Source: a virus
Taxonomy: Duplodnaviria > Caudoviricetes
IMG/VR virus record: IMGVR_UViG_3300035517_000038
Coordinates: 40,924 to 104,923 of that record
Length of the DNA stretch: 64,000 nt
Strand: one strand, 5' to 3'
In this document: in pieces, positions 1 through 64,000 of the stretch
Layout of the letters: every line of letters begins with the position of its first letter
Numbering within the stretch: position 1 is the stretch's first letter
Position numbers and translations under genes: made by a program
Notes under the pieces: generated by a model
Databases searched by the model: none
What the model saw: the letters and a program-made list of their open reading frames with translations, nothing else
What the model was told of the DNA's origin: nothing

Positions 1-168
1 CATAGGTGGTATGAACTTTCTACAACAGTATATGCAATAGATGACATTTATATAGGCTTACGAGGAATTTCTGATATTTATTCAGAAACTATGGATTATG
101 ATGGCTTAGACTATGTAAAAGCATTTGAAATGGAACCTGTACAATCAATCACTTATAAAGCAAAATGA
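1..168 (+). CDS. 3' end of hypothetical phage protein (truncated by window edge)
   Basis: Frame 1 is open from base 1 (HRWYELSTTVY...TYKAK) to TGA at 166-168, overlapping the thyX ATG (ATGA). Not in ORF track. Confidence 0.75.
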   Translation, partial: HRWYELSTTVYAIDDIYIGLRGISDIYSETMDYDGLDYVKAFEMEPVQSITYKAK

Positions 169-1016
169 AGATAGTAAATCCGGAAATTAGAGCTGTACTC
201 CAAAAATCTGGTTTACAGGGTATGTATGAACAAATAGAGAGAGCTGCTAGAGTTTGCTATAAATCAGAAGGTCTTACTAAGTATGATGAAAATGGCAACT
301 CTACTACAGCTGAGGAGTTTGTAAATAAGATAGTCAATGTCTACAAGCATAGGTCTGTGGCAGAGCATGGTACTATATACCTTAAGATGCATAGCTATAA
401 TCAGATTGTACAAGCCTACATGAACAACCCCTATAGCAGAGTAGTAGAAATTGGGGATTTCTCTAATATATCTAAATATTATGAACGTACTTATTATATA
501 ACTACTAACTATAGAGTCATAGTAGAACATGGTTGGTATGATGACCTTAAATATATGTGCGAGCCTACAGAATATCATGTACGTAGGCAAACTTATAAGA
601 TTATAGCCCAAATATCTATCACTAGAGAGCTTAATAGGCACAGATGCTCTTCTATCTCAGAAATGAGTACTCGCTATTGCGATTTCTCACAAGATAAATT
701 TGATAAAGAGTTATCATTTTGTAAGCCTGTATGGTGGAATGAGAATAATTTAAACCAAAATTGTACAGATAAATGGTCTAAAGAAGATTGGTTTATGTAT
801 TCTTGTAAGGCATCTGAGACTGCTTATTTAAATATGAGAGAATTAGGTGCTACTCCTGAAGAAGCAAGAGAAGTTCTTTTGCTTGATACTATGACAGAGG
901 CTTATTATACAGCTTTTGAAGATGATTGGAAAACTATTGTTAGTATGCGCACAGCACCTACTGCACATCCTAATATGGTAGCAATATTAAACGGAATTAA
1001 ACATTTATATCAATGA
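165..1016 (+). CDS. thyX: FAD-dependent thymidylate synthase ThyX
   Basis: ThyX signature RHRxxSxxxxSxR (RHRCSSISEMSTRY), plus AARVCYKS, HxSVAEH and PEEAREVL. Confidence 0.95.
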   Translation: MKIVNPEIRAVLQKSGLQGMYEQIERAARVCYKSEGLTKYDENGNSTTAEEFVNKIVNVYKHRSVAEHGTIYLKMHSYNQIVQAYMNNPYSRVVEIGDFSNISKYYERTYYITTNYRVIVEHGWYDDLKYMCEPTEYHVRRQTYKIIAQISITRELNRHRCSSISEMSTRYCDFSQDKFDKELSFCKPVWWNENNLNQNCTDKWSKEDWFMYSCKASETAYLNMRELGATPEEAREVLLLDTMTEAYYTAFEDDWKTIVSMRTAPTAHPNMVAILNGIKHLYQ

Positions 1017-1369
1017 GTTTAGATATTTATCTTTTAAAAAGGAAAGTAGAAGCAGATTCTGCAGAACTTCTTTCACCTGATGATGTCCTTTATGAGGCAA
1101 ACATAACCCATAATCTGGGTAAAATGGCTACAGAACTTGATATTTACCAAGTTCTTTGGCGCATGGAAGAAACTGATGTACTACAAGCTAAAGACCTATA
1201 TCCCTATATTAGGAAAGCTATCATAGAAATGATAACCTATCCTGAATACTATAAAAAGTTTGATAGTGATAATGGTTGGGGTACATTCAAAGACTTTCTT
1301 CCCTGGCTGAGTAAATTAATAGTAGCATTAGACCAATATCCTGAATCATATTTAGCAACATCAAGATGA
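1013..1369 (+). CDS. conserved hypothetical phage protein
   Basis: 118-aa ORF coupled by ATGA overlap; motifs ANITHNLGKMA and NGWGT resemble a common phage hypothetical family. Confidence 0.8.
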   Translation: MSLDIYLLKRKVEADSAELLSPDDVLYEANITHNLGKMATELDIYQVLWRMEETDVLQAKDLYPYIRKAIIEMITYPEYYKKFDSDNGWGTFKDFLPWLSKLIVALDQYPESYLATSR

Positions 1370-1506
1370 CTGTAACAATAACTTGTCCTTTTTGTGATAT
1401 TACTATGGATTTAGACCCATATGAACACAAACGCTGCCCTAATTGTGGGCATAACATAGAGTCTCTTCTAGATGAGGAGGCTATTCTAGAATTTCTAGAG
1501 GAGTAA
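1366..1506 (+). CDS. small zinc-ribbon protein (46 aa)
   Basis: ATGA overlap with previous stop; MTVTITCPFCDITMDLDPYEHKRCPNCGHNIESLLDEEAILEFLEE*; two CPxC knuckles; followed by a terminator. Missed by ORF track. Confidence 0.8.
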   Translation: MTVTITCPFCDITMDLDPYEHKRCPNCGHNIESLLDEEAILEFLEE

Positions 1507-1510
1507 CTTT

Positions 1511-1555
1511 TAAGGGGAATCTTAGGCGAAAGCTTAGGGTTCCCCTTATTTTTTT
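1511..1555 (+). terminator. intrinsic terminator
   Basis: Hairpin taaggggaatcttagg-cgaaag-cttagggttcccctta followed by T7. Confidence 0.9.
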
Positions 1556-1574
1556 ACAGGAATACATTTATATA

Positions 1575-1606
1575 GTTGGTTATCAATATTATTTTACTTA
1601 TCTTTG
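1575..1606 (+). promoter_or_regulatory. Bacteroidota sigma-A type promoter for vRNAP gene
   Basis: -33 GTTG (1575-1578), 20-nt spacer, -7 TATCTTTG (1599-1606) matching TAnnTTTG; 30 nt upstream of ATG. Confidence 0.8.
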
Positions 1607-1636
1607 TAAAAGAATTTATTTAATTATTTACTAAAT

Positions 1637-4600
1637 ATGTCTAAAATATATTGTTTATTCCCAACTCCTGATATTATCCAGTTGGGTAAATCAGTAGGTA
1701 TTACACAACCTGTAATAGCTGCTAATACAATAGCAGCTTGGCAAACTAAGAATAGTCAGCCTGGTGTACTACCTTCATTAACACAATTGAGTGATTATAT
1801 GAAAGACTCTGCTAAAGAAAGAGAAGCTCTTGCATATGCTTTACCTTTCTATGAAGAGAATACTTCAGAAGATAGTAGGGGAGGCTCTGTAGATATTCAA
1901 GTAGGAGAAAATGGTCTTGTTACAATGTCTCTTGCTAAATTTAAGCCTGGGCAGAATATAGATGACTGGATAGATTCCTTTGGTTTATTTAGTACATCAG
2001 ATAAAATAGCTATTGTAGATGAGGAAAGTGCTTATGCCTATACTTTATTTCTTAATAAAGAAATAGTGCAAAGAGGTTTGGATAAAGGTATTTTATTTAG
2101 AGATGCTAAAAATCCAAACTCTGAATTAAAAGCTATACATAATAGAGCTATTACTAGATTAAATAAATATAATGAAGAGGTTAGAAAAATAGGCATAATA
2201 GCTAAAGATAATAGAACTAAGCAAGTACAAGAAAGAGAATCTTTATTAGATATAGTTAATGGTAAAGGTCAAAACCAAGATGTATCTGACAATAGTAATG
2301 AAACTATAGATATATGGTCTAACCAAGGAAACGCACAAGATTTAAGTAATATGGCCCCTAGGCCTTTTGTTCATGCTTTTAGAGGGCAAGAGATGAAATT
2401 TGATAATGTAGAAAAAGCTTTCCACTTTGCAAAAATGGAGGGACTGCTTTCTACATTGGAGAATCTAATGTCTAGCACTCAAAATGAGGACATAAAGAAA
2501 GCTTGTGCTAAAGCTATTGAAGAAGTTAGAGCAAAGATGGTTAAAATCCGTGATGCTAAAAATGGCTATAAAGCAAGAGAATATGGTAATGAAAGAATTA
2601 CTAGTGAGAATAGAGATGTTAATATCGCTATAACAGATTATTTTGCTCAAGTATGGAATAAAGGCAAGGCTAGAGAGAATCACTTTAATCTAATGCGAGA
2701 ATCTTTTTTGCAAAATCCTACAGCCGCACAAAGATTGGTCAACACTGGTAATGCTAAACTTACTCATGATTTAGGACAAAATTGGGCAGTGCCTTTTGCT
2801 GAAGATATTACAAAAATTAGAGAAGAGCTTAAACAATTATATAAAACACAAAGCCAGCAGCATATAGAAGCTTTAAATAAATTAAGCTCTACAGGGATGG
2901 TAGCTACTGGCACCAAGAGTCCTATTAGAGGAGCTTCTCATGTTAAGGATATTACAGAAAGAAAACAAACTAAATACAGCAGATTAGCAGCTGCTTTTAC
3001 CCCTCAGCAATTAACTGCTAGATATGAAAAAATTGCTAGAGATTTTAGTCAGAAGGTTTCTGATAAAGTAGAAGAACTTATAGCAGAAACAGAGGAGAAG
3101 GTACAAAGTGGAGATATAAATGAAGCTTTGCAAGCAAATGCTACACTTAAAATGCTTAAAGACCCTGTTCAAGGTAGAAGAATAGCTATTGAGAAATTAA
3201 CCTTTAATGCTATATATAAGGAACTCATGCAGGATTATAAGGATATGCTGGAAATGGCTAAAGAAGATAATAATGCAGAGTTAGTTCAAAAATATCAAGA
3301 TATAGTAGATAACTTTGAAGCTCTCTTTGACAATGCTTGTGTTATTATTGAGAAACTTGAGAACCTCAGAATTACTACACAAGATGTTGTTGAGCATACT
3401 GGTAATGAGAAAGTAAATGCAATTGCTGCTGCTATAGAAGAGGCTACTGCAGAAAAACAATTAGAGGAAGATGATAACTCAGATGATGAAAGCGGTAATA
3501 GAGCTACTGGTAATGATGGTTGGTCTTATAAAGCTAAGTTTGTAGACCCTTATGACTCTATCAGTGCTAAGACTAAAGCAGCTCTTACAGACATTAAGAG
3601 AGTTATATTTGATGGAGTAGATGAAGATGGTAATGTAAAAACTACAGAAGTCTATGATGACTTAGGAGAAGTAAGATACTATGACAACACTTACATACAT
3701 GGTGTTCTCCTACATGAGTTATCTGGTATTATCACTCCTTCAGAATATATGATTAGGGATAAAGAAACTGGGGAGGTGTCATTCCCAGCTTTAGAAAAAT
3801 TATCCTCTAAATATCCTTGGGTATCTCAGGTTATTGATAAACTTAAGGCTGATGAAACTCTGGCATCTACTTTCTATAATGACCTTAGAAAAGAGAGAAC
3901 GGACTTTTGGAAACATAAAGTTGTAAAGGTAGCTAGAAAAGATGGGGGTTTTGATTATATATGGCAAACAATGTCCATTAATAATTCTGTAACTCAGGAT
4001 TCTGTAATTGATACTATTCTTCAAAACTTTGACTCTGGTAATGTTTTAACAACTCTGAGTTTATATAATACAACAGGAGAAATAAACACAGAGAATATAG
4101 ATGAAATTCTTAAAATAGCTGCGGCATTAGAAAATGATGCCTCATCTACAGAAGATACAGAAGATTTACTAGAACTTTTAGATACTTTTAAAAATCTTAT
4201 GGCTTCTATAGGAGTAGAAATAGACAATGCTTATGCATATGCTATTATACAGGATAAAGTTCTTTTTCCTGAGGTTATGGAAGCATTTAAGGATTTAATA
4301 AAAGAAGCTAAAGAATGGAAAAAAGGAAAGCATTTCCCGACTACTGCTCTAAAGCTATTTAAAAATTTTACTGATAAATTAGGTTATGTGGAAGATAATG
4401 TACCTGCATTATCTACTAGAGAAGGTGATAAAAGTTTACCAACATATTCTGCCCCTAATTATTTAGAAACTATCTTTAAAAGACTAAAGAGTGATGAAGT
4501 AAGATTATCTACATTAGCAGAAGAATTTATGAAATATGATTTCTTCTACGATAAAGAGAATAAGAAGTGGAAATCAGGTTGGTTAGAAATATTCTCAGGC

Positions 4601-7600
4601 GAAGATAAGACTGTTAATATTAGAGAGGTTATGGCTAATTTGAGCATAATGTCTTTAGATAATATTAATGGTAAAGAGTATGATGATTGGACAGCACCAG
4701 AAATCAAAAGTATGTTCTTCCAGCAATATTTAGCAGCTGGTGATAAATTTGCGTGGTACAATACTCCTATATATTCTGACTCTACTACAGTTAATTTTAT
4801 TAGGATGGTGAAATATACATCAGATAGTAAAGGCACCTTCAAAGAGAAGTTATTACCCAAATTCAATACTCTAGTAAGGCAAGAGTTAGGTAGAATATTG
4901 CAGGTAGAAAAGAGAAAAGCCCTTATAGAAGAGGGTAAGGTGATGGCTATTCAGAATTTTGACAAGAATGGTGATAAATTTTTCTTTTTACCTAAACTCA
5001 ATGACTATAAAGTAGGAGAGGTTAGCTTCCTGGATGCTATAAGAGCAGCTAAAGATGCAAATGATAATGCAAAAGTAGATGCTATTATAAATGAAGCCAT
5101 TATGGAGATAATGGAGGAAGATTTTAAAGAATTTTACACAACTCAAGACATTCATGCTGTAACTGATGTCAATGGTAATATTATTATAAAAGAGGATGGT
5201 AAAGCTCTAGAGAATAGCCTTTATTATATAGCTGTAAAAGAATTAGAATCTAGAAATCTATTACCTAAAGTAGAACCTAAAGCGGTAAACAAGGAAGGAT
5301 TATCAAAGAAGGAGATAGAACAAGCAGAAGAAGCTGCAAAAGAAGAAGCTGAAGAAGAAACAAGAAAACGTATAAGTGCTGCTGTTGATGAACTTATAGA
5401 AGAATATTTCTGGAATAGCTGCTATGCAACCTCTCAGATTATTGAGATTACTGTTACTGACCCTGCGTTCTTTAAGAATGATAATGGTGTAGACTTCCAA
5501 AAGCGCTTTAAGCAAATCTTTGCTGCTGGTACTAAGTTAAATACTCAATCTAGATATGGTAAAACTCATGAATTAACAGTGTATCTTGCAGATGCTATCC
5601 AAACTACTGCTACTATGGGTAACCTTAGAAAAAATTTGGATACTGCTGTTAAAGAAAGAAGAATGACTAGAGAGCAAGCTGATGATATTATTGAAGCAAT
5701 GCTCAGTATAAATGCTACAGATGCTCAGGCTTATAGAAACCTGGAATCTATGAGGTCTCTATTAGATATGATGGGTAAATGGGATGAGGAAACCATGAGT
5801 CCAGCATTTGAAAGACTGAGAGAGGGTACATATACTAAAGAAGATTTTGATATAGTATGGCAAACTATTAAACCGTTTGTATTTGCTCAAATAGGTAAGC
5901 CTGATGGTTTAGGTGGTATGCTGAAAGTTGCTCATCAGAATAAAAACTCTGAGTTTCTTATTCTCTCATTGTTTAATATGATTGGTAACTCCTATAGCAC
6001 ATCGCCTAAGATGAGAGCTATAGACCAGTTTATGCATGAGAATGGTATTGATGTTGTACAATTTGAATCTGCTGTTAAAGCAGGTGGTCAAGGTATTATA
6101 GATATATCACACTCCCCTCAAAAGCTTAAAAAAGCTCTTAAAGATGGTGTTATAGAGTTTAAGAGTGGTAAGGAAAAATACTCATTCAGTATTAACGGTG
6201 CTACTACTTTCGGAGGAAAGAATGGTATCAAGGCTATGATGGATGCTAAACTTGTTAAAGGAGAAATTACACAGGAAGTTTATAATGACTTTATAAAGTA
6301 CTTTGAGCCTTCACAAGTAGAAGTTTATCAGATGCTTAATGCAGCTGCTAAACAAGGTCCTAATATGCAAACTGACCCAAATGCTCCTGGCTATGGTTTA
6401 AATATGGAGGTTGTTCATGCTATTCCTTATGATAACTTTGTAGTACAGCAACCTACACCTGAGCATTTATTTGATACTACTGCTGTTTTTGGCTCTCAGT
6501 TTAGAAATCTTATTACTGCTGACTTACCTGATAATATTTCTATAGAAGTTAATGGTATAAAGATTGAAGGTAAAGATGCTGTATTAAAAACTTTCCAAAA
6601 TGCTATTATTGAAAATTTATTAGATGCCTATCAAGAGGTAACTGATAGATTTGCTACTATAGAGGATTTACAAGAAGCTATATTAAAAACTGTAAAAGGT
6701 AATCCTAAATATGGTAGAGAGTTCTTAGAGGCTATGGAAATTGTAACTGATTCAGAAGGTAGAAAATCCTTTAATCTTCCTATGCATACTCCAGGTATGG
6801 CTACAAAGATGGAGGAGATTCTAAATGCTATGTTTAAAAATGCAATTGCTAAACAAAGTATTAAGGGCGGTAATGCTATCCTTGTTTCTGACTTTGGTTT
6901 TACAAATGAGCTTGAGGTAATAAGAGATGAAGAAACTGGTGCTCTTGTAGAAGTAGAGTGCTATATGCCTTGGTATTCTAAAAAGAAATTTGGTGCATTT
7001 TTAACTAAAAAGACAGACCCTAGAGGTAATATTATAGAAACCCTCGATATAGAGAAACTTGAGAAAATGGCACCTGACCTACTGGAGTTAATAGGTTATC
7101 GTATTCCTACTGAAGGTAAGTATTCAATGGTGCCTTTGAAAATTAAAGGTTTCTTACCTCAATCTCAAGGTTCTGCTATCATGTTACCTGCTGATATTAC
7201 TAAAATCGCAGGTTCGGACTTCGATGTTGACAAACTTTTTATGATGTTCCCTGAGTTTAAATCTTTCTCATATAATAAAGGTAAAGCTCTTAAGGACTAT
7301 AAAAAGTTATTAGGAGCTGATAAATTTAACAAAGCAGCTGCTTCTATAATTACAGAAAATGCTGAAGTTGCTGAAAAAGTAGAGAAAAATTTAGATAATC
7401 TAATGTCTCTTTCTGAAGAAGAATTAGATGCTATAGATTATAAAGACCCTGATTTTAAAAAGTGGTTTAAGGAGCATGAAAAAGAATATGAATATAAGAA
7501 TGAATATGGAGACCCTGCTCCCAGATTAAAGAAGATAAAGGCTAAGACTACGGAAGCTGAAAAGATGAATAAACAACAACGTAATAATATGTTGTTAGAT

Positions 7601-10060
7601 ATTTCAAGAGCCATCCTAAAAGACCCTAAAATATCTGAGCATTTTAATTCTCCTGGTAACTTTGATACTGTTAAAAAGGCTGCAAGAACATCAAGAATTT
7701 TAAATAGTAAGAAGTTGATAGAATCTCTTAAAGAAATGCTGACAGTAAATGATGTAGCACCTACCGAAAGAGAGATGGTAAAATGGTTACATAAAGCAGA
7801 TTTAAAAACTGTTGATGACTTTTTGGAAAAATACACACCTAAAAGAAGCTTACTTAGTCCTAGTACATTTATGTACTTCCATGCTCAAAATATGACTGGT
7901 GGTAAACTCATAGGTATGTATGCTAATAATACTACAATACAAGCAAAAACTCAAGGTAAATATGCTGAATTAAGAGAACAGTATTGCTTCACTATAAATG
8001 GTAGAGATATAGATAGTATCACAAAGCCATATATAACTATGCCTGATGGTACTATAATGCGTATCTCTAAAAACTGTGCAGAGTTTTCAGCAGCCTCTGT
8101 GGATAATGCTAAAGACCCTGTATTAGCAGACTTATTACAAGATACTGAGACAGCTCCTATTACTTCTACTATGCTTAGAATGGGTATGACTATTGATGAA
8201 ATTGGTACTATATTTGCTAATCCTTATGTGCAAATACATCTTATAAATGGTGCAAAATTTGTTAATTCCCTGTATGCACAGGAAATGGTGGCAGGGGAAA
8301 CGTATATGACTGCTACTGGTAAAAGTACATACTACAATACAGAGGATATGCAGACTTCTATAATTAGTTTTAATAGGGGCAATTTAAATTATTCACCGGA
8401 AGAGTTATCAGATGAAGGGCTGGAAGAATTAGGACATTTGTATAATGGCTATAAACTCTTCTTACAAATAAGTAAAGTAGCTCAAACTGTTAAAGATATG
8501 TCTAAAGTGCAAAGAGCAGACTCTCCTAATGGTGCTATACAGAATACTGTAGCAAAAGCTATAATTCAGCAAAAAAGAGTAACAGCTTTTCAATTACTGG
8601 ATAACTTTGAAAAAGAAGCTGTACGTAAAAATAAAAAACTTTTAGACCCTACGCCTGTTGTCGGTTTTATTAATTTACTGCCTGAAAATAATGTAGGAAG
8701 GGCATTAAGCAGTAAAGAAGAGTTGAGAAACAAATTTAGAAACTCAAGTATGCCTATGTTGCAAGCTTTTTATTCTTTAGGTATAGATTTTGGTCTTGCT
8801 AATATTGCTAGATATTATGCTCCAATATCAGGAGGTGCTACATATGCTATAGACTTGTTATTTAAAAATGCTAAAAATTATAAAGTAGGTGAAAAAGTTT
8901 TAGATAGATTCTTAAAACAATCTACTATATATTATCTAAGTAAAACTAAATTTTTTGGTGATGACCCTGAATCAGGACAAACTTACAAAGAAAAAAGAGC
9001 ATATTATCTAAATGAGTACCCTCATGAATTTAAAAAACTAAGACAAGAGCACCCGGAGCTTAATAATAATGAAGCTATAAAAGCTCTATGGGTAAATGAA
9101 AACATTGATGAAGATACTGGTATTCCTATGGGAGCTACTATTGAGATGAGAAATGCATCTAAAAAAACTAAAACCAGCAGAATGATGCTTATGAACGCTT
9201 TTGATGCTTTATTTAATTCTAATGAGAAAACATCCGGAATTAGTGATGCATTAGCTGTTCAAGTAGCTACTGACTTATTTGCATATGCTTACTATAAGTA
9301 TGGTCTTGGTTTTGGTGCTAAATCCTTTGGTAATTTCTTCAGTCCTTTCTTCTATAATCAATTTAGTGACATAGTAAATGATTTAAGATTAATGGATAGA
9401 AATTATGATATGACGGAAGCTTCTAATTACTATTACCAATTTATGGTTCAAAATGCTCCTGATATATTACCTACTTTCCAAGGTGGTATTAATAGTAAAT
9501 TTGTATCAGGTGTTTTAGATTCAAAAGGTGAGGCTATTGAAGGTATGGTTAAAGTACCATTAGGTAAAGTATTTAATAAATACGATGCTAATAGTATAGT
9601 ACACCAGTATATTTGTGTTACAGATAATACTTCAGATGTATATCTATTTTCTGATATGTTAGAGTTAGAAGAAACAGATGGTGCAGGTAACAAGATAAAA
9701 GTTAAATATGCTGCCTATGATAAAATAGGTTCAGTTGAGTCAAGCTCTTTTGTCTATGATGCTAATTCTGACCATAGAAAGTTAGTAGACGATTATGCAG
9801 ATGAGGAACTTAATGCAGGTCTAGAAGATTTTGATTTAGATGAGGTTAGGGAATTAAGAAGAGCAGCAAGAGAAGAATCTGAAGAGTCGGAAGCTCCTGT
9901 GGAAGATTTTGAAAAAGAAGATAAAGACTCTAGAAGACAAAGACTGGAAGATACTGATTTCGGAGATTATTCAGCAGTAGAAGAAGATGATGATGACACA
10001 GCCTCTGAAAATTATGACCCTCAAAAAGGCTTGGAAGCTGCTGGAGAAAAAAAATGTTAA
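1637..10060 (+). CDS. crAss-like virion RNA polymerase (single-chain, double-psi-barrel type) with N-proximal NADAR-like domain
   Basis: Catalytic GSDFDVDKL (DxDxD, nt ~7211-7237), GYRIPTEGKYS, AASVDNAKDP, DFQKRFKQ, NATDAQAY; 2807 aa; NADAR-like motifs at ~aa 225-400; acidic C-terminal tail. Confidence 0.93.
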   Translation: MSKIYCLFPTPDIIQLGKSVGITQPVIAANTIAAWQTKNSQPGVLPSLTQLSDYMKDSAKEREALAYALPFYEENTSEDSRGGSVDIQVGENGLVTMSLAKFKPGQNIDDWIDSFGLFSTSDKIAIVDEESAYAYTLFLNKEIVQRGLDKGILFRDAKNPNSELKAIHNRAITRLNKYNEEVRKIGIIAKDNRTKQVQERESLLDIVNGKGQNQDVSDNSNETIDIWSNQGNAQDLSNMAPRPFVHAFRGQEMKFDNVEKAFHFAKMEGLLSTLENLMSSTQNEDIKKACAKAIEEVRAKMVKIRDAKNGYKAREYGNERITSENRDVNIAITDYFAQVWNKGKARENHFNLMRESFLQNPTAAQRLVNTGNAKLTHDLGQNWAVPFAEDITKIREELKQLYKTQSQQHIEALNKLSSTGMVATGTKSPIRGASHVKDITERKQTKYSRLAAAFTPQQLTARYEKIARDFSQKVSDKVEELIAETEEKVQSGDINEALQANATLKMLKDPVQGRRIAIEKLTFNAIYKELMQDYKDMLEMAKEDNNAELVQKYQDIVDNFEALFDNACVIIEKLENLRITTQDVVEHTGNEKVNAIAAAIEEATAEKQLEEDDNSDDESGNRATGNDGWSYKAKFVDPYDSISAKTKAALTDIKRVIFDGVDEDGNVKTTEVYDDLGEVRYYDNTYIHGVLLHELSGIITPSEYMIRDKETGEVSFPALEKLSSKYPWVSQVIDKLKADETLASTFYNDLRKERTDFWKHKVVKVARKDGGFDYIWQTMSINNSVTQDSVIDTILQNFDSGNVLTTLSLYNTTGEINTENIDEILKIAAALENDASSTEDTEDLLELLDTFKNLMASIGVEIDNAYAYAIIQDKVLFPEVMEAFKDLIKEAKEWKKGKHFPTTALKLFKNFTDKLGYVEDNVPALSTREGDKSLPTYSAPNYLETIFKRLKSDEVRLSTLAEEFMKYDFFYDKENKKWKSGWLEIFSGEDKTVNIREVMANLSIMSLDNINGKEYDDWTAPEIKSMFFQQYLAAGDKFAWYNTPIYSDSTTVNFIRMVKYTSDSKGTFKEKLLPKFNTLVRQELGRILQVEKRKALIEEGKVMAIQNFDKNGDKFFFLPKLNDYKVGEVSFLDAIRAAKDANDNAKVDAIINEAIMEIMEEDFKEFYTTQDIHAVTDVNGNIIIKEDGKALENSLYYIAVKELESRNLLPKVEPKAVNKEGLSKKEIEQAEEAAKEEAEEETRKRISAAVDELIEEYFWNSCYATSQIIEITVTDPAFFKNDNGVDFQKRFKQIFAAGTKLNTQSRYGKTHELTVYLADAIQTTATMGNLRKNLDTAVKERRMTREQADDIIEAMLSINATDAQAYRNLESMRSLLDMMGKWDEETMSPAFERLREGTYTKEDFDIVWQTIKPFVFAQIGKPDGLGGMLKVAHQNKNSEFLILSLFNMIGNSYSTSPKMRAIDQFMHENGIDVVQFESAVKAGGQGIIDISHSPQKLKKALKDGVIEFKSGKEKYSFSINGATTFGGKNGIKAMMDAKLVKGEITQEVYNDFIKYFEPSQVEVYQMLNAAAKQGPNMQTDPNAPGYGLNMEVVHAIPYDNFVVQQPTPEHLFDTTAVFGSQFRNLITADLPDNISIEVNGIKIEGKDAVLKTFQNAIIENLLDAYQEVTDRFATIEDLQEAILKTVKGNPKYGREFLEAMEIVTDSEGRKSFNLPMHTPGMATKMEEILNAMFKNAIAKQSIKGGNAILVSDFGFTNELEVIRDEETGALVEVECYMPWYSKKKFGAFLTKKTDPRGNIIETLDIEKLEKMAPDLLELIGYRIPTEGKYSMVPLKIKGFLPQSQGSAIMLPADITKIAGSDFDVDKLFMMFPEFKSFSYNKGKALKDYKKLLGADKFNKAAASIITENAEVAEKVEKNLDNLMSLSEEELDAIDYKDPDFKKWFKEHEKEYEYKNEYGDPAPRLKKIKAKTTEAEKMNKQQRNNMLLDISRAILKDPKISEHFNSPGNFDTVKKAARTSRILNSKKLIESLKEMLTVNDVAPTEREMVKWLHKADLKTVDDFLEKYTPKRSLLSPSTFMYFHAQNMTGGKLIGMYANNTTIQAKTQGKYAELREQYCFTINGRDIDSITKPYITMPDGTIMRISKNCAEFSAASVDNAKDPVLADLLQDTETAPITSTMLRMGMTIDEIGTIFANPYVQIHLINGAKFVNSLYAQEMVAGETYMTATGKSTYYNTEDMQTSIISFNRGNLNYSPEELSDEGLEELGHLYNGYKLFLQISKVAQTVKDMSKVQRADSPNGAIQNTVAKAIIQQKRVTAFQLLDNFEKEAVRKNKKLLDPTPVVGFINLLPENNVGRALSSKEELRNKFRNSSMPMLQAFYSLGIDFGLANIARYYAPISGGATYAIDLLFKNAKNYKVGEKVLDRFLKQSTIYYLSKTKFFGDDPESGQTYKEKRAYYLNEYPHEFKKLRQEHPELNNNEAIKALWVNENIDEDTGIPMGATIEMRNASKKTKTSRMMLMNAFDALFNSNEKTSGISDALAVQVATDLFAYAYYKYGLGFGAKSFGNFFSPFFYNQFSDIVNDLRLMDRNYDMTEASNYYYQFMVQNAPDILPTFQGGINSKFVSGVLDSKGEAIEGMVKVPLGKVFNKYDANSIVHQYICVTDNTSDVYLFSDMLELEETDGAGNKIKVKYAAYDKIGSVESSSFVYDANSDHRKLVDDYADEELNAGLEDFDLDEVRELRRAAREESEESEAPVEDFEKEDKDSRRQRLEDTDFGDYSAVEEDDDDTASENYDPQKGLEAAGEKKC

Positions 10061-10075
10061 TAAAAAATTTAATAT

Positions 10076-13000
10076 ATGGCATCATGTACTTATGCCCCTA
10101 AAAAGGGCGCAGATTTATTCTATGCTCTAAAAAAAGAGCTTGGATATAATAAAGCCTGGGATGTAATTGGTATTATTAATAACCCTAAATTTAAGCAGGA
10201 TTTTGCGGATACTCTCACTTTAGATAGTGAGGGTATCCCTACCCTTGCTTCTGTAATGGGTAATAAATATATACAAGGATTTCTAGGTATAGATAACACT
10301 GCTAAAATGCTACAACGAGAATACTCAGCTGTAGAAGATACTATGAGTAATTATAAATCAGCATTAGAACAGGCTAAATTGTTTAATACTACAAGTGAGC
10401 ATAAGAATAATTTCACAGCAGTAGTAAAAAATAAAGATGGTAAACTTAGAGTTACTATCTTACCTAGAACTGAAACTGCTTTAGAAGAGTTTAAAGACCA
10501 ATATGCTGCACATAGCCTTAATAGGCAATTAGAGACCATTCTAGAGCCTGTAGGTATTACAGTGGGAATGTTATCAGAAGCAGAAATAAAGGCTGGTAGA
10601 ACGGGCGTAATTAACTTTGCAGCTGCTAATAGAATGGCTCAAGATACTATATCTATGATTAGAGTAGCTAATAATAGACAAGGTTTTGAAGCTCTTAGTG
10701 AAGAATATTCACACTTACTTGTAGCTGCCTTTAAAGATACTCCTCTATTAGAGAGGTTGATTAATGCTCTTGCAAAGGATGAGGAAGCCCTTAGAGTTAT
10801 TCTTGGTGATGAATATGCAGATACTGTAAATTTCCAAGATGGAGATATGGCTCTTGTGGCTGAAGAAGCTGTAGGTCAATTATTGAGAGAGCACTTTGCT
10901 CAAAAAGTTGGGAGTAAGTCAGCTTTAATTAACCGCTTTAGAGATTTTGTACACTCTAAATATAAGGGTATGGATGAATCAGATGTAGCCCATGCTATAG
11001 TAGAGTCTGAATCTGTGCTCAGTAGTTTAGTACAAAAAATGCTTGAAGGTACTCTAAAAGTTGACCCTGCTAAAATAGAAACCAGAATGGTGCAGCTTAA
11101 TTCTTTAGCTGATAGATTGGACAGGAATATGGAACTACTAAAACATATGAAAGTTCAAGAGGTAAAACAGGCTCAATTATCAGGTACTAGAGGTACTAGT
11201 GATACATTGCATAAAATTAATGTAGCTTTAAATAATTCTACAGATATTGCAGCACAAGCTGTAGGATTTACTGAATATAGTATGGAGGCTCTTAAGGCTT
11301 TTACAAAGGCTCAGGGTTTATTAAATTCTATTGATAGAGGAATATCAACACAAGATACATTTAGAGATTTAAGACAGGTAGAGGCTACTATTGGTAAATA
11401 CGGTAAATTTATAAAAGGGCTTAATGATACAATAAATGAGGAAAAAACATTAAGACAAGAGCAATTTGAAGTAGAAATAGATGATGAGGGTAATCCTGTT
11501 TATACTCCATTAGACCCTGAAGATGTGTCTATGTTTGCTGAACCTATTCCAATTCTTCAGGATGATGGTACTTATGAATATATAAATATGTATGAGGTAC
11601 TCTCAGCTCTTAATGATATTTCACAAAGAATTGCTTCAGAATTTGAAGCAAAGTCTTTAAGCTCTTTTGCTAGTTTCTTAGAACCTGTATTAGGTACAGA
11701 GGTTACTACAGAAATTGGTAAAAATGCTGGTACTGGAGTATTGGTTACCGATTTATTAAAAAGAGCTTCTAATGATATATCATTCTTTGATAGATGGTTG
11801 GACTCTATGGGACAGTCTAGAGACCCTATTCTTAATGCTTTTGATGAAATAGTCAAAAGGCAAAATGAGGAAGCTAAGGATAAAGCACAAGGTCTTATTA
11901 GAAGATTACAGAAGATAATGCTCGATGCTAAAGATAAAGGTATCACAGATTTTGATTGGATGTTTGAGAAACTCTCTGATGGTAGCCTTAGTGGTGATTA
12001 TATTAGTGAGATTAATAGAAATCAATACCATAAAGAGAGATTAGAGATGGAAGCTGCTCTAGAGGCTAAATATGGCAGAAATCCTAAAGGCGAAGAATTA
12101 GAAGCTAAAAAGAGAGAAAGAGAAGCCTGGCATTTAGAACATTCTAAAAAGTCATTTGGTAGATGGCGTATTAATGAACGTAAGTATGAAAATGCTGCTT
12201 ATAAGGCACTGTCTAAAGACCAAAGAGAGATTCTTGATAGATTATTAGCTATCAAAGAAATTGCTGATAAATTATTACCTGCAGCTAAAGTAGATAAGCT
12301 TAAAGCTGTACAAATGCGTAGAATGGGTAATAGTAGAGTATTAGATTCATTAGCACATCCTAGTAGAATTTGGGAAAATATTAAGGAAGCGGTTGCTGAA
12401 GAATTATTAGATAGAAACGATGATAACCTTACTTTTGGTGAAAACAATAGAAGAGGTTTAAAAGATTTCTCAGGTAAGGAATATATGGAATTACCTGCTC
12501 TTTATACTAATAGGTTAGAAAATCCTAATGACCTTAATAGAGATGTAATAGGCTCTCTTATGGCTTATGTAGCTATGGCTTGCAAATATGAAGCTATGAA
12601 TGAAGTAGTAGATGCCTTAGAAGTTGGTAGAAGTATAGTAAATAAAAGAGAAGTACAGAAAACTGTAGGTAATCAACCTATGGTGGAGAAATTAAGTAAT
12701 GGTTTTGATACAGTGACTGCAAAAATCTTACAAGATGGAAAGACAAATATGCAAGCCAAACTTGATGACTTTATGGCTTCACAAGTGTATAATAGATTAT
12801 TAAAAGATTATGGTACATTTGATGTATTTGGTCAGAAGATTAATAAGAATAAAGCAGTTTCATTACTTCTTAAATATTCTTCATTAGCTCAATTAGGGTT
12901 CAATGCTCTTGCTAACTTAGCCAATGTAACTCAAGGTGTGGCTATGCAGAATATAGAAGCTGCTGCAGGAGAGTTTTTCAATGCTAAAGAGTTAGCTAAA

Positions 13001-14116
13001 GCTGATGCTGCATATGGTAGAATGATTACAGGCTATCTTTCAGAGTTAGGTAGCAGAGTCAAAACTAACAAACTGTGGTTATTTGACCAAGCTATTGACT
13101 TTAAAGGTGACTACTTCAAGGATATGAAGCACCAAGATATGCGCAAGTTTGTACAAAGAGTATTGGGCAAAGAGCTTGCGTTTATAGGTCAAGAGGCTGG
13201 TGACCATTGGTTATATAACAGAACAGCTATAGCAATGGCTATGAGAACTAAGGTTAATGTTCCTGGTAAAGGGGTAATGTCATTGTGGGATGCTCTAGAG
13301 TATGAATCTCCTAGTGGTATTAATGATTCTAGAATTAAAGAATGTAGACTACCTCAAGGTACTACTTTTGTAAAAACAGGTGAAACTGCTAGTCTTAAGA
13401 GATTTGGTAGAGAAGTTCTAGAAATAAACCAAGAACTTTTTGGTATCTATAATGAAGAAGATGCCAATGCTGCTAATAGAGTTATAGGTGGTAGATTGGT
13501 AATGCAGTATAGAAAATACATGAGACCTCTGTGGAATAAGAGATTTGGAGAATCTAGAAAATCTCTTATAACTGGTAGAGAGTACGAGGGTTTCTATCGT
13601 TCACTGTTTAAATTTGCATCAGCAGTAGCAAAAGAGAAAAGTTGGAAAAATAACTCTTTCATGTTAAATGCTACTGAACATCAAAAGAGGAATTTAAGAA
13701 GAGCAGTTATGGATATTTTACAATGGGCAGTTATGGCAGCATTAGCTAATTTCTTAGAATGGCCTGATGATGATGATAATTATATTTTCCAATTGACAGA
13801 ATATCTAGTTAAAAGATTAAACAGAGAATTAGGTATGTTTGCTTTATCTCCTATAATGTTCCAAGAGTGGTACAACACTATAACAGCCCCTGCAGCAACT
13901 TTATCTGTTGTAAAACAAGTTGGTATATTTGTAGGTTCATTAGTTAATCCTGTTAGCTGGATGGATGAAATAGAACAAGGTAGATATAAAGGTATGACTC
14001 AAGTAGGAAAAGCAGCGTATCTGTTACCTATTCCCTATTTATCTTACTACAGACAATGGGATAAATTCTATAATAGACTTGATGAAATGTCAGATTACTA
14101 TACTAGGTCTAGATAA
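10076..14116 (+). CDS. large virion cargo/ejection protein of the crAss RNAP locus
   Basis: 1346 aa directly downstream of vRNAP; degenerate zincin-like EEYSH...AEEAVG; helical body with hydrophobic C-terminal segments. Confidence 0.7.
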   Translation: MASCTYAPKKGADLFYALKKELGYNKAWDVIGIINNPKFKQDFADTLTLDSEGIPTLASVMGNKYIQGFLGIDNTAKMLQREYSAVEDTMSNYKSALEQAKLFNTTSEHKNNFTAVVKNKDGKLRVTILPRTETALEEFKDQYAAHSLNRQLETILEPVGITVGMLSEAEIKAGRTGVINFAAANRMAQDTISMIRVANNRQGFEALSEEYSHLLVAAFKDTPLLERLINALAKDEEALRVILGDEYADTVNFQDGDMALVAEEAVGQLLREHFAQKVGSKSALINRFRDFVHSKYKGMDESDVAHAIVESESVLSSLVQKMLEGTLKVDPAKIETRMVQLNSLADRLDRNMELLKHMKVQEVKQAQLSGTRGTSDTLHKINVALNNSTDIAAQAVGFTEYSMEALKAFTKAQGLLNSIDRGISTQDTFRDLRQVEATIGKYGKFIKGLNDTINEEKTLRQEQFEVEIDDEGNPVYTPLDPEDVSMFAEPIPILQDDGTYEYINMYEVLSALNDISQRIASEFEAKSLSSFASFLEPVLGTEVTTEIGKNAGTGVLVTDLLKRASNDISFFDRWLDSMGQSRDPILNAFDEIVKRQNEEAKDKAQGLIRRLQKIMLDAKDKGITDFDWMFEKLSDGSLSGDYISEINRNQYHKERLEMEAALEAKYGRNPKGEELEAKKREREAWHLEHSKKSFGRWRINERKYENAAYKALSKDQREILDRLLAIKEIADKLLPAAKVDKLKAVQMRRMGNSRVLDSLAHPSRIWENIKEAVAEELLDRNDDNLTFGENNRRGLKDFSGKEYMELPALYTNRLENPNDLNRDVIGSLMAYVAMACKYEAMNEVVDALEVGRSIVNKREVQKTVGNQPMVEKLSNGFDTVTAKILQDGKTNMQAKLDDFMASQVYNRLLKDYGTFDVFGQKINKNKAVSLLLKYSSLAQLGFNALANLANVTQGVAMQNIEAAAGEFFNAKELAKADAAYGRMITGYLSELGSRVKTNKLWLFDQAIDFKGDYFKDMKHQDMRKFVQRVLGKELAFIGQEAGDHWLYNRTAIAMAMRTKVNVPGKGVMSLWDALEYESPSGINDSRIKECRLPQGTTFVKTGETASLKRFGREVLEINQELFGIYNEEDANAANRVIGGRLVMQYRKYMRPLWNKRFGESRKSLITGREYEGFYRSLFKFASAVAKEKSWKNNSFMLNATEHQKRNLRRAVMDILQWAVMAALANFLEWPDDDDNYIFQLTEYLVKRLNRELGMFALSPIMFQEWYNTITAPAATLSVVKQVGIFVGSLVNPVSWMDEIEQGRYKGMTQVGKAAYLLPIPYLSYYRQWDKFYNRLDEMSDYYTRSR

Positions 14117-14130
14117 TTAAATAGGTTCAA

Positions 14131-14170
14131 TAAAAAGGGAGGCACCAAACGGTGTCTCCCTTATTTTTTT
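14131..14170. terminator. bidirectional intrinsic terminator between convergent units
   Basis: A-run, stem aagggaggcacc-aaac-ggtgtctccctt, T-run; lies between convergent stops at 14116 and 14170. Confidence 0.9.
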
Positions 14171-17100
14171 TACATTCTACACTTAAGGAAAGTTTCTTTC
14201 TCTAATAGAGTCATCTTTTCAAAATCTTCTATAGTCATACCTCTTTCCTTAAGATAATCCATAGATTCTCTAGCTTGAGCATTGAGTTTAGCATGATTGT
14301 AACTTTCTAATTTTTCTTTGAAAGCACTTCTCTCAGCTATTTCTGCTTTCTTTGCATCAAGCATATTCTGAAGTTGTACTCTTCTTTGTAAGAGTTTTGT
14401 ACTTTCCTTATTCATAGCAATACCTAATTTATTTACAGATGTCCATATCTCATACCTACCTCTACACTCATCTACTTGAGTTATATCTTTATATTCCTCA
14501 GGTATAGCATTTTCAGCAGCATCAGGTGTTAAGAATCCATCTCTATAAATAACATAGCCTTTTCTAAGTTTGGCTTTAGGGTCTCTTTTGAGTTTCTCAT
14601 AAGCAGCTCTCAATCTATTGTTGCTTTCTTTTATTTTATCTCTTGTAGAAGATATTTCATTCTCTATATCTTTAATCTCTTGTTCTAATGCTTCTTCTTC
14701 ACTCATGGACCTTCTAAGAGTTTGTTCTCTACTCTGTTGATTTCTATTTATAGTTATAGCTTTAGAATCATATATAATATGATGGTCGGCATTACTAAAA
14801 CCAGAATGGTGCATAGCCCCTACATAACCGCCTTTAGCTACTAATAATTTAGTAACATCTGCTTGAGCTTTTCCAACATTAGAACCTGCAGAGCCTTTAT
14901 CTAAATATTCTATAGATTGTAAACCCTCAAGTATTCTAATCTTGTCCATGGTAGTTTCTGCAGTATTATAAAGATTATCAAAAATATCTTGAAGCTCTTT
15001 CGGTGTCATATTTTCACCCTTAGTACCTAACAGAGATTTACCATTAACTCTTGGCTCATTACCAGAAAGTGTCATATGAGCTATAACTCTTTGATATTGC
15101 TCACTATTCTTTATTTTAGGTAGTAAAGAATATTTTATACTATCTAAAATTGACAAAGTTTCTGCATCAGGGGCAGTATCTAATTGTAAAAATTTACCAT
15201 TAGCATTTATACTAATACTGTAAGTATTACCACCATGCAAAGATTTTAATAAACTTTCTGCAACTGTTACAGCTTCATCAATATTAGTAAAGAACGCCTC
15301 AGTTTCTTTATTAGCTTCTACAAATTTATTATATTTTTCAGAAAGTTGTCTAGCTAAGTTATTTAACTGTATTGTTTCTTTATTTTCTACAATTTTACCT
15401 TTGCTATATACACCTTCACTAAAAGAACTTTTAATAGCTTTTATCTCTGCTTTAAGTTTATCTGCATTAGTTATAAGTCTTCTGATAGTACCTAAAATAC
15501 CCTTTGTTTTCTGAATACTAGCTAACTTATATTGTAAACTTTCTAAACTATCAATTCTCGAAGATAACCTTTCAACTAAATCAACAAATTCTTTAAAACT
15601 TTGAGTATCCTGCTGGAAAAATTTAGTCAAACGTTCAAAAAGTCTTGTATTCTTTTCTCCAAGATTCTGCCCTAATTTGATAGTAGCTGAGAATGTATTT
15701 AAAGCATCTACCATATCAGCTACAGATAAATTAGAGCCAGAACTTTCAAAAAGAGTGAAAGCTTTTGGTAAATACTCTCTTAATCTAGTAGCCAATGCTC
15801 TAATCCTGTACATCTGCGCTTCCACTTTACTACCAGTAAAATAAAAACCTGACGTATATGCAGTATTACCCTCACCTGTAAACAAGAAATCTGTACTAAA
15901 CTCATCTATAGCAAAAGCTCCTGTACCATGATAAGTATTAATAGTATTAGTAGCTTTACTCTTATTAGCAAACTTACCTTTTCTAATATTTCTGTAGAGT
16001 TTATTAAGTTGAGCCTCTTTACCAAATAAAGTTTTAACAAACATCTTAAGTTTACCCCAAAGTTTTCTAAAACCTTTTTGATTCTCCAGTTGCTCATAGT
16101 TCTGCATATACCTTCTAAAGCCCTCTGCAAGCTCTTCCTCAAGCTCTAATTCAGACTTCTGACCAAATACCCTAGCAGCTTCTTCATAAAGGTCTGAAAG
16201 CTCTCTATCGCTTAATAAGGTTTGGGATACATAGTGGAAAGCCTCATGATAAGCAGTACCCCTACTAGAGTTTTTAGCAAGATACACAACACCATCTTTA
16301 AACAATCCCCATACTTTATCTCCATTAGCAAGAGTTGATAATTGTGTTACACTCTCCACTAATCTAAGAGCATCTTCATGAGCTAATTGAGGGAGCATTT
16401 GTTGTACTCTTGCAACCTCTGCTTCTATATCAGTACCTTCATAGGCTTCATCAGAAGACTCTCTCCTGAGTTTTGAAGATTTTTCATAAGCCTCTCTTGC
16501 TTTCTTTTGAATATCCTCCTCAGACATACTGCTATTAATAGTAGCATCATATGTAGCAAAGAATCTATTCTTCATAGTATTATTGAGTTTAGAAACAGCA
16601 ATAACTATATCTTGAGGAACTTTATAGAAAGTTAACTTTCTAGTAGCATTTATCTTACCTCTAAGACTCTTAAGTGCTTCATTATAAGCATCTTGAGTAT
16701 CATCTTTCTTAGCTTCTGCTGCTTTCGCTTTCTCTTTCTCTGCTTTCTGCTTAGCTCTTTCAGCTGCAATATCCATAGAGAAATCAAAATCATCAGCAGA
16801 AAGAACTTCACCACCATCATCATCTGTAGCAGCTTCATCTGCTGCAGGAGTAGTAGTCTTTAACTCTGTAGCAGCTTTCTCTCTGCTGGCTACTACAGTA
16901 GCATATGCAGAGTTTACAGAGTCTATAATATCTTCATCATACTTAATCTTGGTTACATCTATATTAAAATGTTCAGCGAGCTTATCATATAAAGCATCTG
17001 TAAATTCAGTACCTTCTAAGTTTTCTAAACCTTTAGATAATTCATCTACAACATTAACAAAATTAGGGTCATTAAATATAGTATTTCTGACTGATAAAGT

Positions 17101-20100
17101 ATGACTAAAGCTATTAAATTCATCTGCACTATTGCTATCTCTAGGTTCTTCTTTAACATATTTAAGAGAAACTTGAGCTTCTGAAAATCCTTCAGCTGTA
17201 CCTGCATTTACATCCACAATTATAGCACCACCGTCTATAGTATAAATAGCTACATAATTACCACTAACACCAGCAACAGTATCAGAGAACTCACTATCAC
17301 CTCTAGGAGATTTAATAGTAATAGTTACTACAGAATCTTTAGTTAGCTTAGAAGCATTATCCGCAGTAATAGCAGAACCCGAAGGTATTACATTATTAGA
17401 GTTTTTCTTATTTTCTTGTCTCTTTTTAGCCTCATCTATATACCTTTGAAGCATCTCTTTATATTTAGCTTTATCAGTTTGTTTCTGTAAAACTTTAAGA
17501 GCTTTATGAACTTCAGGCATCTTGCTATATAAATACTGCTCTACTTTACCAGTGGTAGCATCTGAGAGTTTATTCCAATTAGAGAGAAGTTCAAAGATTG
17601 CTTCATTATTAGATTTTATCAGATTAACAGCTTTAGTTTTTTGGAGGTTTTTAGCATTTTCTCTAATATTTTTAATAGTTTCTCTATAAGCTTTTAAATC
17701 ACTCTCTTTAAGATTCTCTAATTCAGTTTTTAATACTGCAGGTATTATAGAGTCATTATTAAGAAGCTCTTCATCAGTGATATTAATATCATCTAACCTA
17801 GCTAATTTTATAGCAGCTTCTAGTAATCTTGTAGTATTAGAGGTTGATGTTGTAGTGGTGGTAGTAGTTTCCTTTTCTACATTAAACTCATCAAAGAGTT
17901 TATTTTTTGTAGCAGGGTCTACTTTAAGATATTGTATAGCAATATTTGTAGCATCTTGCACAGTGAGAGTACCATTTTGAACAGCTTGCTGTACTTGAGC
18001 CATGAACTCTATAAGATTTACATTAGCCTTAGTCTTATTACCGTTGTTGTTAATAGCTCTCACTAATTCCTCTCTAGTAGAGTTAGCTCTAAGTATAGTT
18101 TGTCTTATTCTGAGAACAAGGGATTTAGCTAATGCATAATTTAAATCTCCGCCATCATTTGAAGAATCCTCATTAAGAACAAACAAACCTCCAGGAACTT
18201 CACCTTCTTTAAGTAATCCAGCTTTTCTAGCAATTTCATTACCTATTTGTTTAGCTTCTACTACTTTTTTACCACCATTAAGATACTCAGCACCTACTCT
18301 ACCCTCTGCATTACTTTTGTCAATGCCACTGTCTAAACCTTCAGTATCAATAGCATCTGTAGGACTGCTAATAGGAGTACCAAAAGCTTCAGAAGGTATT
18401 TTATCAGCTTCTTGTCTAGCAGCATCTACAGCAGCTCCTAAGCCTTCTGTATTAGCTTCAGCAGGAGCACTTTCTACTTTAGGTGCTACAAACTTCTCTT
18501 CTTTAGTATTAAATCTACCCCAAGGAGTATCATATTCTTTTTGACCATTTAAACCATGCTGAATACCATAAGCCTTAGCCCTTAATATTGCATGATTAGG
18601 TTTTGTAGGGTCTAAGAGTAAGTAATCATTACCAACTGCATCCCAGACATAATAATCACCATTCTCTATCTTTACTCTTGTATTAGCGTCTACATCAACA
18701 TGAGTAGCAGTGCTGGTTCTTTGATTAGGATTAGTACCTATAGTCTTGGGGGCTTTGGCTTTCTTCTCTTGACCATCTATAATAGGATTGAGAACAAACC
18801 AATCATCTACTGTGTGATTAGCTCCAGGTCTCATATTAGTGAAAGCTACTTCACCAATCATTCTATTATAATTGACCTCTTGACCATTTACTGTGATAGT
18901 ATTATTAATATGCTCTCTTGCTACTCTAATAGAAGGGTTGTGCTTTTTTATAGCCTCCATTATAATATCAGCTCTGGTGTTAATACTAGCACTTTCTAAA
19001 CTAGCCCATGCTATTTTTTCACCATTTCTAATACCTAAGAGTTTACCATCTTTTGAGAATGTTATAATACCCTTATCATGATTAAGATTTAATAAAGCTC
19101 TGAGTCTATCTTGAGCTTCATGAATATCCTTTTTATCTGAATTTTGACTTAAAGTAGCCATATATTCGGCAACTTCTCTTACTGCTTTATAGATAAGAGA
19201 GCCTTCAGAAATACCTAACCATCTAGGCATAGAGAAAGGTACAGGCATATAAGCTCTTAAGTCACTAGAAGTAGGAAGTAACAGATAGGGAGTACCTGCA
19301 GGAGCAGTACTACTTTCAGAAGTTCTCATTATTGTAGACTGCAGTTTAGGGTCTCTAGACTTTTTAGAGTTAGCAACAACAACAGGAGATTGACCATTAG
19401 AAGTTGAGAAACCAATCATGAAATCATTCTCAGTAGATTGACCCTGAGAATTGGTATTATCCATAATCTGATTTAAAGACACTGACCTTTTATTTGTTGT
19501 AAAATCAGGTTTACCTACCATAATTTTAGCTATGGTAGATTCTCCACCTACAGGAACTAAATCGCCTTCTACAGATTCTTGCTTTTCATTATATTCTTTT
19601 ACTGCTTTTCTTGTAAACTCTGCTAATCCTGGGTATCTATCTGTTTCTATAGGAAGGTCACCGATAACTTCACCACTACTATTTACAATAAGAATTACAG
19701 GAACACCTGCAGATTTAGATAACTCTTTACTTATAGCAAAAGTAACCTTAGGTCCTTTAGCTCTATCATAAAAACCAGTTTTAGCTCTATCAAATACACC
19801 TACTTTCTCTAAAAACTCATATACTGCTTTATAGATAGGTTTCTTCTCATTAGAGTTATCAAGGGTCATCCAATAAGGTGTTCTATCACCACCTCTCTTT
19901 CTATGTATTGGGTATTCAGTAGTAGCAGGTCTCCAATAATTTAAAGTACCATTAGCAGCTTTAAGAGGTAAAGCTCCAGTAGCAGCATCTTCATCAGCTT
20001 GTGCTTGAGAGTTAGTTATCTTATCATCATTATGTATTTTATCTATTTCCTCACCTAATAATTCTTCAGGAATAGATTCAACACCAGTGACTTCTTCTTG

Positions 20101-23100
20101 AGTAGCTTGCTCACCACCAGTAACTATTTCAGGTTTAGTGCTTGTTGGTAATTTTAAATCAGCTATATCTTCAGTAGTTAAACTGGCATCTACGAATTTA
20201 GGAATGTGTTTACTAAAAACTATATATAAATCTTTAATATAATTATTAGAAAATAAGTCACCATATTTTCTTTGTATAGTCTTTTTTAGATTATTATTAG
20301 AGACTTTTTGAGCTAAAAGTTCTACTATATTATTTAGCATTTCTCTAATTCTAACCTCTTCTGCCTCTGTTATTAATCCCTGTTCTTTAGCCGCTCTAAT
20401 ATCATTATTAACAGCTTTAATAAATGCATCATAAGCATCTGTACGCTGTATAGCATTAACAGGTGCAGGCTGTTCTACAGGGTCTGTAGCAGATGGTTTT
20501 TCTTCTCCTAAGACCTCAGCACCAACCCTACCTTCTACAGGGCCTCTTTCTACAGTTCCTGGTACATTTTCTAAAAGCTTTTCAGTTGCTTTTTCTTCAT
20601 CTAGAGCTTCTCTAATAGCAGTTTTAGCTTTATCTAATCTTTGACCCATAAGAGCTTCTATCTCTTCCTCAGTCATAGAAGGGTCTAAAGCCCTATTAGG
20701 AAGATTTTCAAAGTTATTAAAAGCCTCTCTATCTAAGTCATCTAAATCTTCTATAGCTTCAGAATTTTTAAGACCTTCTAATAATAAAGCTAAAGCATCT
20801 TGGTGAGTTTGCTCATCTATTTGTCCTCTAGCTCGCATATCATCTAACCTCTTCTTAGAATTTTTAGCTTTTTCAAGAATCTCTTTTGCTTTTCTAGACC
20901 TTTTAATAGCCTCTTGTTTTTCTGTAGAAACATTACCAGTAGTATCATCAAAAGCTTCATCACCCATTTCTACAAATTCATCAAAGGCGCTGGTGTCTAT
21001 ATCTTCCCAACTTTCTGAATTATCAATAACCTCATTGATTTTTTCATTTACAGATTGAGATGCTGCTTTATTTACTTTCTCTTCTTCTGTCTTATTCTCC
21101 TTTTCTGTAGCTGTATCTTTCTTAGTTTGCTCAATATCATCTTCCAGCTTATCTAAATTCTTTGAATACTCTTTGACAGTATCTGAAAATAGTTTAGTAG
21201 CTTTAGAGAGTGCCTTCATATCTTCAAGTTTTTTAAGAATATCCTTATATTCAAACTCATCAAATATAGCACCATTGTGTTCTAAATATTTTGCAATACC
21301 GTCTCTAAAATCATCCCATTTCTCATCTGATAATTTTCTATTAGCCCTTGATGCAGTACCCCTAAGAAGACTTTTAAATTCTTCATTAGCGAATTTTATT
21401 TGGGCAATAGTTTTGTCTAACTCTGGGTCTTTAACACCCTGAGCCTCTAAAACCTCCCTATACCTTTCAAGCTCTTGTACTTCTTCTATATTATTATCTA
21501 ATATAGGCTTCAAAGCTTTTTGTACTTCGTCACCCATTTGGTCTATTCTCTTTTCCCAATTAAGGGCTTGTGCTCTAAGGAAAGCAAGATAATTAGCTTG
21601 GTCATTACTTAATCTATCACCTACGCTATTATCCACCCAGCTTTTAGAATCTAGATAAGCATCTACAACTTCCCTCATCTGTTTAGAGTTCTTTTGTAGA
21701 ATATCTACAGCCTTCTGCTGACCTTCTTCAGTATTAATATCTATACCTGCAAACTGCCCTTCATTATATTCTTGTATCTCTCCAGGAGTTAATAATTTTC
21801 TAGATAATTTTTCTGCTCTTTTATTAAGCACATTCTGTTGTTTTATGCTTAGAGCTTTTTTATTATTATTAAGAAAATTATATATAGTATTAAGTTCCTC
21901 TTTAATAGCTTCCCTTTGTTCCTCAATAGTAACAGTTCTAGTATTATCTTTAACAATCTCGGCTAATTCTTCAGGGGATGCTTGGTCAGCACTATCTAAG
22001 AAATCTAATATAGTATAAAAGTCATCAAGTCTACCAGCGTCTGAGAACATTTGAACACCACTAAACATTGAAGCAAATTCAGCATCCTTGAAAGCTTTTT
22101 CATCACCTACTTCTAAAGCAGCTTTTTGTAAATTACTAAAGAAGTTTATTCTGTTTATACCTTTAAAATTATTTAGATTCTTGGGGTCTTGTATCCACTC
22201 ATTTAACTTTCCTACTATTTTCTCAGCCCTTTCCTCATTTTCTCTTATATTTTGTAACTCCTCTCGTACACCACCTTGCATACGTAACCCCCATTTACCT
22301 TTCTGTTTACTGATAATAGGTACACCAGTAAGACCAGTAACACCACCTATAAGAAACTCAAACCAAGAATTAGAGTCTTTGACATTGGCATCAATACCAT
22401 TTATAATGGAGTTCATGTAGCTAAGAGTTTCTAATTCGGCATCTTCATCTATATTACTTTTGTAATAATTCATTACATCAGTACCATAATAATCAATATT
22501 GATTTTACCAGCAGCACCCTGACTCCATTCCTCATTAGCTTCTCTTAAAAATGGTTTTACAGTAGATTTTAAAAACTTCTCACCTTTCCCCATTTTATCT
22601 ACGTTATAGGAACCTTTGGCAAGTTGTTTAGCAAATTCTTCTGCATCGACAGCAGTGCCTGCCTCAGCAGCTTTTGATGCTGCTCCTTTAGCAGCTTGTT
22701 TTACAGAAGTCCTTTCACCTTGAGAATTTACATAAGAAACACCTTCAATTTTAGATAATGGTTTCCAACCTCCGACCATAGCTTTACCAAAAGCAAAATA
22801 GTTAGAAGTAGCAAGAATACCAATATTCATAGCAAATACACCATTACCAACTTTAATAGCATCTTCTTTAGCTCTTTGCATAGCTTTATCATAAGCATCG
22901 TTAGCCTCCTTTTTAGCTATGCTTCTAGCATTATTTACTCTACTAATATAATCGGCATTAAGTTTATCTAGTTCTTTTTTTCTAGCTTGTTCAGTAGGAT
23001 TAACAAAAACACCATCACCATTGTTTACCAAAGTTTGAGGCATTTTGTCATATCTTTCATTAATCTCTTTGTACTTTTGATTATAATCATCTTGTGCTTT

Positions 23101-23952
23101 TTTAGTAGCTTCTTCCATAAACTCCTCTGTTTCTATGTAAGCAAGCCTATCATCATGAGCACTTTCAATGTCTTTGGTAAATTTAGCAAGAGCTTCATCA
23201 TGTGTATGAGAAGCCTCTATAGAAGCCTCGCCAAAAGCAGAAAGAGTAGAACCTACCATCATTTGAGTCTGCAAACTAGCACCGCTGCCTAACTTCATAA
23301 GTTTAGACATACCTCTTAATAATGGGGCAAAAGTCATACCTCCATAAGCAGCACCTATAGAGAAACCCATATTTTTAAGGAAGTCATTGCCTATAGTATT
23401 AGCAAGGTCTCCACTAAAAATATTTTTATACCATTCTTGGTTTTGCGCTTGTTCAGTTCTATAATTAGGTAAAACTTCTTCTGACCATTGATTTATTTCA
23501 TCCAGTTTTTGACTAAGAGCATTATTCCAAAAATTATTACCTGACCACTCACCATCTGCAATACCTTTATAAGCATATTCAATAGCACCCCAAACTAAAC
23601 CAGCAGTGCCATTAGCCCAAGTAGTACCTGCAAGAACTAAACCTTTAGCAGCACCGTTAGCTATTTGTGTGTACCAACCCTGCTCTAAAGCTCTATTGTC
23701 ATTGACATCTCTTAATTCACCAGGAGTAAGAATATCTTTATCATACTTACTTTTTCCTACACCATAGTAATCCTCAGTATAACCTACAGTACCAAGGTTA
23801 CCAACAGCTCTCCTATCTGCTGAAGCAGCGCTCTTAAAAAGAGCTGCTGCCTCCTCAGAATAGTATTTAGGAGCTTTATTATTAGCTTTTTGAAGGTCTC
23901 TATAATTTTGAGGACCTGTCTTAGTTATATCTTGATAGTTTTCTGTACTCAT
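14170..23952 (-). CDS. giant virion cargo/polyvalent protein with zincin-like metallopeptidase motif and ART-like domain
   Basis: 3260 aa; N-terminal Gly-rich hydrophobic helices; TAYHEAFHYV...EEELAEGF (HExxH, nt 16234-16248); YHGT...F..F...TGEG..AY..GFYFT (nt ~15835-15933) and GYVG...HHIIYD..AITI (nt ~14750-14830). Confidence 0.8.
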   Translation of the reverse strand: MSTENYQDITKTGPQNYRDLQKANNKAPKYYSEEAAALFKSAASADRRAVGNLGTVGYTEDYYGVGKSKYDKDILTPGELRDVNDNRALEQGWYTQIANGAAKGLVLAGTTWANGTAGLVWGAIEYAYKGIADGEWSGNNFWNNALSQKLDEINQWSEEVLPNYRTEQAQNQEWYKNIFSGDLANTIGNDFLKNMGFSIGAAYGGMTFAPLLRGMSKLMKLGSGASLQTQMMVGSTLSAFGEASIEASHTHDEALAKFTKDIESAHDDRLAYIETEEFMEEATKKAQDDYNQKYKEINERYDKMPQTLVNNGDGVFVNPTEQARKKELDKLNADYISRVNNARSIAKKEANDAYDKAMQRAKEDAIKVGNGVFAMNIGILATSNYFAFGKAMVGGWKPLSKIEGVSYVNSQGERTSVKQAAKGAASKAAEAGTAVDAEEFAKQLAKGSYNVDKMGKGEKFLKSTVKPFLREANEEWSQGAAGKINIDYYGTDVMNYYKSNIDEDAELETLSYMNSIINGIDANVKDSNSWFEFLIGGVTGLTGVPIISKQKGKWGLRMQGGVREELQNIRENEERAEKIVGKLNEWIQDPKNLNNFKGINRINFFSNLQKAALEVGDEKAFKDAEFASMFSGVQMFSDAGRLDDFYTILDFLDSADQASPEELAEIVKDNTRTVTIEEQREAIKEELNTIYNFLNNNKKALSIKQQNVLNKRAEKLSRKLLTPGEIQEYNEGQFAGIDINTEEGQQKAVDILQKNSKQMREVVDAYLDSKSWVDNSVGDRLSNDQANYLAFLRAQALNWEKRIDQMGDEVQKALKPILDNNIEEVQELERYREVLEAQGVKDPELDKTIAQIKFANEEFKSLLRGTASRANRKLSDEKWDDFRDGIAKYLEHNGAIFDEFEYKDILKKLEDMKALSKATKLFSDTVKEYSKNLDKLEDDIEQTKKDTATEKENKTEEEKVNKAASQSVNEKINEVIDNSESWEDIDTSAFDEFVEMGDEAFDDTTGNVSTEKQEAIKRSRKAKEILEKAKNSKKRLDDMRARGQIDEQTHQDALALLLEGLKNSEAIEDLDDLDREAFNNFENLPNRALDPSMTEEEIEALMGQRLDKAKTAIREALDEEKATEKLLENVPGTVERGPVEGRVGAEVLGEEKPSATDPVEQPAPVNAIQRTDAYDAFIKAVNNDIRAAKEQGLITEAEEVRIREMLNNIVELLAQKVSNNNLKKTIQRKYGDLFSNNYIKDLYIVFSKHIPKFVDASLTTEDIADLKLPTSTKPEIVTGGEQATQEEVTGVESIPEELLGEEIDKIHNDDKITNSQAQADEDAATGALPLKAANGTLNYWRPATTEYPIHRKRGGDRTPYWMTLDNSNEKKPIYKAVYEFLEKVGVFDRAKTGFYDRAKGPKVTFAISKELSKSAGVPVILIVNSSGEVIGDLPIETDRYPGLAEFTRKAVKEYNEKQESVEGDLVPVGGESTIAKIMVGKPDFTTNKRSVSLNQIMDNTNSQGQSTENDFMIGFSTSNGQSPVVVANSKKSRDPKLQSTIMRTSESSTAPAGTPYLLLPTSSDLRAYMPVPFSMPRWLGISEGSLIYKAVREVAEYMATLSQNSDKKDIHEAQDRLRALLNLNHDKGIITFSKDGKLLGIRNGEKIAWASLESASINTRADIIMEAIKKHNPSIRVAREHINNTITVNGQEVNYNRMIGEVAFTNMRPGANHTVDDWFVLNPIIDGQEKKAKAPKTIGTNPNQRTSTATHVDVDANTRVKIENGDYYVWDAVGNDYLLLDPTKPNHAILRAKAYGIQHGLNGQKEYDTPWGRFNTKEEKFVAPKVESAPAEANTEGLGAAVDAARQEADKIPSEAFGTPISSPTDAIDTEGLDSGIDKSNAEGRVGAEYLNGGKKVVEAKQIGNEIARKAGLLKEGEVPGGLFVLNEDSSNDGGDLNYALAKSLVLRIRQTILRANSTREELVRAINNNGNKTKANVNLIEFMAQVQQAVQNGTLTVQDATNIAIQYLKVDPATKNKLFDEFNVEKETTTTTTTSTSNTTRLLEAAIKLARLDDINITDEELLNNDSIIPAVLKTELENLKESDLKAYRETIKNIRENAKNLQKTKAVNLIKSNNEAIFELLSNWNKLSDATTGKVEQYLYSKMPEVHKALKVLQKQTDKAKYKEMLQRYIDEAKKRQENKKNSNNVIPSGSAITADNASKLTKDSVVTITIKSPRGDSEFSDTVAGVSGNYVAIYTIDGGAIIVDVNAGTAEGFSEAQVSLKYVKEEPRDSNSADEFNSFSHTLSVRNTIFNDPNFVNVVDELSKGLENLEGTEFTDALYDKLAEHFNIDVTKIKYDEDIIDSVNSAYATVVASREKAATELKTTTPAADEAATDDDGGEVLSADDFDFSMDIAAERAKQKAEKEKAKAAEAKKDDTQDAYNEALKSLRGKINATRKLTFYKVPQDIVIAVSKLNNTMKNRFFATYDATINSSMSEEDIQKKAREAYEKSSKLRRESSDEAYEGTDIEAEVARVQQMLPQLAHEDALRLVESVTQLSTLANGDKVWGLFKDGVVYLAKNSSRGTAYHEAFHYVSQTLLSDRELSDLYEEAARVFGQKSELELEEELAEGFRRYMQNYEQLENQKGFRKLWGKLKMFVKTLFGKEAQLNKLYRNIRKGKFANKSKATNTINTYHGTGAFAIDEFSTDFLFTGEGNTAYTSGFYFTGSKVEAQMYRIRALATRLREYLPKAFTLFESSGSNLSVADMVDALNTFSATIKLGQNLGEKNTRLFERLTKFFQQDTQSFKEFVDLVERLSSRIDSLESLQYKLASIQKTKGILGTIRRLITNADKLKAEIKAIKSSFSEGVYSKGKIVENKETIQLNNLARQLSEKYNKFVEANKETEAFFTNIDEAVTVAESLLKSLHGGNTYSISINANGKFLQLDTAPDAETLSILDSIKYSLLPKIKNSEQYQRVIAHMTLSGNEPRVNGKSLLGTKGENMTPKELQDIFDNLYNTAETTMDKIRILEGLQSIEYLDKGSAGSNVGKAQADVTKLLVAKGGYVGAMHHSGFSNADHHIIYDSKAITINRNQQSREQTLRRSMSEEEALEQEIKDIENEISSTRDKIKESNNRLRAAYEKLKRDPKAKLRKGYVIYRDGFLTPDAAENAIPEEYKDITQVDECRGRYEIWTSVNKLGIAMNKESTKLLQRRVQLQNMLDAKKAEIAERSAFKEKLESYNHAKLNAQARESMDYLKERGMTIEDFEKMTLLEKETFLKCRM

Positions 23953-23957
23953 ATTAT

Positions 23958-25928
23958 TTAATCTTTTTCACTACCTTTACGGTCTATATTTGCACCAGAT
24001 GAAGTATCTAACAAAGTATTCATAATTGCGGATGTTTTACCAGTAGCACTGAGGGTTATATCAGATACATCTATTGCTCTAGCATCTCTACCCTCTTCTT
24101 TAGCTTTTTTCCTTTCTTCTTGTTCTAACTTTTTCCTCTCAAGGTTTTCAGTTCTAATTACTTCATTATATTCTTGCAAAGCAGTTTGTCCCCCAAGTCC
24201 TAAGTCATCAGGATTTACAATATATCTTCTACCATCATCTAATTCATATATCATTTGATTACTACTAGGAACATTTATTATGTACTTAACATTTACTTTA
24301 TTAGCATTAGTACCTGTAGCAGTAAGTTCATCATATATCTTAGAACCCTTAACACTCTTACCTTCTGCAATAGAACCATCATCCTTAAGTTTACCAGCTT
24401 CTCTTACAATACCTGCTCTAATAAGACCTGCTAATTTTTTAGAACCTTCATCAGTATTAACTCTGACTCTTACTACATCAGTATTAACAAGACCTGCAAG
24501 TTCTTCACTACCATAATCTTCCATAAATTGTTTATGATTTGCATATATAGTTTTTAGAGATTCAGGTGTGTATGTAAATTCATAATTATTTCTAAACTTA
24601 TATGGATTACCTCCAGAGTCACGGGCATCAGTTTCTGTATAGTGAGGAGTAAGTTCAAAACCTCTTTCTTTTGCCCATGCAGCAAAGTCATCATCTTTAT
24701 TCGCAAAGGCATAACCCGCAGAACCTCTAAGCTCTTGACCACTAGCCTTGCGGTCTGCATATTCTACAGAAAGCTCTATAGCCCTCATACCCTTAGAAGT
24801 GAATTTACCAGTATCAGTAATATAACCCTTCTTACGATATTTATCATAAGTTGCCTTAGCTTCATCATTCAGTTTCTTTACTTCTGATGCTGAATACCAA
24901 GTAGTTATATTATCTCTATATTTATTCTTATCCTCATCAGTTTTTTTACCGCTGGAGCCTGAACCACTTCCTGAACCTCCACCATCTTCATCACCGTAGT
25001 AATTCCTTATATTATATTCAGCTTCTGCCTTCTTATACATAAGGTCAATAGCATTATCAATAGCCCTCTTTTCCTTTCTAATCTCAGCTTCTTCTTGTGC
25101 AGCCATAACTGCGCCCTTATTCTCCATAGTAGACCATGAGGATTCTCCAACACCTGCAACTAAACCCTTCATAGCATAAGAATAAGCACGGTCTTTAATA
25201 TCTTCCCAATTATCCCATGTATTAATACCTGAAGAATTTATAGCAGATTCTACAACATTTGCCATAATAGCATTGTTCTTATTGGAGTTTTCATAAGCAT
25301 CTGTACCATAAGTAGTAGCAAATTTTTGAATATCATCAGCACTAAATCCCTTCTTAAGAAGTAATTTATAGGTGAAGTTATCTATATTACCATTCCTTCT
25401 AAGAGTTGCCATATCCTTAGCTAAGGCGTTCATTTGCTCGGCTACATCCGCTTTTAAAAGGCTACCAGTATAGTTTTGATTAAGAGCATTGTAATTAGGA
25501 TTATTCATATATTCTCTTAAACCTATTTCATTAGCTTGTCTACCCCACAAGTATGTGGGGTCTTTAAGAGACATCTCCTGCTGTAATAATGCTTGTCTAG
25601 TTCTTTCAGCGAGTGCTTTTTCCATAGGATTAATAGTCTTTTGATATTGATTTTTTAATCCTATGAAAGCATTTCTAGAACCAACATTAAGACCATTAGC
25701 TGCTAAATCATTTACACTCTTTTGTAAATTATTCATATAATTCTGATACTCACGATAAACATCAGCATCTTGAGCATTATATCTTAGTTGCTCCATCTCT
25801 GCTGCTTTATCAGCAAGCACACTATACTGCTCTTCTAGAGCTTGATGAGCTTGAGTAGCCTGCAAGAGTGGTGCATTAATCTCTTCATATGTAAAAGGAT
25901 TAAATATTGTAGTTAGAGTCCTTGCCAT
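23958..25928 (-). CDS. virion cargo protein (cargo 2-like by synteny)
   Basis: 656 aa between cargo 1 and the giant cargo; N-terminus TTIFNPFTYEE; TAATG coupling to upstream gene. Confidence 0.7.
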   Translation of the reverse strand: MARTLTTIFNPFTYEEINAPLLQATQAHQALEEQYSVLADKAAEMEQLRYNAQDADVYREYQNYMNNLQKSVNDLAANGLNVGSRNAFIGLKNQYQKTINPMEKALAERTRQALLQQEMSLKDPTYLWGRQANEIGLREYMNNPNYNALNQNYTGSLLKADVAEQMNALAKDMATLRRNGNIDNFTYKLLLKKGFSADDIQKFATTYGTDAYENSNKNNAIMANVVESAINSSGINTWDNWEDIKDRAYSYAMKGLVAGVGESSWSTMENKGAVMAAQEEAEIRKEKRAIDNAIDLMYKKAEAEYNIRNYYGDEDGGGSGSGSGSSGKKTDEDKNKYRDNITTWYSASEVKKLNDEAKATYDKYRKKGYITDTGKFTSKGMRAIELSVEYADRKASGQELRGSAGYAFANKDDDFAAWAKERGFELTPHYTETDARDSGGNPYKFRNNYEFTYTPESLKTIYANHKQFMEDYGSEELAGLVNTDVVRVRVNTDEGSKKLAGLIRAGIVREAGKLKDDGSIAEGKSVKGSKIYDELTATGTNANKVNVKYIINVPSSNQMIYELDDGRRYIVNPDDLGLGGQTALQEYNEVIRTENLERKKLEQEERKKAKEEGRDARAIDVSDITLSATGKTSAIMNTLLDTSSGANIDRKGSEKD

Positions 25929-28240
25929 TATCCTTTACTATCTTTTTTCTTTTTACTTTTATTATTACCATTATAACTCATTGTACCATCTTGACCATAA
26001 CCATAATAGTATGCGGGATTAGTATTAGCAGCATTAAATCTGAAGTTCTCGGTACCAATATTCTGCAAGTTAGTAGCAAAAGCATTAAGGTTAGTAGATT
26101 TAGCAGTATCAACTGCATTTCTCTCAGCTTCCATCATAGCTAATGCTTGATAGAGAGAGTTCATATAAGCAGAATCAGTAGTCATTCTATTGCTAGCATT
26201 TGCACTGGCAACAGCTCTAGCACCTTCAGAATTATATTGGTCGGTAGCTCTGTTAAATGTTAATCTCTTTTCATCAAGGGCATACTGCTGCATCTGAGCA
26301 TCCATAAGAGCTTTACCAAGAGCATTAGTTTGGTTATAACCACTAGCTATTAAGGCTCCTGCAAGTTGTCCTTTATTTAATCCTGAATTTCTTAATGCTC
26401 TATTATTAGCACCTGCAGCACTATTAATAGCATTAGCCTGAGTTCTAGTATCTACAAACATAGGCCCCATTTTCTGAGTTACAGGAGTGAAACTAATAAC
26501 AGGTGTCCTTCTATTTCTAGCTGCTGCTATAAGAGTATTAGGAGCTGTATAATCAGCTTTATTAGTCCATCCTACAGCATCTGTCAATGCTTGAACTCCA
26601 GTAAGCATAGCACCTGCGTATCTAGATTGTGTAGGTAATATAGGAGTATCTGAATTAGTGGTGGTTGTAGTACCAACAGACGATTTTAAATTAGTATATT
26701 TATTACCCATGTTAAAGCCCACAGCGGCTACAGAAGCAGGGTCTATAGTAGGAGCTAACGCAGTAATAGCATTATTGGTAGCTAAAGAACCAAGAGGGGT
26801 ATAACCACCTTTATCAAATGTTCTTACTCCATTAGAGTAACCAGCTTGTCTTTCTTTCTTAGCCTCTTGAGAAGCTGTTAAGAAATTCATAAAATCTTTA
26901 TGAGTATCTTTAGATATAGTGTCATTAGGTCTTTCTTCAGATTCTTTGGATAATCTTTTAGCAGCTTTGGCATAAGTTTGCTTACCGCCTTTTAAACCTA
27001 TAGCTTTGGCATCTTTCTTATCTATATTAATATCATTAGAAAAGATATAATTACCAAACTTTGCTTCACCTTCTTGTACAGTATTAGGAATACCATCAGG
27101 GCCTACTCCCATAGGGACACCACCTAATGGATTTTCTTCATGAGAGCCTCCTTCATCAATGGTTACTAAACCATTAGTAAATTCAGCACCATAACCACCA
27201 AGAGGTCCTCCATACTTATGTTCTTTAACTTTTACTCTCTTAGTGCTTTCAAGAGGAAAAAGACCAACAAGTTCTCTTCTACTAGCACCTGCTGCATTGT
27301 TTTTAGGGTTATTACCCATTTCTGTATTATAGGTTTTACCATTGAAATTAAAGGTAGATTGACCCTTTTTACGAGCTTCAGCAAATGCAGAATTAAAATC
27401 TCTTTCTATAGGAACCCAAAGAGTGTCCTTCTCTAATTTATACTGACTAGGCTCATTATAGTAAAAACCACCGCTAGCTCCACCACCACCTGTAGTACCT
27501 CCACCATAAGAACCACCAACAGAATAGGCTACATCTCTAGCAGCTCTTTCTTGAGCTATTTGATTAGTTAATTGTCCGATAGCAGAGTTATTGTAAGCTT
27601 CTCTTGCTTGGTCAAATGACATTCCTAAATAACCACCATCTCTAAAACTATTTGCTAATAAACCATTCATAGTTTGATTTTGAACTTTACTTAAATTAGT
27701 TGCAAGAGACCTATTTACAAAATCTTGACCCCAAGCTTGTTGTTCTCTATATTCATTTGCTTGATTCTTAACCTTATTTGAAAGCCAACCATCAGAGCCT
27801 AAATAATCATTACTAAAAGTCTTAGCTCTAATAGCGTTTGACCAGTTGGCTGCTAAATCATCATAATTGGTAGCAGAAGTTGTAAAGCTATTAAGAGCAT
27901 TTATATTAGCCTCAATAGCTTGTTGATTCTCTGTATTAAATTTAGAACCAAAAGTTCTATTAGCTAATCCACCTATAACATTAGCAGCAGCACTACCAAA
28001 GGTTCCAATGGGGCCTGGAATATTGCTAATTAAACTACCTGCAGTATTAAATATATCACCTGCTGTAGAATTTAGACCACCACCAATAAGATTTCCAGCG
28101 GCTTTACTGGCAGCATTGATAGCACCAGTCATTAAAGCCCCTCCTGAACCATTCATCATATTTGACCACTCAGTGCTTGTGGCTTTCTTAGTACCTTGCC
28201 AAGCCTGAGAGACCATATTAAAACAATATCCTATGTTCAT
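25928..28240 (-). CDS. virion cargo protein 1-like (ejected, membrane-interacting)
   Basis: Follows muzzle gene; Gly/Ala-rich amphipathic N-terminus and GGSHEENPLGGVP motif. Start moved from track's 28318 to ATG 28240 (alt 28216) because a terminator and promoter lie at 28259-28345. Confidence 0.75.
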   Translation of the reverse strand: MNIGYCFNMVSQAWQGTKKATSTEWSNMMNGSGGALMTGAINAASKAAGNLIGGGLNSTAGDIFNTAGSLISNIPGPIGTFGSAAANVIGGLANRTFGSKFNTENQQAIEANINALNSFTTSATNYDDLAANWSNAIRAKTFSNDYLGSDGWLSNKVKNQANEYREQQAWGQDFVNRSLATNLSKVQNQTMNGLLANSFRDGGYLGMSFDQAREAYNNSAIGQLTNQIAQERAARDVAYSVGGSYGGGTTGGGGASGGFYYNEPSQYKLEKDTLWVPIERDFNSAFAEARKKGQSTFNFNGKTYNTEMGNNPKNNAAGASRRELVGLFPLESTKRVKVKEHKYGGPLGGYGAEFTNGLVTIDEGGSHEENPLGGVPMGVGPDGIPNTVQEGEAKFGNYIFSNDINIDKKDAKAIGLKGGKQTYAKAAKRLSKESEERPNDTISKDTHKDFMNFLTASQEAKKERQAGYSNGVRTFDKGGYTPLGSLATNNAITALAPTIDPASVAAVGFNMGNKYTNLKSSVGTTTTTNSDTPILPTQSRYAGAMLTGVQALTDAVGWTNKADYTAPNTLIAAARNRRTPVISFTPVTQKMGPMFVDTRTQANAINSAAGANNRALRNSGLNKGQLAGALIASGYNQTNALGKALMDAQMQQYALDEKRLTFNRATDQYNSEGARAVASANASNRMTTDSAYMNSLYQALAMMEAERNAVDTAKSTNLNAFATNLQNIGTENFRFNAANTNPAYYYGYGQDGTMSYNGNNKSKKKKDSKG

Positions 28241-28258
28241 ACTAATAAATATTTTATA

Positions 28259-28290
28259 CAAAGATAAGTAATTAAATTCTGATTCACAAT
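28259..28290 (-). promoter_or_regulatory. Bacteroidota-type promoter for cargo operon
   Basis: Minus strand ATTG (28290-28287), N20, TATCTTTG (28266-28259); shares TTACTTATCTTTGTA with the vRNAP promoter. Confidence 0.8.
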
Positions 28291-28303
28291 AAACTAAAGG
28301 ATA

Positions 28304-28345
28304 AAATAATAGGAGCATAAGAAAACTCCTATGCTCCTTATTATT
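28304..28345 (-). terminator. intrinsic terminator after muzzle gene
   Basis: Inverted repeat aggagcata...tatgctcct with A/T-rich extensions immediately after the stop at 28345. Confidence 0.75.
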
Positions 28346-31300
28346 TAGTATGTATAAGTTACATCTAAATCATGTAATACCAATCTATCTGTAGAACCAG
28401 CAGGCATATTAAAACTTATTTTAGCCCAGGGGTTTCTAATCCTTTGGAAGGTATTTACATTTCTTGGTATATTGGCTCTCCAAACTCTAAATTTATATTT
28501 AAAATCTCTACCAGCATCAGACTTCTGATACTCATTAGAGGCTTCTATACTAGCAAATGGTGCCTTATGTGTTACATTACCATCTTTATCATATAAGTCC
28601 GCCCTAAGTTCCACAGTGTCAAATATTTTAGTGATAGTAGGATTCTCATTAGAAATAAAGCTAAAGGCTCTATTATATCTAAAACCAAATATAGTTCCTG
28701 TATTTGCACTATATAATTGAGTTATTAATGGGTATCCATACTTATAACCAATAAATTTATTCTTAAAATTAATCAATCCATAAGTACCACTATAAGAAAA
28801 TATAGATACAAAATTATCCAGAGTCTCATTAAAGTTTAATGTTGTCTCTTGATTAGCACCAGGACCTAATGCAAAATAAACATCCTTATAGGTATTATCG
28901 TAGAAAGTTCTAATGCCATTAGAATCACTACTAGCAGGTAGCCACTCATTCGACTTATAGTTCTCTCTAACCCAATCCTGCATACCCTTCTCTAAACTTA
29001 AGTCTGCTATGCCATTAGAGTTATATCTATATATAGAATTAGATTGTTTATCTATAAAGTAAACTCCCATAGGAGTTGACGTCACTGTCCATTTGTTTTG
29101 GCAACCTACTTGGTCACTAAGGAATCTATAACCATCAACCTTATAACCATTAGATATTTCAATAGGTACCCCATCTCCTGCTGCTACTTGAGTCCTAGAA
29201 TTAAACAGTATCTGACTAAAAGCCTTTTCTTGTAAAGCCAGTAAAGTATCATTATAGGTTGTTAGTGCAGTAAGTTTACCTTTATTACCATCGAGGTCTA
29301 AAGTATTAATGAGAGTAATCTGAGTCCAGGGGTCGGTTTCTGATGCATTTGTTTTCTCAGAAGTCCAAGTAACCATGTTAGTAAACTCATGCTGTTTATA
29401 GTAATCGGCATCCATCATCTTATAGGAGAAGTAATTATCCTTCTGACTATACACCTTATTAATGATATTGAAGTTACTAGGAGTGCTATTTAAATCTGAA
29501 ACTAACCCTCTATTAATATCACACCTACCATCAATATTAATTCTAGTCTCTACCATGTAAGAGGCAATTTCTACTAATTGATTAGTATCTGTAGAAGCTG
29601 CTGGATATGTTTTTAAACAATCATATCTCTGATAGTAGAAGTCTCCATATGTAACAGGTAATATAGAAGTTTGAACACCATCCTTCATAGAGAGCATTTC
29701 TACAGGCTCTGATGCAGGTATCCAAGTATTATTATTAATCATATCTCCTTTAGAACTACCTCCAAAACTATTATGTGTATTAGGATTATATAATTCACCT
29801 AAGAATAGATATGGGTACATTGTTGTGTATTTACTAAAGGGTATTTCATCATATACATTTGAAACTACTGTAGAATCTGAAGAAGCTGCAGCCTTTAATA
29901 AAGTAGAAGCGGGTTCAGTATTATATGTAGTGCTAATACCTGTAATTGTACTTTGAGATGCTGCATGGGCTACATTATTAACATATTCAAAAGTAAAACC
30001 ATTTGCTAAAGAGCCGCCTGTTATTTTAATAGTAGTAACTTCGTAGGTATCTTTATCATAACTACTTGTAAACTTTATAAATGTTCCTACATCAATAGAT
30101 TTATTGTATAAAACCCAAGATACAATTGTCTTATCATCTGATTTAGTGTAAGAACCTCCATACCTTAACCACCATAGTTTTTTAATACTGTAATTAATAA
30201 CCATACCACAAGAAGAGGAACTCAACTTAGTAGCTCCTACTTGTAGTCCAAATGAATTTAAATAAGGAGTGGTTTTTGAAGTATCAAAAGTTATATCATT
30301 AAGAGAAGTTTCAGCATAAAATAATGCAGTCTTAAGAACTACAGAACTATCTTCAGTATCATTATTAGAACCTCCTGATTCTTCTGTTCCTCCATTATTA
30401 TCTGTATCTACATAGACATCTTTACCAACGGCAGTACCTTCTAATATAGGAAGAGTTCTAACTCTGTTTGTTGTAGCATCTTTTAATTTAAATACAGTAT
30501 GAGGACTGGATTTATACTTCATTCTTACAGCATCATTTGTGCTATAAACTTCATCAGAGGTCATTATACTACCATCCTTTGTTGAGTATATAAGATAGTC
30601 ATCATTAGAGAGCATAGTGTCTATGTCCCCTAAATAGGAATTAGAATCCCACCTAACTATACCTACATCATCTCCCCAATACTGTGGAGTTGTTATTGGG
30701 TACTCATATACAGTATCTAACCAAATGGTATTATAGGAAAATAATTTATGCGACATAACCTTGGTATCAAGGACTGCAGTTCTTGTACCATCACCCTCTT
30801 CTCTATTAAAATCTGTATTAAGAGAGCCAGTCCTCTGCCACATATATATATTATAATTATAAAGAGTCTTACTATCAGCTACTTCAGCTTTACCTTCATC
30901 ATCTTCTCTTATTCTATAATCCTTAAATCCTAAAATAGCATTTCTATGATAACCACCCTCTGACTCTACTTGAGTTAATGCTGTTGCACTTACCTTTGAA
31001 TCAGGGGAATAGCCAGGAGTTGATAACTGCACATTAATATCACTGGTAACAGAATAAAATGGTACATAACCAAGAATCCTAAGTTTATATCCTTCTTTAT
31101 TAAGAGCATAAAATTCAGTATCAAACTCTATATCAGGAGAATGTAAAGTTACAAGGTTTTGGTCTACAGCGTAGTAATCACCTTCACTAAAAAGACTATT
31201 AGTAGCAAGCCTATTTTCTGATGATGATTTATAATATATATTTTGAATTTCAGCATTAGCGTCAGAGTTAGGAGGCAGACAGTAATAATGTCTATACTCA

Positions 31301-32847
31301 CTCCAAGAACCTTTAGACCTGCCAATATTAAGTAGTGATGGGGTACTTTGAAAGTTAGGTCTGAATATCCATGAAGACTGTCCATATAATGTTCCCTCAT
31401 TCCTCATTCTGACATTAAATACAGTAGGACATAAAAGACCTTGTGCTATAATCTTCCTTTCATTTGTAGGAAATACTATAACACTTCTCATCTTTCTATA
31501 ACCATAAAGACCCTGCAGCTTTTTTAAAGCATTTAAAGATGCTTCACCAAACTCTATATTAATAGTAGGTAAATATATATTATTATCTTGGATATAAGGC
31601 CTATTATCGCTGCTTATAGGTACAGTATAATCAGATTCTAATAATATAGGCTCTGACCACTTACCACTCTCATGCTGAAACTGCACTCCTATTCTATAGT
31701 GCTCTCCAGATTTAAGGTAAGAAAGGTTTGTGGTATTAAGCTGATGATTATAAGTATAAGTATTACTTGATTGAGTACTATTAACAGTAATAGCTCTATA
31801 AGTATGATTGGTAGTATGATTAGCTTTTAATAAAACATCAGTACCTAATTCAAATATATTATTAGGAATAGATAACCTTTTTTGTGTTATATTACCTAAA
31901 AATAAAGTACCATCTTTAGCTGCTATAGTACCTGCAATAATCTGCTCACCTCCTATATATAATAATTGTGTAGAATCTATTACACTACCTGTGGTACCAT
32001 TGTCTGTATAGTATATAGTATCTTCTACAGCAACATCACTTACTAATTTTACTACAGGTTCAGCATCCAATGATGACCTATATATAGAATAGATTCTTAC
32101 ATAATCGAAAGAATCTAAATCAATAATGTTTATTGAAAAGCTGCAAGATACTTGCTCATTTTGTTTGCCTCCTCTATTGTTAGGTGCTATATATTGTATA
32201 GGTGATATATAGAATATATTAGATTCTTGTCCATACTTATTATAATAGGTTAAAGCATATTGAATAACACCTGCCTCGAAAGTACCACCTAAATTATGTT
32301 TAGTAATAGATACTCCCTCATTTAATTTAAGAGTAGCAACAAAATCAAAAGGATTATCTCCAGTGTATAAAGAAGTGTAATCAGAAGATTCTTCTACCCC
32401 TTTTAACTCAGGTTTGGTTACATTAATAACTCTGGGTTGATTATTTTTATCAATCCAGTAAACCTTTTGTACTAACTGGTTTTCATAAACACCTAAAGTT
32501 TCTATAGGAGCATTTGTAGAAAAATTTAAAGTACCGCCTTTATATAATATCTCCTTATTATAAGTATTGGCAGATTCATTATAAGTTACTCTATAAATAA
32601 CTGAAGAGTCTCCTTCACCAGCAAACAATATTAAATAATCTCCTAAGACACAATAACCTATAAGAGGAAGATTGTCTAATTGAAATATAGGAGTATCACC
32701 TAATTCAGAGGTAATAGAGACACTTGTATTACCATCCCTACTGGTTATTCTTATATTTTTAGCATCCCACAGAAATTTAGCATCTTGCCTTATAGGGTGA
32801 TTATCCCTTCTCATTCCTTGGAATACATGAACATCATGACCTCTCAT
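28345..32847 (-). CDS. tail muzzle / tail stabilisation protein (P22 gp10-like, crAss)
   Basis: 1500 aa beta-rich; N-term GMRRD..DAKNIRIT; YGDFYYQRYDCLKTYP; ETRINIDGR; C-term KFRVWRANIPR...RIRNPW; position after ring protein. Confidence 0.88.
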   Translation of the reverse strand: MRGHDVHVFQGMRRDNHPIRQDAKFLWDAKNIRITSRDGNTSVSITSELGDTPIFQLDNLPLIGYCVLGDYLILFAGEGDSSVIYRVTYNESANTYNKEILYKGGTLNFSTNAPIETLGVYENQLVQKVYWIDKNNQPRVINVTKPELKGVEESSDYTSLYTGDNPFDFVATLKLNEGVSITKHNLGGTFEAGVIQYALTYYNKYGQESNIFYISPIQYIAPNNRGGKQNEQVSCSFSINIIDLDSFDYVRIYSIYRSSLDAEPVVKLVSDVAVEDTIYYTDNGTTGSVIDSTQLLYIGGEQIIAGTIAAKDGTLFLGNITQKRLSIPNNIFELGTDVLLKANHTTNHTYRAITVNSTQSSNTYTYNHQLNTTNLSYLKSGEHYRIGVQFQHESGKWSEPILLESDYTVPISSDNRPYIQDNNIYLPTINIEFGEASLNALKKLQGLYGYRKMRSVIVFPTNERKIIAQGLLCPTVFNVRMRNEGTLYGQSSWIFRPNFQSTPSLLNIGRSKGSWSEYRHYYCLPPNSDANAEIQNIYYKSSSENRLATNSLFSEGDYYAVDQNLVTLHSPDIEFDTEFYALNKEGYKLRILGYVPFYSVTSDINVQLSTPGYSPDSKVSATALTQVESEGGYHRNAILGFKDYRIREDDEGKAEVADSKTLYNYNIYMWQRTGSLNTDFNREEGDGTRTAVLDTKVMSHKLFSYNTIWLDTVYEYPITTPQYWGDDVGIVRWDSNSYLGDIDTMLSNDDYLIYSTKDGSIMTSDEVYSTNDAVRMKYKSSPHTVFKLKDATTNRVRTLPILEGTAVGKDVYVDTDNNGGTEESGGSNNDTEDSSVVLKTALFYAETSLNDITFDTSKTTPYLNSFGLQVGATKLSSSSCGMVINYSIKKLWWLRYGGSYTKSDDKTIVSWVLYNKSIDVGTFIKFTSSYDKDTYEVTTIKITGGSLANGFTFEYVNNVAHAASQSTITGISTTYNTEPASTLLKAAASSDSTVVSNVYDEIPFSKYTTMYPYLFLGELYNPNTHNSFGGSSKGDMINNNTWIPASEPVEMLSMKDGVQTSILPVTYGDFYYQRYDCLKTYPAASTDTNQLVEIASYMVETRINIDGRCDINRGLVSDLNSTPSNFNIINKVYSQKDNYFSYKMMDADYYKQHEFTNMVTWTSEKTNASETDPWTQITLINTLDLDGNKGKLTALTTYNDTLLALQEKAFSQILFNSRTQVAAGDGVPIEISNGYKVDGYRFLSDQVGCQNKWTVTSTPMGVYFIDKQSNSIYRYNSNGIADLSLEKGMQDWVRENYKSNEWLPASSDSNGIRTFYDNTYKDVYFALGPGANQETTLNFNETLDNFVSIFSYSGTYGLINFKNKFIGYKYGYPLITQLYSANTGTIFGFRYNRAFSFISNENPTITKIFDTVELRADLYDKDGNVTHKAPFASIEASNEYQKSDAGRDFKYKFRVWRANIPRNVNTFQRIRNPWAKISFNMPAGSTDRLVLHDLDVTYTY

Positions 32848-32848
32848 A

Positions 32849-33523
32849 TTAGTGTTGTTTTAGAATCTCTCTATTACCTATGTATTTAAAACCTGTAGCG
32901 TGAGCATTTCTTCTAGGCAACATAGAGTTTAAGTTATTAGATATAGCTTCCCATTCATCTTCTGAAGGAATAAGAAGAGCATTTCTTGCTTGCCCTGCTG
33001 CTAAATAATAATCCTGTTGAGCTACTTGATAAGCTTGCTGACTAATCTTACCTAAATCAAAAAGAATAGTGAACACCTTCTTTTTAATATAAAGCTCCAA
33101 GGCTCTAGTAACAGCAGAGTTCTCAGGAATCATCGGCATACCCTCTCCATCAACTACCATAGCCCTATAAGCAACCTCAAGAGTACATTCATCAGTAGAT
33201 GTAACAATTACAGTTCCTTGTCTCTTATATGAGTAGTTATCTGCCCCATCCTTAGTATGAAAGCTGGAAGTTGAGTAATTATATATTCTGTAGTTAGAAG
33301 CATCTCTAACTTGGATTATCTCATATAAATCAAAAGGTAATACACCTTTGTGGTTTTTAACTTCTACAGTTTCTATTTTCTCTTGATAGCAATCTGGTAC
33401 ACCCATCAGCTGTAAAAACTCTACTGCATAAGCTACACCTCTTTCTAAGGTTACATCTTGCAATAGAGGGTGGTCTAACAGAGAGTCTAAAACTGTTTTC
33501 AATGATATAAAGTTAGTATTCAT
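32849..33523 (-). CDS. tail ring/tubular protein (ring 1-like)
   Basis: 224 aa; EVAYRAMVVDGEGMPMIP motif; canonical position between IHF-like gene and muzzle. Confidence 0.8.
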   Translation of the reverse strand: MNTNFISLKTVLDSLLDHPLLQDVTLERGVAYAVEFLQLMGVPDCYQEKIETVEVKNHKGVLPFDLYEIIQVRDASNYRIYNYSTSSFHTKDGADNYSYKRQGTVIVTSTDECTLEVAYRAMVVDGEGMPMIPENSAVTRALELYIKKKVFTILFDLGKISQQAYQVAQQDYYLAAGQARNALLIPSEDEWEAISNNLNSMLPRRNAHATGFKYIGNREILKQH

Positions 33524-34046
33524 AAGCTAAGTATGTATCTATTAAACCTTTCTTAATTCTTCTGCTAAGTTTAATTCTAATGTCTCTATTAACTTTGAAA
33601 TCATAGAACACTTTATTATTATACTTAGCTTTTGCTTTTGTATATTTAATTCTGTATAGTTCTTTAAATGTGGATTTGACTATTGTCTTTTTCTTCATTT
33701 GTTCTTCATCCTCTGCCCACAGTTTAAGGGTAGCATCCCAATCTACTGGTAGGTTAGTAATGACTCTACCATCTACCATTTTATATTTAACAGGTGACTT
33801 TCTAACTTCAAGCATACCCATATTATGTGGAAAGGTTATATCATTACCTAAAGATAATTGGTCAGCTAGATATAAATTGATGGTTCTAATAATAGCGTAA
33901 AATTGTTTTTCAGAAATAGATTGCCCAATTCCAGCCCATCTATTTCTCCGAATGGCTTTAAATACGTCATATACGCCAATAGAATTGGTTATTTTATGGT
34001 TTCTATTTCCATTTACTTTTAAAATCCTTCTTCTAAAATCTTCCAT
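33513..34046 (-). CDS. IHF/HU-like DNA-binding protein
   Basis: Basic 177 aa; LSLGNDITFPHNMGMLEVRK resembles the HU/IHF beta-arm start; conserved position in crAss tail module. Confidence 0.78.
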   Translation of the reverse strand: MEDFRRRILKVNGNRNHKITNSIGVYDVFKAIRRNRWAGIGQSISEKQFYAIIRTINLYLADQLSLGNDITFPHNMGMLEVRKSPVKYKMVDGRVITNLPVDWDATLKLWAEDEEQMKKKTIVKSTFKELYRIKYTKAKAKYNNKVFYDFKVNRDIRIKLSRRIKKGLIDTYLAYEY

Positions 34047-34057
34047 TACTCAGGTTT

Positions 34058-34753
34058 TTATTCACTATCTTTTAAATATCTGTCTTTCATATTTTGCCTA
34101 ATGAATGATTGTATAGAAGATAAATCATCATTAGCATTGTTATATGGGTCTGTAGGTTGATATACTGCACCACCAATGTACTTAACGACTAAATCTATTA
34201 GAGTGGTTATTAATCCTTCCTCTAATGGGTAGTCATCATCTAAATAATCATAGTCAGCATCATTGTAAGAGGAGGCTTCTGTTGGGTCTTCAAATATAGC
34301 AGAGAGTTCTACTGTAGATAAATCACATTCTCTAGGGCTTCCTGATTTAATATAAAGATAATTATCAACATCTATAGTCGCATATAAATACCTTCTAAGC
34401 CATTTATTAACTCCAGTATATTGGAACCTATCTCTAGATACAAGAGCTATATTATGGTCTAAACCGTTGCCTACATAAGTTCTACCTACTGTGAGTATTG
34501 TTGGTATAGTATCTATACTCTTAAGCAACCTATCTTTACTAACACTCAAACTACCATACTCCTCTAGAGAAACAGTTATCGTTTGGTAGTTGCTAAGAGG
34601 TATCTCTTTTTTTACATCATTATATCTTTGTTTGAGTAGCAGTGCTCTCACTTTATTAGCCAAGAATAAAACATGGTCTTCAGTAATATAACTGTCATCA
34701 CTCGATATTTTAAACTGGTCTAATATTATGTATATTAATTCTCTGTAAGTCAT
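34058..34753 (-). CDS. tail ring protein (ring 2-like)
   Basis: MTYRELIYIILD...SDDS, AIFEDP, PTDPYNNANDD; start set at ATG 34753, downstream of the promoter. Confidence 0.75.
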   Translation of the reverse strand: MTYRELIYIILDQFKISSDDSYITEDHVLFLANKVRALLLKQRYNDVKKEIPLSNYQTITVSLEEYGSLSVSKDRLLKSIDTIPTILTVGRTYVGNGLDHNIALVSRDRFQYTGVNKWLRRYLYATIDVDNYLYIKSGSPRECDLSTVELSAIFEDPTEASSYNDADYDYLDDDYPLEEGLITTLIDLVVKYIGGAVYQPTDPYNNANDDLSSIQSFIRQNMKDRYLKDSE

Positions 34754-34770
34754 AGTTGTATAAGTAAAAA

Positions 34771-34816
34771 AGCCTATTGCAAAGTTACACATTATAAACT
34801 ACTTATGCAATAGGCT
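34771..34816 (-). promoter_or_regulatory. promoter embedded in 11-bp inverted repeat
   Basis: Minus ATTG (34811-34808), N20, TAACTTTG (34787-34780); arms agcctattgca (34771-34781) and tgcaataggct (34806-34816); T6 follows on minus strand. Confidence 0.78.
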
Positions 34817-34840
34817 AATTGTTTTTATTATACCATATAA

Positions 34841-34874
34841 AATAAAAATGGGAGTAGAGAAACTCCCTACTCCC
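34841..34874 (-). terminator. intrinsic terminator after auxiliary capsid gene
   Basis: Stem gggagtag/ctactccc followed on minus strand by atttttatttt. Confidence 0.85.
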
Positions 34875-34890
34875 TATATATTATCAGTCC

Positions 34891-35868
34891 TTAAGACTTG
34901 GTGCTTACATCAGCAAGCTCAGCATCTGCTAATGCTGCAACTAAGGAAGCAGCTACAGCGGCAGTAGGACAAACAAAGGTGATAGTCTTCTCAGACTTTT
35001 GAACAGAAACACCTTCATCGGTAAACCAATAATGAATATCAACAGTATGATAATCCTTAGTGGGGTCTACCATATACTCAGTCTTGATAGTAAGAGGCCA
35101 GCCTACATTTCTATATTGGTCACCTCTTTCACCCATGCAGAAGTATTCAAGGTCTGCAATCTCCTTACCATTTACAAGAGTCTCCTCCTTAGTGGTATCC
35201 TTTTCAACAGTACCCCAGTTTCTTTCACAACCTTCATAAAGGACTTCATCTGAACGCAGCTTGAAGTTTACATGGGATACTTGTCTAGTACCCAGTTCCC
35301 AAGGTTGTTCAACCTCATAAACAGCTAAACCAGTGTATGTATCAGTGAGGTCATCTTTCTTAGTATCGCCATTTACCTCAGTGTAGGTAGAACCTGCAAT
35401 CAGATAAAACTTGCAAATAGGAGTAATCTCTCTAGAGAACTCACGTACTAAAGAAAGAGCCATCTCCTTATAGAAAGTAGAAGCAGTCATATCTGAGTGA
35501 GCGTGAACACAACCAAACTTGAAATAAGTATCTTCATCAGAGAAACCGATGTAGTTGTTAATCTCAATATTCAGAATATAATCCTGACCACTAATAGGAG
35601 CACCGCCATTAACCTCTGAGTTAAGAGTTACCTTAAAGCCCTTAGTCTTGTAATTTCTAGGAGCCTTGCTAGCATAGTTACCAGCACCCTTAGGAATTAA
35701 ATCAGTTCTAATTAAGCCACCCTTACCTACATACTTGAAGAAAGTTTCACCTTCCAGAGTAGTGTGTGCAGAAATAGCACCTACAGCTGAGTCCTTAGTA
35801 ACTGCCTTTGCAGAAACTTCATTAACTACATAAAGTTGGCGATTTTGATTTACAGAAAAATTTGCCAT
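34891..35868 (-). CDS. auxiliary capsid protein-like structural protein
   Basis: 325 aa; MANFSVNQNRQLYV, DLEYFCMGERGDQYR; synteny (MCP, conserved protein, ring, ring, this gene); own terminator. Confidence 0.75.
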   Translation of the reverse strand: MANFSVNQNRQLYVVNEVSAKAVTKDSAVGAISAHTTLEGETFFKYVGKGGLIRTDLIPKGAGNYASKAPRNYKTKGFKVTLNSEVNGGAPISGQDYILNIEINNYIGFSDEDTYFKFGCVHAHSDMTASTFYKEMALSLVREFSREITPICKFYLIAGSTYTEVNGDTKKDDLTDTYTGLAVYEVEQPWELGTRQVSHVNFKLRSDEVLYEGCERNWGTVEKDTTKEETLVNGKEIADLEYFCMGERGDQYRNVGWPLTIKTEYMVDPTKDYHTVDIHYWFTDEGVSVQKSEKTITFVCPTAAVAASLVAALADAELADVSTKS

Positions 35869-35892
35869 AAATTTAAATAAAATTAATTAATA

Positions 35893-36498
35893 TTATTCTT
35901 GTCCAACTCCTCTACTCTGAAGGGCTAGACCTACTGCATATTCTAAAATTCTTTTATGCAGTATTGGGTTTAATTCACAATCTGTTTTTGTTTTAATATT
36001 ATCTATAGAAAGGTCTGTGCTAGTTAAATCCACAAGGATAATAGGACAGGGTTTTCTAAGATAAGTTAAAGTATAAGAAGTAACACTACCTTTTGAATGG
36101 AGGATTAATTTATCTTCTGAATCCTCTCTAATAACTCTATACTTACTAGGATTTCTAAAAGGATTTCTTAAAGTTCTCCAAAGATGGTCATGCTTAATAG
36201 GAACCACTAAAGCATTTACAGAGTTAACCATAGCTTCCTCTTTAAGTATAAAGAGTAAGTCTGTAGGTTTTTCAACTGTGTTATTAGTAGGATTATATGT
36301 TACTTTCTTTTTAATTAGATTACTAAGATGTTCACGCTGTTCCTCTGTGTTCTCTACCTCAGCATAACTAGCTAAAACTATTTGCTCCTGTGCTTTAGTT
36401 AGATATACAGATTTAGCATATTCATCAAAGGCTTCAGTACCTGGAACTCTAATAGAAACAAGTACGTCAAACTCATCACTAAATTCAGTAGTAGTCAT
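35893..36498 (-). CDS. tail ring protein (ring 3-like)
   Basis: Paralogue of next gene: MTTTEFSDEFD, KSVYLTKAQ, YLRKPCPIIL, LHKRILEYAV. Confidence 0.78.
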   Translation of the reverse strand: MTTTEFSDEFDVLVSIRVPGTEAFDEYAKSVYLTKAQEQIVLASYAEVENTEEQREHLSNLIKKKVTYNPTNNTVEKPTDLLFILKEEAMVNSVNALVVPIKHDHLWRTLRNPFRNPSKYRVIREDSEDKLILHSKGSVTSYTLTYLRKPCPIILVDLTSTDLSIDNIKTKTDCELNPILHKRILEYAVGLALQSRGVGQE

Positions 36499-36500
36499 AA

Positions 36501-37283
36501 TTAGCGCTCTTGTTGAGAAGCAACAAATCCTATAGATGTTTGGCTACTACCTCCCAAACCTACTTGAGAACTAAGGTCACCACTATAGGAAGCTATTGCT
36601 AATTCTACACCTCTTTGTAATATTTCATTATGCAATTCCTCAGGAAGCTCGCTAGTCATAGCTGTGTTTTCTCCATCTATGGTATATTCAGTTGAAGAAA
36701 AATCTTCGAGGATTATCGGATTAGGTTTTCTAATATACCTAATTTTATATAATGCTGAGCTAGGTTTATTAGGACCAAATATTAACTCTGCTAATGTCTT
36801 ACCTCCAGAACTATTAGATATAATTCTCCAAACGCCTCTTTTAACAGGATAGGGATAAGGTTTAAGATTTAATCTATCATAAGTCTCATATGTAATAGGA
36901 ATAACATCTAAAAACTTAGTTACAGTTTTTTCATCTTCTGTGTACATAGCCTGTACCCTCTCATTTAAAATAATATATAAATCTTCGGGGAGTTCGTAAG
37001 GCATTCCATTTACAGCATCGAATAAATAAGAAGAATTACCTGAGGTACTCTTACCTAACGATACTACTCTAGATAAAGTAGAAAAATCTATCTGCCTTTT
37101 CCTGCTACCATCTACACCTTCCTGAGTCTTATTAGCTCTAGGATTTGCATAACTATTTAATATCTGCCACTGAGCTTTAGTTAAGAATACTGATTTCTCA
37201 TATTCATTTAATCCAGGAGCTTGGTTTGATGTTATACTATTATAAAGAATATCAAATTCATTACTAAACTCTGTAGTTGTCAT
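36501..37283 (-). CDS. tail ring protein (ring 4/5-like)
   Basis: MTTTEFSNEFD, EYEKSVFLTKAQ, YIRKPNPIIL, LHNEILQRGV. Confidence 0.78.
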   Translation of the reverse strand: MTTTEFSNEFDILYNSITSNQAPGLNEYEKSVFLTKAQWQILNSYANPRANKTQEGVDGSRKRQIDFSTLSRVVSLGKSTSGNSSYLFDAVNGMPYELPEDLYIILNERVQAMYTEDEKTVTKFLDVIPITYETYDRLNLKPYPYPVKRGVWRIISNSSGGKTLAELIFGPNKPSSALYKIRYIRKPNPIILEDFSSTEYTIDGENTAMTSELPEELHNEILQRGVELAIASYSGDLSSQVGLGGSSQTSIGFVASQQER

Positions 37284-37289
37284 ATTTAT

Positions 37290-38282
37290 TTATTGTTTAA
37301 GTTTTGCTTGTATAGTAAACAAGACATCTTGATGCCTTGGGTTTGCTAAATACTTTGATGCAAACACTAAGTTAGGCTCTTCATTTAACTCACATAGAGC
37401 AGTATTATCAGCCTTTATGTAAAAGAATCCTGCTCTATTGGCAATGATGCCAGCATCTACAGCCTTCTTAATAATTACCTTAAAGTCTACATACTTATCC
37501 TTGATAATACTAAGGAATGTTTTAGCATTTGATTGAATAAGCTCATTAATCTTAGCTTGTAAGAACTCAAGTTTACTATTAGGAGATGTGGGTCTACCAT
37601 CCATAGTCTCAATGATAAATCTGAGTTTATCAATATCATCTTCAAATTTACCATACTCCTTGTAGCACTCCATTGTAGCACTCATATTAGATTTAGCAGT
37701 CTTAGCTTCTTCACCATCTTCTACAATAACAAACTGATAGCTTGCCTTAGGAGTCGCTTGAAGAGCTGCTAATGAAGGAGCAACAAGATTCTTATTAGCC
37801 AATAAAATCTTATACTTGATAAAGTCTTCAGGATTAGAAAGGTCTAAAATAGTATCTTGCTTAGTAAGAGTTACTTGATTAATACCATCTTCCTTATCAT
37901 CATCCCAAAAGTTATCATTGATAGCATAAGGATTAAGAGCATTATATGGAAGTCCAAGAGCATTTTCTATACACTCTCTTTCTTCATCTGTCATAATAAC
38001 AGCATACCTACCTGAAGCTGTCATAGGAACAGTTAAAACTCTAAGAGCAGTTTCTGCCATACCTCCATAAAGCACGTGCTTAGGATTAGAAACAAGACCA
38101 GTTTGCTTATTAATATGTCGAACTTTAACCTTAATATTCCTAAGACAATTAACCAGCTTATGCTCTACTGGAGTAGAAGTAGGCTGCTCAATTTTCTTTT
38201 TAGATTGCTTCTTGGATTCCACAGGAGTAACCTGAGGCATATCTACAGAAGTATCAATTTCATTTACATTAATCTCATCCAT
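37290..38282 (-). CDS. conserved crAss capsid-module protein downstream of MCP
   Basis: 330 aa; LDLSNPEDFIKYKIL motif; canonical position. Confidence 0.75.
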   Translation of the reverse strand: MDEINVNEIDTSVDMPQVTPVESKKQSKKKIEQPTSTPVEHKLVNCLRNIKVKVRHINKQTGLVSNPKHVLYGGMAETALRVLTVPMTASGRYAVIMTDEERECIENALGLPYNALNPYAINDNFWDDDKEDGINQVTLTKQDTILDLSNPEDFIKYKILLANKNLVAPSLAALQATPKASYQFVIVEDGEEAKTAKSNMSATMECYKEYGKFEDDIDKLRFIIETMDGRPTSPNSKLEFLQAKINELIQSNAKTFLSIIKDKYVDFKVIIKKAVDAGIIANRAGFFYIKADNTALCELNEEPNLVFASKYLANPRHQDVLFTIQAKLKQ

Positions 38283-38302
38283 TTATATAGGCTTTTAGTT
38301 TT

Positions 38303-38340
38303 AAAAAGAAAAGGGGAAGTAGGAGTTCCTACCTCCCCTA
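38303..38340 (-). terminator. intrinsic terminator after MCP
   Basis: Hairpin aggggaagtagg-agtt-cctacctcccct followed by T-rich run on minus strand. Confidence 0.85.
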
Positions 38341-38353
38341 TTTGTTTTATTTA

Positions 38354-38508
38354 TTAACCCTGGAGAATAGAAGGGATAATAGACATAGTTCTGGTGGGGT
38401 CAAGGACACAAATACCCAGTGTAGCCATTCTGTGGAATACAGCTGAATCTTCATCAAATGACATATTGTCATTGTCCATTGCACCAGTGAAAGGATTACG
38501 CAGGCCCC
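38354..38508 (-). CDS. MCP exon 4
   Basis: GLRNPFTGAMDNDNMSFDEDSAVFHRMATLGICVLDPTRTMSIIPSILQG*; not in ORF track. Confidence 0.9.
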
Positions 38509-41500
38509 CAATCGTGTTATCGTATAGCTTTTTATCTATACTTCTATAACTTTCTTATTGTTATAGTTCAGCGTACATTTTCAACCACGAGGGTTGTCGG
38601 ATACTCTTGGAAGCATTATATTCTAATTTTCATTAGGTTCAGCTTCTACGCGTTACAATGGTAAAGTCTTTTATTTCTTTACTTTATCTCGGTATTCCCT
38701 GAGAATATCTTTACATCTTTCTCCATAACATATTTTTTTAATAGTACCAAAAGGTCTATTTAATTTTAATGCTATTTCTCTTGGATATAAATGTTGTTCA
38801 AAATACATATGATATATTTCAAATAATTGCTCCCTTGTGAAAGATATTCCATTATTTTTTAATCCTGATAAAAATGCGTGCCTTTGTTGCATTTCATCAG
38901 AAGCCCATTCAAGGTTTGTAATTCTATTATCCTCTTTATTACCATTTATATGGTTAATAGTTCTATAATTATTAGGATTAGGTAAAAAAGCTATAGCAAT
39001 TAGTCTGTGTATATATCTATAATAGTATTTACCATTATGATATAACCTAACCTGTAAATAACCGCTATTAGATTTTCTTTTACCAATGGTCATTAACTCA
39101 CCTTTAATGTTTTTTATCTTTCCTGTATTTGAAATACTGTATTTAGGAAATTCTTCTATTATCTTAAATATTTCCATAATATATGGTTTATAAAATATAA
39201 TTAAATGGGTTCACCGATTTTACCCGATTATTCACTAATAGGTCGCCCTATTAGGCAGCAAGTTCATACTGATAGCCTCTGTACTCAGACTTACCCTTAA
39301 CCTCACACTTGAAGATGTTGGGTTGGTCCATAGTACCAATATCCATAATATCATATCTGTAAGAGAAAGCAGGACCACCATTCGGATGGATAATCTTATT
39401 TCTTACAGGGTCGTCGTAGTCACTATGTTATCATGTAGCTTTTTATCTACATTTCTTATACTTTATCATTGTATAAGGTCAGCATATATCATCATCTTCA
39501 AAGAAGATGTCGGACACTCTTGGCAGGATTATATTCTTTAAAAAAGTATTCACCTGCTATGCGTTACACTGATGATAGCTTTTTAATTCTATCATTTAGC
39601 ACGGTATTGTCCACGCCTACCTTTATTAATTCATTATAGAGTTCGTCAGGGATTTCAATAATATCTCTAATAAAACTTTCTCTATTGAAATTTAATCTCA
39701 ACCATTTCCAAGTTTTACCAGTAATTATATTTCTGATAGTTATATGACCTACATTGTATAATTTACTAATCAGCTTAACACTAAATCCATAATTTAGCAA
39801 TGTAGGTATTAATAAAACTTGCTCCTCAGATAGTGGAGATAGTTTCATGTAACTATTAGAATTATTATCCATATTAAACTTAGCTGTGTACTCCGTGTTA
39901 TATTTTTCAGTACACCATTCTAAATTCGAGACATTATTATTTTTCCTATTGAAATCTTTATGATTTACATCAGGAAGGTTTTCAGGATTAGGAAGAAAAG
40001 CTAAAGCCACCAATCTATGATTCTTAATTGTTTTTCTATTCCCTTTATCATCTACAAGAGTATTCTGTAAATACCCACAAGAATCTTCTGTAGCAGTAAC
40101 ATATCTATTTACGAACTCACTGTATATAGAGCCATTGTTGTAAATTCTATAATTACTAAATCCTTTTATTTTTTTATATTGTTCTATCATAATTTAAATT
40201 ATTAGAATAATACCTAGAAGGAGTTTACCGTTTTTGCCCGATTTTCTTAATAAATCACTTTATTAAGCCGCCCTACTAATTAACGGGTCTACGTCAATTT
40301 TTACACGAACACCATTAGGAGCCATGTATTCTACAAACTGGAAGCCTGCAGTAAGAGCATTAGGACTAAGCTCAGAGGAAGTGCGAGAAACAACCTTAAG
40401 AGCATCACCGTTAATAGTGAACTGAGTCCAACCATTTACTTCCTGCATTACTGCCTTGTGGAACTGAATAGCACCACGCTCACCAGTCTTTAAAATAAAG
40501 TAACGGTCACCAAAATTAAGCTTTGAAGCAGACAGCTCTAAGAGAGCACGTTCAATCAGCTTAATAGAGAACTTGTTGTAATAATGAACATTAGATACTT
40601 CCATCTGCTCAAAGAGACCAGCACCCTGCTTGATAACTTCACCAGATTTACCGATGTTCATATATTCACCATTCTTATTTCTATTTGAGCGACCAAAAGC
40701 AAGAATGTTATTCTTATATTCAGAGAAAGTATTTTCACATTCCCATTCTGCATAGTGCATCCAAGTGTTAGCAACAGCACCTACCTTAGTACCTGAAGGA
40801 GTTTCCTTCATAATAGGCAGACCTACTGCAAGCTTTTTATCAAGCATATCACCAGGAACCTTATGCTGGATACGAATATAAGACCACTCATTTCTCATAG
40901 CAATGGGAGAACTAAATCTCACATCACCAACTTTTCTCGAAAGAGATTTTTCAATGGGAGCATATTCAAAGCTGAATTTCTCACCAGCAAGCAATCTTTC
41001 AGCAGGGATACCATCGGTGTTGCCGCCCATAAGCTCCACTTTATACACCGCGTGAGTTCCTTCCATACGAGCATTGCCTAAAATTCGCATGGGGTAAACC
41101 TCATTGAGATTGCCTACGATTACTTCGCCATCCAAATTGTTACCCTAAAGGCTCTTTATCCTTTAGCTCTATAGATTATTTATTCTCTATAGTTCGGAGT
41201 ACATTTTCATCTTGTAGAGGAATCTTTAAGATGTCGAACACTCTTGGATATATTATATTCTACGATTACCTGTTATTAACTGACTTAAGTATGATTTACT
41301 AATCTTATATTTTGTCATAATTTCTTTTCTAGATACACCAGAATTAAAATCATTTATAATATTAATCCTATCCTCCTGACTTAGCTTATAAGTTCTAGAA
41401 GTTCTTAGTTTAATATTATTTCTAGTTAATATTCCTTTTACAGTGGCTTTATCTATATTATATACTTTAGAGATAGCTCTTAAGGAGTTTCCTTTATTGT

Positions 41501-42372
41501 ACATACTACAAATAAGTAATTGTATTTCTTTAGGTGTTTGTATTAATTTAGCACCTTTCTGACCCCCTTTAGTAGCATTATAACCTTTATTATAAGAATC
41601 ATATTGTTCTATATAATAAATCTCTCTACTATCTAATAAACATTGTTCACATTCTTCCAACTTCTCAATAGAAAAATTATGTTTACCATATTTAAGTATA
41701 GCTCTTTTGATAGGCATTTCCAATTCATTCTTAGAACCAGTTTTACCACAATGTCTATACCACCTATCTTTAAGAGGTTGAATAGTTTGCCCTATATAAA
41801 CCTTATTGTTTATTAGATTTGTAATTTTATAAATACAACCAATCATAGTTTCAATATCTACTCTCTACACTACCTTCATATATTATTATAAAGGTTAGCA
41901 CGGTATTAACATATTAGCTGAAGTAATTCTAATAAGCCTTCACCGTTTTTGTTCGATTTTCATTTGTCTATTACTAGACAAAGTGCCAATGTTTAGCTTA
42001 TGCAGCTATGGTTATAGCAAACCAATCTTCATCAAACACAAGATAGAAAGGAGCAGTACCTGCACCAATCATACCTGATTCTTCAGTAACTACCTTACCT
42101 TCCTCATCTCTAGCTTCCCACAGAGGAATATTTCTTCTATTAGAACCAGTTACTTCCCAATAGATTTCTGAATCATCATCAAACTGCTTGGTAGAAAATT
42201 GTGAAAGGAAAGTATCAAGGGTCTTACCCTTATTCCATGCAAGAAGGTTTACCATAACATTGGTAGCCTTCTGAGGGGACTTTCTAAAAATAGAACCAAG
42301 GTGGTTCTCTTTAGTCAGACCCTTCCAATGCTGGAAACCCAGCATTTGGAATTTCTTTAATTGTCCTGCCAT
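38354..42372 (-). CDS. major capsid protein (crAss type), four exons: 42372-42016, 41132-40283, 39420-39268, 38508-38354; spliced 504 aa
   Basis: Exons join in frame: DEDWFA|DGEVIV, DVDP(T|AC=Y)YDDPVRNK, YRGYQ(T|GG=W)GLRNPFTG...PSILQG*. Lengths 357+850+153+155=1515 nt. Confidence 0.92.
38509..39267 (-). mobile_element. group I intron 3 of MCP
   Basis: P1 cagU/Gcug; P2 cuaauagg-gcga-ccuauuag; P3 ucgggu/auccga; P7 GCGUA/UACGC; terminal G at 38509. Confidence 0.92.
38671..39177 (-). CDS. NUMOD4-HNH homing endonuclease (intron 3)
   Basis: YSISNTGKIK, HRLIAIAFLPNP, INHINGNKEDNRITNLEW. Confidence 0.93.
   Translation of the reverse strand: MEIFKIIEEFPKYSISNTGKIKNIKGELMTIGKRKSNSGYLQVRLYHNGKYYYRYIHRLIAIAFLPNPNNYRTINHINGNKEDNRITNLEWASDEMQQRHAFLSGLKNNGISFTREQLFEIYHMYFEQHLYPREIALKLNRPFGTIKKICYGERCKDILREYRDKVKK
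39268..39420 (-). CDS. MCP exon 3 (153 nt)
   Basis: YDDPVRNKIIHPNGGPAFSYRYDIMDIGTMDQPNIFKCEVKGKSEYRGYQ; not in ORF track. Confidence 0.9.
39421..40282 (-). mobile_element. group I intron 2 of MCP
   Basis: P1 ccgU/Gcgg; P10 guag/cuac; P2 uuaauaaa-guga-uuuauuaa; P3 ucgggc/guccga; P7 GCAUA/UAUGC; terminal G at 39421. Confidence 0.92.
39564..40190 (-). CDS. NUMOD4-HNH homing endonuclease (intron 2)
   Basis: HRLVALAFLPNP...VNHKDFNRKNNNVSNLEW; N-terminal NUMOD4-like segment; C-terminal HTH-like segment. Confidence 0.93.
   Translation of the reverse strand: MIEQYKKIKGFSNYRIYNNGSIYSEFVNRYVTATEDSCGYLQNTLVDDKGNRKTIKNHRLVALAFLPNPENLPDVNHKDFNRKNNNVSNLEWCTEKYNTEYTAKFNMDNNSNSYMKLSPLSEEQVLLIPTLLNYGFSVKLISKLYNVGHITIRNIITGKTWKWLRLNFNRESFIRDIIEIPDELYNELIKVGVDNTVLNDRIKKLSSV
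40283..41132 (-). CDS. MCP exon 2
   Basis: DGEVIVGNLNE...GAGLFEQM...TGERGAIQFH...GVRVKIDVDP. Confidence 0.9.
41133..42015 (-). mobile_element. group I intron 1 of MCP (IA-like, with P7.1 extension)
   Basis: P1 ugcU/Ggca; P2 uuugucua-guaa-uagacaaa; P3 ucgaac/guucga; P4 cggu/accg; P7 GAGUA/UACUC; terminal G at 41133. Confidence 0.92.
41253..41846 (-). CDS. GIY-YIG homing endonuclease (intron 1)
   Basis: GCIYKITNLINNKVYIGQT...RW..H...E...YNATKGG plus two C-terminal HTH-like repeats. Confidence 0.93.
   Translation of the reverse strand: MIGCIYKITNLINNKVYIGQTIQPLKDRWYRHCGKTGSKNELEMPIKRAILKYGKHNFSIEKLEECEQCLLDSREIYYIEQYDSYNKGYNATKGGQKGAKLIQTPKEIQLLICSMYNKGNSLRAISKVYNIDKATVKGILTRNNIKLRTSRTYKLSQEDRINIINDFNSGVSRKEIMTKYKISKSYLSQLITGNRRI
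42016..42372 (-). CDS. MCP exon 1
   Basis: MAGQLKKFQ...GLTKENHLG...FDEDWFA; ends in U at the 5' splice site. Confidence 0.9.
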
Positions 42373-42409
42373 AAATTAATAAAAATACAAATTATAATAA
42401 GTTTAAAAG

Positions 42410-43540
42410 TTATACATCAATATCCCATCCTTTACTAAAGAAGGATTCAGAGTCTTTGTTATTAGCAAAGTTTAATGTACCATCTGAATTTCTACTTGTA
42501 TTATTAAGTGTATTCTCTAATTCTGCCAAACCTTTTTTCATGCCCTTTTTCAACGGCCCCTTAATAAGACCATCTAAATTTTTAAAACCATCAGTAAGAG
42601 TATAAACAATACCTAAGTTCTTAACAAACTCAGCCTTGTTATTTAACTCATACTGTTGCAGGGCTGTATAAGCTTTACCAGTCTTAGGGTCTTTGTAAAC
42701 AGGCTTTGAAATATTATCAACAATCTTTTGGCGAGTCTTCTTATCAAGCTCATAATCCCCAAAGAGATTCTTATCTTCAAGGATTGACCTCTTGACTCCC
42801 TCAGCCATGTTGTTAATTTCTTCCTCATCCTTTTTACGCACTTCTTCAGCGTCTTTAATCAGTTGTTCATATTGCTTTTTGTAAAAATCAAGATTACCAG
42901 CAAGAGCTTCTTTAGCATCATCAATATCTGTACCTGCTTCGAGAGACTTCTTAACTTCTCTTTGTGCTCTGTCTTTAGAATATCCTCTATTAATGAAATC
43001 TTGATAGATTAAATTCTTTCTAAGATTTTCACTATTATCAGTTTCCTGACTTAATGCATCTTCAGTAATATTCTCCAACTGACCTACAATATTTTCATAT
43101 TGAGTAATAGTATCAGGTTCTACACCAACACCAAGAGCTTTATCAATCCTCTTTTGTCTTTCTTCCAAGCCTTCTTGAATTTTATCCTCAATAAGTTTCT
43201 TGAAAGCTTCTGCAGTTGTAGTACCTTGCACTACCTCATCTGTTAAGTCAGAAAAAACACCCTCCTCTACAAGAGCCTGAGTAATGGAAGAGAAAATGCT
43301 GGAAGTAGAAGAAGAACTTGCAGAGGGGGTGTCTTCAATTTTTTTATCCTCAGTTTCTTCTACATTGTTTCCAGAGGCAAATAGATTTTCAACATCTACT
43401 TGTTCTTCTTTCTCTTCTTTCTTAGTCTCTTCTTTTACACCATCAGTATCTTCCTTTTTAGATTCATCAGGGTTATCTATTGTATTATCTACAAATAGAT
43501 TGTCAATGTCTATAACACTGTCTAAAGATAATTCATCCAT
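42410..43540 (-). CDS. putative capsid scaffolding protein
   Basis: Acidic, coiled-coil-rich 376 aa immediately upstream of MCP. Confidence 0.75.
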   Translation of the reverse strand: MDELSLDSVIDIDNLFVDNTIDNPDESKKEDTDGVKEETKKEEKEEQVDVENLFASGNNVEETEDKKIEDTPSASSSSTSSIFSSITQALVEEGVFSDLTDEVVQGTTTAEAFKKLIEDKIQEGLEERQKRIDKALGVGVEPDTITQYENIVGQLENITEDALSQETDNSENLRKNLIYQDFINRGYSKDRAQREVKKSLEAGTDIDDAKEALAGNLDFYKKQYEQLIKDAEEVRKKDEEEINNMAEGVKRSILEDKNLFGDYELDKKTRQKIVDNISKPVYKDPKTGKAYTALQQYELNNKAEFVKNLGIVYTLTDGFKNLDGLIKGPLKKGMKKGLAELENTLNNTSRNSDGTLNFANNKDSESFFSKGWDIDV

Positions 43541-43574
43541 AATTTACTCATTTTATTCTACTTCATAAGTAGTA

Positions 43575-43606
43575 CAAAGTTACTAAGTATCTACGAATTA
43601 AACAAC
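43575..43606 (-). promoter_or_regulatory. Bacteroidota-type promoter for scaffold-MCP operon
   Basis: Minus GTTG (43606-43603), N20, TAACTTTG (43582-43575). Confidence 0.8.
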
Positions 43607-43660
43607 TTTATAAATAAGGTGCTAATAGAGAATAAAGTGTTTTACTATTTTTACAGGTAA

Positions 43661-43691
43661 TAAAAATGGGTGAAGAAGATTCTCCACCCAT
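43661..43691 (-). terminator. intrinsic terminator
   Basis: Hairpin atgggtg(a)agaa..ttctccacccat with T5 on minus strand, just after the stop at 43696. Confidence 0.75.
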
Positions 43692-43695
43692 ACAC

Positions 43696-44136
43696 TTAAC
43701 CTTTAAAATATTTATAAACCTTGGATGTGTGTTTATAATCCTCATCCATAAACCAAAAGGTAATAGCAGCATCAATAACCTTATCCTCAATGTTAGTGGT
43801 ACCAAACCAATTATACATTAACTTACAGTAATCGTGATACTGAGCATTGATTGCTATATAAACCTCAGGTATGGTAGCTCCAGTAGCAGAAAGGTGATGT
43901 TCTTTAAATACACACTTGGCTTTTTCATAATCAAAAACCCAGCCTGTGTATTTCTTCCCTTTAAAGCAATGGTACATACCATCTACTATTTCTTTTGCTT
44001 CTTCTTCAGTAATCTCGTGCGTAGTTGATTCTCTTGTTTCTTTTTTACAACAGAGGTGTTCCTCTACCATCTCCTTTACTACTTCTTTTAAAGGTTCGTA
44101 AAGATTCATGTGCTTTAGTAAAAATATGGTTTCCAT
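43696..44136 (-). CDS. conserved hypothetical phage protein
   Basis: 146 aa; EVYIAINAQYHDY, TFWFMDED; last gene of unknown-function operon. Confidence 0.8.
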   Translation of the reverse strand: METIFLLKHMNLYEPLKEVVKEMVEEHLCCKKETRESTTHEITEEEAKEIVDGMYHCFKGKKYTGWVFDYEKAKCVFKEHHLSATGATIPEVYIAINAQYHDYCKLMYNWFGTTNIEDKVIDAAITFWFMDEDYKHTSKVYKYFKG

Positions 44137-44137
44137 A

Positions 44138-44515
44138 TTAATTCTTAACTAAGATTTTTTTTAATTCGTTAATTTCAGTAAGACCAAAGCTAACTACTTT
44201 CTTTGTAAAAGGTACAGGCACTTTAATATTACCACCACCTATTTCTATCTCACCTAAATCTCCAGCGTCAATAGTAAAGGCTTTAGAGTTAATAGCACTA
44301 TTCAGCATTTCTTCAGCCATAGAACTAAAGTCAACTATACCTTCTTCATTAGCAAGTAGTTCACAATACTTTGTAATCTTATTTGTACTATTTTTCAAAA
44401 CTCTGCTAATAACAGGTTTTGCAAAATTAACAATGGGGAACTCCTTAGATACTTCATTAATTAAATAGTCAGCACTTTTCTCAAGCCTAACTACTACTTC
44501 ATCAACTGTAATCAT
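44138..44515 (-). CDS. hypothetical protein
   Basis: 125 aa; ATGA-coupled to upstream gene. Confidence 0.8.
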   Translation of the reverse strand: MITVDEVVVRLEKSADYLINEVSKEFPIVNFAKPVISRVLKNSTNKITKYCELLANEEGIVDFSSMAEEMLNSAINSKAFTIDAGDLGEIEIGGGNIKVPVPFTKKVVSFGLTEINELKKILVKN

Positions 44516-44991
44516 ATATTATTTTTTAAAAATTCTTCATATGTTGCATTAGGATTGCTCTTAGCATATTCCTTAAATTTTAAGAATAATTCCATCTCCT
44601 TCTTAGTATCTTGTATAATACTAGTCTTAATACTTTTGGTAATCTCAAGATGACTCTCAAGAATCTTTTTACCCTGCTCAGAACCTTCTATTTTACCTTT
44701 AACCAAATTCATCAACTCCTGCTGCACTAGAGTCTGTATTTGATTGTATGAAGCCACATACTTAGCATCAGTATTTAACTGAGTAAGTTGCTCATCTGTC
44801 AAAGTTGATAGTTCAGCATCTAATGAAGACCATAAAGATTTAGTAGGTTCAGGTTGAGGTACTCTTGAATTATTTTGTAATTCTTGTAACTTCATCTTAT
44901 AAGCATTAAGCTGTCTAATCTGAGAATCTAAAGAATCCATTGATAATCCTGAAGTATCAGGAGTTCCACCTAAATAAATGTTATTGTACAT
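44512..44991 (-). CDS. hypothetical coiled-coil protein
   Basis: 159 aa helical, Q/L-rich; C-term NPNATYEEF. Confidence 0.8.
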   Translation of the reverse strand: MYNNIYLGGTPDTSGLSMDSLDSQIRQLNAYKMKLQELQNNSRVPQPEPTKSLWSSLDAELSTLTDEQLTQLNTDAKYVASYNQIQTLVQQELMNLVKGKIEGSEQGKKILESHLEITKSIKTSIIQDTKKEMELFLKFKEYAKSNPNATYEEFLKNNI

Positions 44992-45014
44992 GGTTTATAA
45001 ATATATTAAAGGTT

Positions 45015-46349
45015 TTAATAATCTCCAGCGTTTACTTTTACTCTACCAGATTTTATATCAGATTTTGAGCAATATATATCTCTATTATAAGGATTCCAAA
45101 ATGTGATATTAGTAGGATGGGGATTATAGGCTAAATAATATTTATATCCTTGAGTTTCCCACTTAACAACATCATCATGAATACCTCCTGCACATTGAAT
45201 AGTGTCATCATATACTAGAGTAGCACCATAAGGTTTTTGCCAAATAGTAAAACCACTTTGCTCAACCCACTTTCTAAATTCTCCAGTAGAGTCCTTCTTC
45301 TTGAGAGTTTCAAGAGCTTGATTAGCTTTTGTAATATAATCAGAGAACATATTAGGAACTCTATTGTATTTCCAATCAACTAGGTCAGCTCCAATGTTTT
45401 TAACTAGTTTATAAAAGCCCGGCATTGCTCCTGATTCAGGAGTAAATCTTCCCCATGAATCTGTATATGTAATATTATTTAATACAATAGCAGATGTCAC
45501 AGAAGAGCTTGGAGAAGAGGTACCATCAATAATATCATAATACTTTTTAGGCAATACCATAGACCGACACTGTTGTATAGCATATGTGGAAGTAACAGTG
45601 GCACCTGACCTTACATTGTTAGCAAGGTTAATAATAGTATTATAATAGGCTTTCCAAAGATTTTCATAATTGGTCATTGAAACTGCTTGTGCAGTAAATA
45701 CACCATCATTCCACGAAGAGGGTACCTGATACTCAGGTAACTTCATTCTAAATCTAGCTCCTACTATACAGCCATTATATAAGCTATCATATTTCAATGC
45801 TGAATTAGCTAAACAGTTTTCATTAGAAGCATTATCATTCCACCAACCATAATGACCTCTTGGAGCATAGCACCAACTAATATCACTATAAGGATAGTTC
45901 CAAGTACCAATAGTGCCTTTAACAGCATCTTTTAATTTTTGTAAGTATGCTGTTTGTAATTCTTTTCTTGCATCACCTTTTGCAGGATATGCAGTAGCAT
46001 CACTTACATTAGTAGTATCAATAGTAGCGGCAGTTTCCCAAGCAGTGCTTGATTTAGCAGAGGTAAATGCAGTAACAGCTGAATTATGAGCTGTGCATAA
46101 AGGTATTATTTGATTTACAAATACCTTCTCATATACATTATATAATTGCTGTAGATAGGTAAAGAATCTCCAATTTTGCTCTGTAATAAAGTCCACCATA
46201 TCTTGTTTATTGGAATACTTTATTACATTAGTAAAATTATTATCAGGGTCATAAGAAGTTTGCCTTGTGTAGAAATGAGAACCATCATTAGCTACTGCAA
46301 AATTTTCAAGATTTAAATAGACATCATTTGAATTAGTTGCGTATGCCAT
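45015..46349 (-). CDS. hypothetical protein, paralogue of 46367-48610
   Basis: 444 aa, W/Y/N/T-rich; shares PKKYYD, PYG and YNxD..C.KSDI..G motifs with neighbour. Confidence 0.8.
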   Translation of the reverse strand: MAYATNSNDVYLNLENFAVANDGSHFYTRQTSYDPDNNFTNVIKYSNKQDMVDFITEQNWRFFTYLQQLYNVYEKVFVNQIIPLCTAHNSAVTAFTSAKSSTAWETAATIDTTNVSDATAYPAKGDARKELQTAYLQKLKDAVKGTIGTWNYPYSDISWCYAPRGHYGWWNDNASNENCLANSALKYDSLYNGCIVGARFRMKLPEYQVPSSWNDGVFTAQAVSMTNYENLWKAYYNTIINLANNVRSGATVTSTYAIQQCRSMVLPKKYYDIIDGTSSPSSSVTSAIVLNNITYTDSWGRFTPESGAMPGFYKLVKNIGADLVDWKYNRVPNMFSDYITKANQALETLKKKDSTGEFRKWVEQSGFTIWQKPYGATLVYDDTIQCAGGIHDDVVKWETQGYKYYLAYNPHPTNITFWNPYNRDIYCSKSDIKSGRVKVNAGDY

Positions 46350-46366
46350 AATATTTAATTTTAAAG

Positions 46367-48610
46367 TTAATACTCATTTACACCAGGTTTAATAGAACCC
46401 CCAAGAATATCTGATTTAAGGCAGCATAAGTCCTTATTATATCTGCAACTATACTGAGCAAAATTATCTATCCATGTATCATCTGACCAATTGTAGTAGT
46501 CATTAAACACATAAGTAAAACCATAAGGAGTATCAATTATACCACCATTAGATTTAATGTAAGTAGCAAGAGTACCGTCAGTATCATATTTACCTAAAGC
46601 CCAAGTAAGGATTGTATTAGCATCTTGATAGAGGCGCGTAATCAATCTTTGGTACTGAGAAAAGTCTGCTGCATTTTGCGAAAATTTACGAGCATATTGA
46701 TAACTTTCATTACCTGCATTACTGGGAGCTGTATTAGGACCACAGAGATACCATTCTGTTTGATGCCACCTTTTATATATAACTATAGAGGTAGCACCAT
46801 ATATTCCATTACTGGTATTTGCTGTAGTCATGTATGTAACATTGTTAGTAGAGCTTCTACCATAAGTAACTAAACAAGGTGCACCACTTGTGGCATTAGC
46901 TGCTACATAATCAGGGTCAGGGATATTTACATAGGTAAAAGAACCTGATTGCATATTTGCGGCATAGATAGCACTTTCATTATTAGAGTTACTAGAAGCA
47001 TAAGCAGATGGGATTGAGGTTTGTCCTACCCATCTGGAATTACGTCTAGTGTTACTCTTAGCCAAGTTATCAGTAGATATAGAACCTGTTACAGTACCTT
47101 TAGTAGAGTTATTAGCGGTGCCATCAGGAGTAGCTCCTGCACCACTGGTAACTGCTGTACCATTAGCATCTTTAGTTCCTAAACAATAGGGAGATAATGT
47201 CATACCTGTTTTAGCTTTCCAACCAGCTTTAACAGCATTAAGAGTATCATAGAAGTATTGCTCTACTGTGATTAAGTTATCAGGAGTAACAACAGTGTAT
47301 GCCTTTAAACCATCATATCTCTCAAGTAATTCAGCTAATGTATCTACACTGTTTGTTTGTAAACGTGCTACAACACTAGGAGCTGCAGTATTGCTAGTGG
47401 AAGCTTGATACTGAGCCAATAAACTTGGGGTAGTATAATTTGTAGTAGCATTATTATAATCATAATATGTATAGCATATCAGATTAGATTCATCAGTTGT
47501 ACTATCTATAGTTTGTGATGTAGCCTTAGGCATAGTGGTGTATTTAAACTCTTGCATAAAATTAGCCACCATTTCTTGTGCCTTATAAGTATTATTAGGT
47601 AAGGCATCATCATGACCTATGTATGAAGTATCAAAATCAAAATCATAATTTCTACTCCAAGAGGTAGTATCATAATACTTCTTTGGTACTGATGGTACAA
47701 TAGTTTCACTAAAATATTTCTTAATAGCGTGAGAGCTATTCAGTGTTGCTATCTGACAAATGTTCTTATAGTAAGTAACCCATTTATTAAGGAATGTAGT
47801 TAAAGCACCCATCTGATTCATCATCACATGACCATAATCAGCTTGCTGCAACATTACTTGGTTAGGACCTTTTGAATTATTAGTACCCCATATCCAACCT
47901 CTATCTATCTTACTACCATCCCAAGCACCTGCATTATTATCCCAATAACCACTATTACAATCCCAAGGAGTAGGATACCAACCTGGGTCTGTAGTAGAGC
48001 TGCTGGAAGAAGATTGCCCAGTCTGATTATTAGTAACAGTTGTAGTAGTAGTTGTACTACCAGGTTCAGTAGCACCTTTTGTCATTAAAGTTTGTGCATT
48101 TGTTTTCTCACTATTACTTACTAATAACTGAGTATATTGAGTCCAAGGAACTCCCCAAGCAGGAGAAATCCAGTGAGTCATCCCCTTCCATAAACCATCA
48201 TCTATACTTTTATCGCTATTCCAATATACTGAATCAGTAAACCTTGTAGTATTTACTAAATGACGTACAACACCACCTGAATTATAAATGAAATCAGAAT
48301 ATGTAGCAGTACAAACACCTGCATACAGCTTAACATATTTCCATTGTATAGTCTTATCTGTATTAGCAGATTGCTTAGCTGCTAATAGAGTTTCAAGTTT
48401 TTTATTTAAAACATCTGCTTTAGTTTGTAAAGTAGATTTATAATTTTGGAATGTAGAAACAAGACTACGTGCATATGTGGTAGCTTCAGCCTTAGTAGCA
48501 AATGATTTGGTGGGTGTAGAGCTATAACTCTCAGGTAACATACGAGTAAGATGATTACCTTCGAGAATATCATCTAAGTTTTTAATTATATCACTAAATG
48601 TATTTGCCAT
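46367..48610 (-). CDS. hypothetical protein, paralogue of 45015-46349
   Basis: 747 aa, T/S/N/Y/W-rich with Thr/Ser linkers. Confidence 0.8.
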   Translation of the reverse strand: MANTFSDIIKNLDDILEGNHLTRMLPESYSSTPTKSFATKAEATTYARSLVSTFQNYKSTLQTKADVLNKKLETLLAAKQSANTDKTIQWKYVKLYAGVCTATYSDFIYNSGGVVRHLVNTTRFTDSVYWNSDKSIDDGLWKGMTHWISPAWGVPWTQYTQLLVSNSEKTNAQTLMTKGATEPGSTTTTTTVTNNQTGQSSSSSSTTDPGWYPTPWDCNSGYWDNNAGAWDGSKIDRGWIWGTNNSKGPNQVMLQQADYGHVMMNQMGALTTFLNKWVTYYKNICQIATLNSSHAIKKYFSETIVPSVPKKYYDTTSWSRNYDFDFDTSYIGHDDALPNNTYKAQEMVANFMQEFKYTTMPKATSQTIDSTTDESNLICYTYYDYNNATTNYTTPSLLAQYQASTSNTAAPSVVARLQTNSVDTLAELLERYDGLKAYTVVTPDNLITVEQYFYDTLNAVKAGWKAKTGMTLSPYCLGTKDANGTAVTSGAGATPDGTANNSTKGTVTGSISTDNLAKSNTRRNSRWVGQTSIPSAYASSNSNNESAIYAANMQSGSFTYVNIPDPDYVAANATSGAPCLVTYGRSSTNNVTYMTTANTSNGIYGATSIVIYKRWHQTEWYLCGPNTAPSNAGNESYQYARKFSQNAADFSQYQRLITRLYQDANTILTWALGKYDTDGTLATYIKSNGGIIDTPYGFTYVFNDYYNWSDDTWIDNFAQYSCRYNKDLCCLKSDILGGSIKPGVNEY

Positions 48611-48622
48611 AGTTTTTAAACT

Positions 48623-49018
48623 TTAAGGGGTTGTTGCTGGGGTAGTTGTAGTATCAGTAGCTACATTACTTACATAGAATACATACTTTTCTAAGAAGTC
48701 AGTATCATTATTATTAATGGCATCTTGTACTTTTGAATAATAATTATTCCAAGCTTCATACCATTTAGTAATAAGTTCAGAAGGGTCTGTAATAATGTAA
48801 GGGTCTAAGCTATCTTCTATCATGCCTGTTGTATGAGTCTTTGAATAACCATCAACAGCAGTAGCTAAAACAGCATCTGAGTTAAATGCACTGGGAGCAG
48901 TTATATTATTACCCGTCACATTTCTACCATCTTCAATACCATAAGTAGTTTTTATACCATTTGAAGTACCAGTGGCAGTGGTGCTATCTATCACTACTGG
49001 AGTATAAACAATTGCCAT
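48623..49018 (-). CDS. hypothetical Thr-rich protein
   Basis: 131 aa; KWYEAWNNYYSK helix resembling the downstream paralogues. Confidence 0.75.
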   Translation of the reverse strand: MAIVYTPVVIDSTTATGTSNGIKTTYGIEDGRNVTGNNITAPSAFNSDAVLATAVDGYSKTHTTGMIEDSLDPYIITDPSELITKWYEAWNNYYSKVQDAINNNDTDFLEKYVFYVSNVATDTTTTPATTP

Positions 49019-49044
49019 AGTATAATAAGTTTTAAGTATTTACA

Positions 49045-49080
49045 AAATAAGAAAGTAGGGATATTTGCATACCCCTACTT
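49045..49080 (-). terminator. hairpin/terminator after 49095 gene
   Basis: aagtagggatat-ttgc-atacccctactt with an imperfect T-tract on minus strand. Confidence 0.65.
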
Positions 49081-49094
49081 GTAATTAACCTTGC

Positions 49095-49700
49095 TTACGC
49101 TTGGCAGCAAGGACATTCTAAACCTGCAAGGGGGTTGAATGTTGACTTAGCAGTAGACGTAGTAGCTACAGACACATTAGCAACAGAAACAGGATAGAAA
49201 GTGCTATTTACATAGTTAACTACCGCATTTTCTGCACAATGACGTCTTTCAGCCTCAAGAGCTAAAGCAGCTTGAGAACCAGCAGCTACACCGCCAATTT
49301 GCATTTCTAACACCTTAGCTCTCCAAGGTTCAACAGCTGCATCAACAGCTTGTTTGGTTTCAAGAGCAGAGATTCTAGAAAGAATTGCATCCTTTTCATC
49401 TCTTTGGTTTTTATAGAGAGCAAAGCTGGTATCAACAATCTTATTACTCAGAGTCTCATACATTGACTGTATTTCTCTAATGTTAGAGATTTGACCCTGA
49501 TAATACTGCTTGGTAATATCAACATAGTCGGCATTTTCTTTTTCAGCAACAGCAGCTACTGCACCGCCTCCAAGACCACTGAAAATACCGCCACCTCCAC
49601 CAAGAGCCAATAAACCGCCCAACGCAGTGCCGATAATACCTGTGGTAAGAGCGGCGTTTCCTTTGGCATTACTAGCATACTTTTTTTCTTCAATTTCCAT
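49095..49700 (-). CDS. conserved hypothetical protein with Gly-rich hydrophobic N-terminus
   Basis: MEIEEKKYASNAKGNAALTTGIIGTALGGLLALGGGGG; coiled-coil; C-term CPCC. Start taken as ATG 49700. Confidence 0.8.
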   Translation of the reverse strand: MEIEEKKYASNAKGNAALTTGIIGTALGGLLALGGGGGIFSGLGGGAVAAVAEKENADYVDITKQYYQGQISNIREIQSMYETLSNKIVDTSFALYKNQRDEKDAILSRISALETKQAVDAAVEPWRAKVLEMQIGGVAAGSQAALALEAERRHCAENAVVNYVNSTFYPVSVANVSVATTSTAKSTFNPLAGLECPCCQA

Positions 49701-49755
49701 AATAAGCAAATTAGAAGTGATTAATGTAAAAATAAAATGATAAAGTGAATAAGTT

Positions 49756-49778
49756 GTAAGCTTACGGGTGCAAAGTTA
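49756..49778 (-). promoter_or_regulatory. promoter -7 element plus palindrome at the start site
   Basis: TAACTTTG (49778-49771); perfect palindrome GTAAGCTTAC (49756-49765); no TTG at the 20-nt spacing. Confidence 0.65.
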
Positions 49779-49809
49779 TGTAATAATATTTAGAATACCT
49801 ATCAATGCT

Positions 49810-49856
49810 AAAAACAACAAAACCCCCAAACTATCACTCAGATAGTCAGGGGGTTT
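49810..49856 (-). terminator. intrinsic terminator after lysis/HTH operon
   Basis: aaaccccc-aa-actatc-actca-gatagt-ca-gggggttt with T-rich tail on minus strand. Confidence 0.8.
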
Positions 49857-49869
49857 GCTTACAATAGAC

Positions 49870-50175
49870 TTAGCATTGTTTTCTACTTTTGCTAAAAGAG
49901 TCTAAATCTTTCTTATACCATCTTAATTCCTTAAAGCCTTGTACGTGTGCTCCTTTAGGGATATGCCCTTCTCTTACATGGTTATCGAAAGTAGCTCTAC
50001 TAACATTAAGGTAGTTGCAAGCTTGGTATTTACTCATACCTTCATCCTTAGTTGTGTACTTTCTAAGGATTTCAATTATTTCTTCAGATTCATTTTCTGA
50101 TATATTAGAATTTCCAGCATCAATATCCTCAACAACTTTATACAATAAATTTCTTATTATCTTTATCATTTCCAC
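49870..50175 (-). CDS. excisionase/AlpA-like helix-turn-helix DNA-binding protein
   Basis: MSKYQACNYLNVSRATFDNHVREGHIPKG...WYKKDL. Confidence 0.8.
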   Translation of the reverse strand: MEMIKIIRNLLYKVVEDIDAGNSNISENESEEIIEILRKYTTKDEGMSKYQACNYLNVSRATFDNHVREGHIPKGAHVQGFKELRWYKKDLDSFSKSRKQC

Positions 50176-50527
50176 ATAAATAGATTAAGACTGCTACTAT
50201 ACTAATGGATAATTCTCCAATAAATAGGGTTCGACACTCTAAACCATTACAACAAATATATGATGCAATACAATCATACAAATAAATACTGATTATATAA
50301 TAAAGAGGTATTCGATGAATCCAACAGTATTTAAATATATATGACATATAAAGAAGAATTGTGGCAGAGAATATTGATGGTGATATAGCTTTATAAAAAA
50401 TACCAGATGCAACACCTTTATATACTGCCACAATTCTTATAAAAACAAGGAAGGCAAGGAAAAGTGGTTTATATTTTACAAAAAGTAAAAATAATTTATA
50501 CTCCTTCTTGTTAATCCTAGCACTCAT
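50138..50527 (-). CDS. multi-pass membrane protein
   Basis: 129 aa with about four hydrophobic segments; FKYCWIHRIPLYY; overlaps HTH gene by 38 nt. Confidence 0.72.
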   Translation of the reverse strand: MSARINKKEYKLFLLFVKYKPLFLAFLVFIRIVAVYKGVASGIFYKAISPSIFSATILLYMSYIFKYCWIHRIPLYYIISIYLYDCIASYICCNGLECRTLFIGELSISIVAVLIYLCGNDKDNKKFIV

Positions 50528-50551
50528 GGCTTCTTCTACTTACAAAAACAA

Positions 50552-51025
50552 CTACTCTTTCTTAGTTCTTTTAGCTCTACCTACAGTCATCAGTTTATCA
50601 ATCTCTTTTCTAAGAGTTTGATTCTCTAATCTTAAAGATTGATTCTCGGCTTTAGTTTTATCAGCTTCTTCCTTTACTGCTTTAATTAAATCAATCTCAT
50701 GCTGCAGACGTTTTTTCTCTGCCTTAAGAGTTTCCACATCTTTCTTCAGGCTAGCATTTTCAGCTTTGTTATTAGCAATAGCAATTCTCATTTGGCTATT
50801 CTCTGCTTCTAACTTCTTTTGATTTTCTACAAGCCCTTCAATTTGGTCAAGATAATCATTAAGGCGAGCCTTTTTATCATCATCCATATCCTTATAGAAA
50901 TCTAAGCTGTTCTGCATATTCTGAATATTGCTGCTCTCAACCTCACTTGTATATTTACGCTTGGTAATAAGATGAGTTAAAAAAGCAACCACAACACCAA
51001 CAACTCCCGTAATAACTGTTTCCAT
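50552..51025 (-). CDS. membrane-anchored coiled-coil lysis-cassette protein (holin- or i-spanin-like)
   Basis: N-terminal TM (VITGVVGVVVAFLTHLI) then long coiled coil; adjacent to endolysin and lipoprotein. Confidence 0.6.
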   Translation of the reverse strand: METVITGVVGVVVAFLTHLITKRKYTSEVESSNIQNMQNSLDFYKDMDDDKKARLNDYLDQIEGLVENQKKLEAENSQMRIAIANNKAENASLKKDVETLKAEKKRLQHEIDLIKAVKEEADKTKAENQSLRLENQTLRKEIDKLMTVGRAKRTKKE

Positions 51026-51027
51026 AA

Positions 51028-51441
51028 TTACTTTTTGATTAATGTGTATAACTTAATAGATACTAGGATAGTGGCAGCAATACCTAAATACATAAACATT
51101 GTTTGCCACCAATATAACTTATTCACTTCTTTAGTTTCTGTAATAGTAGTTGTAATAGGAACAGGCACCTGTATAGAGTCTGTTTTCCTAATAGTATCAT
51201 AGACAGTCTTTAGTTTATATTTCTCAATATATTTAGTCTTAAATACAGTATCATTTCTACTCTCAATATAGATAGAATCCCTAAGGTATATGCTATCATA
51301 TGCTACTGTATTTATATATTCCGTTCTTATTGTCTCTACCTCTACTGGAGTTTCAATAATCCTCGTACTCCCACAAGAGGTAAAGAGGATAGCTATAAGG
51401 ACTAAGATAGTCCCTATAGCCATAAGCCTCAATGATTTCAT
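51028..51441 (-). CDS. lipoprotein, spanin-like
   Basis: Signal peptide with lipobox LFTS-C; DSI/DTV repeats; C-terminal TM (unimolecular-spanin-like topology). Confidence 0.72.
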   Translation of the reverse strand: MKSLRLMAIGTILVLIAILFTSCGSTRIIETPVEVETIRTEYINTVAYDSIYLRDSIYIESRNDTVFKTKYIEKYKLKTVYDTIRKTDSIQVPVPITTTITETKEVNKLYWWQTMFMYLGIAATILVSIKLYTLIKK

Positions 51442-51890
51442 TGAATTGTGATAGTTAAATTATTCTTATCCTTTGCAAGTTTCTCATAAAGCTTCTTAAA
51501 GGTAGCAGTGCTATTATTAACTTGCCCTTTAGTCTTATTCTCACCTACAAGGATACAGCCTAAAGTATCTGCTGGTTTATTACCTACGTGAATTAATACA
51601 CCATCATAAGCTGGTACATCAATTAATCTAGGTAGCTTACCTCCGCAAAATGTAGCCCAAGACTTACTAGCAAACTTAGGGCTTACAACATCCATAGTAA
51701 TCTTGTAAGTTCCAGTAGGGATAGCAGTTTCGCCATATACCTTCTTAGACTTAAGAGTAGCTAAAGGGTCACTCTGCTTAAGACCTCTATCAGTATCTTC
51801 AAGAGTATCGCAGAAATAAGCACCATCTATATAGAGCTTACCTATAGTATAAGAAGCTTTTTTATACTTACGTTCAAGCGTTATCTTCAT
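51438..51890 (-). CDS. putative endolysin (DUF5675-like)
   Basis: YTIGKLYIDG.YFCDTLED, TAIPTGTY, GVLIHVGN...DTLGCILVG. Confidence 0.8.
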   Translation of the reverse strand: MKITLERKYKKASYTIGKLYIDGAYFCDTLEDTDRGLKQSDPLATLKSKKVYGETAIPTGTYKITMDVVSPKFASKSWATFCGGKLPRLIDVPAYDGVLIHVGNKPADTLGCILVGENKTKGQVNNSTATFKKLYEKLAKDKNNLTITIQ

Positions 51891-52137
51891 CTTCTACAAT
51901 AAAGTCACCGTTCATCATTTTCTCATATTCTTCCTGCCTAGCTTTCTCCCTAGCACTCTGCTGAGCTTGTTTCTCAGCTTGATACTCTGAATACTCCTCT
52001 GAGGTAATGAGTTTCCAATTATCCTCAGAATCATTAGCAGCAAGATGAACGGTCTTAGCTAACACTCTAAATCGAATTTCTACATCTTCTACCTGAGTAT
52101 AATATTGATTCTCAGGTGCTTCTAAAGTTATAATCAT
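51874..52137 (-). CDS. hypothetical protein (possible fibre chaperone)
   Basis: 87 aa directly after fibre-like genes. Confidence 0.65.
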   Translation of the reverse strand: MIITLEAPENQYYTQVEDVEIRFRVLAKTVHLAANDSEDNWKLITSEEYSEYQAEKQAQQSAREKARQEEYEKMMNGDFIVEDEDNA

Positions 52138-52154
52138 AATATTTTAAGTTTTAA

Positions 52155-53384
52155 TTATTCGGATACTGTAATTGTGTAACCTTTAGCAGAGGCTTCTTGG
52201 GCAAAAGAAGAATATCTAGCTGCTACTGCATTATAGGTATTTGTGGATAAAACAACTGTACAAGCACTATAACCAGCAGCCGCTCTATCATATGAATAAG
52301 TTACTATACTATCATAAACAGATTGTGCTGAAGTACCAGTACCTGTACCCCAAGCAGTTAATGGAGAAAAATCCAAACTTGTACAACTTGAAGAAGTTCC
52401 TAATTCTTTAAATGTGCAAGTGTTTAAAGTGGTACTCTGGAAATAAGATGCAGATATAACAGATGGTATTGTAATACTCCCCATAGATGTAACTCTATGT
52501 CTATTAGTTAGTGCGTATTCTAGATACTTAACTGAAGATATGTCAATATCTTTTACAGTATAAGCAGATAATGGAATTACATCCATAATATCAGTAGCTG
52601 CAGGAAATGATAAATTGGGTAACTCTCTGATATTAGTATCTTCAAATAAGCCTGAGACTGAAGTAGCATTAGGCGCATTTATACTAGAAAATTTTGTAAG
52701 GCTATAACACCTACTAAACATATAACTAATATCAGTAGCTTTTGGTAAACTTATGCTCCCTATAGTATTTAAATTTACACAATCCATAAACATACCAGGA
52801 GCTTTTATACAATTTTCTAAAGTTACATTACCAACAGTAGTCAGGTATTTACAATTACTAAAAGTATAAGAAGCATCTGTAACTAGAGGCATATTAACAA
52901 AATTAGGAACAGATTTAATGTTAGAATATGCAAAAGAATACTGAATACCCAAAGTATTAATAGGTAAAATCCATTCAGGAAACTCTTCTAAAGAGGTTTT
53001 ATAAAAAGCATAATCAAATCCCTGGGTAATCTTTATATTATAATTAGGTATGTACTTAAGATTAGTACAGTTCATAAAATTAATACCAAGACCCTTACTA
53101 ATATCCTGCATAGGAGCATATACCATAGTTGAATTATTTGTTATTTTATAAGTACCATCTGTAGTAGTTAATTTTAAACCCGCGCTAGCTGCTATATCTG
53201 CCTTTAATTTATCATACAAAGTGCTATCATACCCAAGTACCTCATAAGGGTCTGTATCTATAACAGCTTCATCTACCTTAGTAGGATACTCTGAAAATTT
53301 ATCCCCTACTTCAATACCTTTATTATTAAGAGCTGTTTTAAGCTCTTCCTTTATACTTAATATTTGTTCAGCTTTTTCTTTCAT
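52155..53384 (-). CDS. BspA/DUF285-like repeat surface/fibre protein A
   Basis: ~24-aa repeats (xxMFxxCxxLxx..xLPxATD); N- and C-termini shared with neighbour. Confidence 0.7.
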   Translation of the reverse strand: MKEKAEQILSIKEELKTALNNKGIEVGDKFSEYPTKVDEAVIDTDPYEVLGYDSTLYDKLKADIAASAGLKLTTTDGTYKITNNSTMVYAPMQDISKGLGINFMNCTNLKYIPNYNIKITQGFDYAFYKTSLEEFPEWILPINTLGIQYSFAYSNIKSVPNFVNMPLVTDASYTFSNCKYLTTVGNVTLENCIKAPGMFMDCVNLNTIGSISLPKATDISYMFSRCYSLTKFSSINAPNATSVSGLFEDTNIRELPNLSFPAATDIMDVIPLSAYTVKDIDISSVKYLEYALTNRHRVTSMGSITIPSVISASYFQSTTLNTCTFKELGTSSSCTSLDFSPLTAWGTGTGTSAQSVYDSIVTYSYDRAAAGYSACTVVLSTNTYNAVAARYSSFAQEASAKGYTITVSE

Positions 53385-53385
53385 A

Positions 53386-54687
53386 TTATCCTAAGACTTG
53401 AGTAAGTATTTTATCAGTTTCATCAATCTCAGTAGCTAAAGTAGCTCTATCTTCAACAAGAACAACTGAGTAGCCTTTATTATTCATAGTGGTTATATGG
53501 TCAGCAGTAAGACAGTTATAAGCATAAGGTGCTAATAATACTGTGCAAGTATCATAACCAGCAGCTGCTCTATCAAAGCTACCATTAACCAAAGTCTCAA
53601 TTACAGACTCTGATGGAGTGTATTTACAATAATCTTTATGGTCTCTTAAATAATAGTATTCTTCATCATTGCCCCAAGCAAGTAATTCATTCATATAAGC
53701 AACCGTGCATTTTGAATTAGTGCCAAACCCTCTAAAATAACAAGAGCTTAAAGTGTTATTACCGTGGTTATATCCTGCATAAGTCCATCCTTCATAAAAA
53801 CCAGCCATACCTGAAATATCAAAGAAATCAGTTACTGCTTCAAGATTACCACCTTCGTGAATTACTTGATAGGCGTCTGAGCATTTGGGAATATTAATAG
53901 ATTTAAGTCTATTTACTCTACTAACATCATATAATTGATAGCATTGTGTACATAGAGGTAAATCTATTTCTCCATCAGTTTGAGAATAACTTAAATAGCC
54001 AGCCATTGTAACATTAGGAAAATGCTCACTATCAATAGGTGGATATTCATTTAAAGAACTACAATTATTAAACAAACCAATTAGAGTACGACATTTAGGA
54101 GCATATATCTCACCTACTTTAGTAAGCAAGTGGCAACCTCTGAATACAAATTGTAATTGCCGAGCAGCAGGAAAAGTAGTAGCAGGAAATTCCTTTAAAT
54201 GAGAATATTGAAAGGCTTGATTCATCAAAGTACAAGCACTATAGTCAATATCCTTAGGCGGTGTTTCTATTGCTGTACTATCAAATAGGCTAATCATATA
54301 AGTAGGGGCAAAGCCCTTAGGCCATTGGACATACTTAAGTTTAGGAAAACCATTCATATACCCAAATGTAATAGCAGTACAACCTTCAGGTACTGTAATC
54401 TCAGGAAAATATACTACATCATCATCTCCATCAAAATGAGCAATTACGTGGGTACCATCAGTAACAAAAGTTCTTTTTGTATAAGTAAGCTCCTTATTAC
54501 TATTCTTAATATCCTGTTTAAGTTCTTCCCACAGAGTACTATCATAACCTAAATCTTCCCAAGGATTAAAGTTATCAACAGCAGTAGGGTAATCCTCAAA
54601 TTTATCTCCTACCTTTATCCCCTGGTTATTCAGAGATTCCTTGAGGTTATTCTTGATTTCTATAATCTTATCTACTTTTTTTATCAT
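53386..54687 (-). CDS. BspA/DUF285-like repeat surface/fibre protein B
   Basis: Same architecture; GDKFEDYP, LGYDSTL, FDRAAAGY. Confidence 0.7.
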   Translation of the reverse strand: MIKKVDKIIEIKNNLKESLNNQGIKVGDKFEDYPTAVDNFNPWEDLGYDSTLWEELKQDIKNSNKELTYTKRTFVTDGTHVIAHFDGDDDVVYFPEITVPEGCTAITFGYMNGFPKLKYVQWPKGFAPTYMISLFDSTAIETPPKDIDYSACTLMNQAFQYSHLKEFPATTFPAARQLQFVFRGCHLLTKVGEIYAPKCRTLIGLFNNCSSLNEYPPIDSEHFPNVTMAGYLSYSQTDGEIDLPLCTQCYQLYDVSRVNRLKSINIPKCSDAYQVIHEGGNLEAVTDFFDISGMAGFYEGWTYAGYNHGNNTLSSCYFRGFGTNSKCTVAYMNELLAWGNDEEYYYLRDHKDYCKYTPSESVIETLVNGSFDRAAAGYDTCTVLLAPYAYNCLTADHITTMNNKGYSVVLVEDRATLATEIDETDKILTQVLG

Positions 54688-54896
54688 ACTCCAAGAATAA
54701 TATCAAGTTTACTATCTACAGTTTCTAAAGTTGATACTCTCTTTTCTAAATCAGAAATATCCAAATCTTCAGAACTTCCTTGTCCTGTAATAGCCCTCCA
54801 GCCATTACTCCAGTATTTTAAAACCCCATTACTCAACCATAAAACATGAGTGTTATTAGGTTCATGCCTTGAGTTTTCAATATAGTCAATTCTCAT
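54684..54896 (-). CDS. small hypothetical structural protein (70 aa)
   Basis: MRIDYIENSRHEPNNTHVLW...; start set at ATG 54896 downstream of hairpin/promoter; ATGA overlap with next gene. Confidence 0.7.
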   Translation of the reverse strand: MRIDYIENSRHEPNNTHVLWLSNGVLKYWSNGWRAITGQGSSEDLDISDLEKRVSTLETVDSKLDIILGV

Positions 54897-54908
54897 AATA
54901 TATAAAAT

Positions 54909-54982
54909 AAAAAAAAATAACTTTGCCTTTGGGTAGGTCATACCTAGAGGCAAAGTTACTTAAAATTACTCTATTACACAAG
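54909..54982 (-). promoter_or_regulatory. terminator hairpin with embedded promoter
   Basis: Minus CTTG (54982-54979), N20, TAACTTTG (54958-54951); the -7 element starts an 18-bp imperfect inverted repeat (54918-54958) followed by a T-run. Confidence 0.75.
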
Positions 54983-55026
54983 TATTACAACAATTCTATA
55001 ATCTATGTATAAGTATTTTACTTATA

Positions 55027-58000
55027 CTAAAATTCAGGATATGTTCTATCACTATAGTAATAATTGTAAGCTGATTCAAGAGTTCTAAGAGTGGGATTAG
55101 AGAATGTCACATAGTCCTTACTATAACAGTTGAAAACAAATGTATCATTTCCTGAACCAATCTTATTTTTATCAAATACAGCATCAAAGGTTATGTATTG
55201 CTGACTATTACCACTGGAGCCTGAAGGGTCAGAAGTATCATGTTGAGCAAAACAAGCTTTTAACTTGTTAGTGCTTATACCTTTAAATATCTGACCTATA
55301 TATGCAGAATTACTAGCAGTTGTATTATAGAACAGTCTATAGAACATATAATCAACATTAAGAGTCTTTTTATAGTTAGCTCCTGCAGAGAATACATCTA
55401 AGTTAATATTATAAGGTACCACATTATTAGAGAACGCATAACTCATATCCGTAAGATTAGATGTATATTTAAAGAAACTCTTAGGAATCAGATAGGTATA
55501 GCTCTCGTAGGTATAGCAGTCTATTAATAAGCAACCATAGAACATATACTGCATACTTGTAATATTAGGTACAGGTTTAAACATATATGGGCATATTCTA
55601 CCTTTGATACCACTATATTTCCAAACTTCAGAAATCTGAGTTTGAGAAGTTAAAGCTTTGTATGTATCTCTAAATAAACTATCCACATTAGTTAAACTGC
55701 TTGAACAATACCTAAGTAAATCAGGTGGAGCGCAATACCTAAGACCGCCATTATTCAAAGTTAAACCTCTGAATGTTTTAGTGGTTATAGTATTAGCGTC
55801 AAAATCATCATCATATGTTTCATAGTTCTCAGGATGTTTATCATAATCAGCTATATGATTCATTCCATCAAACTCCCAAGCATAAGTATATTCCGCATTA
55901 TTAGTATCTGCTTTTAGCCATACCCCATTCTTCAGGTAATATTTGAAAGGCATATAGTTAGGATTATTCTCAATCTCAGGACTAGGATTCTCATAAGAGT
56001 CAGCAGAGAAACCTCTGAAACATCCTTCTATATTAGTAATGTTAGCTCTATACTGAGGTACTGTGAAAGTTATAGTCTCTGTCATTTCCTCTGGTATAGT
56101 AGGATAGATTAAACTACCGTCTTCAGCAACAGTGTATTTAGTTGGGTCTATAGCAGAATCAGGGTCAAGGAAAGTGTAAGTATAAGTCTTATCTGCTAAC
56201 TTGCCTTGATAGAAGAACTTATTAGGGATACATCCTGTATTCATACAATCAGCTGAGCTGTCCCTATAAAATAAAGCACTTACATTTGTAAGGTTTGTGC
56301 AATTTTTAAAACCCTCAGAAGTTAATACAAAGCTGTTATTAAAAGAAGCAAAGCATCCTGCTATATTAGACATCTTAGTGGTTTCTAAGAACAGGCTTCC
56401 TGGTAATTCAACCACTCCTAAATTCTCATTCTTTTGAGTATTATAGAATAAGTAAGTAGCACTGGTAATAGTATTCTTACAGGGACTAAATATGCTATAA
56501 GGAAATTCAGAACCGCTAATAACCCTCTTTATACCGCTTGAGTAGACATTATGCAGGTACGTGTAAGTACTATCATAATTCCAAGTAGCTAATTTGACCA
56601 TACCTTTGAAAGTATCATTACTCAAATAGAAGTAGCAGTCATAGGTATTTGAAGAAGATACATTGAAAGAGCCACTTATAGTAGTAATAAGCCCAGGAGC
56701 TTTCAACATAGTTGGGAAATCTATTGTACCTTCACCATATGTAAATGAGAAGCTGCCTGTAATATTAGTAAGCTTAGAAGGTAAGAAAGTGCCTGATTTA
56801 TCAAAGTTAATATAACCACAACTTCTAAATGAGCCTGTAATACTTGTAACATTAGGAGTATAATCAAAGAAACCATTAAAGTTACCAATATTAGGATGGC
56901 TGGATACTAAGGATGTTATACTCTTAAGAGCATCTAAAGTGGAGAAATCATTAAGATTACTTACAACTAATGCAGGATTGAAATTACTAACACTGGTTAA
57001 AGCATAACTAACACCGCCTGGTTTTCTCTTGAAGAAGCCCCTATCTATGTAATAAGTACCTGTAAATGCATAATTAATATCAGTACATTTAACCAAAGGA
57101 CTGAATAAACCATTATCCTCGGTAACTACTACATCATCTCCTGATTCTTCAAAAGTAGGCGAGTACAGCAACATCGCTGATAAAGAGCCGTAGAATGTAG
57201 CATTTAATGAGGTAACTCCTGTGCAATTAATAAATGTATTTCTATGAAGGAAACCGTGGGTTGTACCACTTATAGTATTTTTCAATGTGTAGAAAGCACT
57301 AGCAAGATTAGTTACCTTATCCGTACATTGATAAAGAATATAGTAAACATCCCACAGGGTACAAGAAGTGCTCTTAAACATACTAGCTAATGAGGTAGTA
57401 CCCACAGAGAAGTTCGAGTATCCTGCAGAACCTTGATACTGCTGGACCATTTTACTATTGGAAGTTACACCAGATATTTCTGTGGGGTGCAATACTTTCT
57501 TATTCTTTGTATCATAAACAGACTTACCTTTAAATTGTACAGATTCTACATCAGTACCAAATAAAGAGAATTTAGTACAACCGCTAAACATTCCTGAAGC
57601 TCCTAAGGAAACATTACCAAAAATCCTGGTAAGATTAGGACAACTACTAAAAGAACTATTTAAGGCAAAAGGTATAGATTGATTACTAAACTGTAAATAC
57701 TCTAAAGCACTGTTGGCATTAAGATTAAGATTTACAATAGCTTCAAACTTAGATAAATCCATAGTATTGGTACTGGTATTATCAGTATCATAATATATAG
57801 TCTTAAGTGCAGTGCCATACAGATTAAGAGTATTCATCGTACTCCTCGGCTTATTAATAGTCAGAGTGTCTAACTTAGGATTGTTACTAAGATTTAACTC
57901 TGTTAGAGAAGTACCATTAACGAGAACAGATGCAAGCTTCGAGCATCCTGTAATCTTCACACTCTTTAAAGAGCTTGAGTTAATAACTACAGAAGTAATA

Positions 58001-61000
58001 CTTGAGTTATTCTCACAGACAAATGTTTCAAAAGTATCCGAGTTTATAGAAACACTTGTTAAAGCACTTTGTGTTTTATCTAATGTAAGGCTCTTAAATT
58101 TCTCACAGTTAGTAATAGTAACAGTTGTTAACTTACTACAATTAGTTAAATCTAATGTTTCTATAAGATTTTGAGATTCAAGATTTAACTTAGTAAGCTG
58201 ACTACCTGTAACATCAATATAAGATAATGGAATACAAGGATTGGTAGGAAGCTCAATCTGTGTAACACAGCTGTTTTTAATATTAAGCTCTTGTAGTTTT
58301 TGAAAGCCCGATTGTAAATTCAGGATATAATTAAAACCAGATGTGCTAGTTTTAGCAGTATTAGTAGCATCAATTATTCTAAGCTCTGAAGAACCATTCT
58401 GCTTAAATGAGTCCATACCATCTGCATTAAGAGATTCTAACTTAGAACAGTTACTAACATTATACTCAGTTAGGTTAGGTATAGAACCTTGCAGTTTCTG
58501 ATAATAAATATCAGATAAGGAATATTCATCATTACCTAACTTTTGTAAAGTTGCAGGATATGATATAGTATGAGATACCTGTTGAGAGGTTGTTGACTCA
58601 GCTCCCCAATAAACATCTGTTTCTACATTCTTATTTACAAACACAAACTCATTATTAGAACCTTGAGAGTCCACACTCAATATCATACTATTATTAGTAG
58701 TGATATTAAATGTAGGAGCAGAACCTGCTGTAATATTAACAGAGCCAGGAACAATAGTCTGCTGCACACTAGTAGTGCCCATAGCTGTAAACATAGAATC
58801 AAGGAACTTAACTCTATCTGTCATCCAACTTCTAACCTGTGATATTCTTCTACCGTGCAACTTTGAGTATTGGTTTACATCTACACCATTCTGAGTGTAC
58901 TTATTAAGATACTTGGTAAAATAAGTAAGGTTGAATAATAATTCTCCACAGCCTTCAGTCTGAGGTATGAAATACTCATCCATAAACTTAGTAACCAAAT
59001 CAGTAAGAGCAGCAGCACCTAATTTACTTATAAGTGAATACCACTGTGAAGTAAATATACTACCTTCTCTACCAGAGTCTCCGTATAAAGTATAGTTAAG
59101 AGCATCTGAATCTAAATACCAAAGCTTACAAGAATTACCAATAATATTAGTAACTACATTATCATCAGATGATTCACTAGTTTCCACAAGTTGATTATCC
59201 ACATTCTTGAATGGGCATAACCACAAATATGAAGCTACTTTAACATCTGCTTCATTAGTAGCCCCTGCACCTGAGTCAGTATCATAGATACCTAAAATAG
59301 CTTTCTCCCAATTACCATTGGAATCTTGGTAGAATTTAAGGGGCATATTCTTTTGGAAATTATCCAAAAGACCGAAGAACATACATATTACAAAATACTT
59401 GGTAATACTTTCAATATTAAGATTTTTTACATATTCCTCGAGTTCATCACCAGTATTAGCAATATGGTTGGATTCTCCAGTAACAGAAGACCAGCTTGTA
59501 GTAGAACCTATCTCTTTAAATAAATACTTAGGATAGTCTATATTAAAATAAGAATTTCTTTGAAGTACACTAGAAGTTCTCTTAGAATAACGTCTATTAG
59601 TTACTGGGAGTTTTTGCACAGAATTTACAAATTCAGCAAAAGGCTCAAAATCATATAAGCTAGATACTGCATTTTGACCTAGATTAGTATATTTAATTTC
59701 AGCTACTTTATCATAGTAAGTACCATGATTAGCAGACCCTAAACCATCATTTTGCCAAAAGGCACCAGTAAACTTAGTATTAGAAAATTCTGTAGAATCA
59801 TTAATCTCTTGGAAATTATCATCAACACCAAAAGAGTTATTTTCCGTCATCTCCACCCAGTAACCCTTAATAGTCTGAGTTTCTATTTGTACATTATTAT
59901 TATAATAAGGATAGGTAATACCTTCTGTCATACCTGTAACCTTATTGATAATTTCATAACCTAAGTTTCTAGGAGAATTACGACCTAAAATAAACTGATA
60001 AATACCAAGAGTAGCTGTAGTGTTACCAGCAAACTGCATTATAACAAATACAGGGAAGCCTTCGATACCATGCTTTAAATTAGCGTGTGGGAAGTATTTC
60101 TGTATAGCTGAGGATTTATCCTGTTTCTTCTCTTTAAAGGCTGTAGCAACAGTTTCTGAATAAGGATACCAAGCATCTGTCGAAGCCAGTGTACCATCCT
60201 CATTATATTTAAAACCTAATTCCTCATTAACAAATTTACCAATAGAAGCATTAAGAGAATGTGAAGAATCTACAATATCAGCCTTCAAGGTGTAAGTAGT
60301 TTCAGGGAACCAATTCTTCTTAGGTATAAATACAGTACCATCAGCAAATGTTATATTTAAGTTTTTAATAAAGTCTGCAAGAGTAGAAGTACCTTGAACA
60401 CTTACATCTACATAACCTGAAATAACTTCATTATTACTTTGAGTTTGGTCTAAATATTGAAAACTACAGCCAGTTACAGTATTTAAACCCGAATTAGGAG
60501 TAATAAAGTTTTGCCAAGTCCAAGCATCTGCTGAAGATACATCTATAAGCATTATTGGAATTGGTATATCATAGTTACTAAGAGTGTCCTTCAGCTTAAC
60601 AGGTTCTCCACCTACAAGATTACCTACATTAAAACAGCTTGAAAAATTGTCCTTATTATTATTAAAGTCTGCAGTGCTGCTCCATAAGAGTGATGTATGA
60701 GTACCATCTTCAGCAGTAGATATAAAGTTTCTCTTAAGACCTTCTTGTATATAAGAAGAATCTAACAACCCTGAAGTTGTGAGGTTAACATATGCTTGTG
60801 TATTTAAGTAGTCATATAGAATTTCATAAGGAGTTAAGCAGGACTTATATAAAGTAACTCTGTAAATATCGGTATCACAATAATGTATAGTGGTACCATC
60901 TTTTTCAGAGCAACCTAAATATATTGTTGTTGCCTGTTTGGGAAGTATAACACTAGGTTCTATTTTAAAAGCCGCTTCTAATACACCATCAACATAAACA

Positions 61001-62685
61001 AAAGCATCACCAAAGGTATCACCTTCCTGAATAGAATAACTAATAGTCAAATTAGTTAATGTATTATCCCTAAGAGTGAGGGTGTTAGCACCAACATACA
61101 ACATATGGTCTTTGATTACTATACCTGTTTGAGGTACATAATCAAGAGTCTCATCATATAAAGTTGCAAATTGGAATATGGTTCTATAATCATCAGGATG
61201 GAAATCTGCCTTATAACATATTGATAATGTAAATGTTGGAGTAGATTTACTTGTTAATATATTATAGAATGATGACCTACCAGACTCAGGTGTGATGGTT
61301 GCATAAGACGTATTTTGTAATCTGAGTCTGCGTTTTTCAGCATCAATAGATTCTGAATAAGTATTAACATTACCAATAGTTAATTCTGTAGCATAGGAGG
61401 CTTGAGAATCTGTCCATTGTTTATTCTCTATAATACCATTATATGTTATATAGTCAAAAAGCTTATTAGCACTCTGTCCATTGTCTAATAGGTCATAACT
61501 AGATTGCTGAGTAATTATATAAAACTCTTGTGAATATCTCTTAAGACCTGTACCTTGGTCCTCAATAGCTATAATAATTTTTACAGTAGTACCAAAAGCA
61601 ACATTAGCCAACTTGTAACTACCGTTAGGATAATTAGTATTATAGGAATTATAGGAAGTAACCTCTTCAAAATTAACATCATCTAAAGCTATATTATCAA
61701 GACTTGAATAAATTTTAGCCTTGTAAGAAACACCATCATAATATACAGTATAAGGAACTTGCACAACTGTTTCTCCACCACTTGTTACATACACAGGAGT
61801 AGGAGAACTGCTGGAGCTACTTAAAGCTGTACATTGAATAACAGGGGTATCAGTTACAATAGTAATATAAGAGGTTATATAATCTGATATAATAGTATTA
61901 TCTTCACAGTTTATAATCCTAGAAATCAAAGTGTTAGAACCTACCGACAACCCAAGAGTTGTATAAATATCACCAACATTAACTTCAATTTCACCTGAAG
62001 TTGTTTTTAATTCAACACCAGGAGATACTACTACACCATTAATCTCTAAATCATATCTGCCTAAAACACCTACAGTATAATTAAATACAATAGACTTAGA
62101 ATCAAATTCATCAAAATTGTAACTGAAGTTACCAACACTCAAAGAGGAGTTGGCTATATTAACGACACCTGTCCAATAAATATTCTGCAAAGTAGAAGGA
62201 TTTGTAGCAGTAATATTAAGAGTAACCTGACTCTTTGTAATACCTGCATTGGTTAACTCCTTTTTGGTCAATGTAGTTTCTTTACCAGGAGATATACTGT
62301 TTATACTTTTAACAGCAGTGTTATCAACTCTAATAGAGAGATTCCATTTAGAGGATGAGTCACTTGCCTGTATCTGAATACTAATAGATTCTTTTAAAGT
62401 TACATTATTGCCTGTAGTATAACCATTAACAACAATGTTATTATTAGTATCAACAGAACCTCCGCCAGAACCTGAACCAGAGCCTCCTCCACCATGTTTA
62501 GCTAACCAAGAAACATTACCCTTTAATGTTTTAATATCTGTAGCAAAGTCATTTAAAATCTTTTCTACATTTGTTTGCTCAATCCCCTCAGGGAGAAGAT
62601 TGGGGCTTTTAACCCCAATCTCACTAGCCTGAGAAGAAGCTATGGTTTTCCAAATACCATCAACTTTCTTCTTTAGTGTTCCCAT
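55027..62685 (-). CDS. giant multidomain fibre-like protein: Ig-like region, LamG/ConA-like lectin, CotH-like kinase, LRR, DUF285-like repeats
   Basis: 2552 aa; FVYVDGVLE and DIYRVTLY..L (LamG-like); VQGTST, LKADIVDSS, GIEGFP, LLDNFQKN, YDTD (CotH-like); LxxLxLxxCxxL repeats; MFxx repeats. Confidence 0.72.
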   Translation of the reverse strand: MGTLKKKVDGIWKTIASSQASEIGVKSPNLLPEGIEQTNVEKILNDFATDIKTLKGNVSWLAKHGGGGSGSGSGGGSVDTNNNIVVNGYTTGNNVTLKESISIQIQASDSSSKWNLSIRVDNTAVKSINSISPGKETTLTKKELTNAGITKSQVTLNITATNPSTLQNIYWTGVVNIANSSLSVGNFSYNFDEFDSKSIVFNYTVGVLGRYDLEINGVVVSPGVELKTTSGEIEVNVGDIYTTLGLSVGSNTLISRIINCEDNTIISDYITSYITIVTDTPVIQCTALSSSSSSPTPVYVTSGGETVVQVPYTVYYDGVSYKAKIYSSLDNIALDDVNFEEVTSYNSYNTNYPNGSYKLANVAFGTTVKIIIAIEDQGTGLKRYSQEFYIITQQSSYDLLDNGQSANKLFDYITYNGIIENKQWTDSQASYATELTIGNVNTYSESIDAEKRRLRLQNTSYATITPESGRSSFYNILTSKSTPTFTLSICYKADFHPDDYRTIFQFATLYDETLDYVPQTGIVIKDHMLYVGANTLTLRDNTLTNLTISYSIQEGDTFGDAFVYVDGVLEAAFKIEPSVILPKQATTIYLGCSEKDGTTIHYCDTDIYRVTLYKSCLTPYEILYDYLNTQAYVNLTTSGLLDSSYIQEGLKRNFISTAEDGTHTSLLWSSTADFNNNKDNFSSCFNVGNLVGGEPVKLKDTLSNYDIPIPIMLIDVSSADAWTWQNFITPNSGLNTVTGCSFQYLDQTQSNNEVISGYVDVSVQGTSTLADFIKNLNITFADGTVFIPKKNWFPETTYTLKADIVDSSHSLNASIGKFVNEELGFKYNEDGTLASTDAWYPYSETVATAFKEKKQDKSSAIQKYFPHANLKHGIEGFPVFVIMQFAGNTTATLGIYQFILGRNSPRNLGYEIINKVTGMTEGITYPYYNNNVQIETQTIKGYWVEMTENNSFGVDDNFQEINDSTEFSNTKFTGAFWQNDGLGSANHGTYYDKVAEIKYTNLGQNAVSSLYDFEPFAEFVNSVQKLPVTNRRYSKRTSSVLQRNSYFNIDYPKYLFKEIGSTTSWSSVTGESNHIANTGDELEEYVKNLNIESITKYFVICMFFGLLDNFQKNMPLKFYQDSNGNWEKAILGIYDTDSGAGATNEADVKVASYLWLCPFKNVDNQLVETSESSDDNVVTNIIGNSCKLWYLDSDALNYTLYGDSGREGSIFTSQWYSLISKLGAAALTDLVTKFMDEYFIPQTEGCGELLFNLTYFTKYLNKYTQNGVDVNQYSKLHGRRISQVRSWMTDRVKFLDSMFTAMGTTSVQQTIVPGSVNITAGSAPTFNITTNNSMILSVDSQGSNNEFVFVNKNVETDVYWGAESTTSQQVSHTISYPATLQKLGNDEYSLSDIYYQKLQGSIPNLTEYNVSNCSKLESLNADGMDSFKQNGSSELRIIDATNTAKTSTSGFNYILNLQSGFQKLQELNIKNSCVTQIELPTNPCIPLSYIDVTGSQLTKLNLESQNLIETLDLTNCSKLTTVTITNCEKFKSLTLDKTQSALTSVSINSDTFETFVCENNSSITSVVINSSSLKSVKITGCSKLASVLVNGTSLTELNLSNNPKLDTLTINKPRSTMNTLNLYGTALKTIYYDTDNTSTNTMDLSKFEAIVNLNLNANSALEYLQFSNQSIPFALNSSFSSCPNLTRIFGNVSLGASGMFSGCTKFSLFGTDVESVQFKGKSVYDTKNKKVLHPTEISGVTSNSKMVQQYQGSAGYSNFSVGTTSLASMFKSTSCTLWDVYYILYQCTDKVTNLASAFYTLKNTISGTTHGFLHRNTFINCTGVTSLNATFYGSLSAMLLYSPTFEESGDDVVVTEDNGLFSPLVKCTDINYAFTGTYYIDRGFFKRKPGGVSYALTSVSNFNPALVVSNLNDFSTLDALKSITSLVSSHPNIGNFNGFFDYTPNVTSITGSFRSCGYINFDKSGTFLPSKLTNITGSFSFTYGEGTIDFPTMLKAPGLITTISGSFNVSSSNTYDCYFYLSNDTFKGMVKLATWNYDSTYTYLHNVYSSGIKRVISGSEFPYSIFSPCKNTITSATYLFYNTQKNENLGVVELPGSLFLETTKMSNIAGCFASFNNSFVLTSEGFKNCTNLTNVSALFYRDSSADCMNTGCIPNKFFYQGKLADKTYTYTFLDPDSAIDPTKYTVAEDGSLIYPTIPEEMTETITFTVPQYRANITNIEGCFRGFSADSYENPSPEIENNPNYMPFKYYLKNGVWLKADTNNAEYTYAWEFDGMNHIADYDKHPENYETYDDDFDANTITTKTFRGLTLNNGGLRYCAPPDLLRYCSSSLTNVDSLFRDTYKALTSQTQISEVWKYSGIKGRICPYMFKPVPNITSMQYMFYGCLLIDCYTYESYTYLIPKSFFKYTSNLTDMSYAFSNNVVPYNINLDVFSAGANYKKTLNVDYMFYRLFYNTTASNSAYIGQIFKGISTNKLKACFAQHDTSDPSGSSGNSQQYITFDAVFDKNKIGSGNDTFVFNCYSKDYVTFSNPTLRTLESAYNYYYSDRTYPEF

Positions 62686-63998
62686 TAATATGTAATAGTA
62701 ATATTAGTATTGTCGATAGTTTTTAAGAAATCAGTTGAAAAACTTGTATTCTGATTATTAATATCAAATGCTACAGGTTTATTAGAACTATTTCTTGTAT
62801 ATACATTAGTTACAGCATACGATGTAGATTTAAGAGTAGAACCTGAAACTTCGAGATAATTGAACATCGGGTAATACTGAGCCTCATTTGCTGTAAGAGT
62901 AGTACCGTTGGTAGTAGCAGGATAATATTGCTTTAACCATTTAATACCAGAACCAGGAAGTTCTTTATTAGATACAAGTTTATAACCAGTAGCTTGAGAC
63001 ATTAAGTAAGTAACACCCGCAGAGTGATTAACACTTGGATTGTCATAGTCTACAGTTCTTGTACTACCTGAAACAGTAATATTTTCATAAGTAGGATAAG
63101 ACAAACTGTAAGTATGTTTATGACCTCCTAAGCATAATTTATATGCATGATTTTGGAAGAACTCAGAAAAACAGCAACCGCCTGTGTAATTAGTGCTATC
63201 AGAAGTCTCTGTTTTAGAAACACCTGCTGAGAAATCCTCATTCAGCTTAGAACCACTTGTAGCAGTTCTTGCAGTACCTACTGCAGTAGCAGTATCTGCT
63301 ACAGTAATGCAGAAAGGAATTTCATGGCAATAAACTACGTTCTTTCTAGTGCTACCATATCTCTCATAATCCTTTTGCATCCACTTGTACATATTGTAGA
63401 AAGCATGAGCCTTAAAGCTTGTTGCCTTATTAGAGTCGTTATAATAACACTTGTAAGTGTTAGTAGCAAACTCCGAATTTAAACAGGTAAAGTGATAATC
63501 ACCATAATTAAAAGAATAAAGAGAGGGCATATAGTAAGTAAAGTAGTTATCCCCATACTCAATAACATCTCCCATATTAGCAGCATCTAAACCTGAATCT
63601 ACATACTTAAAGATTGCAGGATTATCTGTATCTAATTCAAAGCAGAAGTAATACATAATATTCTTATGATTAATTTTATAAGTGCCTGCAGTACCATCAC
63701 CTAATTCATAAGGAGTAGTACCACAAAGGTCATTGTTACCAATAGAGTACATTTCCTCTACACCTTCTAAGAAAGTGTCTCTACCAGCAAAATAATCTAA
63801 CCATTCATTTTCTCTGTTACCATTCTGTGTAGCATCTCCAGTGTTAATAGTAAAGTTAGGAGAGAAGTTTTGACACATTGCCCACACAGATTTAGTCCAT
63901 GCTTGATATTCATAAAAATTAAAAGCTTGTTGGTCAGTAGTATGTGCTACAGCAAAATTAGCAACTTGACTATCTGATTTAACATTAAAAGATTTCCA
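62685..63998 (-). CDS. calcineurin-like/purple-acid-phosphatase-type metallophosphoesterase domain protein (5' truncated)
   Basis: Frame open to window edge (...AHTTDQQ...); motifs TDQQ, TGDATQNG, GNND, HEIPF, GHKH; TAATG coupling to the giant gene. Confidence 0.85.
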   Translation of the reverse strand, partial: WKSFNVKSDSQVANFAVAHTTDQQAFNFYEYQAWTKSVWAMCQNFSPNFTINTGDATQNGNRENEWLDYFAGRDTFLEGVEEMYSIGNNDLCGTTPYELGDGTAGTYKINHKNIMYYFCFELDTDNPAIFKYVDSGLDAANMGDVIEYGDNYFTYYMPSLYSFNYGDYHFTCLNSEFATNTYKCYYNDSNKATSFKAHAFYNMYKWMQKDYERYGSTRKNVVYCHEIPFCITVADTATAVGTARTATSGSKLNEDFSAGVSKTETSDSTNYTGGCCFSEFFQNHAYKLCLGGHKHTYSLSYPTYENITVSGSTRTVDYDNPSVNHSAGVTYLMSQATGYKLVSNKELPGSGIKWLKQYYPATTNGTTLTANEAQYYPMFNYLEVSGSTLKSTSYAVTNVYTRNSSNKPVAFDINNQNTSFSTDFLKTIDNTNITITY

Positions 63999-64000
63999 CT

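Follow-up and report, generated by a model that had tools for sequence, protein, structure and literature searches.

A NADAR domain inside the predicted virion RNA polymerase of a crAss-type phage, a candidate pre-packaged counter-defence module

CrAss-like phages are among the most abundant gut viruses. The window analysed here, a whole stretch of 64,000 nucleotides (positions 40,924 to 104,923 of IMG/VR record IMGVR_UViG_3300035517_000038), contains a giant ORF in which a NADAR-like domain fused into a virion RNA polymerase had been predicted from the letters alone. The question raised by this locus is whether the domain is a genuine NADAR, and whether it could act as a delivered defence against DarT-type ADP-ribosylation before phage gene expression begins.

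The polymerase, its variable slot and its neighbours

The features of the locus are as follows.

1637..10060, + strand: ORF of 2807 aa (P0001), predicted crAss-type virion RNA polymerase (ORF list, tblastn and phmmer)
1637..2077, + strand: conserved N-terminal module, aa 1-147, including a conserved Cys6, common to most polymerase homologs
2270..2848, + strand: NADAR domain, aa 212-404, between Q/S/T/N-rich linkers (family HMM, AF2 model and structure alignment)
2963..3450, + strand: first part of the conserved polymerase body (about aa 443 onward), where the variable slot ends (homolog alignments)
7217..7231, + strand: DFDVD, aa 1861-1865, catalytic metal-binding motif of the two-barrel polymerase (aligned to 6VR4)
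10076..14116, + strand: ORF of 1346 aa, in the place of crAss001 gp49 ('putative RNA-polymerase subunit') by gene order
14170..23952, - strand: ORF of 3260 aa, in the place of crAss001 gp47 by gene order
15802-15936: partial ART-PolyVal-like motif in the 3260-aa ORF (PF18760, below cut-off)

The 2807-aa ORF matched crAss001 gp50, labelled 'putative RNA polymerase', over aa 381-2654 (tblastn, E 3e-89) and phi14:2 gp66 in PDB entry 6VR4 (phmmer, E 7e-23), and these matches identify P0001 as the ortholog of both proteins, a virion RNA polymerase. GSDFDVDKLF of P0001 lies opposite GSDFDIDKMY of 6VR4, with the DFDxD catalytic motif intact in the double-psi beta-barrel homology region; the role of this motif has been described for the gp66 polymerase (bioRxiv 10.1101/2020.03.07.982082). 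The fusion into a virion RNA polymerase is thus borne out by the ortholog matches and the aligned motif, and a megablast of the polymerase gene against phage records returned no match. The three ORFs of 2807, 1346 and 3260 aa follow the crAss001 order gp50-gp49-(gp48)-gp47, which is also found in cr126_1, and the 1346-aa ORF had no matches of its own in the family search. The phi14:2 protein gp66 is packed in the virion and translocated with the DNA into the cell (bioRxiv 10.1101/2020.03.07.982082), and because of this orthology P0001 is most likely also packed in the particle and delivered with the DNA.

When aa 1-620 were compared by blastp with 120 homologs, most of them matched aa 1-147 and then again from about aa 443, with the alignment resuming at aa 443-448 at 30–48% identity irrespective of what the slot contained, and 107 of the 120 had a cysteine within their first 10 residues. 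The NADAR slot therefore lies between the N-terminal module and the polymerase body, with flexible linkers on either side of the domain; in relatives the same slot is near-empty or harbors other domains, such as cpYpsA (SLOG family; alone or beside NADAR), helicase, DUF7831 and also ART. Among the NADAR-bearing ORFs on IMG/VR viral contigs, 64 of 77 carried the polymerase core, and among the best 150 representative matches most giant proteins contained it. An IMG/VR scan for the core with a single-protein query found nothing, whereas the alignment query did give matches. The NADAR clade is found mainly inside crAss-type giant polymerase proteins and is present in hundreds of such metagenomic proteins.

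A diverged NADAR domain with a phage-type active site

The motifs of the original prediction were all located in frame and in the NADAR order, which includes LSNMAPRPF (aa 236-244), VEKAFHFAK (aa 258-266), AREYG (aa 313-317), W340, LMRESFLQNP (aa 352-361), LVNTGNAKLTH (aa 367-377), W383, F387 and ITKIREEL (aa 391-398). The span given for them, 2305-2840, stands except for its frame, which begins at 2306 because the ORF starts at 1637, so that the motif-bearing stretch is nt 2306-2839, or aa 224-401 of P0001. A phmmer search with the domain stretch led to a 162-aa protein with Pfam NADAR (E 7.6e-18 against 5.8 billion proteins). Moreover, a family HMM made from 128 relatives, with P0001 and its sister protein left out, covered aa 212-404 of P0001 at 108.5 bits (E 1.9e-35, single-protein search), a match which by sequence comparison lies far beyond chance, and the family profile retrieved YbiA (E 4e-18) and 8BAU (E 7e-13) from the PDB. 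All of the free-standing relatives (10/10) passed the gathering score of Pfam NADAR (PF08719, 35.1 bits) with 47–78 bits. The Pfam model itself had no match in the domain, in the whole of P0001 or in the whole phage genome, and single-sequence searches with the domain retrieved no NADAR in Pfam, NCBIfam or the PDB, with phrog_1017, of unknown function, as the sole match in PHROGs. The stretch aa 212-404 is a genuine but unusually diverged NADAR domain.

Structure prediction, which had been suggested as a check, recovered the NADAR fold. The AF2 model from a 25-sequence alignment reached a pLDDT of 91.6 and a pTM of 0.87, while AlphaFold on the sequence alone gave a poor model (pLDDT 61), which was set aside. 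The model aligned to 8BAU with a Z of 15.8 and an rmsd of 2.0 over 144 aa (VIA-align), to 2B3W (E. coli YbiA) with a Z of 14.1 and to 8BAT with a Z of 8.1, these three NADAR structures being the top three matches and the next, an unrelated fold, having a Z of 5.7; the Foldseek probability was 1.0 for both 2B3W and 8BAU. According to the model, the NADAR domain folds independently inside P0001. Within it, the following features were distinguished.

2408..2434, + strand: VEKAFHFAK with catalytic Glu259 and Lys266, equivalent to E43/K50 of P. nicotianae NADAR (8BAU)
2456..2518, + strand: insertion 1, aa 274-294, making the helical hairpin that follows the E..K helix longer (family alignment and model)
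2594..2629, + strand: insertion 2, aa 320-331, 12 residues directly after the G317 loop (family alignment)
2753..2788, + strand: AKLTHDLGQNWA, last strand with His377, Gly380 and Trp383, at 8BAU positions E125, D130 (lost) and W133

The helical insert noticed earlier is real and, relative to the family, consists of these two insertions, extending a long helical hairpin (model residues 46-68 and 72-93). The columns of insertion 1 are gapped in 51 to 120 of the 130 family members, depending on the column, and those of insertion 2 in 110–123 of 130; the counterpart of the G317 loop in 8BAU binds the phosphates of ADP-ribose.

The E...K pair is retained, and with it the catalytic acidic residue. 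E259 and K266, on the first helix, are separated by seven residues, the spacing of the NADAR E43/K50 pair, and V, E and K of VEKAFHFAK are invariant in 130/130 family members; the roles of the Glu and Lys have been described for E43/K50 of 8BAU and E88/K95 of the E. coli C7 NADAR (PMC11543638). Every residue that is invariant in the other members is kept in P0001, namely LSN, R242, V258-E259, K266, G317, S356, L367, T370, H377, F387 and R395. Of the 10 ADP-ribose contact positions transferred from 8BAU through the alignment, 8 have a compatible residue in P0001 (E259, K266, R314, G317, Y335, W340, H377 and W383), and two phosphate-contact equivalents are lost, with N318 replacing R79 and G380 replacing D130.

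The last strand was mapped as an ungapped continuation of the 8BAU sequence alignment, with the Leu of the strand two residues before His377. This His is found in 129/130 members, position 380 is D or E in 119/130, and W383 is conserved in 125/130. The D..WG motif is indeed degenerate: the family pattern T-H-T-Q-D-x-K-W-G reads T-H-D-L-G-Q-N-W-A in P0001, with D380 changed to G and the trailing G to A, and W383 kept. A HMMER register, which sets the family His on the YbiA His and treats the YbiA Glu as an insertion, was not adopted; the ungapped register, with His377 in place of that Glu, appears preferable because it is consistent with the 8BAU numbering and with the literature. The catalytic last-strand residue, charged or polar, is Glu in the YbiA type, Asp in the BC4488 type and His in phage NADARs, and the His is a signature of phage NADARs of the T4 gp30.3/AdfN kind (PMC11543638, PMC11125620, PMC11825919). 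The label 'YbiA-type' did not hold, as the position of the subfamily-defining Glu (E125 of 8BAU) is occupied by His377, and membership of the YbiA subfamily was rejected. Membership of Pfam Phage_30_3 (PF08010) was likewise rejected, since the domain has no match to it and its relatives score 19–32 bits against a cut-off of 36; the clade is therefore separate from the gp30.3/AdfN(T4) family.

Possible functions of the polymerase-borne domain

We give an even chance to the proposal that the polymerase-borne NADAR arrives with the DNA and removes DarT1-like ADP-ribose from guanine of phage nucleic acid. By analogy with gp66, the NADAR-polymerase would be packed in the particle and would enter the host before phage gene expression; NADAR, a type of ADP-ribosyl N-glycohydrolase, would then remove ADP-ribose set on guanine by host DarT1-like transferases, and the polymerase tether would put it on the template of early transcription. 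A pre-packaged anti-DarT role is a reasonable inference because of the analogy with AdfN and the proven delivery of phi14:2 gp66, and, if true, a NADAR built into the polymerase would be on hand before phage gene expression and at the very place where ADP-ribosylated DNA blocks transcription. The particle may, on our own assumption, hold few polymerase copies, in which case it seems unlikely that the packaged enzyme could by itself clean the whole genome; T4 AdfN by itself fails to rescue DarT1 toxicity (PMC11125620, PMC11825919). A broader proposal, which we regard as doubtful, is that the NADAR clade co-evolved with virion polymerases as a transcription-coupled de-ADP-ribosylase and that the slot is a hot-swappable counter-defence cassette (NADAR, cpYpsA, ART, helicase). 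The NADAR of the injected polymerase would in that case strip lesions from the template or nascent RNA in cis, and early transcription would thereby survive DarT-like defence. The pattern is no one-off, and its recurrence in hundreds of giant polymerase proteins offers a way to test how phages of the crAss-like group protect the earliest step of infection. Other occupants of the variable slot, cpYpsA and DUF7831 among them, are candidates for a counter-defence role as well.

The divergence of this copy makes a loss or change of activity a live alternative. Of 42 family positions with a conservation of 90% or more, P0001 has the consensus residue at 31, against a family median of 41, and it is the second most deviant of the 130 members after its own sister (P0003), with which it forms a very long branch in the domain tree. 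Non-conservative changes occur at family-specific sites (E232N, N233A, Q263H, M349H, Q379L and D380G), the sister has Tyr at the His377 position, and the Pfam model fails on the P0001 copy, all of which would fit a degenerate domain whose hydrolase activity was lost in the lineage and which was kept as an ADP-ribose/nucleic-acid binding module or a structural spacer. We nevertheless consider such degeneration unlikely, with all family-invariant positions, including E259, K266 and H377, kept in P0001 and the fold predicted at high confidence. The identity between the sisters is 81% in the NADAR domain and about 91% in the rest of the protein, which is compatible with relaxed constraint as well as with an arms race. 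The mean family conservation is 0.51 at positions where the sisters differ versus 0.65 where they are the same, and this concentration of differences at less conserved positions points to continuing purifying selection.

Two other explanations would keep the enzyme active and change its target. One is that the domain is a delivered counter-defence directed not against DarT1 but against ADP-ribosylated RNA (e.g., nascent early transcripts modified by RNA-targeting transferases), other ADP-ribosylated bases or ADP-ribose-derived immune signals, the signal-degrading variant being speculation. The tether to an RNA polymerase, the presence of cpYpsA in the slot of relatives and the His variant, which may alter specificity (PMC11825919), are in line with it, and NADARs have been reported to reverse cytidine ADP-ribosylation and feature in a study of RNA de-ADP-ribosylating enzymes (PMC12945103, PMC11833690). 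The functions of phage NADARs shown so far, on the other hand, concern only guanine ADP-ribosylation of DNA by DarT1, and we hold a different substrate to be quite unlikely. The other is that the NADAR undoes or limits, on phage nucleic acid, an ART-like module of the adjoining 3260-aa ejected protein, as an eraser or immunity partner of the phage's own transferase; NADARs are known as ART antitoxins, and DarT-NADAR and YarT-NADAR are pairs of this kind. In the phage's own genome a partial PF18760 match lies in this ORF (19.6 bits, E 8.5e-5; Pfam E 0.021), but its score falls short of the cut-off and only the first third of the profile is matched (positions 9-46 of 140). The nearest Atlas cluster of the ORF carries ART-PolyVal (lead 0.88), the record of the closest relative (G006) has a significant, split ART-PolyVal, and in record G026 ART-PolyVal and NADAR stand in tandem within one polymerase ORF. 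Across the records, however, ART-PolyVal was present in 11/49 NADAR-bearing and 14/48 NADAR-free polymerase-bearing records, and in 6/19 of each sample among genomes at least 90% complete, and a general writer/eraser coupling was rejected for want of co-occurrence. As ART-PolyVal is moreover predicted to modify host proteins and not bases (PMC5512222), we judge this partnership very unlikely.

Comparison with known systems

To our knowledge, it was not until 2025 that phage NADARs were found to beat DarTG1 defence, and all of those described were free-standing proteins from their own genes. These are AdfN(T4), AdfN(Bas32) and AdfN(Bas60), of which the T4 type has the same His substitution (PMC11825919; PMC11125620). 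The domain of P0001 resembles AdfN/T4 gp30.3 in its NADAR fold, the seven-residue spacing of E...K, the last-strand His (LKH in T4, LTH in P0001) and in being phage-encoded. It differs in that AdfN is small and free-standing (T4 gp30.3, 152 aa), whereas the P0001 NADAR forms part of a chain of 2807 aa which, by homology, is probably packed in the particle; in addition, the relatives of P0001 fall below the Phage_30_3 cut-off, as given above. Similarly, YbiA (2B3W) and the P. nicotianae NADAR (8BAU) share with it the fold and the positions of E, K, G and the two Trp residues, but differ by the Glu for which P0001 has His, by the D..WG Asp that it has lost and by its two insertions, at an identity of just 19–20%.

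The same fusion is found in cr126_1 (Kolpuevirus hominis, MT774391 / NC_055884), where NADAR occupies aa 37-209 of a 2402-aa DFDxD-bearing polymerase ortholog, already labelled 'DUF1768 domain-containing protein' in GenBank, and where the 'RNA-polymerase subunit' gene also comes next. The cr126_1 domain is near the family consensus (197 bits), whereas that of P0001 is much more diverged (108 bits) and has two insertions; identity between the polymerases themselves is only about 23%. With phi14:2 gp66 (6VR4) and crAss001 gp50, P0001 shares the homologous polymerase body, the DFDxD motif and the gene neighbourhood, but gp50 is without NADAR, and none was reported in gp66, the non-core domains of which are without identifiable homologs (bioRxiv 10.1101/2020.03.07.982082). 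No paper was found in the literature on a fusion of NADAR/DUF1768 to a crAss-type polymerase.

P0001 may also be likened to the polyvalent proteins of Iyer et al. 2017 (PMC5512222), which are large, multi-domain, co-delivered with DNA and equipped with enzymatic conflict domains, in that it joins a NADAR and a polymerase, its two identifiable activities, in a single and probably delivered polypeptide. That study noted ART fused to N4-like virion polymerases; NADAR has zero occurrences in it (PMC5512222), and, unlike the N4-type polymerase, the carrier here is a two-barrel crAss-type polymerase.

The polymerase that carries the domain

The source genome is complete (104,923 bp, direct terminal repeats), with the window representing its bases 40924-104923. 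GC is about 33%, and the domain under study lies in P0001, the product of a 2807-aa ORF with the following features:

1637..10060 (+): 2807-aa ORF with the NADAR domain
2078-2962 (aa 148-442): variable cargo slot separating the N-terminal module from the polymerase body
aa 274-294: insertion 1 of the domain relative to the family alignment
aa 320-331: insertion 2 of the domain relative to the family alignment
1637-1666 and 10043-10057: terminal cysteines of P0001, C6 and C2807

In tblastn searches P0001 matched 100 phage records, nearly all crAss-like, and crAss001 gp50, annotated as 'putative RNA polymerase', was matched over aa 381-2654 (E 3e-89). The only PDB match by phmmer was 6VR4 (E 7e-23), the phi14:2 gp66 virion polymerase, with GSDFDVDKLF of P0001 (aa 1859-1868) aligned to the catalytic GSDFDIDKMY. 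Particles of phi14:2 carry gp66, which passes into the cell together with the DNA to transcribe the early genes, and none of the Asp residues in its DFDID motif is dispensable (bioRxiv 10.1101/2020.03.07.982082). The gene order, a 2807-aa ORF followed by a 1346-aa ORF on the same strand and a 3260-aa ORF on the opposite strand, parallels crAss001 gp50, gp49 and gp47. These matches and the gene order identify the carrier as a crAss-type virion RNA polymerase.

Overall cysteine content is just 0.35%, and the polymerase family conserves a Cys near each terminus, within the first 10 residues in 107 of 120 homologs (P0154-P0271) and within the last 5 in 96 of 120. Upstream of the polymerase, in the place of the flavin-dependent thymidylate synthase of crAss001 and cr126_1, lies a 283-aa ORF (165-1016, +) whose C-terminal half is thymidylate-synthase-like (phrog_85, E 6.6e-16). 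The large ORFs of 2552, 656, 796 and 1346 aa (55027-62685, -; 23958-28318, -; 10076-14116, +) have no PHROG match, the 1346-aa ORF also lacking a Pfam match, and the sole 'virion structural protein' match among the large ORFs (phrog_28748) is that of a 1500-aa ORF (28345..32847). The phage is distant from characterised crAss-like genomes.

Identity and divergence of the NADAR domain

Single-sequence searches of Pfam, NCBIfam and PDB with the domain gave no match, nor did the Pfam NADAR model match anywhere in the whole phage genome. A word-indexed search matched P0002 (E 7.6e-18, 35% identity), a 162-aa relative carrying Pfam NADAR, and a two-sequence profile run against 1.84 billion representatives returned 728 matches, 408 with E <1e-10; 10 of 10 free-standing family members exceeded the Pfam NADAR cut-off (47-78 bits vs 35.1). 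A family HMM of 128 members, built without P0001 and its sister protein P0003, matched P0001 at aa 212-404 with 108.5 bits, and the family profile matched E. coli YbiA (2B3W, E 4e-18) and P. nicotianae NADAR (8BAU, E 7e-13). The AlphaFold2 model of the domain (25-row alignment) reached pLDDT 91.6 and pTM 0.87; Foldseek ranked 2B3W and 8BAU at the top, and VIA-align gave Z 15.8 for 8BAU (rmsd 2.0 Å, 144 residues), 14.1 for 2B3W and 8.1 for 8BAT, with the next match at 5.7. In a viral structure library the top match (TM 0.81) was a segment of a giant protein from the crAss-like phage cr272_1, and many viral NADARs came next. The region aa 212-404 is therefore a NADAR, detectable only via intermediates. 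BFVD matches to the model included NADAR-like folds within replicase polyproteins of RNA viruses (ORF1b and pp1ab of yellow head virus, RdRP of Ingleside virus), so the joining of NADAR to a viral polymerase polyprotein may not be confined to phages.

According to Schuller et al. (PMC11543638), the key residues of 8BAU are two on the first helix (E43, K50), five around ADP-ribose (K75, G78, R79, Y84, W89) and three at the last strand (E125, D130, W133); at the E125 position YbiA-type NADARs have Glu, those associated with DarT1 have Asp and those of phages have His (PMC11543638, PMC11125620). The key residues were mapped through the printed 8BAU alignment and the 130-member family alignment.

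Table. Key residues of 8BAU and their P0001 counterparts
E43: E259, kept
K50: K266, kept
K75: R314, conservative change
G78: G317, kept
R79: N318, lost
Y84: Y335, kept
W89: W340, kept
E125: H377, His, as in phage NADARs
D130: G380, lost
W133: W383, kept

The pattern recurs in T4 gp30.3 (AdfN), there as LEGFLQGCK and LKH, and the signature of the domain is therefore the phage-type His. Membership in Pfam Phage_30_3 was rejected, as the relatives of the domain score under that model's cut-off. The original prediction had placed a NADAR-like, YbiA-type domain in the virion polymerase at 2305-2840, which covers aa 224-401 of P0001. All the motifs it named occur in P0001 where it put them and the observation is confirmed overall; codon 224 begins at nt 2306, so those coordinates are one base out of frame. 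The NADAR fold in a virion polymerase holds by model, profile and the 6VR4 match, whereas the YbiA label is rejected on account of H377.

All positions invariant in the other members of the 130-member alignment are kept in P0001, and 31 of the 42 positions conserved at 90% or more are retained against a family median of 41, P0001 and P0003 being the two most deviant of 130. In the domain tree both occupy a long branch inside a clade of other N-terminal-slot NADARs (support 0.91). P0003 carries H377Y and is 81% identical to P0001 in the domain vs about 91% elsewhere; family-wide conservation is lower at the positions where the two differ (0.51 vs 0.65), which suggests that some constraint persists. 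Given this marked divergence, hydrolase activity of the P0001 copy is not to be assumed.

The variable slot and its cargo

Most of the 120 closest polymerase homologs align at aa 1-147 and then from about aa 443, with a gap of some 40 to 850 residues in between. NADAR occupies the slot in 9 of the 120; in other relatives it contains cpYpsA (PF12694), DUF7831 (PF25176) or an SF1 helicase, or is nearly empty. Cargoes are combined in P0253 (cpYpsA with NADAR) and P0004 (SF1 helicase, cpYpsA and NADAR), with cpYpsA and NADAR adjoining each other in both; slot contents were also checked in homologs P0179, P0237 and P0257. The nearest IMG/VR relatives (45-49% identity) are without NADAR. From the 78 best polymerase matches in IMG/VR, 49 records were sampled, and just 1 of these has the NADAR.

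The P0001-type NADAR clade occurs on 135 IMG/VR contigs. In 64 of 77 cases the polymerase core shared the open frame with the NADAR, which in these usually lies some 1000 residues beyond the DFDxD motif, towards the C-terminus. The core is detectable in the carrier proteins of 62 of 130 representative domains, 21 of which precede it and 41 of which follow it. The clade is thus associated with the crAss-type polymerase.

ADP-ribosylation and known systems

The role proposed originally, a pre-packaged counter to host DarT-type DNA ADP-ribosylation, is a plausible candidate for the domain, weakened by the divergence of the P0001 copy. A minor rival is that the NADAR would serve as eraser for an ART of the phage itself. 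The 3260-aa neighbour (ORF 14170..23952) contains a partial ART-PolyVal-like motif (YHGTG ... SGFYFTG; 15802-15936, -) at 19.6 bits, below the Pfam cut-off, and in the record of the closest relative (G006) a significant ART-PolyVal match is interrupted by an insert of about 136 aa, which makes a split ART in the 3260-aa ORF a plausible candidate. In one record, IMGVR_UViG_3300021256_000181 (15330-17288, -), a single 3212-aa polymerase ORF carries ART-PolyVal (72.7 bits) and NADAR (232 bits) in tandem. However, ART-PolyVal is no commoner with NADAR (11 of 49 records) than without it (14 of 48), and among near-complete genomes it occurs in 6 of 19 in both samples. The counter to ADP-ribosylation delivered with the polymerase is the reading preferred here.

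No paper on a fusion of NADAR with a crAss-type polymerase was found in the literature searched, crAss001 gp50 was checked and has no NADAR, and NADAR is absent from the text of the polyvalent-protein survey, which describes ART fused to N4-like virion polymerases (PMC5512222). Public annotation already holds a precedent: the cr126_1 ortholog, labelled 'DUF1768 domain-containing protein' in GenBank, was confirmed as a DFDxD polymerase with NADAR at aa 37-209. Free-standing phage NADARs countering DarTG1 were reported in 2025 (PMC11825919), and the fusion joins two known kinds, phage NADAR counter-defence and multi-domain delivered virion proteins.

Follow-up and report, generated by a model that had tools for sequence, protein, structure and literature searches.

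Four cysteines near the ends of three giant virion proteins are the only conserved cysteine columns among hundreds of homologues that share 20-45% identity. They lie on the facing ends of a gp47-like protein, the virion RNA polymerase (vRNAP) and a gp49-like protein, and no conserved cysteine is found at the junctions where these modules are naturally fused. The window, i.e. the whole stretch of 64,000 nt that was analysed, belongs to a crAss-like phage whose complete genome measures 104.9 kb. Comparison of the sequences gives roughly even chances that head-to-tail disulfides join the three proteins into a linear pseudo-polyprotein; the identity of the partners, the disulfide nature of the bond and a role of these cysteines in threading and release are what we infer from it.

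The vRNAP of the window matched the solved structure of phi14:2 gp66 (PDB 6VR4; phmmer, E 7e-23) and crAss001 gp50 (blastp, E 2.6e-121), and tblastn and blastp also matched other crassvirus RNA polymerases. Its translation contains the catalytic motif DFDxD (as ..GSDFDVDK..), which is named in the abstract of 10.1101/2020.03.07.982082. Judged by these matches, the protein belongs to the two-barrel virion RNA polymerases of the Crassvirales, phi14:2 gp66 type; packaging into the virion and ejection were shown only for the crAss001 and phi14:2 orthologues (PMC10172136; Drobysheva et al. 2021). The gp49-like protein matched crAss001 gp49 over residues 4-1295 (blastp, E 2.5e-174), and its gene directly follows the vRNAP gene in at least 30 loci; it is a member of the crAss001 gp49 / phi14:2 gp65 family. 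The third protein is similar to crAss001 gp47 (blastp, E 3e-68) and carries HEAFH at residue 2569, in agreement with the crAss001 gp47 / p-crAssphage gp45 family of RNAP-associated proteins with a zincin. HExxH also occurs in six Intestiviridae counterparts; the HMM of the gp47-like protein did not reach the Intestiviridae proteins, and their equivalence rests on this motif, their position and their annotation. Scans of the three giant proteins against Pfam and PHROG gave no match, and neither did a megablast search of the region against phage records. The coordinates are listed in the table.

Table. Genes and cysteine codons of the giant virion proteins in the window (A1 to A4, alignments)
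Feature	Position	Strand	Basis
vRNAP, 2807 aa; crAss001 gp50 / phi14:2 gp66 orthologue	1637..10060	+	translation, phmmer, blastp
Cys6 codon, conserved N-terminal Cys of vRNAP (MSKIYC)	1652..1654	+	alignment A2
Cys2807 codon, last residue of vRNAP, conserved C-terminal Cys	10055..10057	+	aligned C-termini
gp49-like 'RNAP-associated' virion protein, 1346 aa	10076..14116	+	blastp to crAss001 gp49
Cys4 codon, conserved N-terminal Cys of gp49-like protein (MASC)	10085..10087	+	A1, A3
gp47-like giant virion protein, 3260 aa, zincin HEAFH	14170..23952	-	blastp to crAss001 gp47
Cys3258 codon (-3 from end), conserved C-terminal Cys of gp47-like protein	14179..14181	-	A4
Cys3163 codon, second Cys of 3260-aa protein, not conserved	14464..14466	-	A4, orthologues
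gp46-like cargo protein, 656 aa, no Cys	23958..25928	-	blastp to crAss001 gp46, E 1.8e-37

The original prediction, made from the window sequence, had read the protein ends correctly: the translations confirmed the MSKIYC start and the final cysteine of the vRNAP, the MASC start of the gp49-like protein with the two Cys codons at this junction starting 30 nt apart, and the LKCRM end of the 3260-aa protein, which contains exactly two cysteines (residues 3163 and 3258). The vRNAP possesses nine and the 1346-aa protein three. Cysteine accounts for 0.19% of the residues in the three giant proteins versus 1.15% in the other ORFs of at least 150 aa. The terminal placement had also been called improbable by chance, and for the window alone the probability of finding at least four of the 14 cysteines in any of the six end windows of 7-8 residues is about 1.3e-6. 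An origin by chance, by composition or as a by-product of nucleotide-level gene-end signals can draw on the post-hoc nature of the first observation and on nothing else; against it stand this value and the retention of the cysteines across the distant homologues, and the latter puts the pattern beyond chance. It is effectively refuted by the conservation data and is given next to no weight.

In the vRNAP, Cys6 is the sole invariant column of the first 100 aa among 22 homologues with a mean identity of 23% (A2). A cysteine occurs within the first 8 residues in 93 of the 102 full-length homologues, and the differing N-terminal sequences of the other nine are probably due to wrong start calls. 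At the opposite end, all 32 aligned C-termini possess the cysteine, which ends an acidic tail (net charge averaging -12 over the final 80 aa); it lies within the last 12 residues in 96/102 and within the last 45 in 100/102 homologues. Cys4 of the gp49-like protein is invariant in A1 and A3 (one of three invariant columns in the latter), and an N-end cysteine was present in 115/120 homologues and 138/141 cluster representatives (50% identity). Cys3258 is the sole invariant column of the last 150 aa of 29 gp47-like homologues with a mean identity of 20% (A4, which also spans the position of Cys3163). The C-end cysteine was found in all 31 IMG/VR loci that have a gp47-like gene on the downstream side of the gp49-like one, and in many orthologues it is the only cysteine of the protein. 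These residues are kept whichever strand encodes them, across differing gene orders, and also in recoded genomes.

The characterized phages carry the same pattern. In crAss001, gp49 contains only Cys5, gp47 only Cys2339 of 2341 residues, and gp50 (2412 residues) contains Cys5, Cys1334 and Cys2404. In phi14:2, gp66 (2180 residues) has only Cys3 and Cys2179, gp65 only Cys3, and the last 1308 aa of gp67 contain no cysteine besides the final residue. The unclassified cyanophage Lbo-JY46 encodes a gp47-like protein of 1552 aa, whose sole cysteine is the last residue, and the next gene encodes a protein of 2748 aa with a gp49-like C-terminal part and Cys4 as sole cysteine. The count of terminal cysteines across orthologues, which the original prediction had proposed, found all four conserved order-wide.

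Most exceptions among the gp49-like proteins visibly have a misplaced start (too far upstream or downstream) or are fragments. Starts called too far upstream occur in L037, crAss002 gp33 and cr110_1 gp40; P0021 and P0051 resemble truncated ORF calls, the former being about 68 N-terminal and 28 C-terminal residues shorter than P0018. L006, an apparent exception, has the cysteine 12 residues before the end. In one clade (L010, P0113-P0116), the vRNAP keeps '..KPC' followed by a tail of 42-43 residues, so that the extreme terminal position is not absolute.

The outer ends of the trio are free of cysteine: 0 of 120 gp49-like C-termini possess one, and none was found among the gp47-like N-termini examined. 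N-end and C-end cysteines are therefore equal in number and lie on facing ends, in the order gp47-like protein, vRNAP, gp49-like protein. The chain from the 3260-aa protein through the vRNAP to the 1346-aa protein, as originally predicted, is supported by the comparative data as to pairing and order, and this order is the gene order of phi14:2, the Intestiviridae and the Suoliviridae. It does not agree with the gene order of the window, where the minus strand encodes the 3260-aa protein and its gene converges with that of the 1346-aa protein.

The absence of cysteine at fused junctions had been proposed beforehand as a test, and two independent gene fusions indeed have no conserved cysteine there. 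In seven Suoliviridae, HMM mapping showed that the gp47-like protein and the vRNAP form one protein of 4300-5400 aa. These giants have neither an N-end cysteine nor a conserved cysteine at the junction (non-conserved ones lie about 100-300 residues from the presumed junction in three of five aligned giants), and their C-end cysteine and the N-end cysteine of the gp49-like protein are kept, the gp49-like start of cr10_1 aside. In eight Intestiviridae (six of them HMM-mapped), the vRNAP and the gp49-like protein form one protein of 4070-4620 aa, which keeps the N-end 'MSC' and has no conserved junction cysteine and no C-end cysteine; the C-end cysteine of the gp47-like protein is kept in all seven in which the gene was examined. 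This pattern points to pairings of the gp47-like C-end with the vRNAP N-end and of the vRNAP C-end with the gp49-like N-end. The argument comprises only two independent events, which weakens the case for the pairings. Searching 1.84 billion representatives with the N-terminal module of the gp49-like protein gave 271 matches with E no higher than 0.001; in the best 150 of them, every genuine match had the module at its extreme N-terminus, and no further fusion with an internal module was found. A triple-fusion polyprotein of the kind mentioned by Drobysheva et al. was not found in the sampled genomes, which left out the Crevaviridae and the epsilon and zeta groups.

Loss of the cysteines upon fusion would equally be expected if each of them acted alone, as a tether to the portal, the inner capsid or other cargo, as a site of homodimerization, or modified as a packaging or ejection signal, because fusion removes the ends and hence the need for the cysteine. 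Such an explanation also fits smaller neighbouring virion proteins of the Intestiviridae, which have conserved C-terminal cysteines and no identified N-terminal partner (e.g. p-crAss gp47 with Cys at -2 and proteins ending in '..CGG' plus a basic tail), and the absence of detectable homology for a common docking module in the N-terminal regions of the vRNAP and the gp49-like protein (hhalign probability 6%, a match of 22 columns around the cysteine only). However, it leaves the cysteine-free outer ends unexplained, and likewise the matching numbers of N-end and C-end cysteines, on facing ends in each of the three architectures. A candidate for a partner cysteine is not known either; the gp46-like cargo has none in the window and 0-1 in nearly all orthologues. 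Independent action of the four cysteines is rather unlikely.

In the structural models, Cys4 of the gp49-like protein lies in a coil tail before helix 1, and the terminal cysteine of the gp47-like protein directly follows the last helix; accessibility is therefore expected for both. A complex prediction for the C-end of the gp47-like protein (90 aa) and the N-end of the vRNAP (100 aa), with alignments, gave 0.58, 0.03 and 0.03 in its runs, values that weigh neither way. A search for sulfhydryl oxidases of the Erv1/Alr type found no match in the phage genome or in the control genomes.

The original prediction had allowed for a zinc hook as an alternative to the disulfide. In the zinc hook of Rad50, cysteines from two chains form an intermolecular bridge as proposed here, but each chain has to contribute a CxxC motif and a zinc ion is bound, whereas the crassvirus ends provide one cysteine each and no CxxC; this variant is unlikely and a hook of the Rad50 type was rejected. 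A metal bridge in the wider sense, either a zinc-hook-like or other thiolate site at each pair of facing ends or one Zn(Cys)4 node joining all three proteins, could make use of the four conserved thiols that the three proteins have in the unfused architecture, and in some gp47-like ends a histidine adjoins the cysteine. With a single cysteine per end and no conserved second ligand, however, only two thiolates would meet, and these alone make a poor zinc site. A universal Cys4 node is ruled out because lineages with a fusion retain just two of these four residues. Metal bridges of this kind are therefore improbable, and one thiol per end without CxxC suits a disulfide better.

Assembly takes place under the reducing conditions of the cytoplasm, and oxygen is absent from the gut lumen. 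Both weigh against the disulfide with regard to its timing and stability. In its favour, structural disulfides do occur in crAss001 virions, namely in the tail barrel and the fibre hubs; counted against it, the cryo-EM study of the same phage did not resolve the gp47/gp49/gp50 cargo and mentions no such links (PMC10172136). For the phi14:2 vRNAP, purification and crystallisation were carried out on this protein by itself, in the presence of DTT/TCEP (Drobysheva et al. 2021), which makes its structure uninformative on the link.

Catalytic or processing functions were considered as well. The cysteines could be Ntn nucleophiles exposed after removal of a propeptide of 2-5 residues, or recognition sites for the gp47-like zincin protease. 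The M-x(1-4)-C pattern at the N-terminus is reminiscent of the short propeptides found in some Ntn hydrolases, and the HExxH of the gp47-like proteins would suit a protease. Yet the first 100 residues of the gp49-like protein, the one modelled, form a coil tail and an all-helical bundle and not the alpha-beta-beta-alpha fold of an Ntn hydrolase, a cysteine as last residue cannot be explained in this way, nothing else is conserved around the sites, and there were no Pfam or PHROG matches. These functions are very improbable. Three further classes were rejected. Bacterial lipoproteins are expected to have a signal peptide and then the lipobox cysteine at about residue 15-30, whereas the N-end cysteines here are at residue 3-8 and no hydrophobic leader precedes them. 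CaaX prenylation calls for a cysteine exactly four residues from the end, and the distance is too variable for that (mostly last to fourth-from-last, up to 43 residues). Split inteins or trans-splicing, which would need halves of an intein (Hint) domain at the ends to be joined, agree neither with the absence of Pfam matches in the three proteins nor with ends that are short tails.

In the proposed disulfide-joined chain, the gp47-like C-end and the vRNAP N-end would be joined in the virion through the single cysteines near their facing ends, and the vRNAP C-end and the gp49-like N-end likewise, most likely by disulfides. With the thiols located so close to the chain ends, joining would give a pseudo-polyprotein of about 7,400 residues with hardly any branching, a covalent equivalent of the crassvirus gene fusions and of the single-chain vRNAP of N4. 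Such a chain could be packaged at a fixed stoichiometry of 1:1:1, the trio might be threaded through portal and tail as one chain, and the reducing cytoplasm of the host would then separate the parts. We tentatively extend this, with somewhat less than even confidence, to a reversible 'split polyprotein' in crassviruses and at least one cyanophage, in which terminal disulfides form a single chain of about 0.7-0.85 MDa that comes apart by the cytoplasmic redox state. It is similarly possible, if a little doubtful, that in such a system a redox switch replaces the gene fusion, or fusion plus proteolysis, of the sister families.

Among the phages of the human gut, crassviruses are the most abundant, and the loading and ejection of about 0.7 MDa of polymerase-associated protein through their narrow tail has to be accounted for. 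The four conserved cysteines point to a concrete physical link among the trio and set its order, and the lack of conserved cysteines at natural fusion junctions supports such a connection. If true, it would explain why some families have these modules fused and other families have them as separate proteins, and it would represent a new viral route to polyprotein-like cargo whose parts are released from one another only within the host. In addition, the end cysteines provide a rule for annotating gene starts and ends. No earlier report of the terminal cysteine pattern was found in the literature searched.

The order in which the internal proteins of T7 and P22 are ejected is thought to come from non-covalent packing, and we know of no covalent head-to-tail links among them. 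These proteins (T7 gp14/gp15/gp16; P22 gp7/gp16/gp20) leave the capsid before the DNA, in order and via the tail, as summarised in PMC10172136. Another counterpart is gp50 of N4 (Schitoviridae, with the ejection proteins gp51 and gp52), likewise a giant polymerase that is housed in the capsid and has to pass a narrow tail on ejection. The description given for it is beads on a string, likely unfolded or loosely folded; the relation of the crassvirus trio to its NTD, core and CTD is raised as a question in the same paper (PMC13434306), in which the words 'cysteine' and 'disulfide' are absent. Unlike the two-barrel crassvirus enzyme, the N4 polymerase is a single polypeptide with an unrelated T7-like fold.

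The closest known systems are the trios of crAss001 (gp47/gp49/gp50) and phi14:2 (gp67/gp66/gp65), orthologues of the window trio with the same synteny and the same terminal cysteines. Mass spectrometry detected all three proteins in virions, and they are believed to be in a partly unfolded state when ejected; neither report mentions the end cysteines or a covalent link of the trio (PMC10172136; Drobysheva et al. 2021), and the disulfides reported for crAss001 concern the tail barrel and fibre hubs only, in contrast to the link proposed here. Drobysheva et al. noted a 'single huge polyprotein', and the Intestiviridae fusion is annotated as 'RNAP catalytic subunit fused to unknown RNAP subunit'. 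The natural fusions show the same order of modules in one long chain as that proposed for the separate proteins; they achieve it by a peptide bond through gene fusion, whereas the link suggested here would be post-translational and reversible.

The region of interest is occupied by three large open reading frames (ORFs) of a complete viral record (104,923 bp, direct terminal repeats), of which the window covers bases 40924-104923. The vRNAP (P0001) matched the solved structure 6VR4, the virion RNA polymerase gp66 of Cellulophaga phage phi14:2 (E 7e-23), and possesses the motif DFDVD. The gp49-like (P0002) and gp47-like zincin (P0003) proteins and the gene beside P0003 likewise have orthologues in crAss001, where the order of these genes is identical. 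In crAss001, gp47, gp49 and gp50 were found in virions and termed RNA polymerase-associated cargo (Bayfield et al., PMC10172136). The nearest phage records share only 27-30% identity, and the window therefore belongs to a divergent crAss-like phage.

Table. Coordinates of proteins and sequence features in the window and in loci of related phages (L numbers)
Feature	Sequence	Coordinates	Strand	Details
P0001, vRNAP	window	1637-10060	+	2807 aa; crAss001 gp50, blastp E 2.6e-121
P0002, gp49-like	window	10076-14116	+	1346 aa; crAss001 gp49, blastp E 2.5e-174
P0003, gp47-like	window	14170-23952	-	3260 aa; crAss001 gp47, blastp E 3e-68
Gene beside P0003	window	23958-25928	-	crAss001 gp46, blastp E 1.8e-37
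gp45-like protein	window	25928-28318	-	796 aa
Junction Cys codon, P0001	window	10055-10057	+
Junction Cys codon, P0002	window	10085-10087	+
vRNAP tail	window	9860-10057	+	last ~65 residues
gp49-like C-terminal motif	window	14081-14116	+
gp47-like N-terminal motif	window	23890-23952	-	..QDITKTGPQNY..
Early start call	L037	849-965		38 codons upstream of internal Met giving family-typical M-S-C or M-I-K-C
Early start call, crAss002 gp33	L064	14335-14433		32 codons upstream of internal Met giving family-typical M-S-C or M-I-K-C
Early start call, cr110_1 gp40	L061	13437-13481		14 codons upstream of internal Met giving family-typical M-S-C or M-I-K-C
vRNAP interruption	L002	6283-7213
vRNAP interruption	L003
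vRNAP interruption	L011	5970-7210
vRNAP interruption	L041	5817-7083
vRNAP interruption, cr116_1	L047	8230-9071
Small proteins with C-terminal Cys	L043	424-3912		p-crAssphage gp48, gp47
Small proteins with C-terminal Cys	L060	1418-2317
Small proteins with C-terminal Cys	L061	1410-2216
Small proteins with C-terminal Cys	L064	3640-5313
Thioredoxin-family protein	L043	26729-27996
Thioredoxin-family protein	L062	28333-28602
Thioredoxin-family protein	L066	14396-14665

The nine cysteines of P0001 include Cys6 and the final residue, Cys2807; Cys4 is among the three of P0002, and P0003 (C-terminus ..LKCRM) contains only Cys3163 and Cys3258. These translations match the terminal cysteines described in the original prediction, as does the distance of 30 nt between the starts of the two junction codons. 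Such placement had also been considered unlikely by chance, and the probability of finding at least 4 of the 14 cysteines within the six end windows is indeed about 1.3e-6, calculated for the window alone. Cysteine is depleted in these three proteins (the trio), with 0.19% versus 1.15% in other long ORFs. The predicted order 3260-aa protein, vRNAP, 1346-aa protein is not the gene order here, since P0003 lies on the minus strand, convergent with P0002; the order gp47-like, vRNAP, gp49-like on one strand occurs in phi14:2 (gp67, gp66, gp65), Intestiviridae and Suoliviridae. The tail of P0001 is strongly acidic and of low complexity up to the conserved cysteine, and vRNAPs carry a mean net charge of about -12 over the last 80 residues. 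The gp45-like protein possesses only two cysteines, at positions 11 and 32 of the ORF as called; its orthologues in other phages mostly lack cysteine, and the ORF start may be mis-called.

Among 102 full-length vRNAP homologues (identity roughly 30-45%), a cysteine occurred within the first 8 residues in 93, within the last 12 in 96 and within the last 45 in 100; one clade has a tail of 42-43 residues beyond it. The nine homologues without an early cysteine have differing N-terminal sequences and are probably wrong start calls, and the two lacking the C-terminal one look like truncated ORF calls. In gp49-like proteins, a cysteine was present at position 3-6 (115 of 120 homologues) and never at the C-terminus (0/120). 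Most exceptions showed a visible start error, too far upstream or downstream, or were fragments. The same N-terminal cysteine was present in 138 of 141 cluster representatives retrieved with a profile built from the N-terminal 100 residues, the others being two starts too far upstream and one fragment. Within 37 non-redundant IMG/VR loci around gp49-like genes, the end cysteines were found without exception (vRNAP N-end 24/24, C-end 30/30; gp47-like C-end 31/31).

Cysteine was the only invariant residue in alignments of the N-terminal 100 aa of the vRNAP (mean identity 23%), its C-terminal tail (32/32) and the C-terminal 150 aa of gp47-like proteins (mean identity 20%); in the N-terminal 100 aa of gp49-like proteins (mean identity 35%), Cys, Pro and Asp were invariant. 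Internal cysteines of the trio are not conserved, which is clearest in cultured phages. In crAss001, gp49 contains Cys5 only, gp47 only Cys2339 of 2341 residues, and gp50 Cys5, 1334 and 2404 of 2412. The cysteine-bearing ends of these proteins read ..ALRCNS (gp47 C-terminus), ..SKRC.. (gp50 N-terminus), ..KICGANTLYEL (gp50 C-terminus) and ..AKKC.. (gp49 N-terminus). In phi14:2, gp66 contains only Cys3 and Cys2179 of 2180 residues, gp65 only Cys3, and the last residue of gp67 is the only cysteine within its final 1308 residues. In nearly all genomes, the gp46-like cargo encoded by the adjoining gene lacks cysteine. Start codons can be annotated with the help of the conserved end cysteine.

The vRNAP ORF of several relatives is broken exactly within the catalytic DFDxD motif. 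The first part ends with ..GSDFD plus a few residues and the second begins with MVDK..; 'truncated' homologues ending with ..IAGSDFD represent this form. The gap of about 0.9-1.3 kb, which in cr116_1 contains a Cys-rich ORF of 215 aa, looks like an intron or a homing-endonuclease insertion in the active site.

Natural gene fusions were informative for the pairing of the ends. The original prediction had expected no cysteine at fused junctions, and none is conserved in two fusion architectures; this covariation comprises only two independent fusion events. Suoliviridae (cr1_1, cr109_1, cr4_1, cr50_1, cr118_1, cr7_1 and cr10_1) have no separate gp47-like gene and instead a giant protein of 4300-5400 aa, with gp47-like homology in the first half and vRNAP homology in the second. 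An N-terminal cysteine was found in none of the seven giants, and all seven kept the C-terminal one, which is the last residue or lies up to 10 residues ahead of the end; in five aligned giants it was the only common cysteine column. Their gp49-like proteins kept Cys3-5, often as sole cysteine (the six genomes other than cr10_1). In Intestiviridae (p-crAssphage, cr3_1, cr110_1, cr11_1, cr8_1, crAss002, cr271_1 and ctcc615), vRNAP and gp49-like protein form a single protein of 4070-4620 aa (6/8 mapped by HMM). All eight start with M-S-C or MANNC, two of them after correction of an over-long annotated start, and none has a C-terminal cysteine; in six aligned fusions, the N-terminal cysteine was the only common column. 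The preceding zincin-bearing protein ends with cysteine as last or second-to-last residue (7/7 examined). Thus, the peptide-bonded junction has no conserved cysteine and the other pair is kept. At the trio's outer ends, a cysteine is always absent. The unclassified Leptolyngbya cyanophage Lbo-JY46 repeats this pattern: the sole cysteine of its gp47-like protein (1552 aa) is the last residue, and that of the next gene product (2748 aa, gp49-like C-terminal part) is Cys4.

Under table 11, the Suoliviridae giant genes of cr109_1 (L053), cr4_1 (L054/L057) and cr7_1 (L067) contain 18-148 in-frame stops, and in cr4_1 those within the gp49-like match are TAG. Stop codons are recoded in late genes of some crassviruses, and the in-frame stops of these giant genes are consistent with such recoding.

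It is most likely, judging from the comparative sequence data, that facing ends are in contact and joined to each other: the gp47-like C-end with the vRNAP N-end and the vRNAP C-end with the gp49-like N-end. This is the simplest model to account for conservation, polarity, the fusion pattern and the parity between cysteines at N-ends and at C-ends. Loss of an end residue upon fusion would be expected, too, were each cysteine to act alone. Smaller virion proteins encoded nearby in Intestiviridae carry additional conserved cysteines at the C-terminus, for which no partner is known. A universal four-cysteine node is excluded, as fused lineages retain just two of the four thiols. No homology was detectable between the N-terminal modules of vRNAP and gp49-like protein.

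Among these smaller Intestiviridae proteins, p-crAssphage gp48, cr3_1 gp20, cr110_1 gp36 and crAss002 gp30 share a motif ..(Y/F)xCGG plus basic tail with a conserved near-C-terminal cysteine, and the sole cysteine of p-crAssphage gp47 (857 aa) is the second-to-last residue. In several Intestiviridae, a gene for a thioredoxin-family protein also lies a few kb away from the cargo block; the protein may simply serve nucleotide metabolism.

For the proposed joins between facing ends, a disulfide is favoured over a metal site, as each end has a single thiol and lacks both CxxC and another conserved ligand. In predicted models, gp49-like Cys4 lies in a coil ahead of the first helix and the gp47-like cysteine directly past the last helix, so that both should be exposed. 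Disulfides are known elsewhere in crAss001 virions (PMC10172136). A weak point of the disulfide is that assembly takes place in a reducing cell and the bond would have to arise afterwards; the gut is anoxic as well. Work on the recombinant phi14:2 polymerase used the protein on its own, in DTT/TCEP.

Full-text literature searches found no paper linking the trio with cysteines or disulfides, which are also absent from both key structural papers, on crAss001 (PMC10172136) and on the phi14:2 polymerase. Polyproteins, structural disulfides and cargo proteins of virions are each known; the pattern of end cysteines is backed by solid comparative evidence and open to direct testing.

At N-ends, 2-6 residues lie outside the end cysteine; at C-ends, the number is mostly 0-3. 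The linked product would therefore have almost no branches and could thread through a narrow channel while extended, whereas linking internal cysteines would give a branched molecule. The head of the proposed chain would be the gp47-like N-terminus, which shares a motif around D-I-T-K-T-G-P-x-G-L-K-G (loci L005-L041), and its tail the gp49-like C-terminus with a conserved motif of the type D-x-S-I-x-Y-Y-A-R-P-Y. Reduction in the cytoplasm would separate the trio into free proteins. The disulfide chain would be a reversible counterpart of the natural fusions and likewise of the phage N4 vRNAP, a single chain of the beads-on-a-string type; how the crassvirus trio relates to the N4 domains is a question raised explicitly in the N4 study (PMC13434306).
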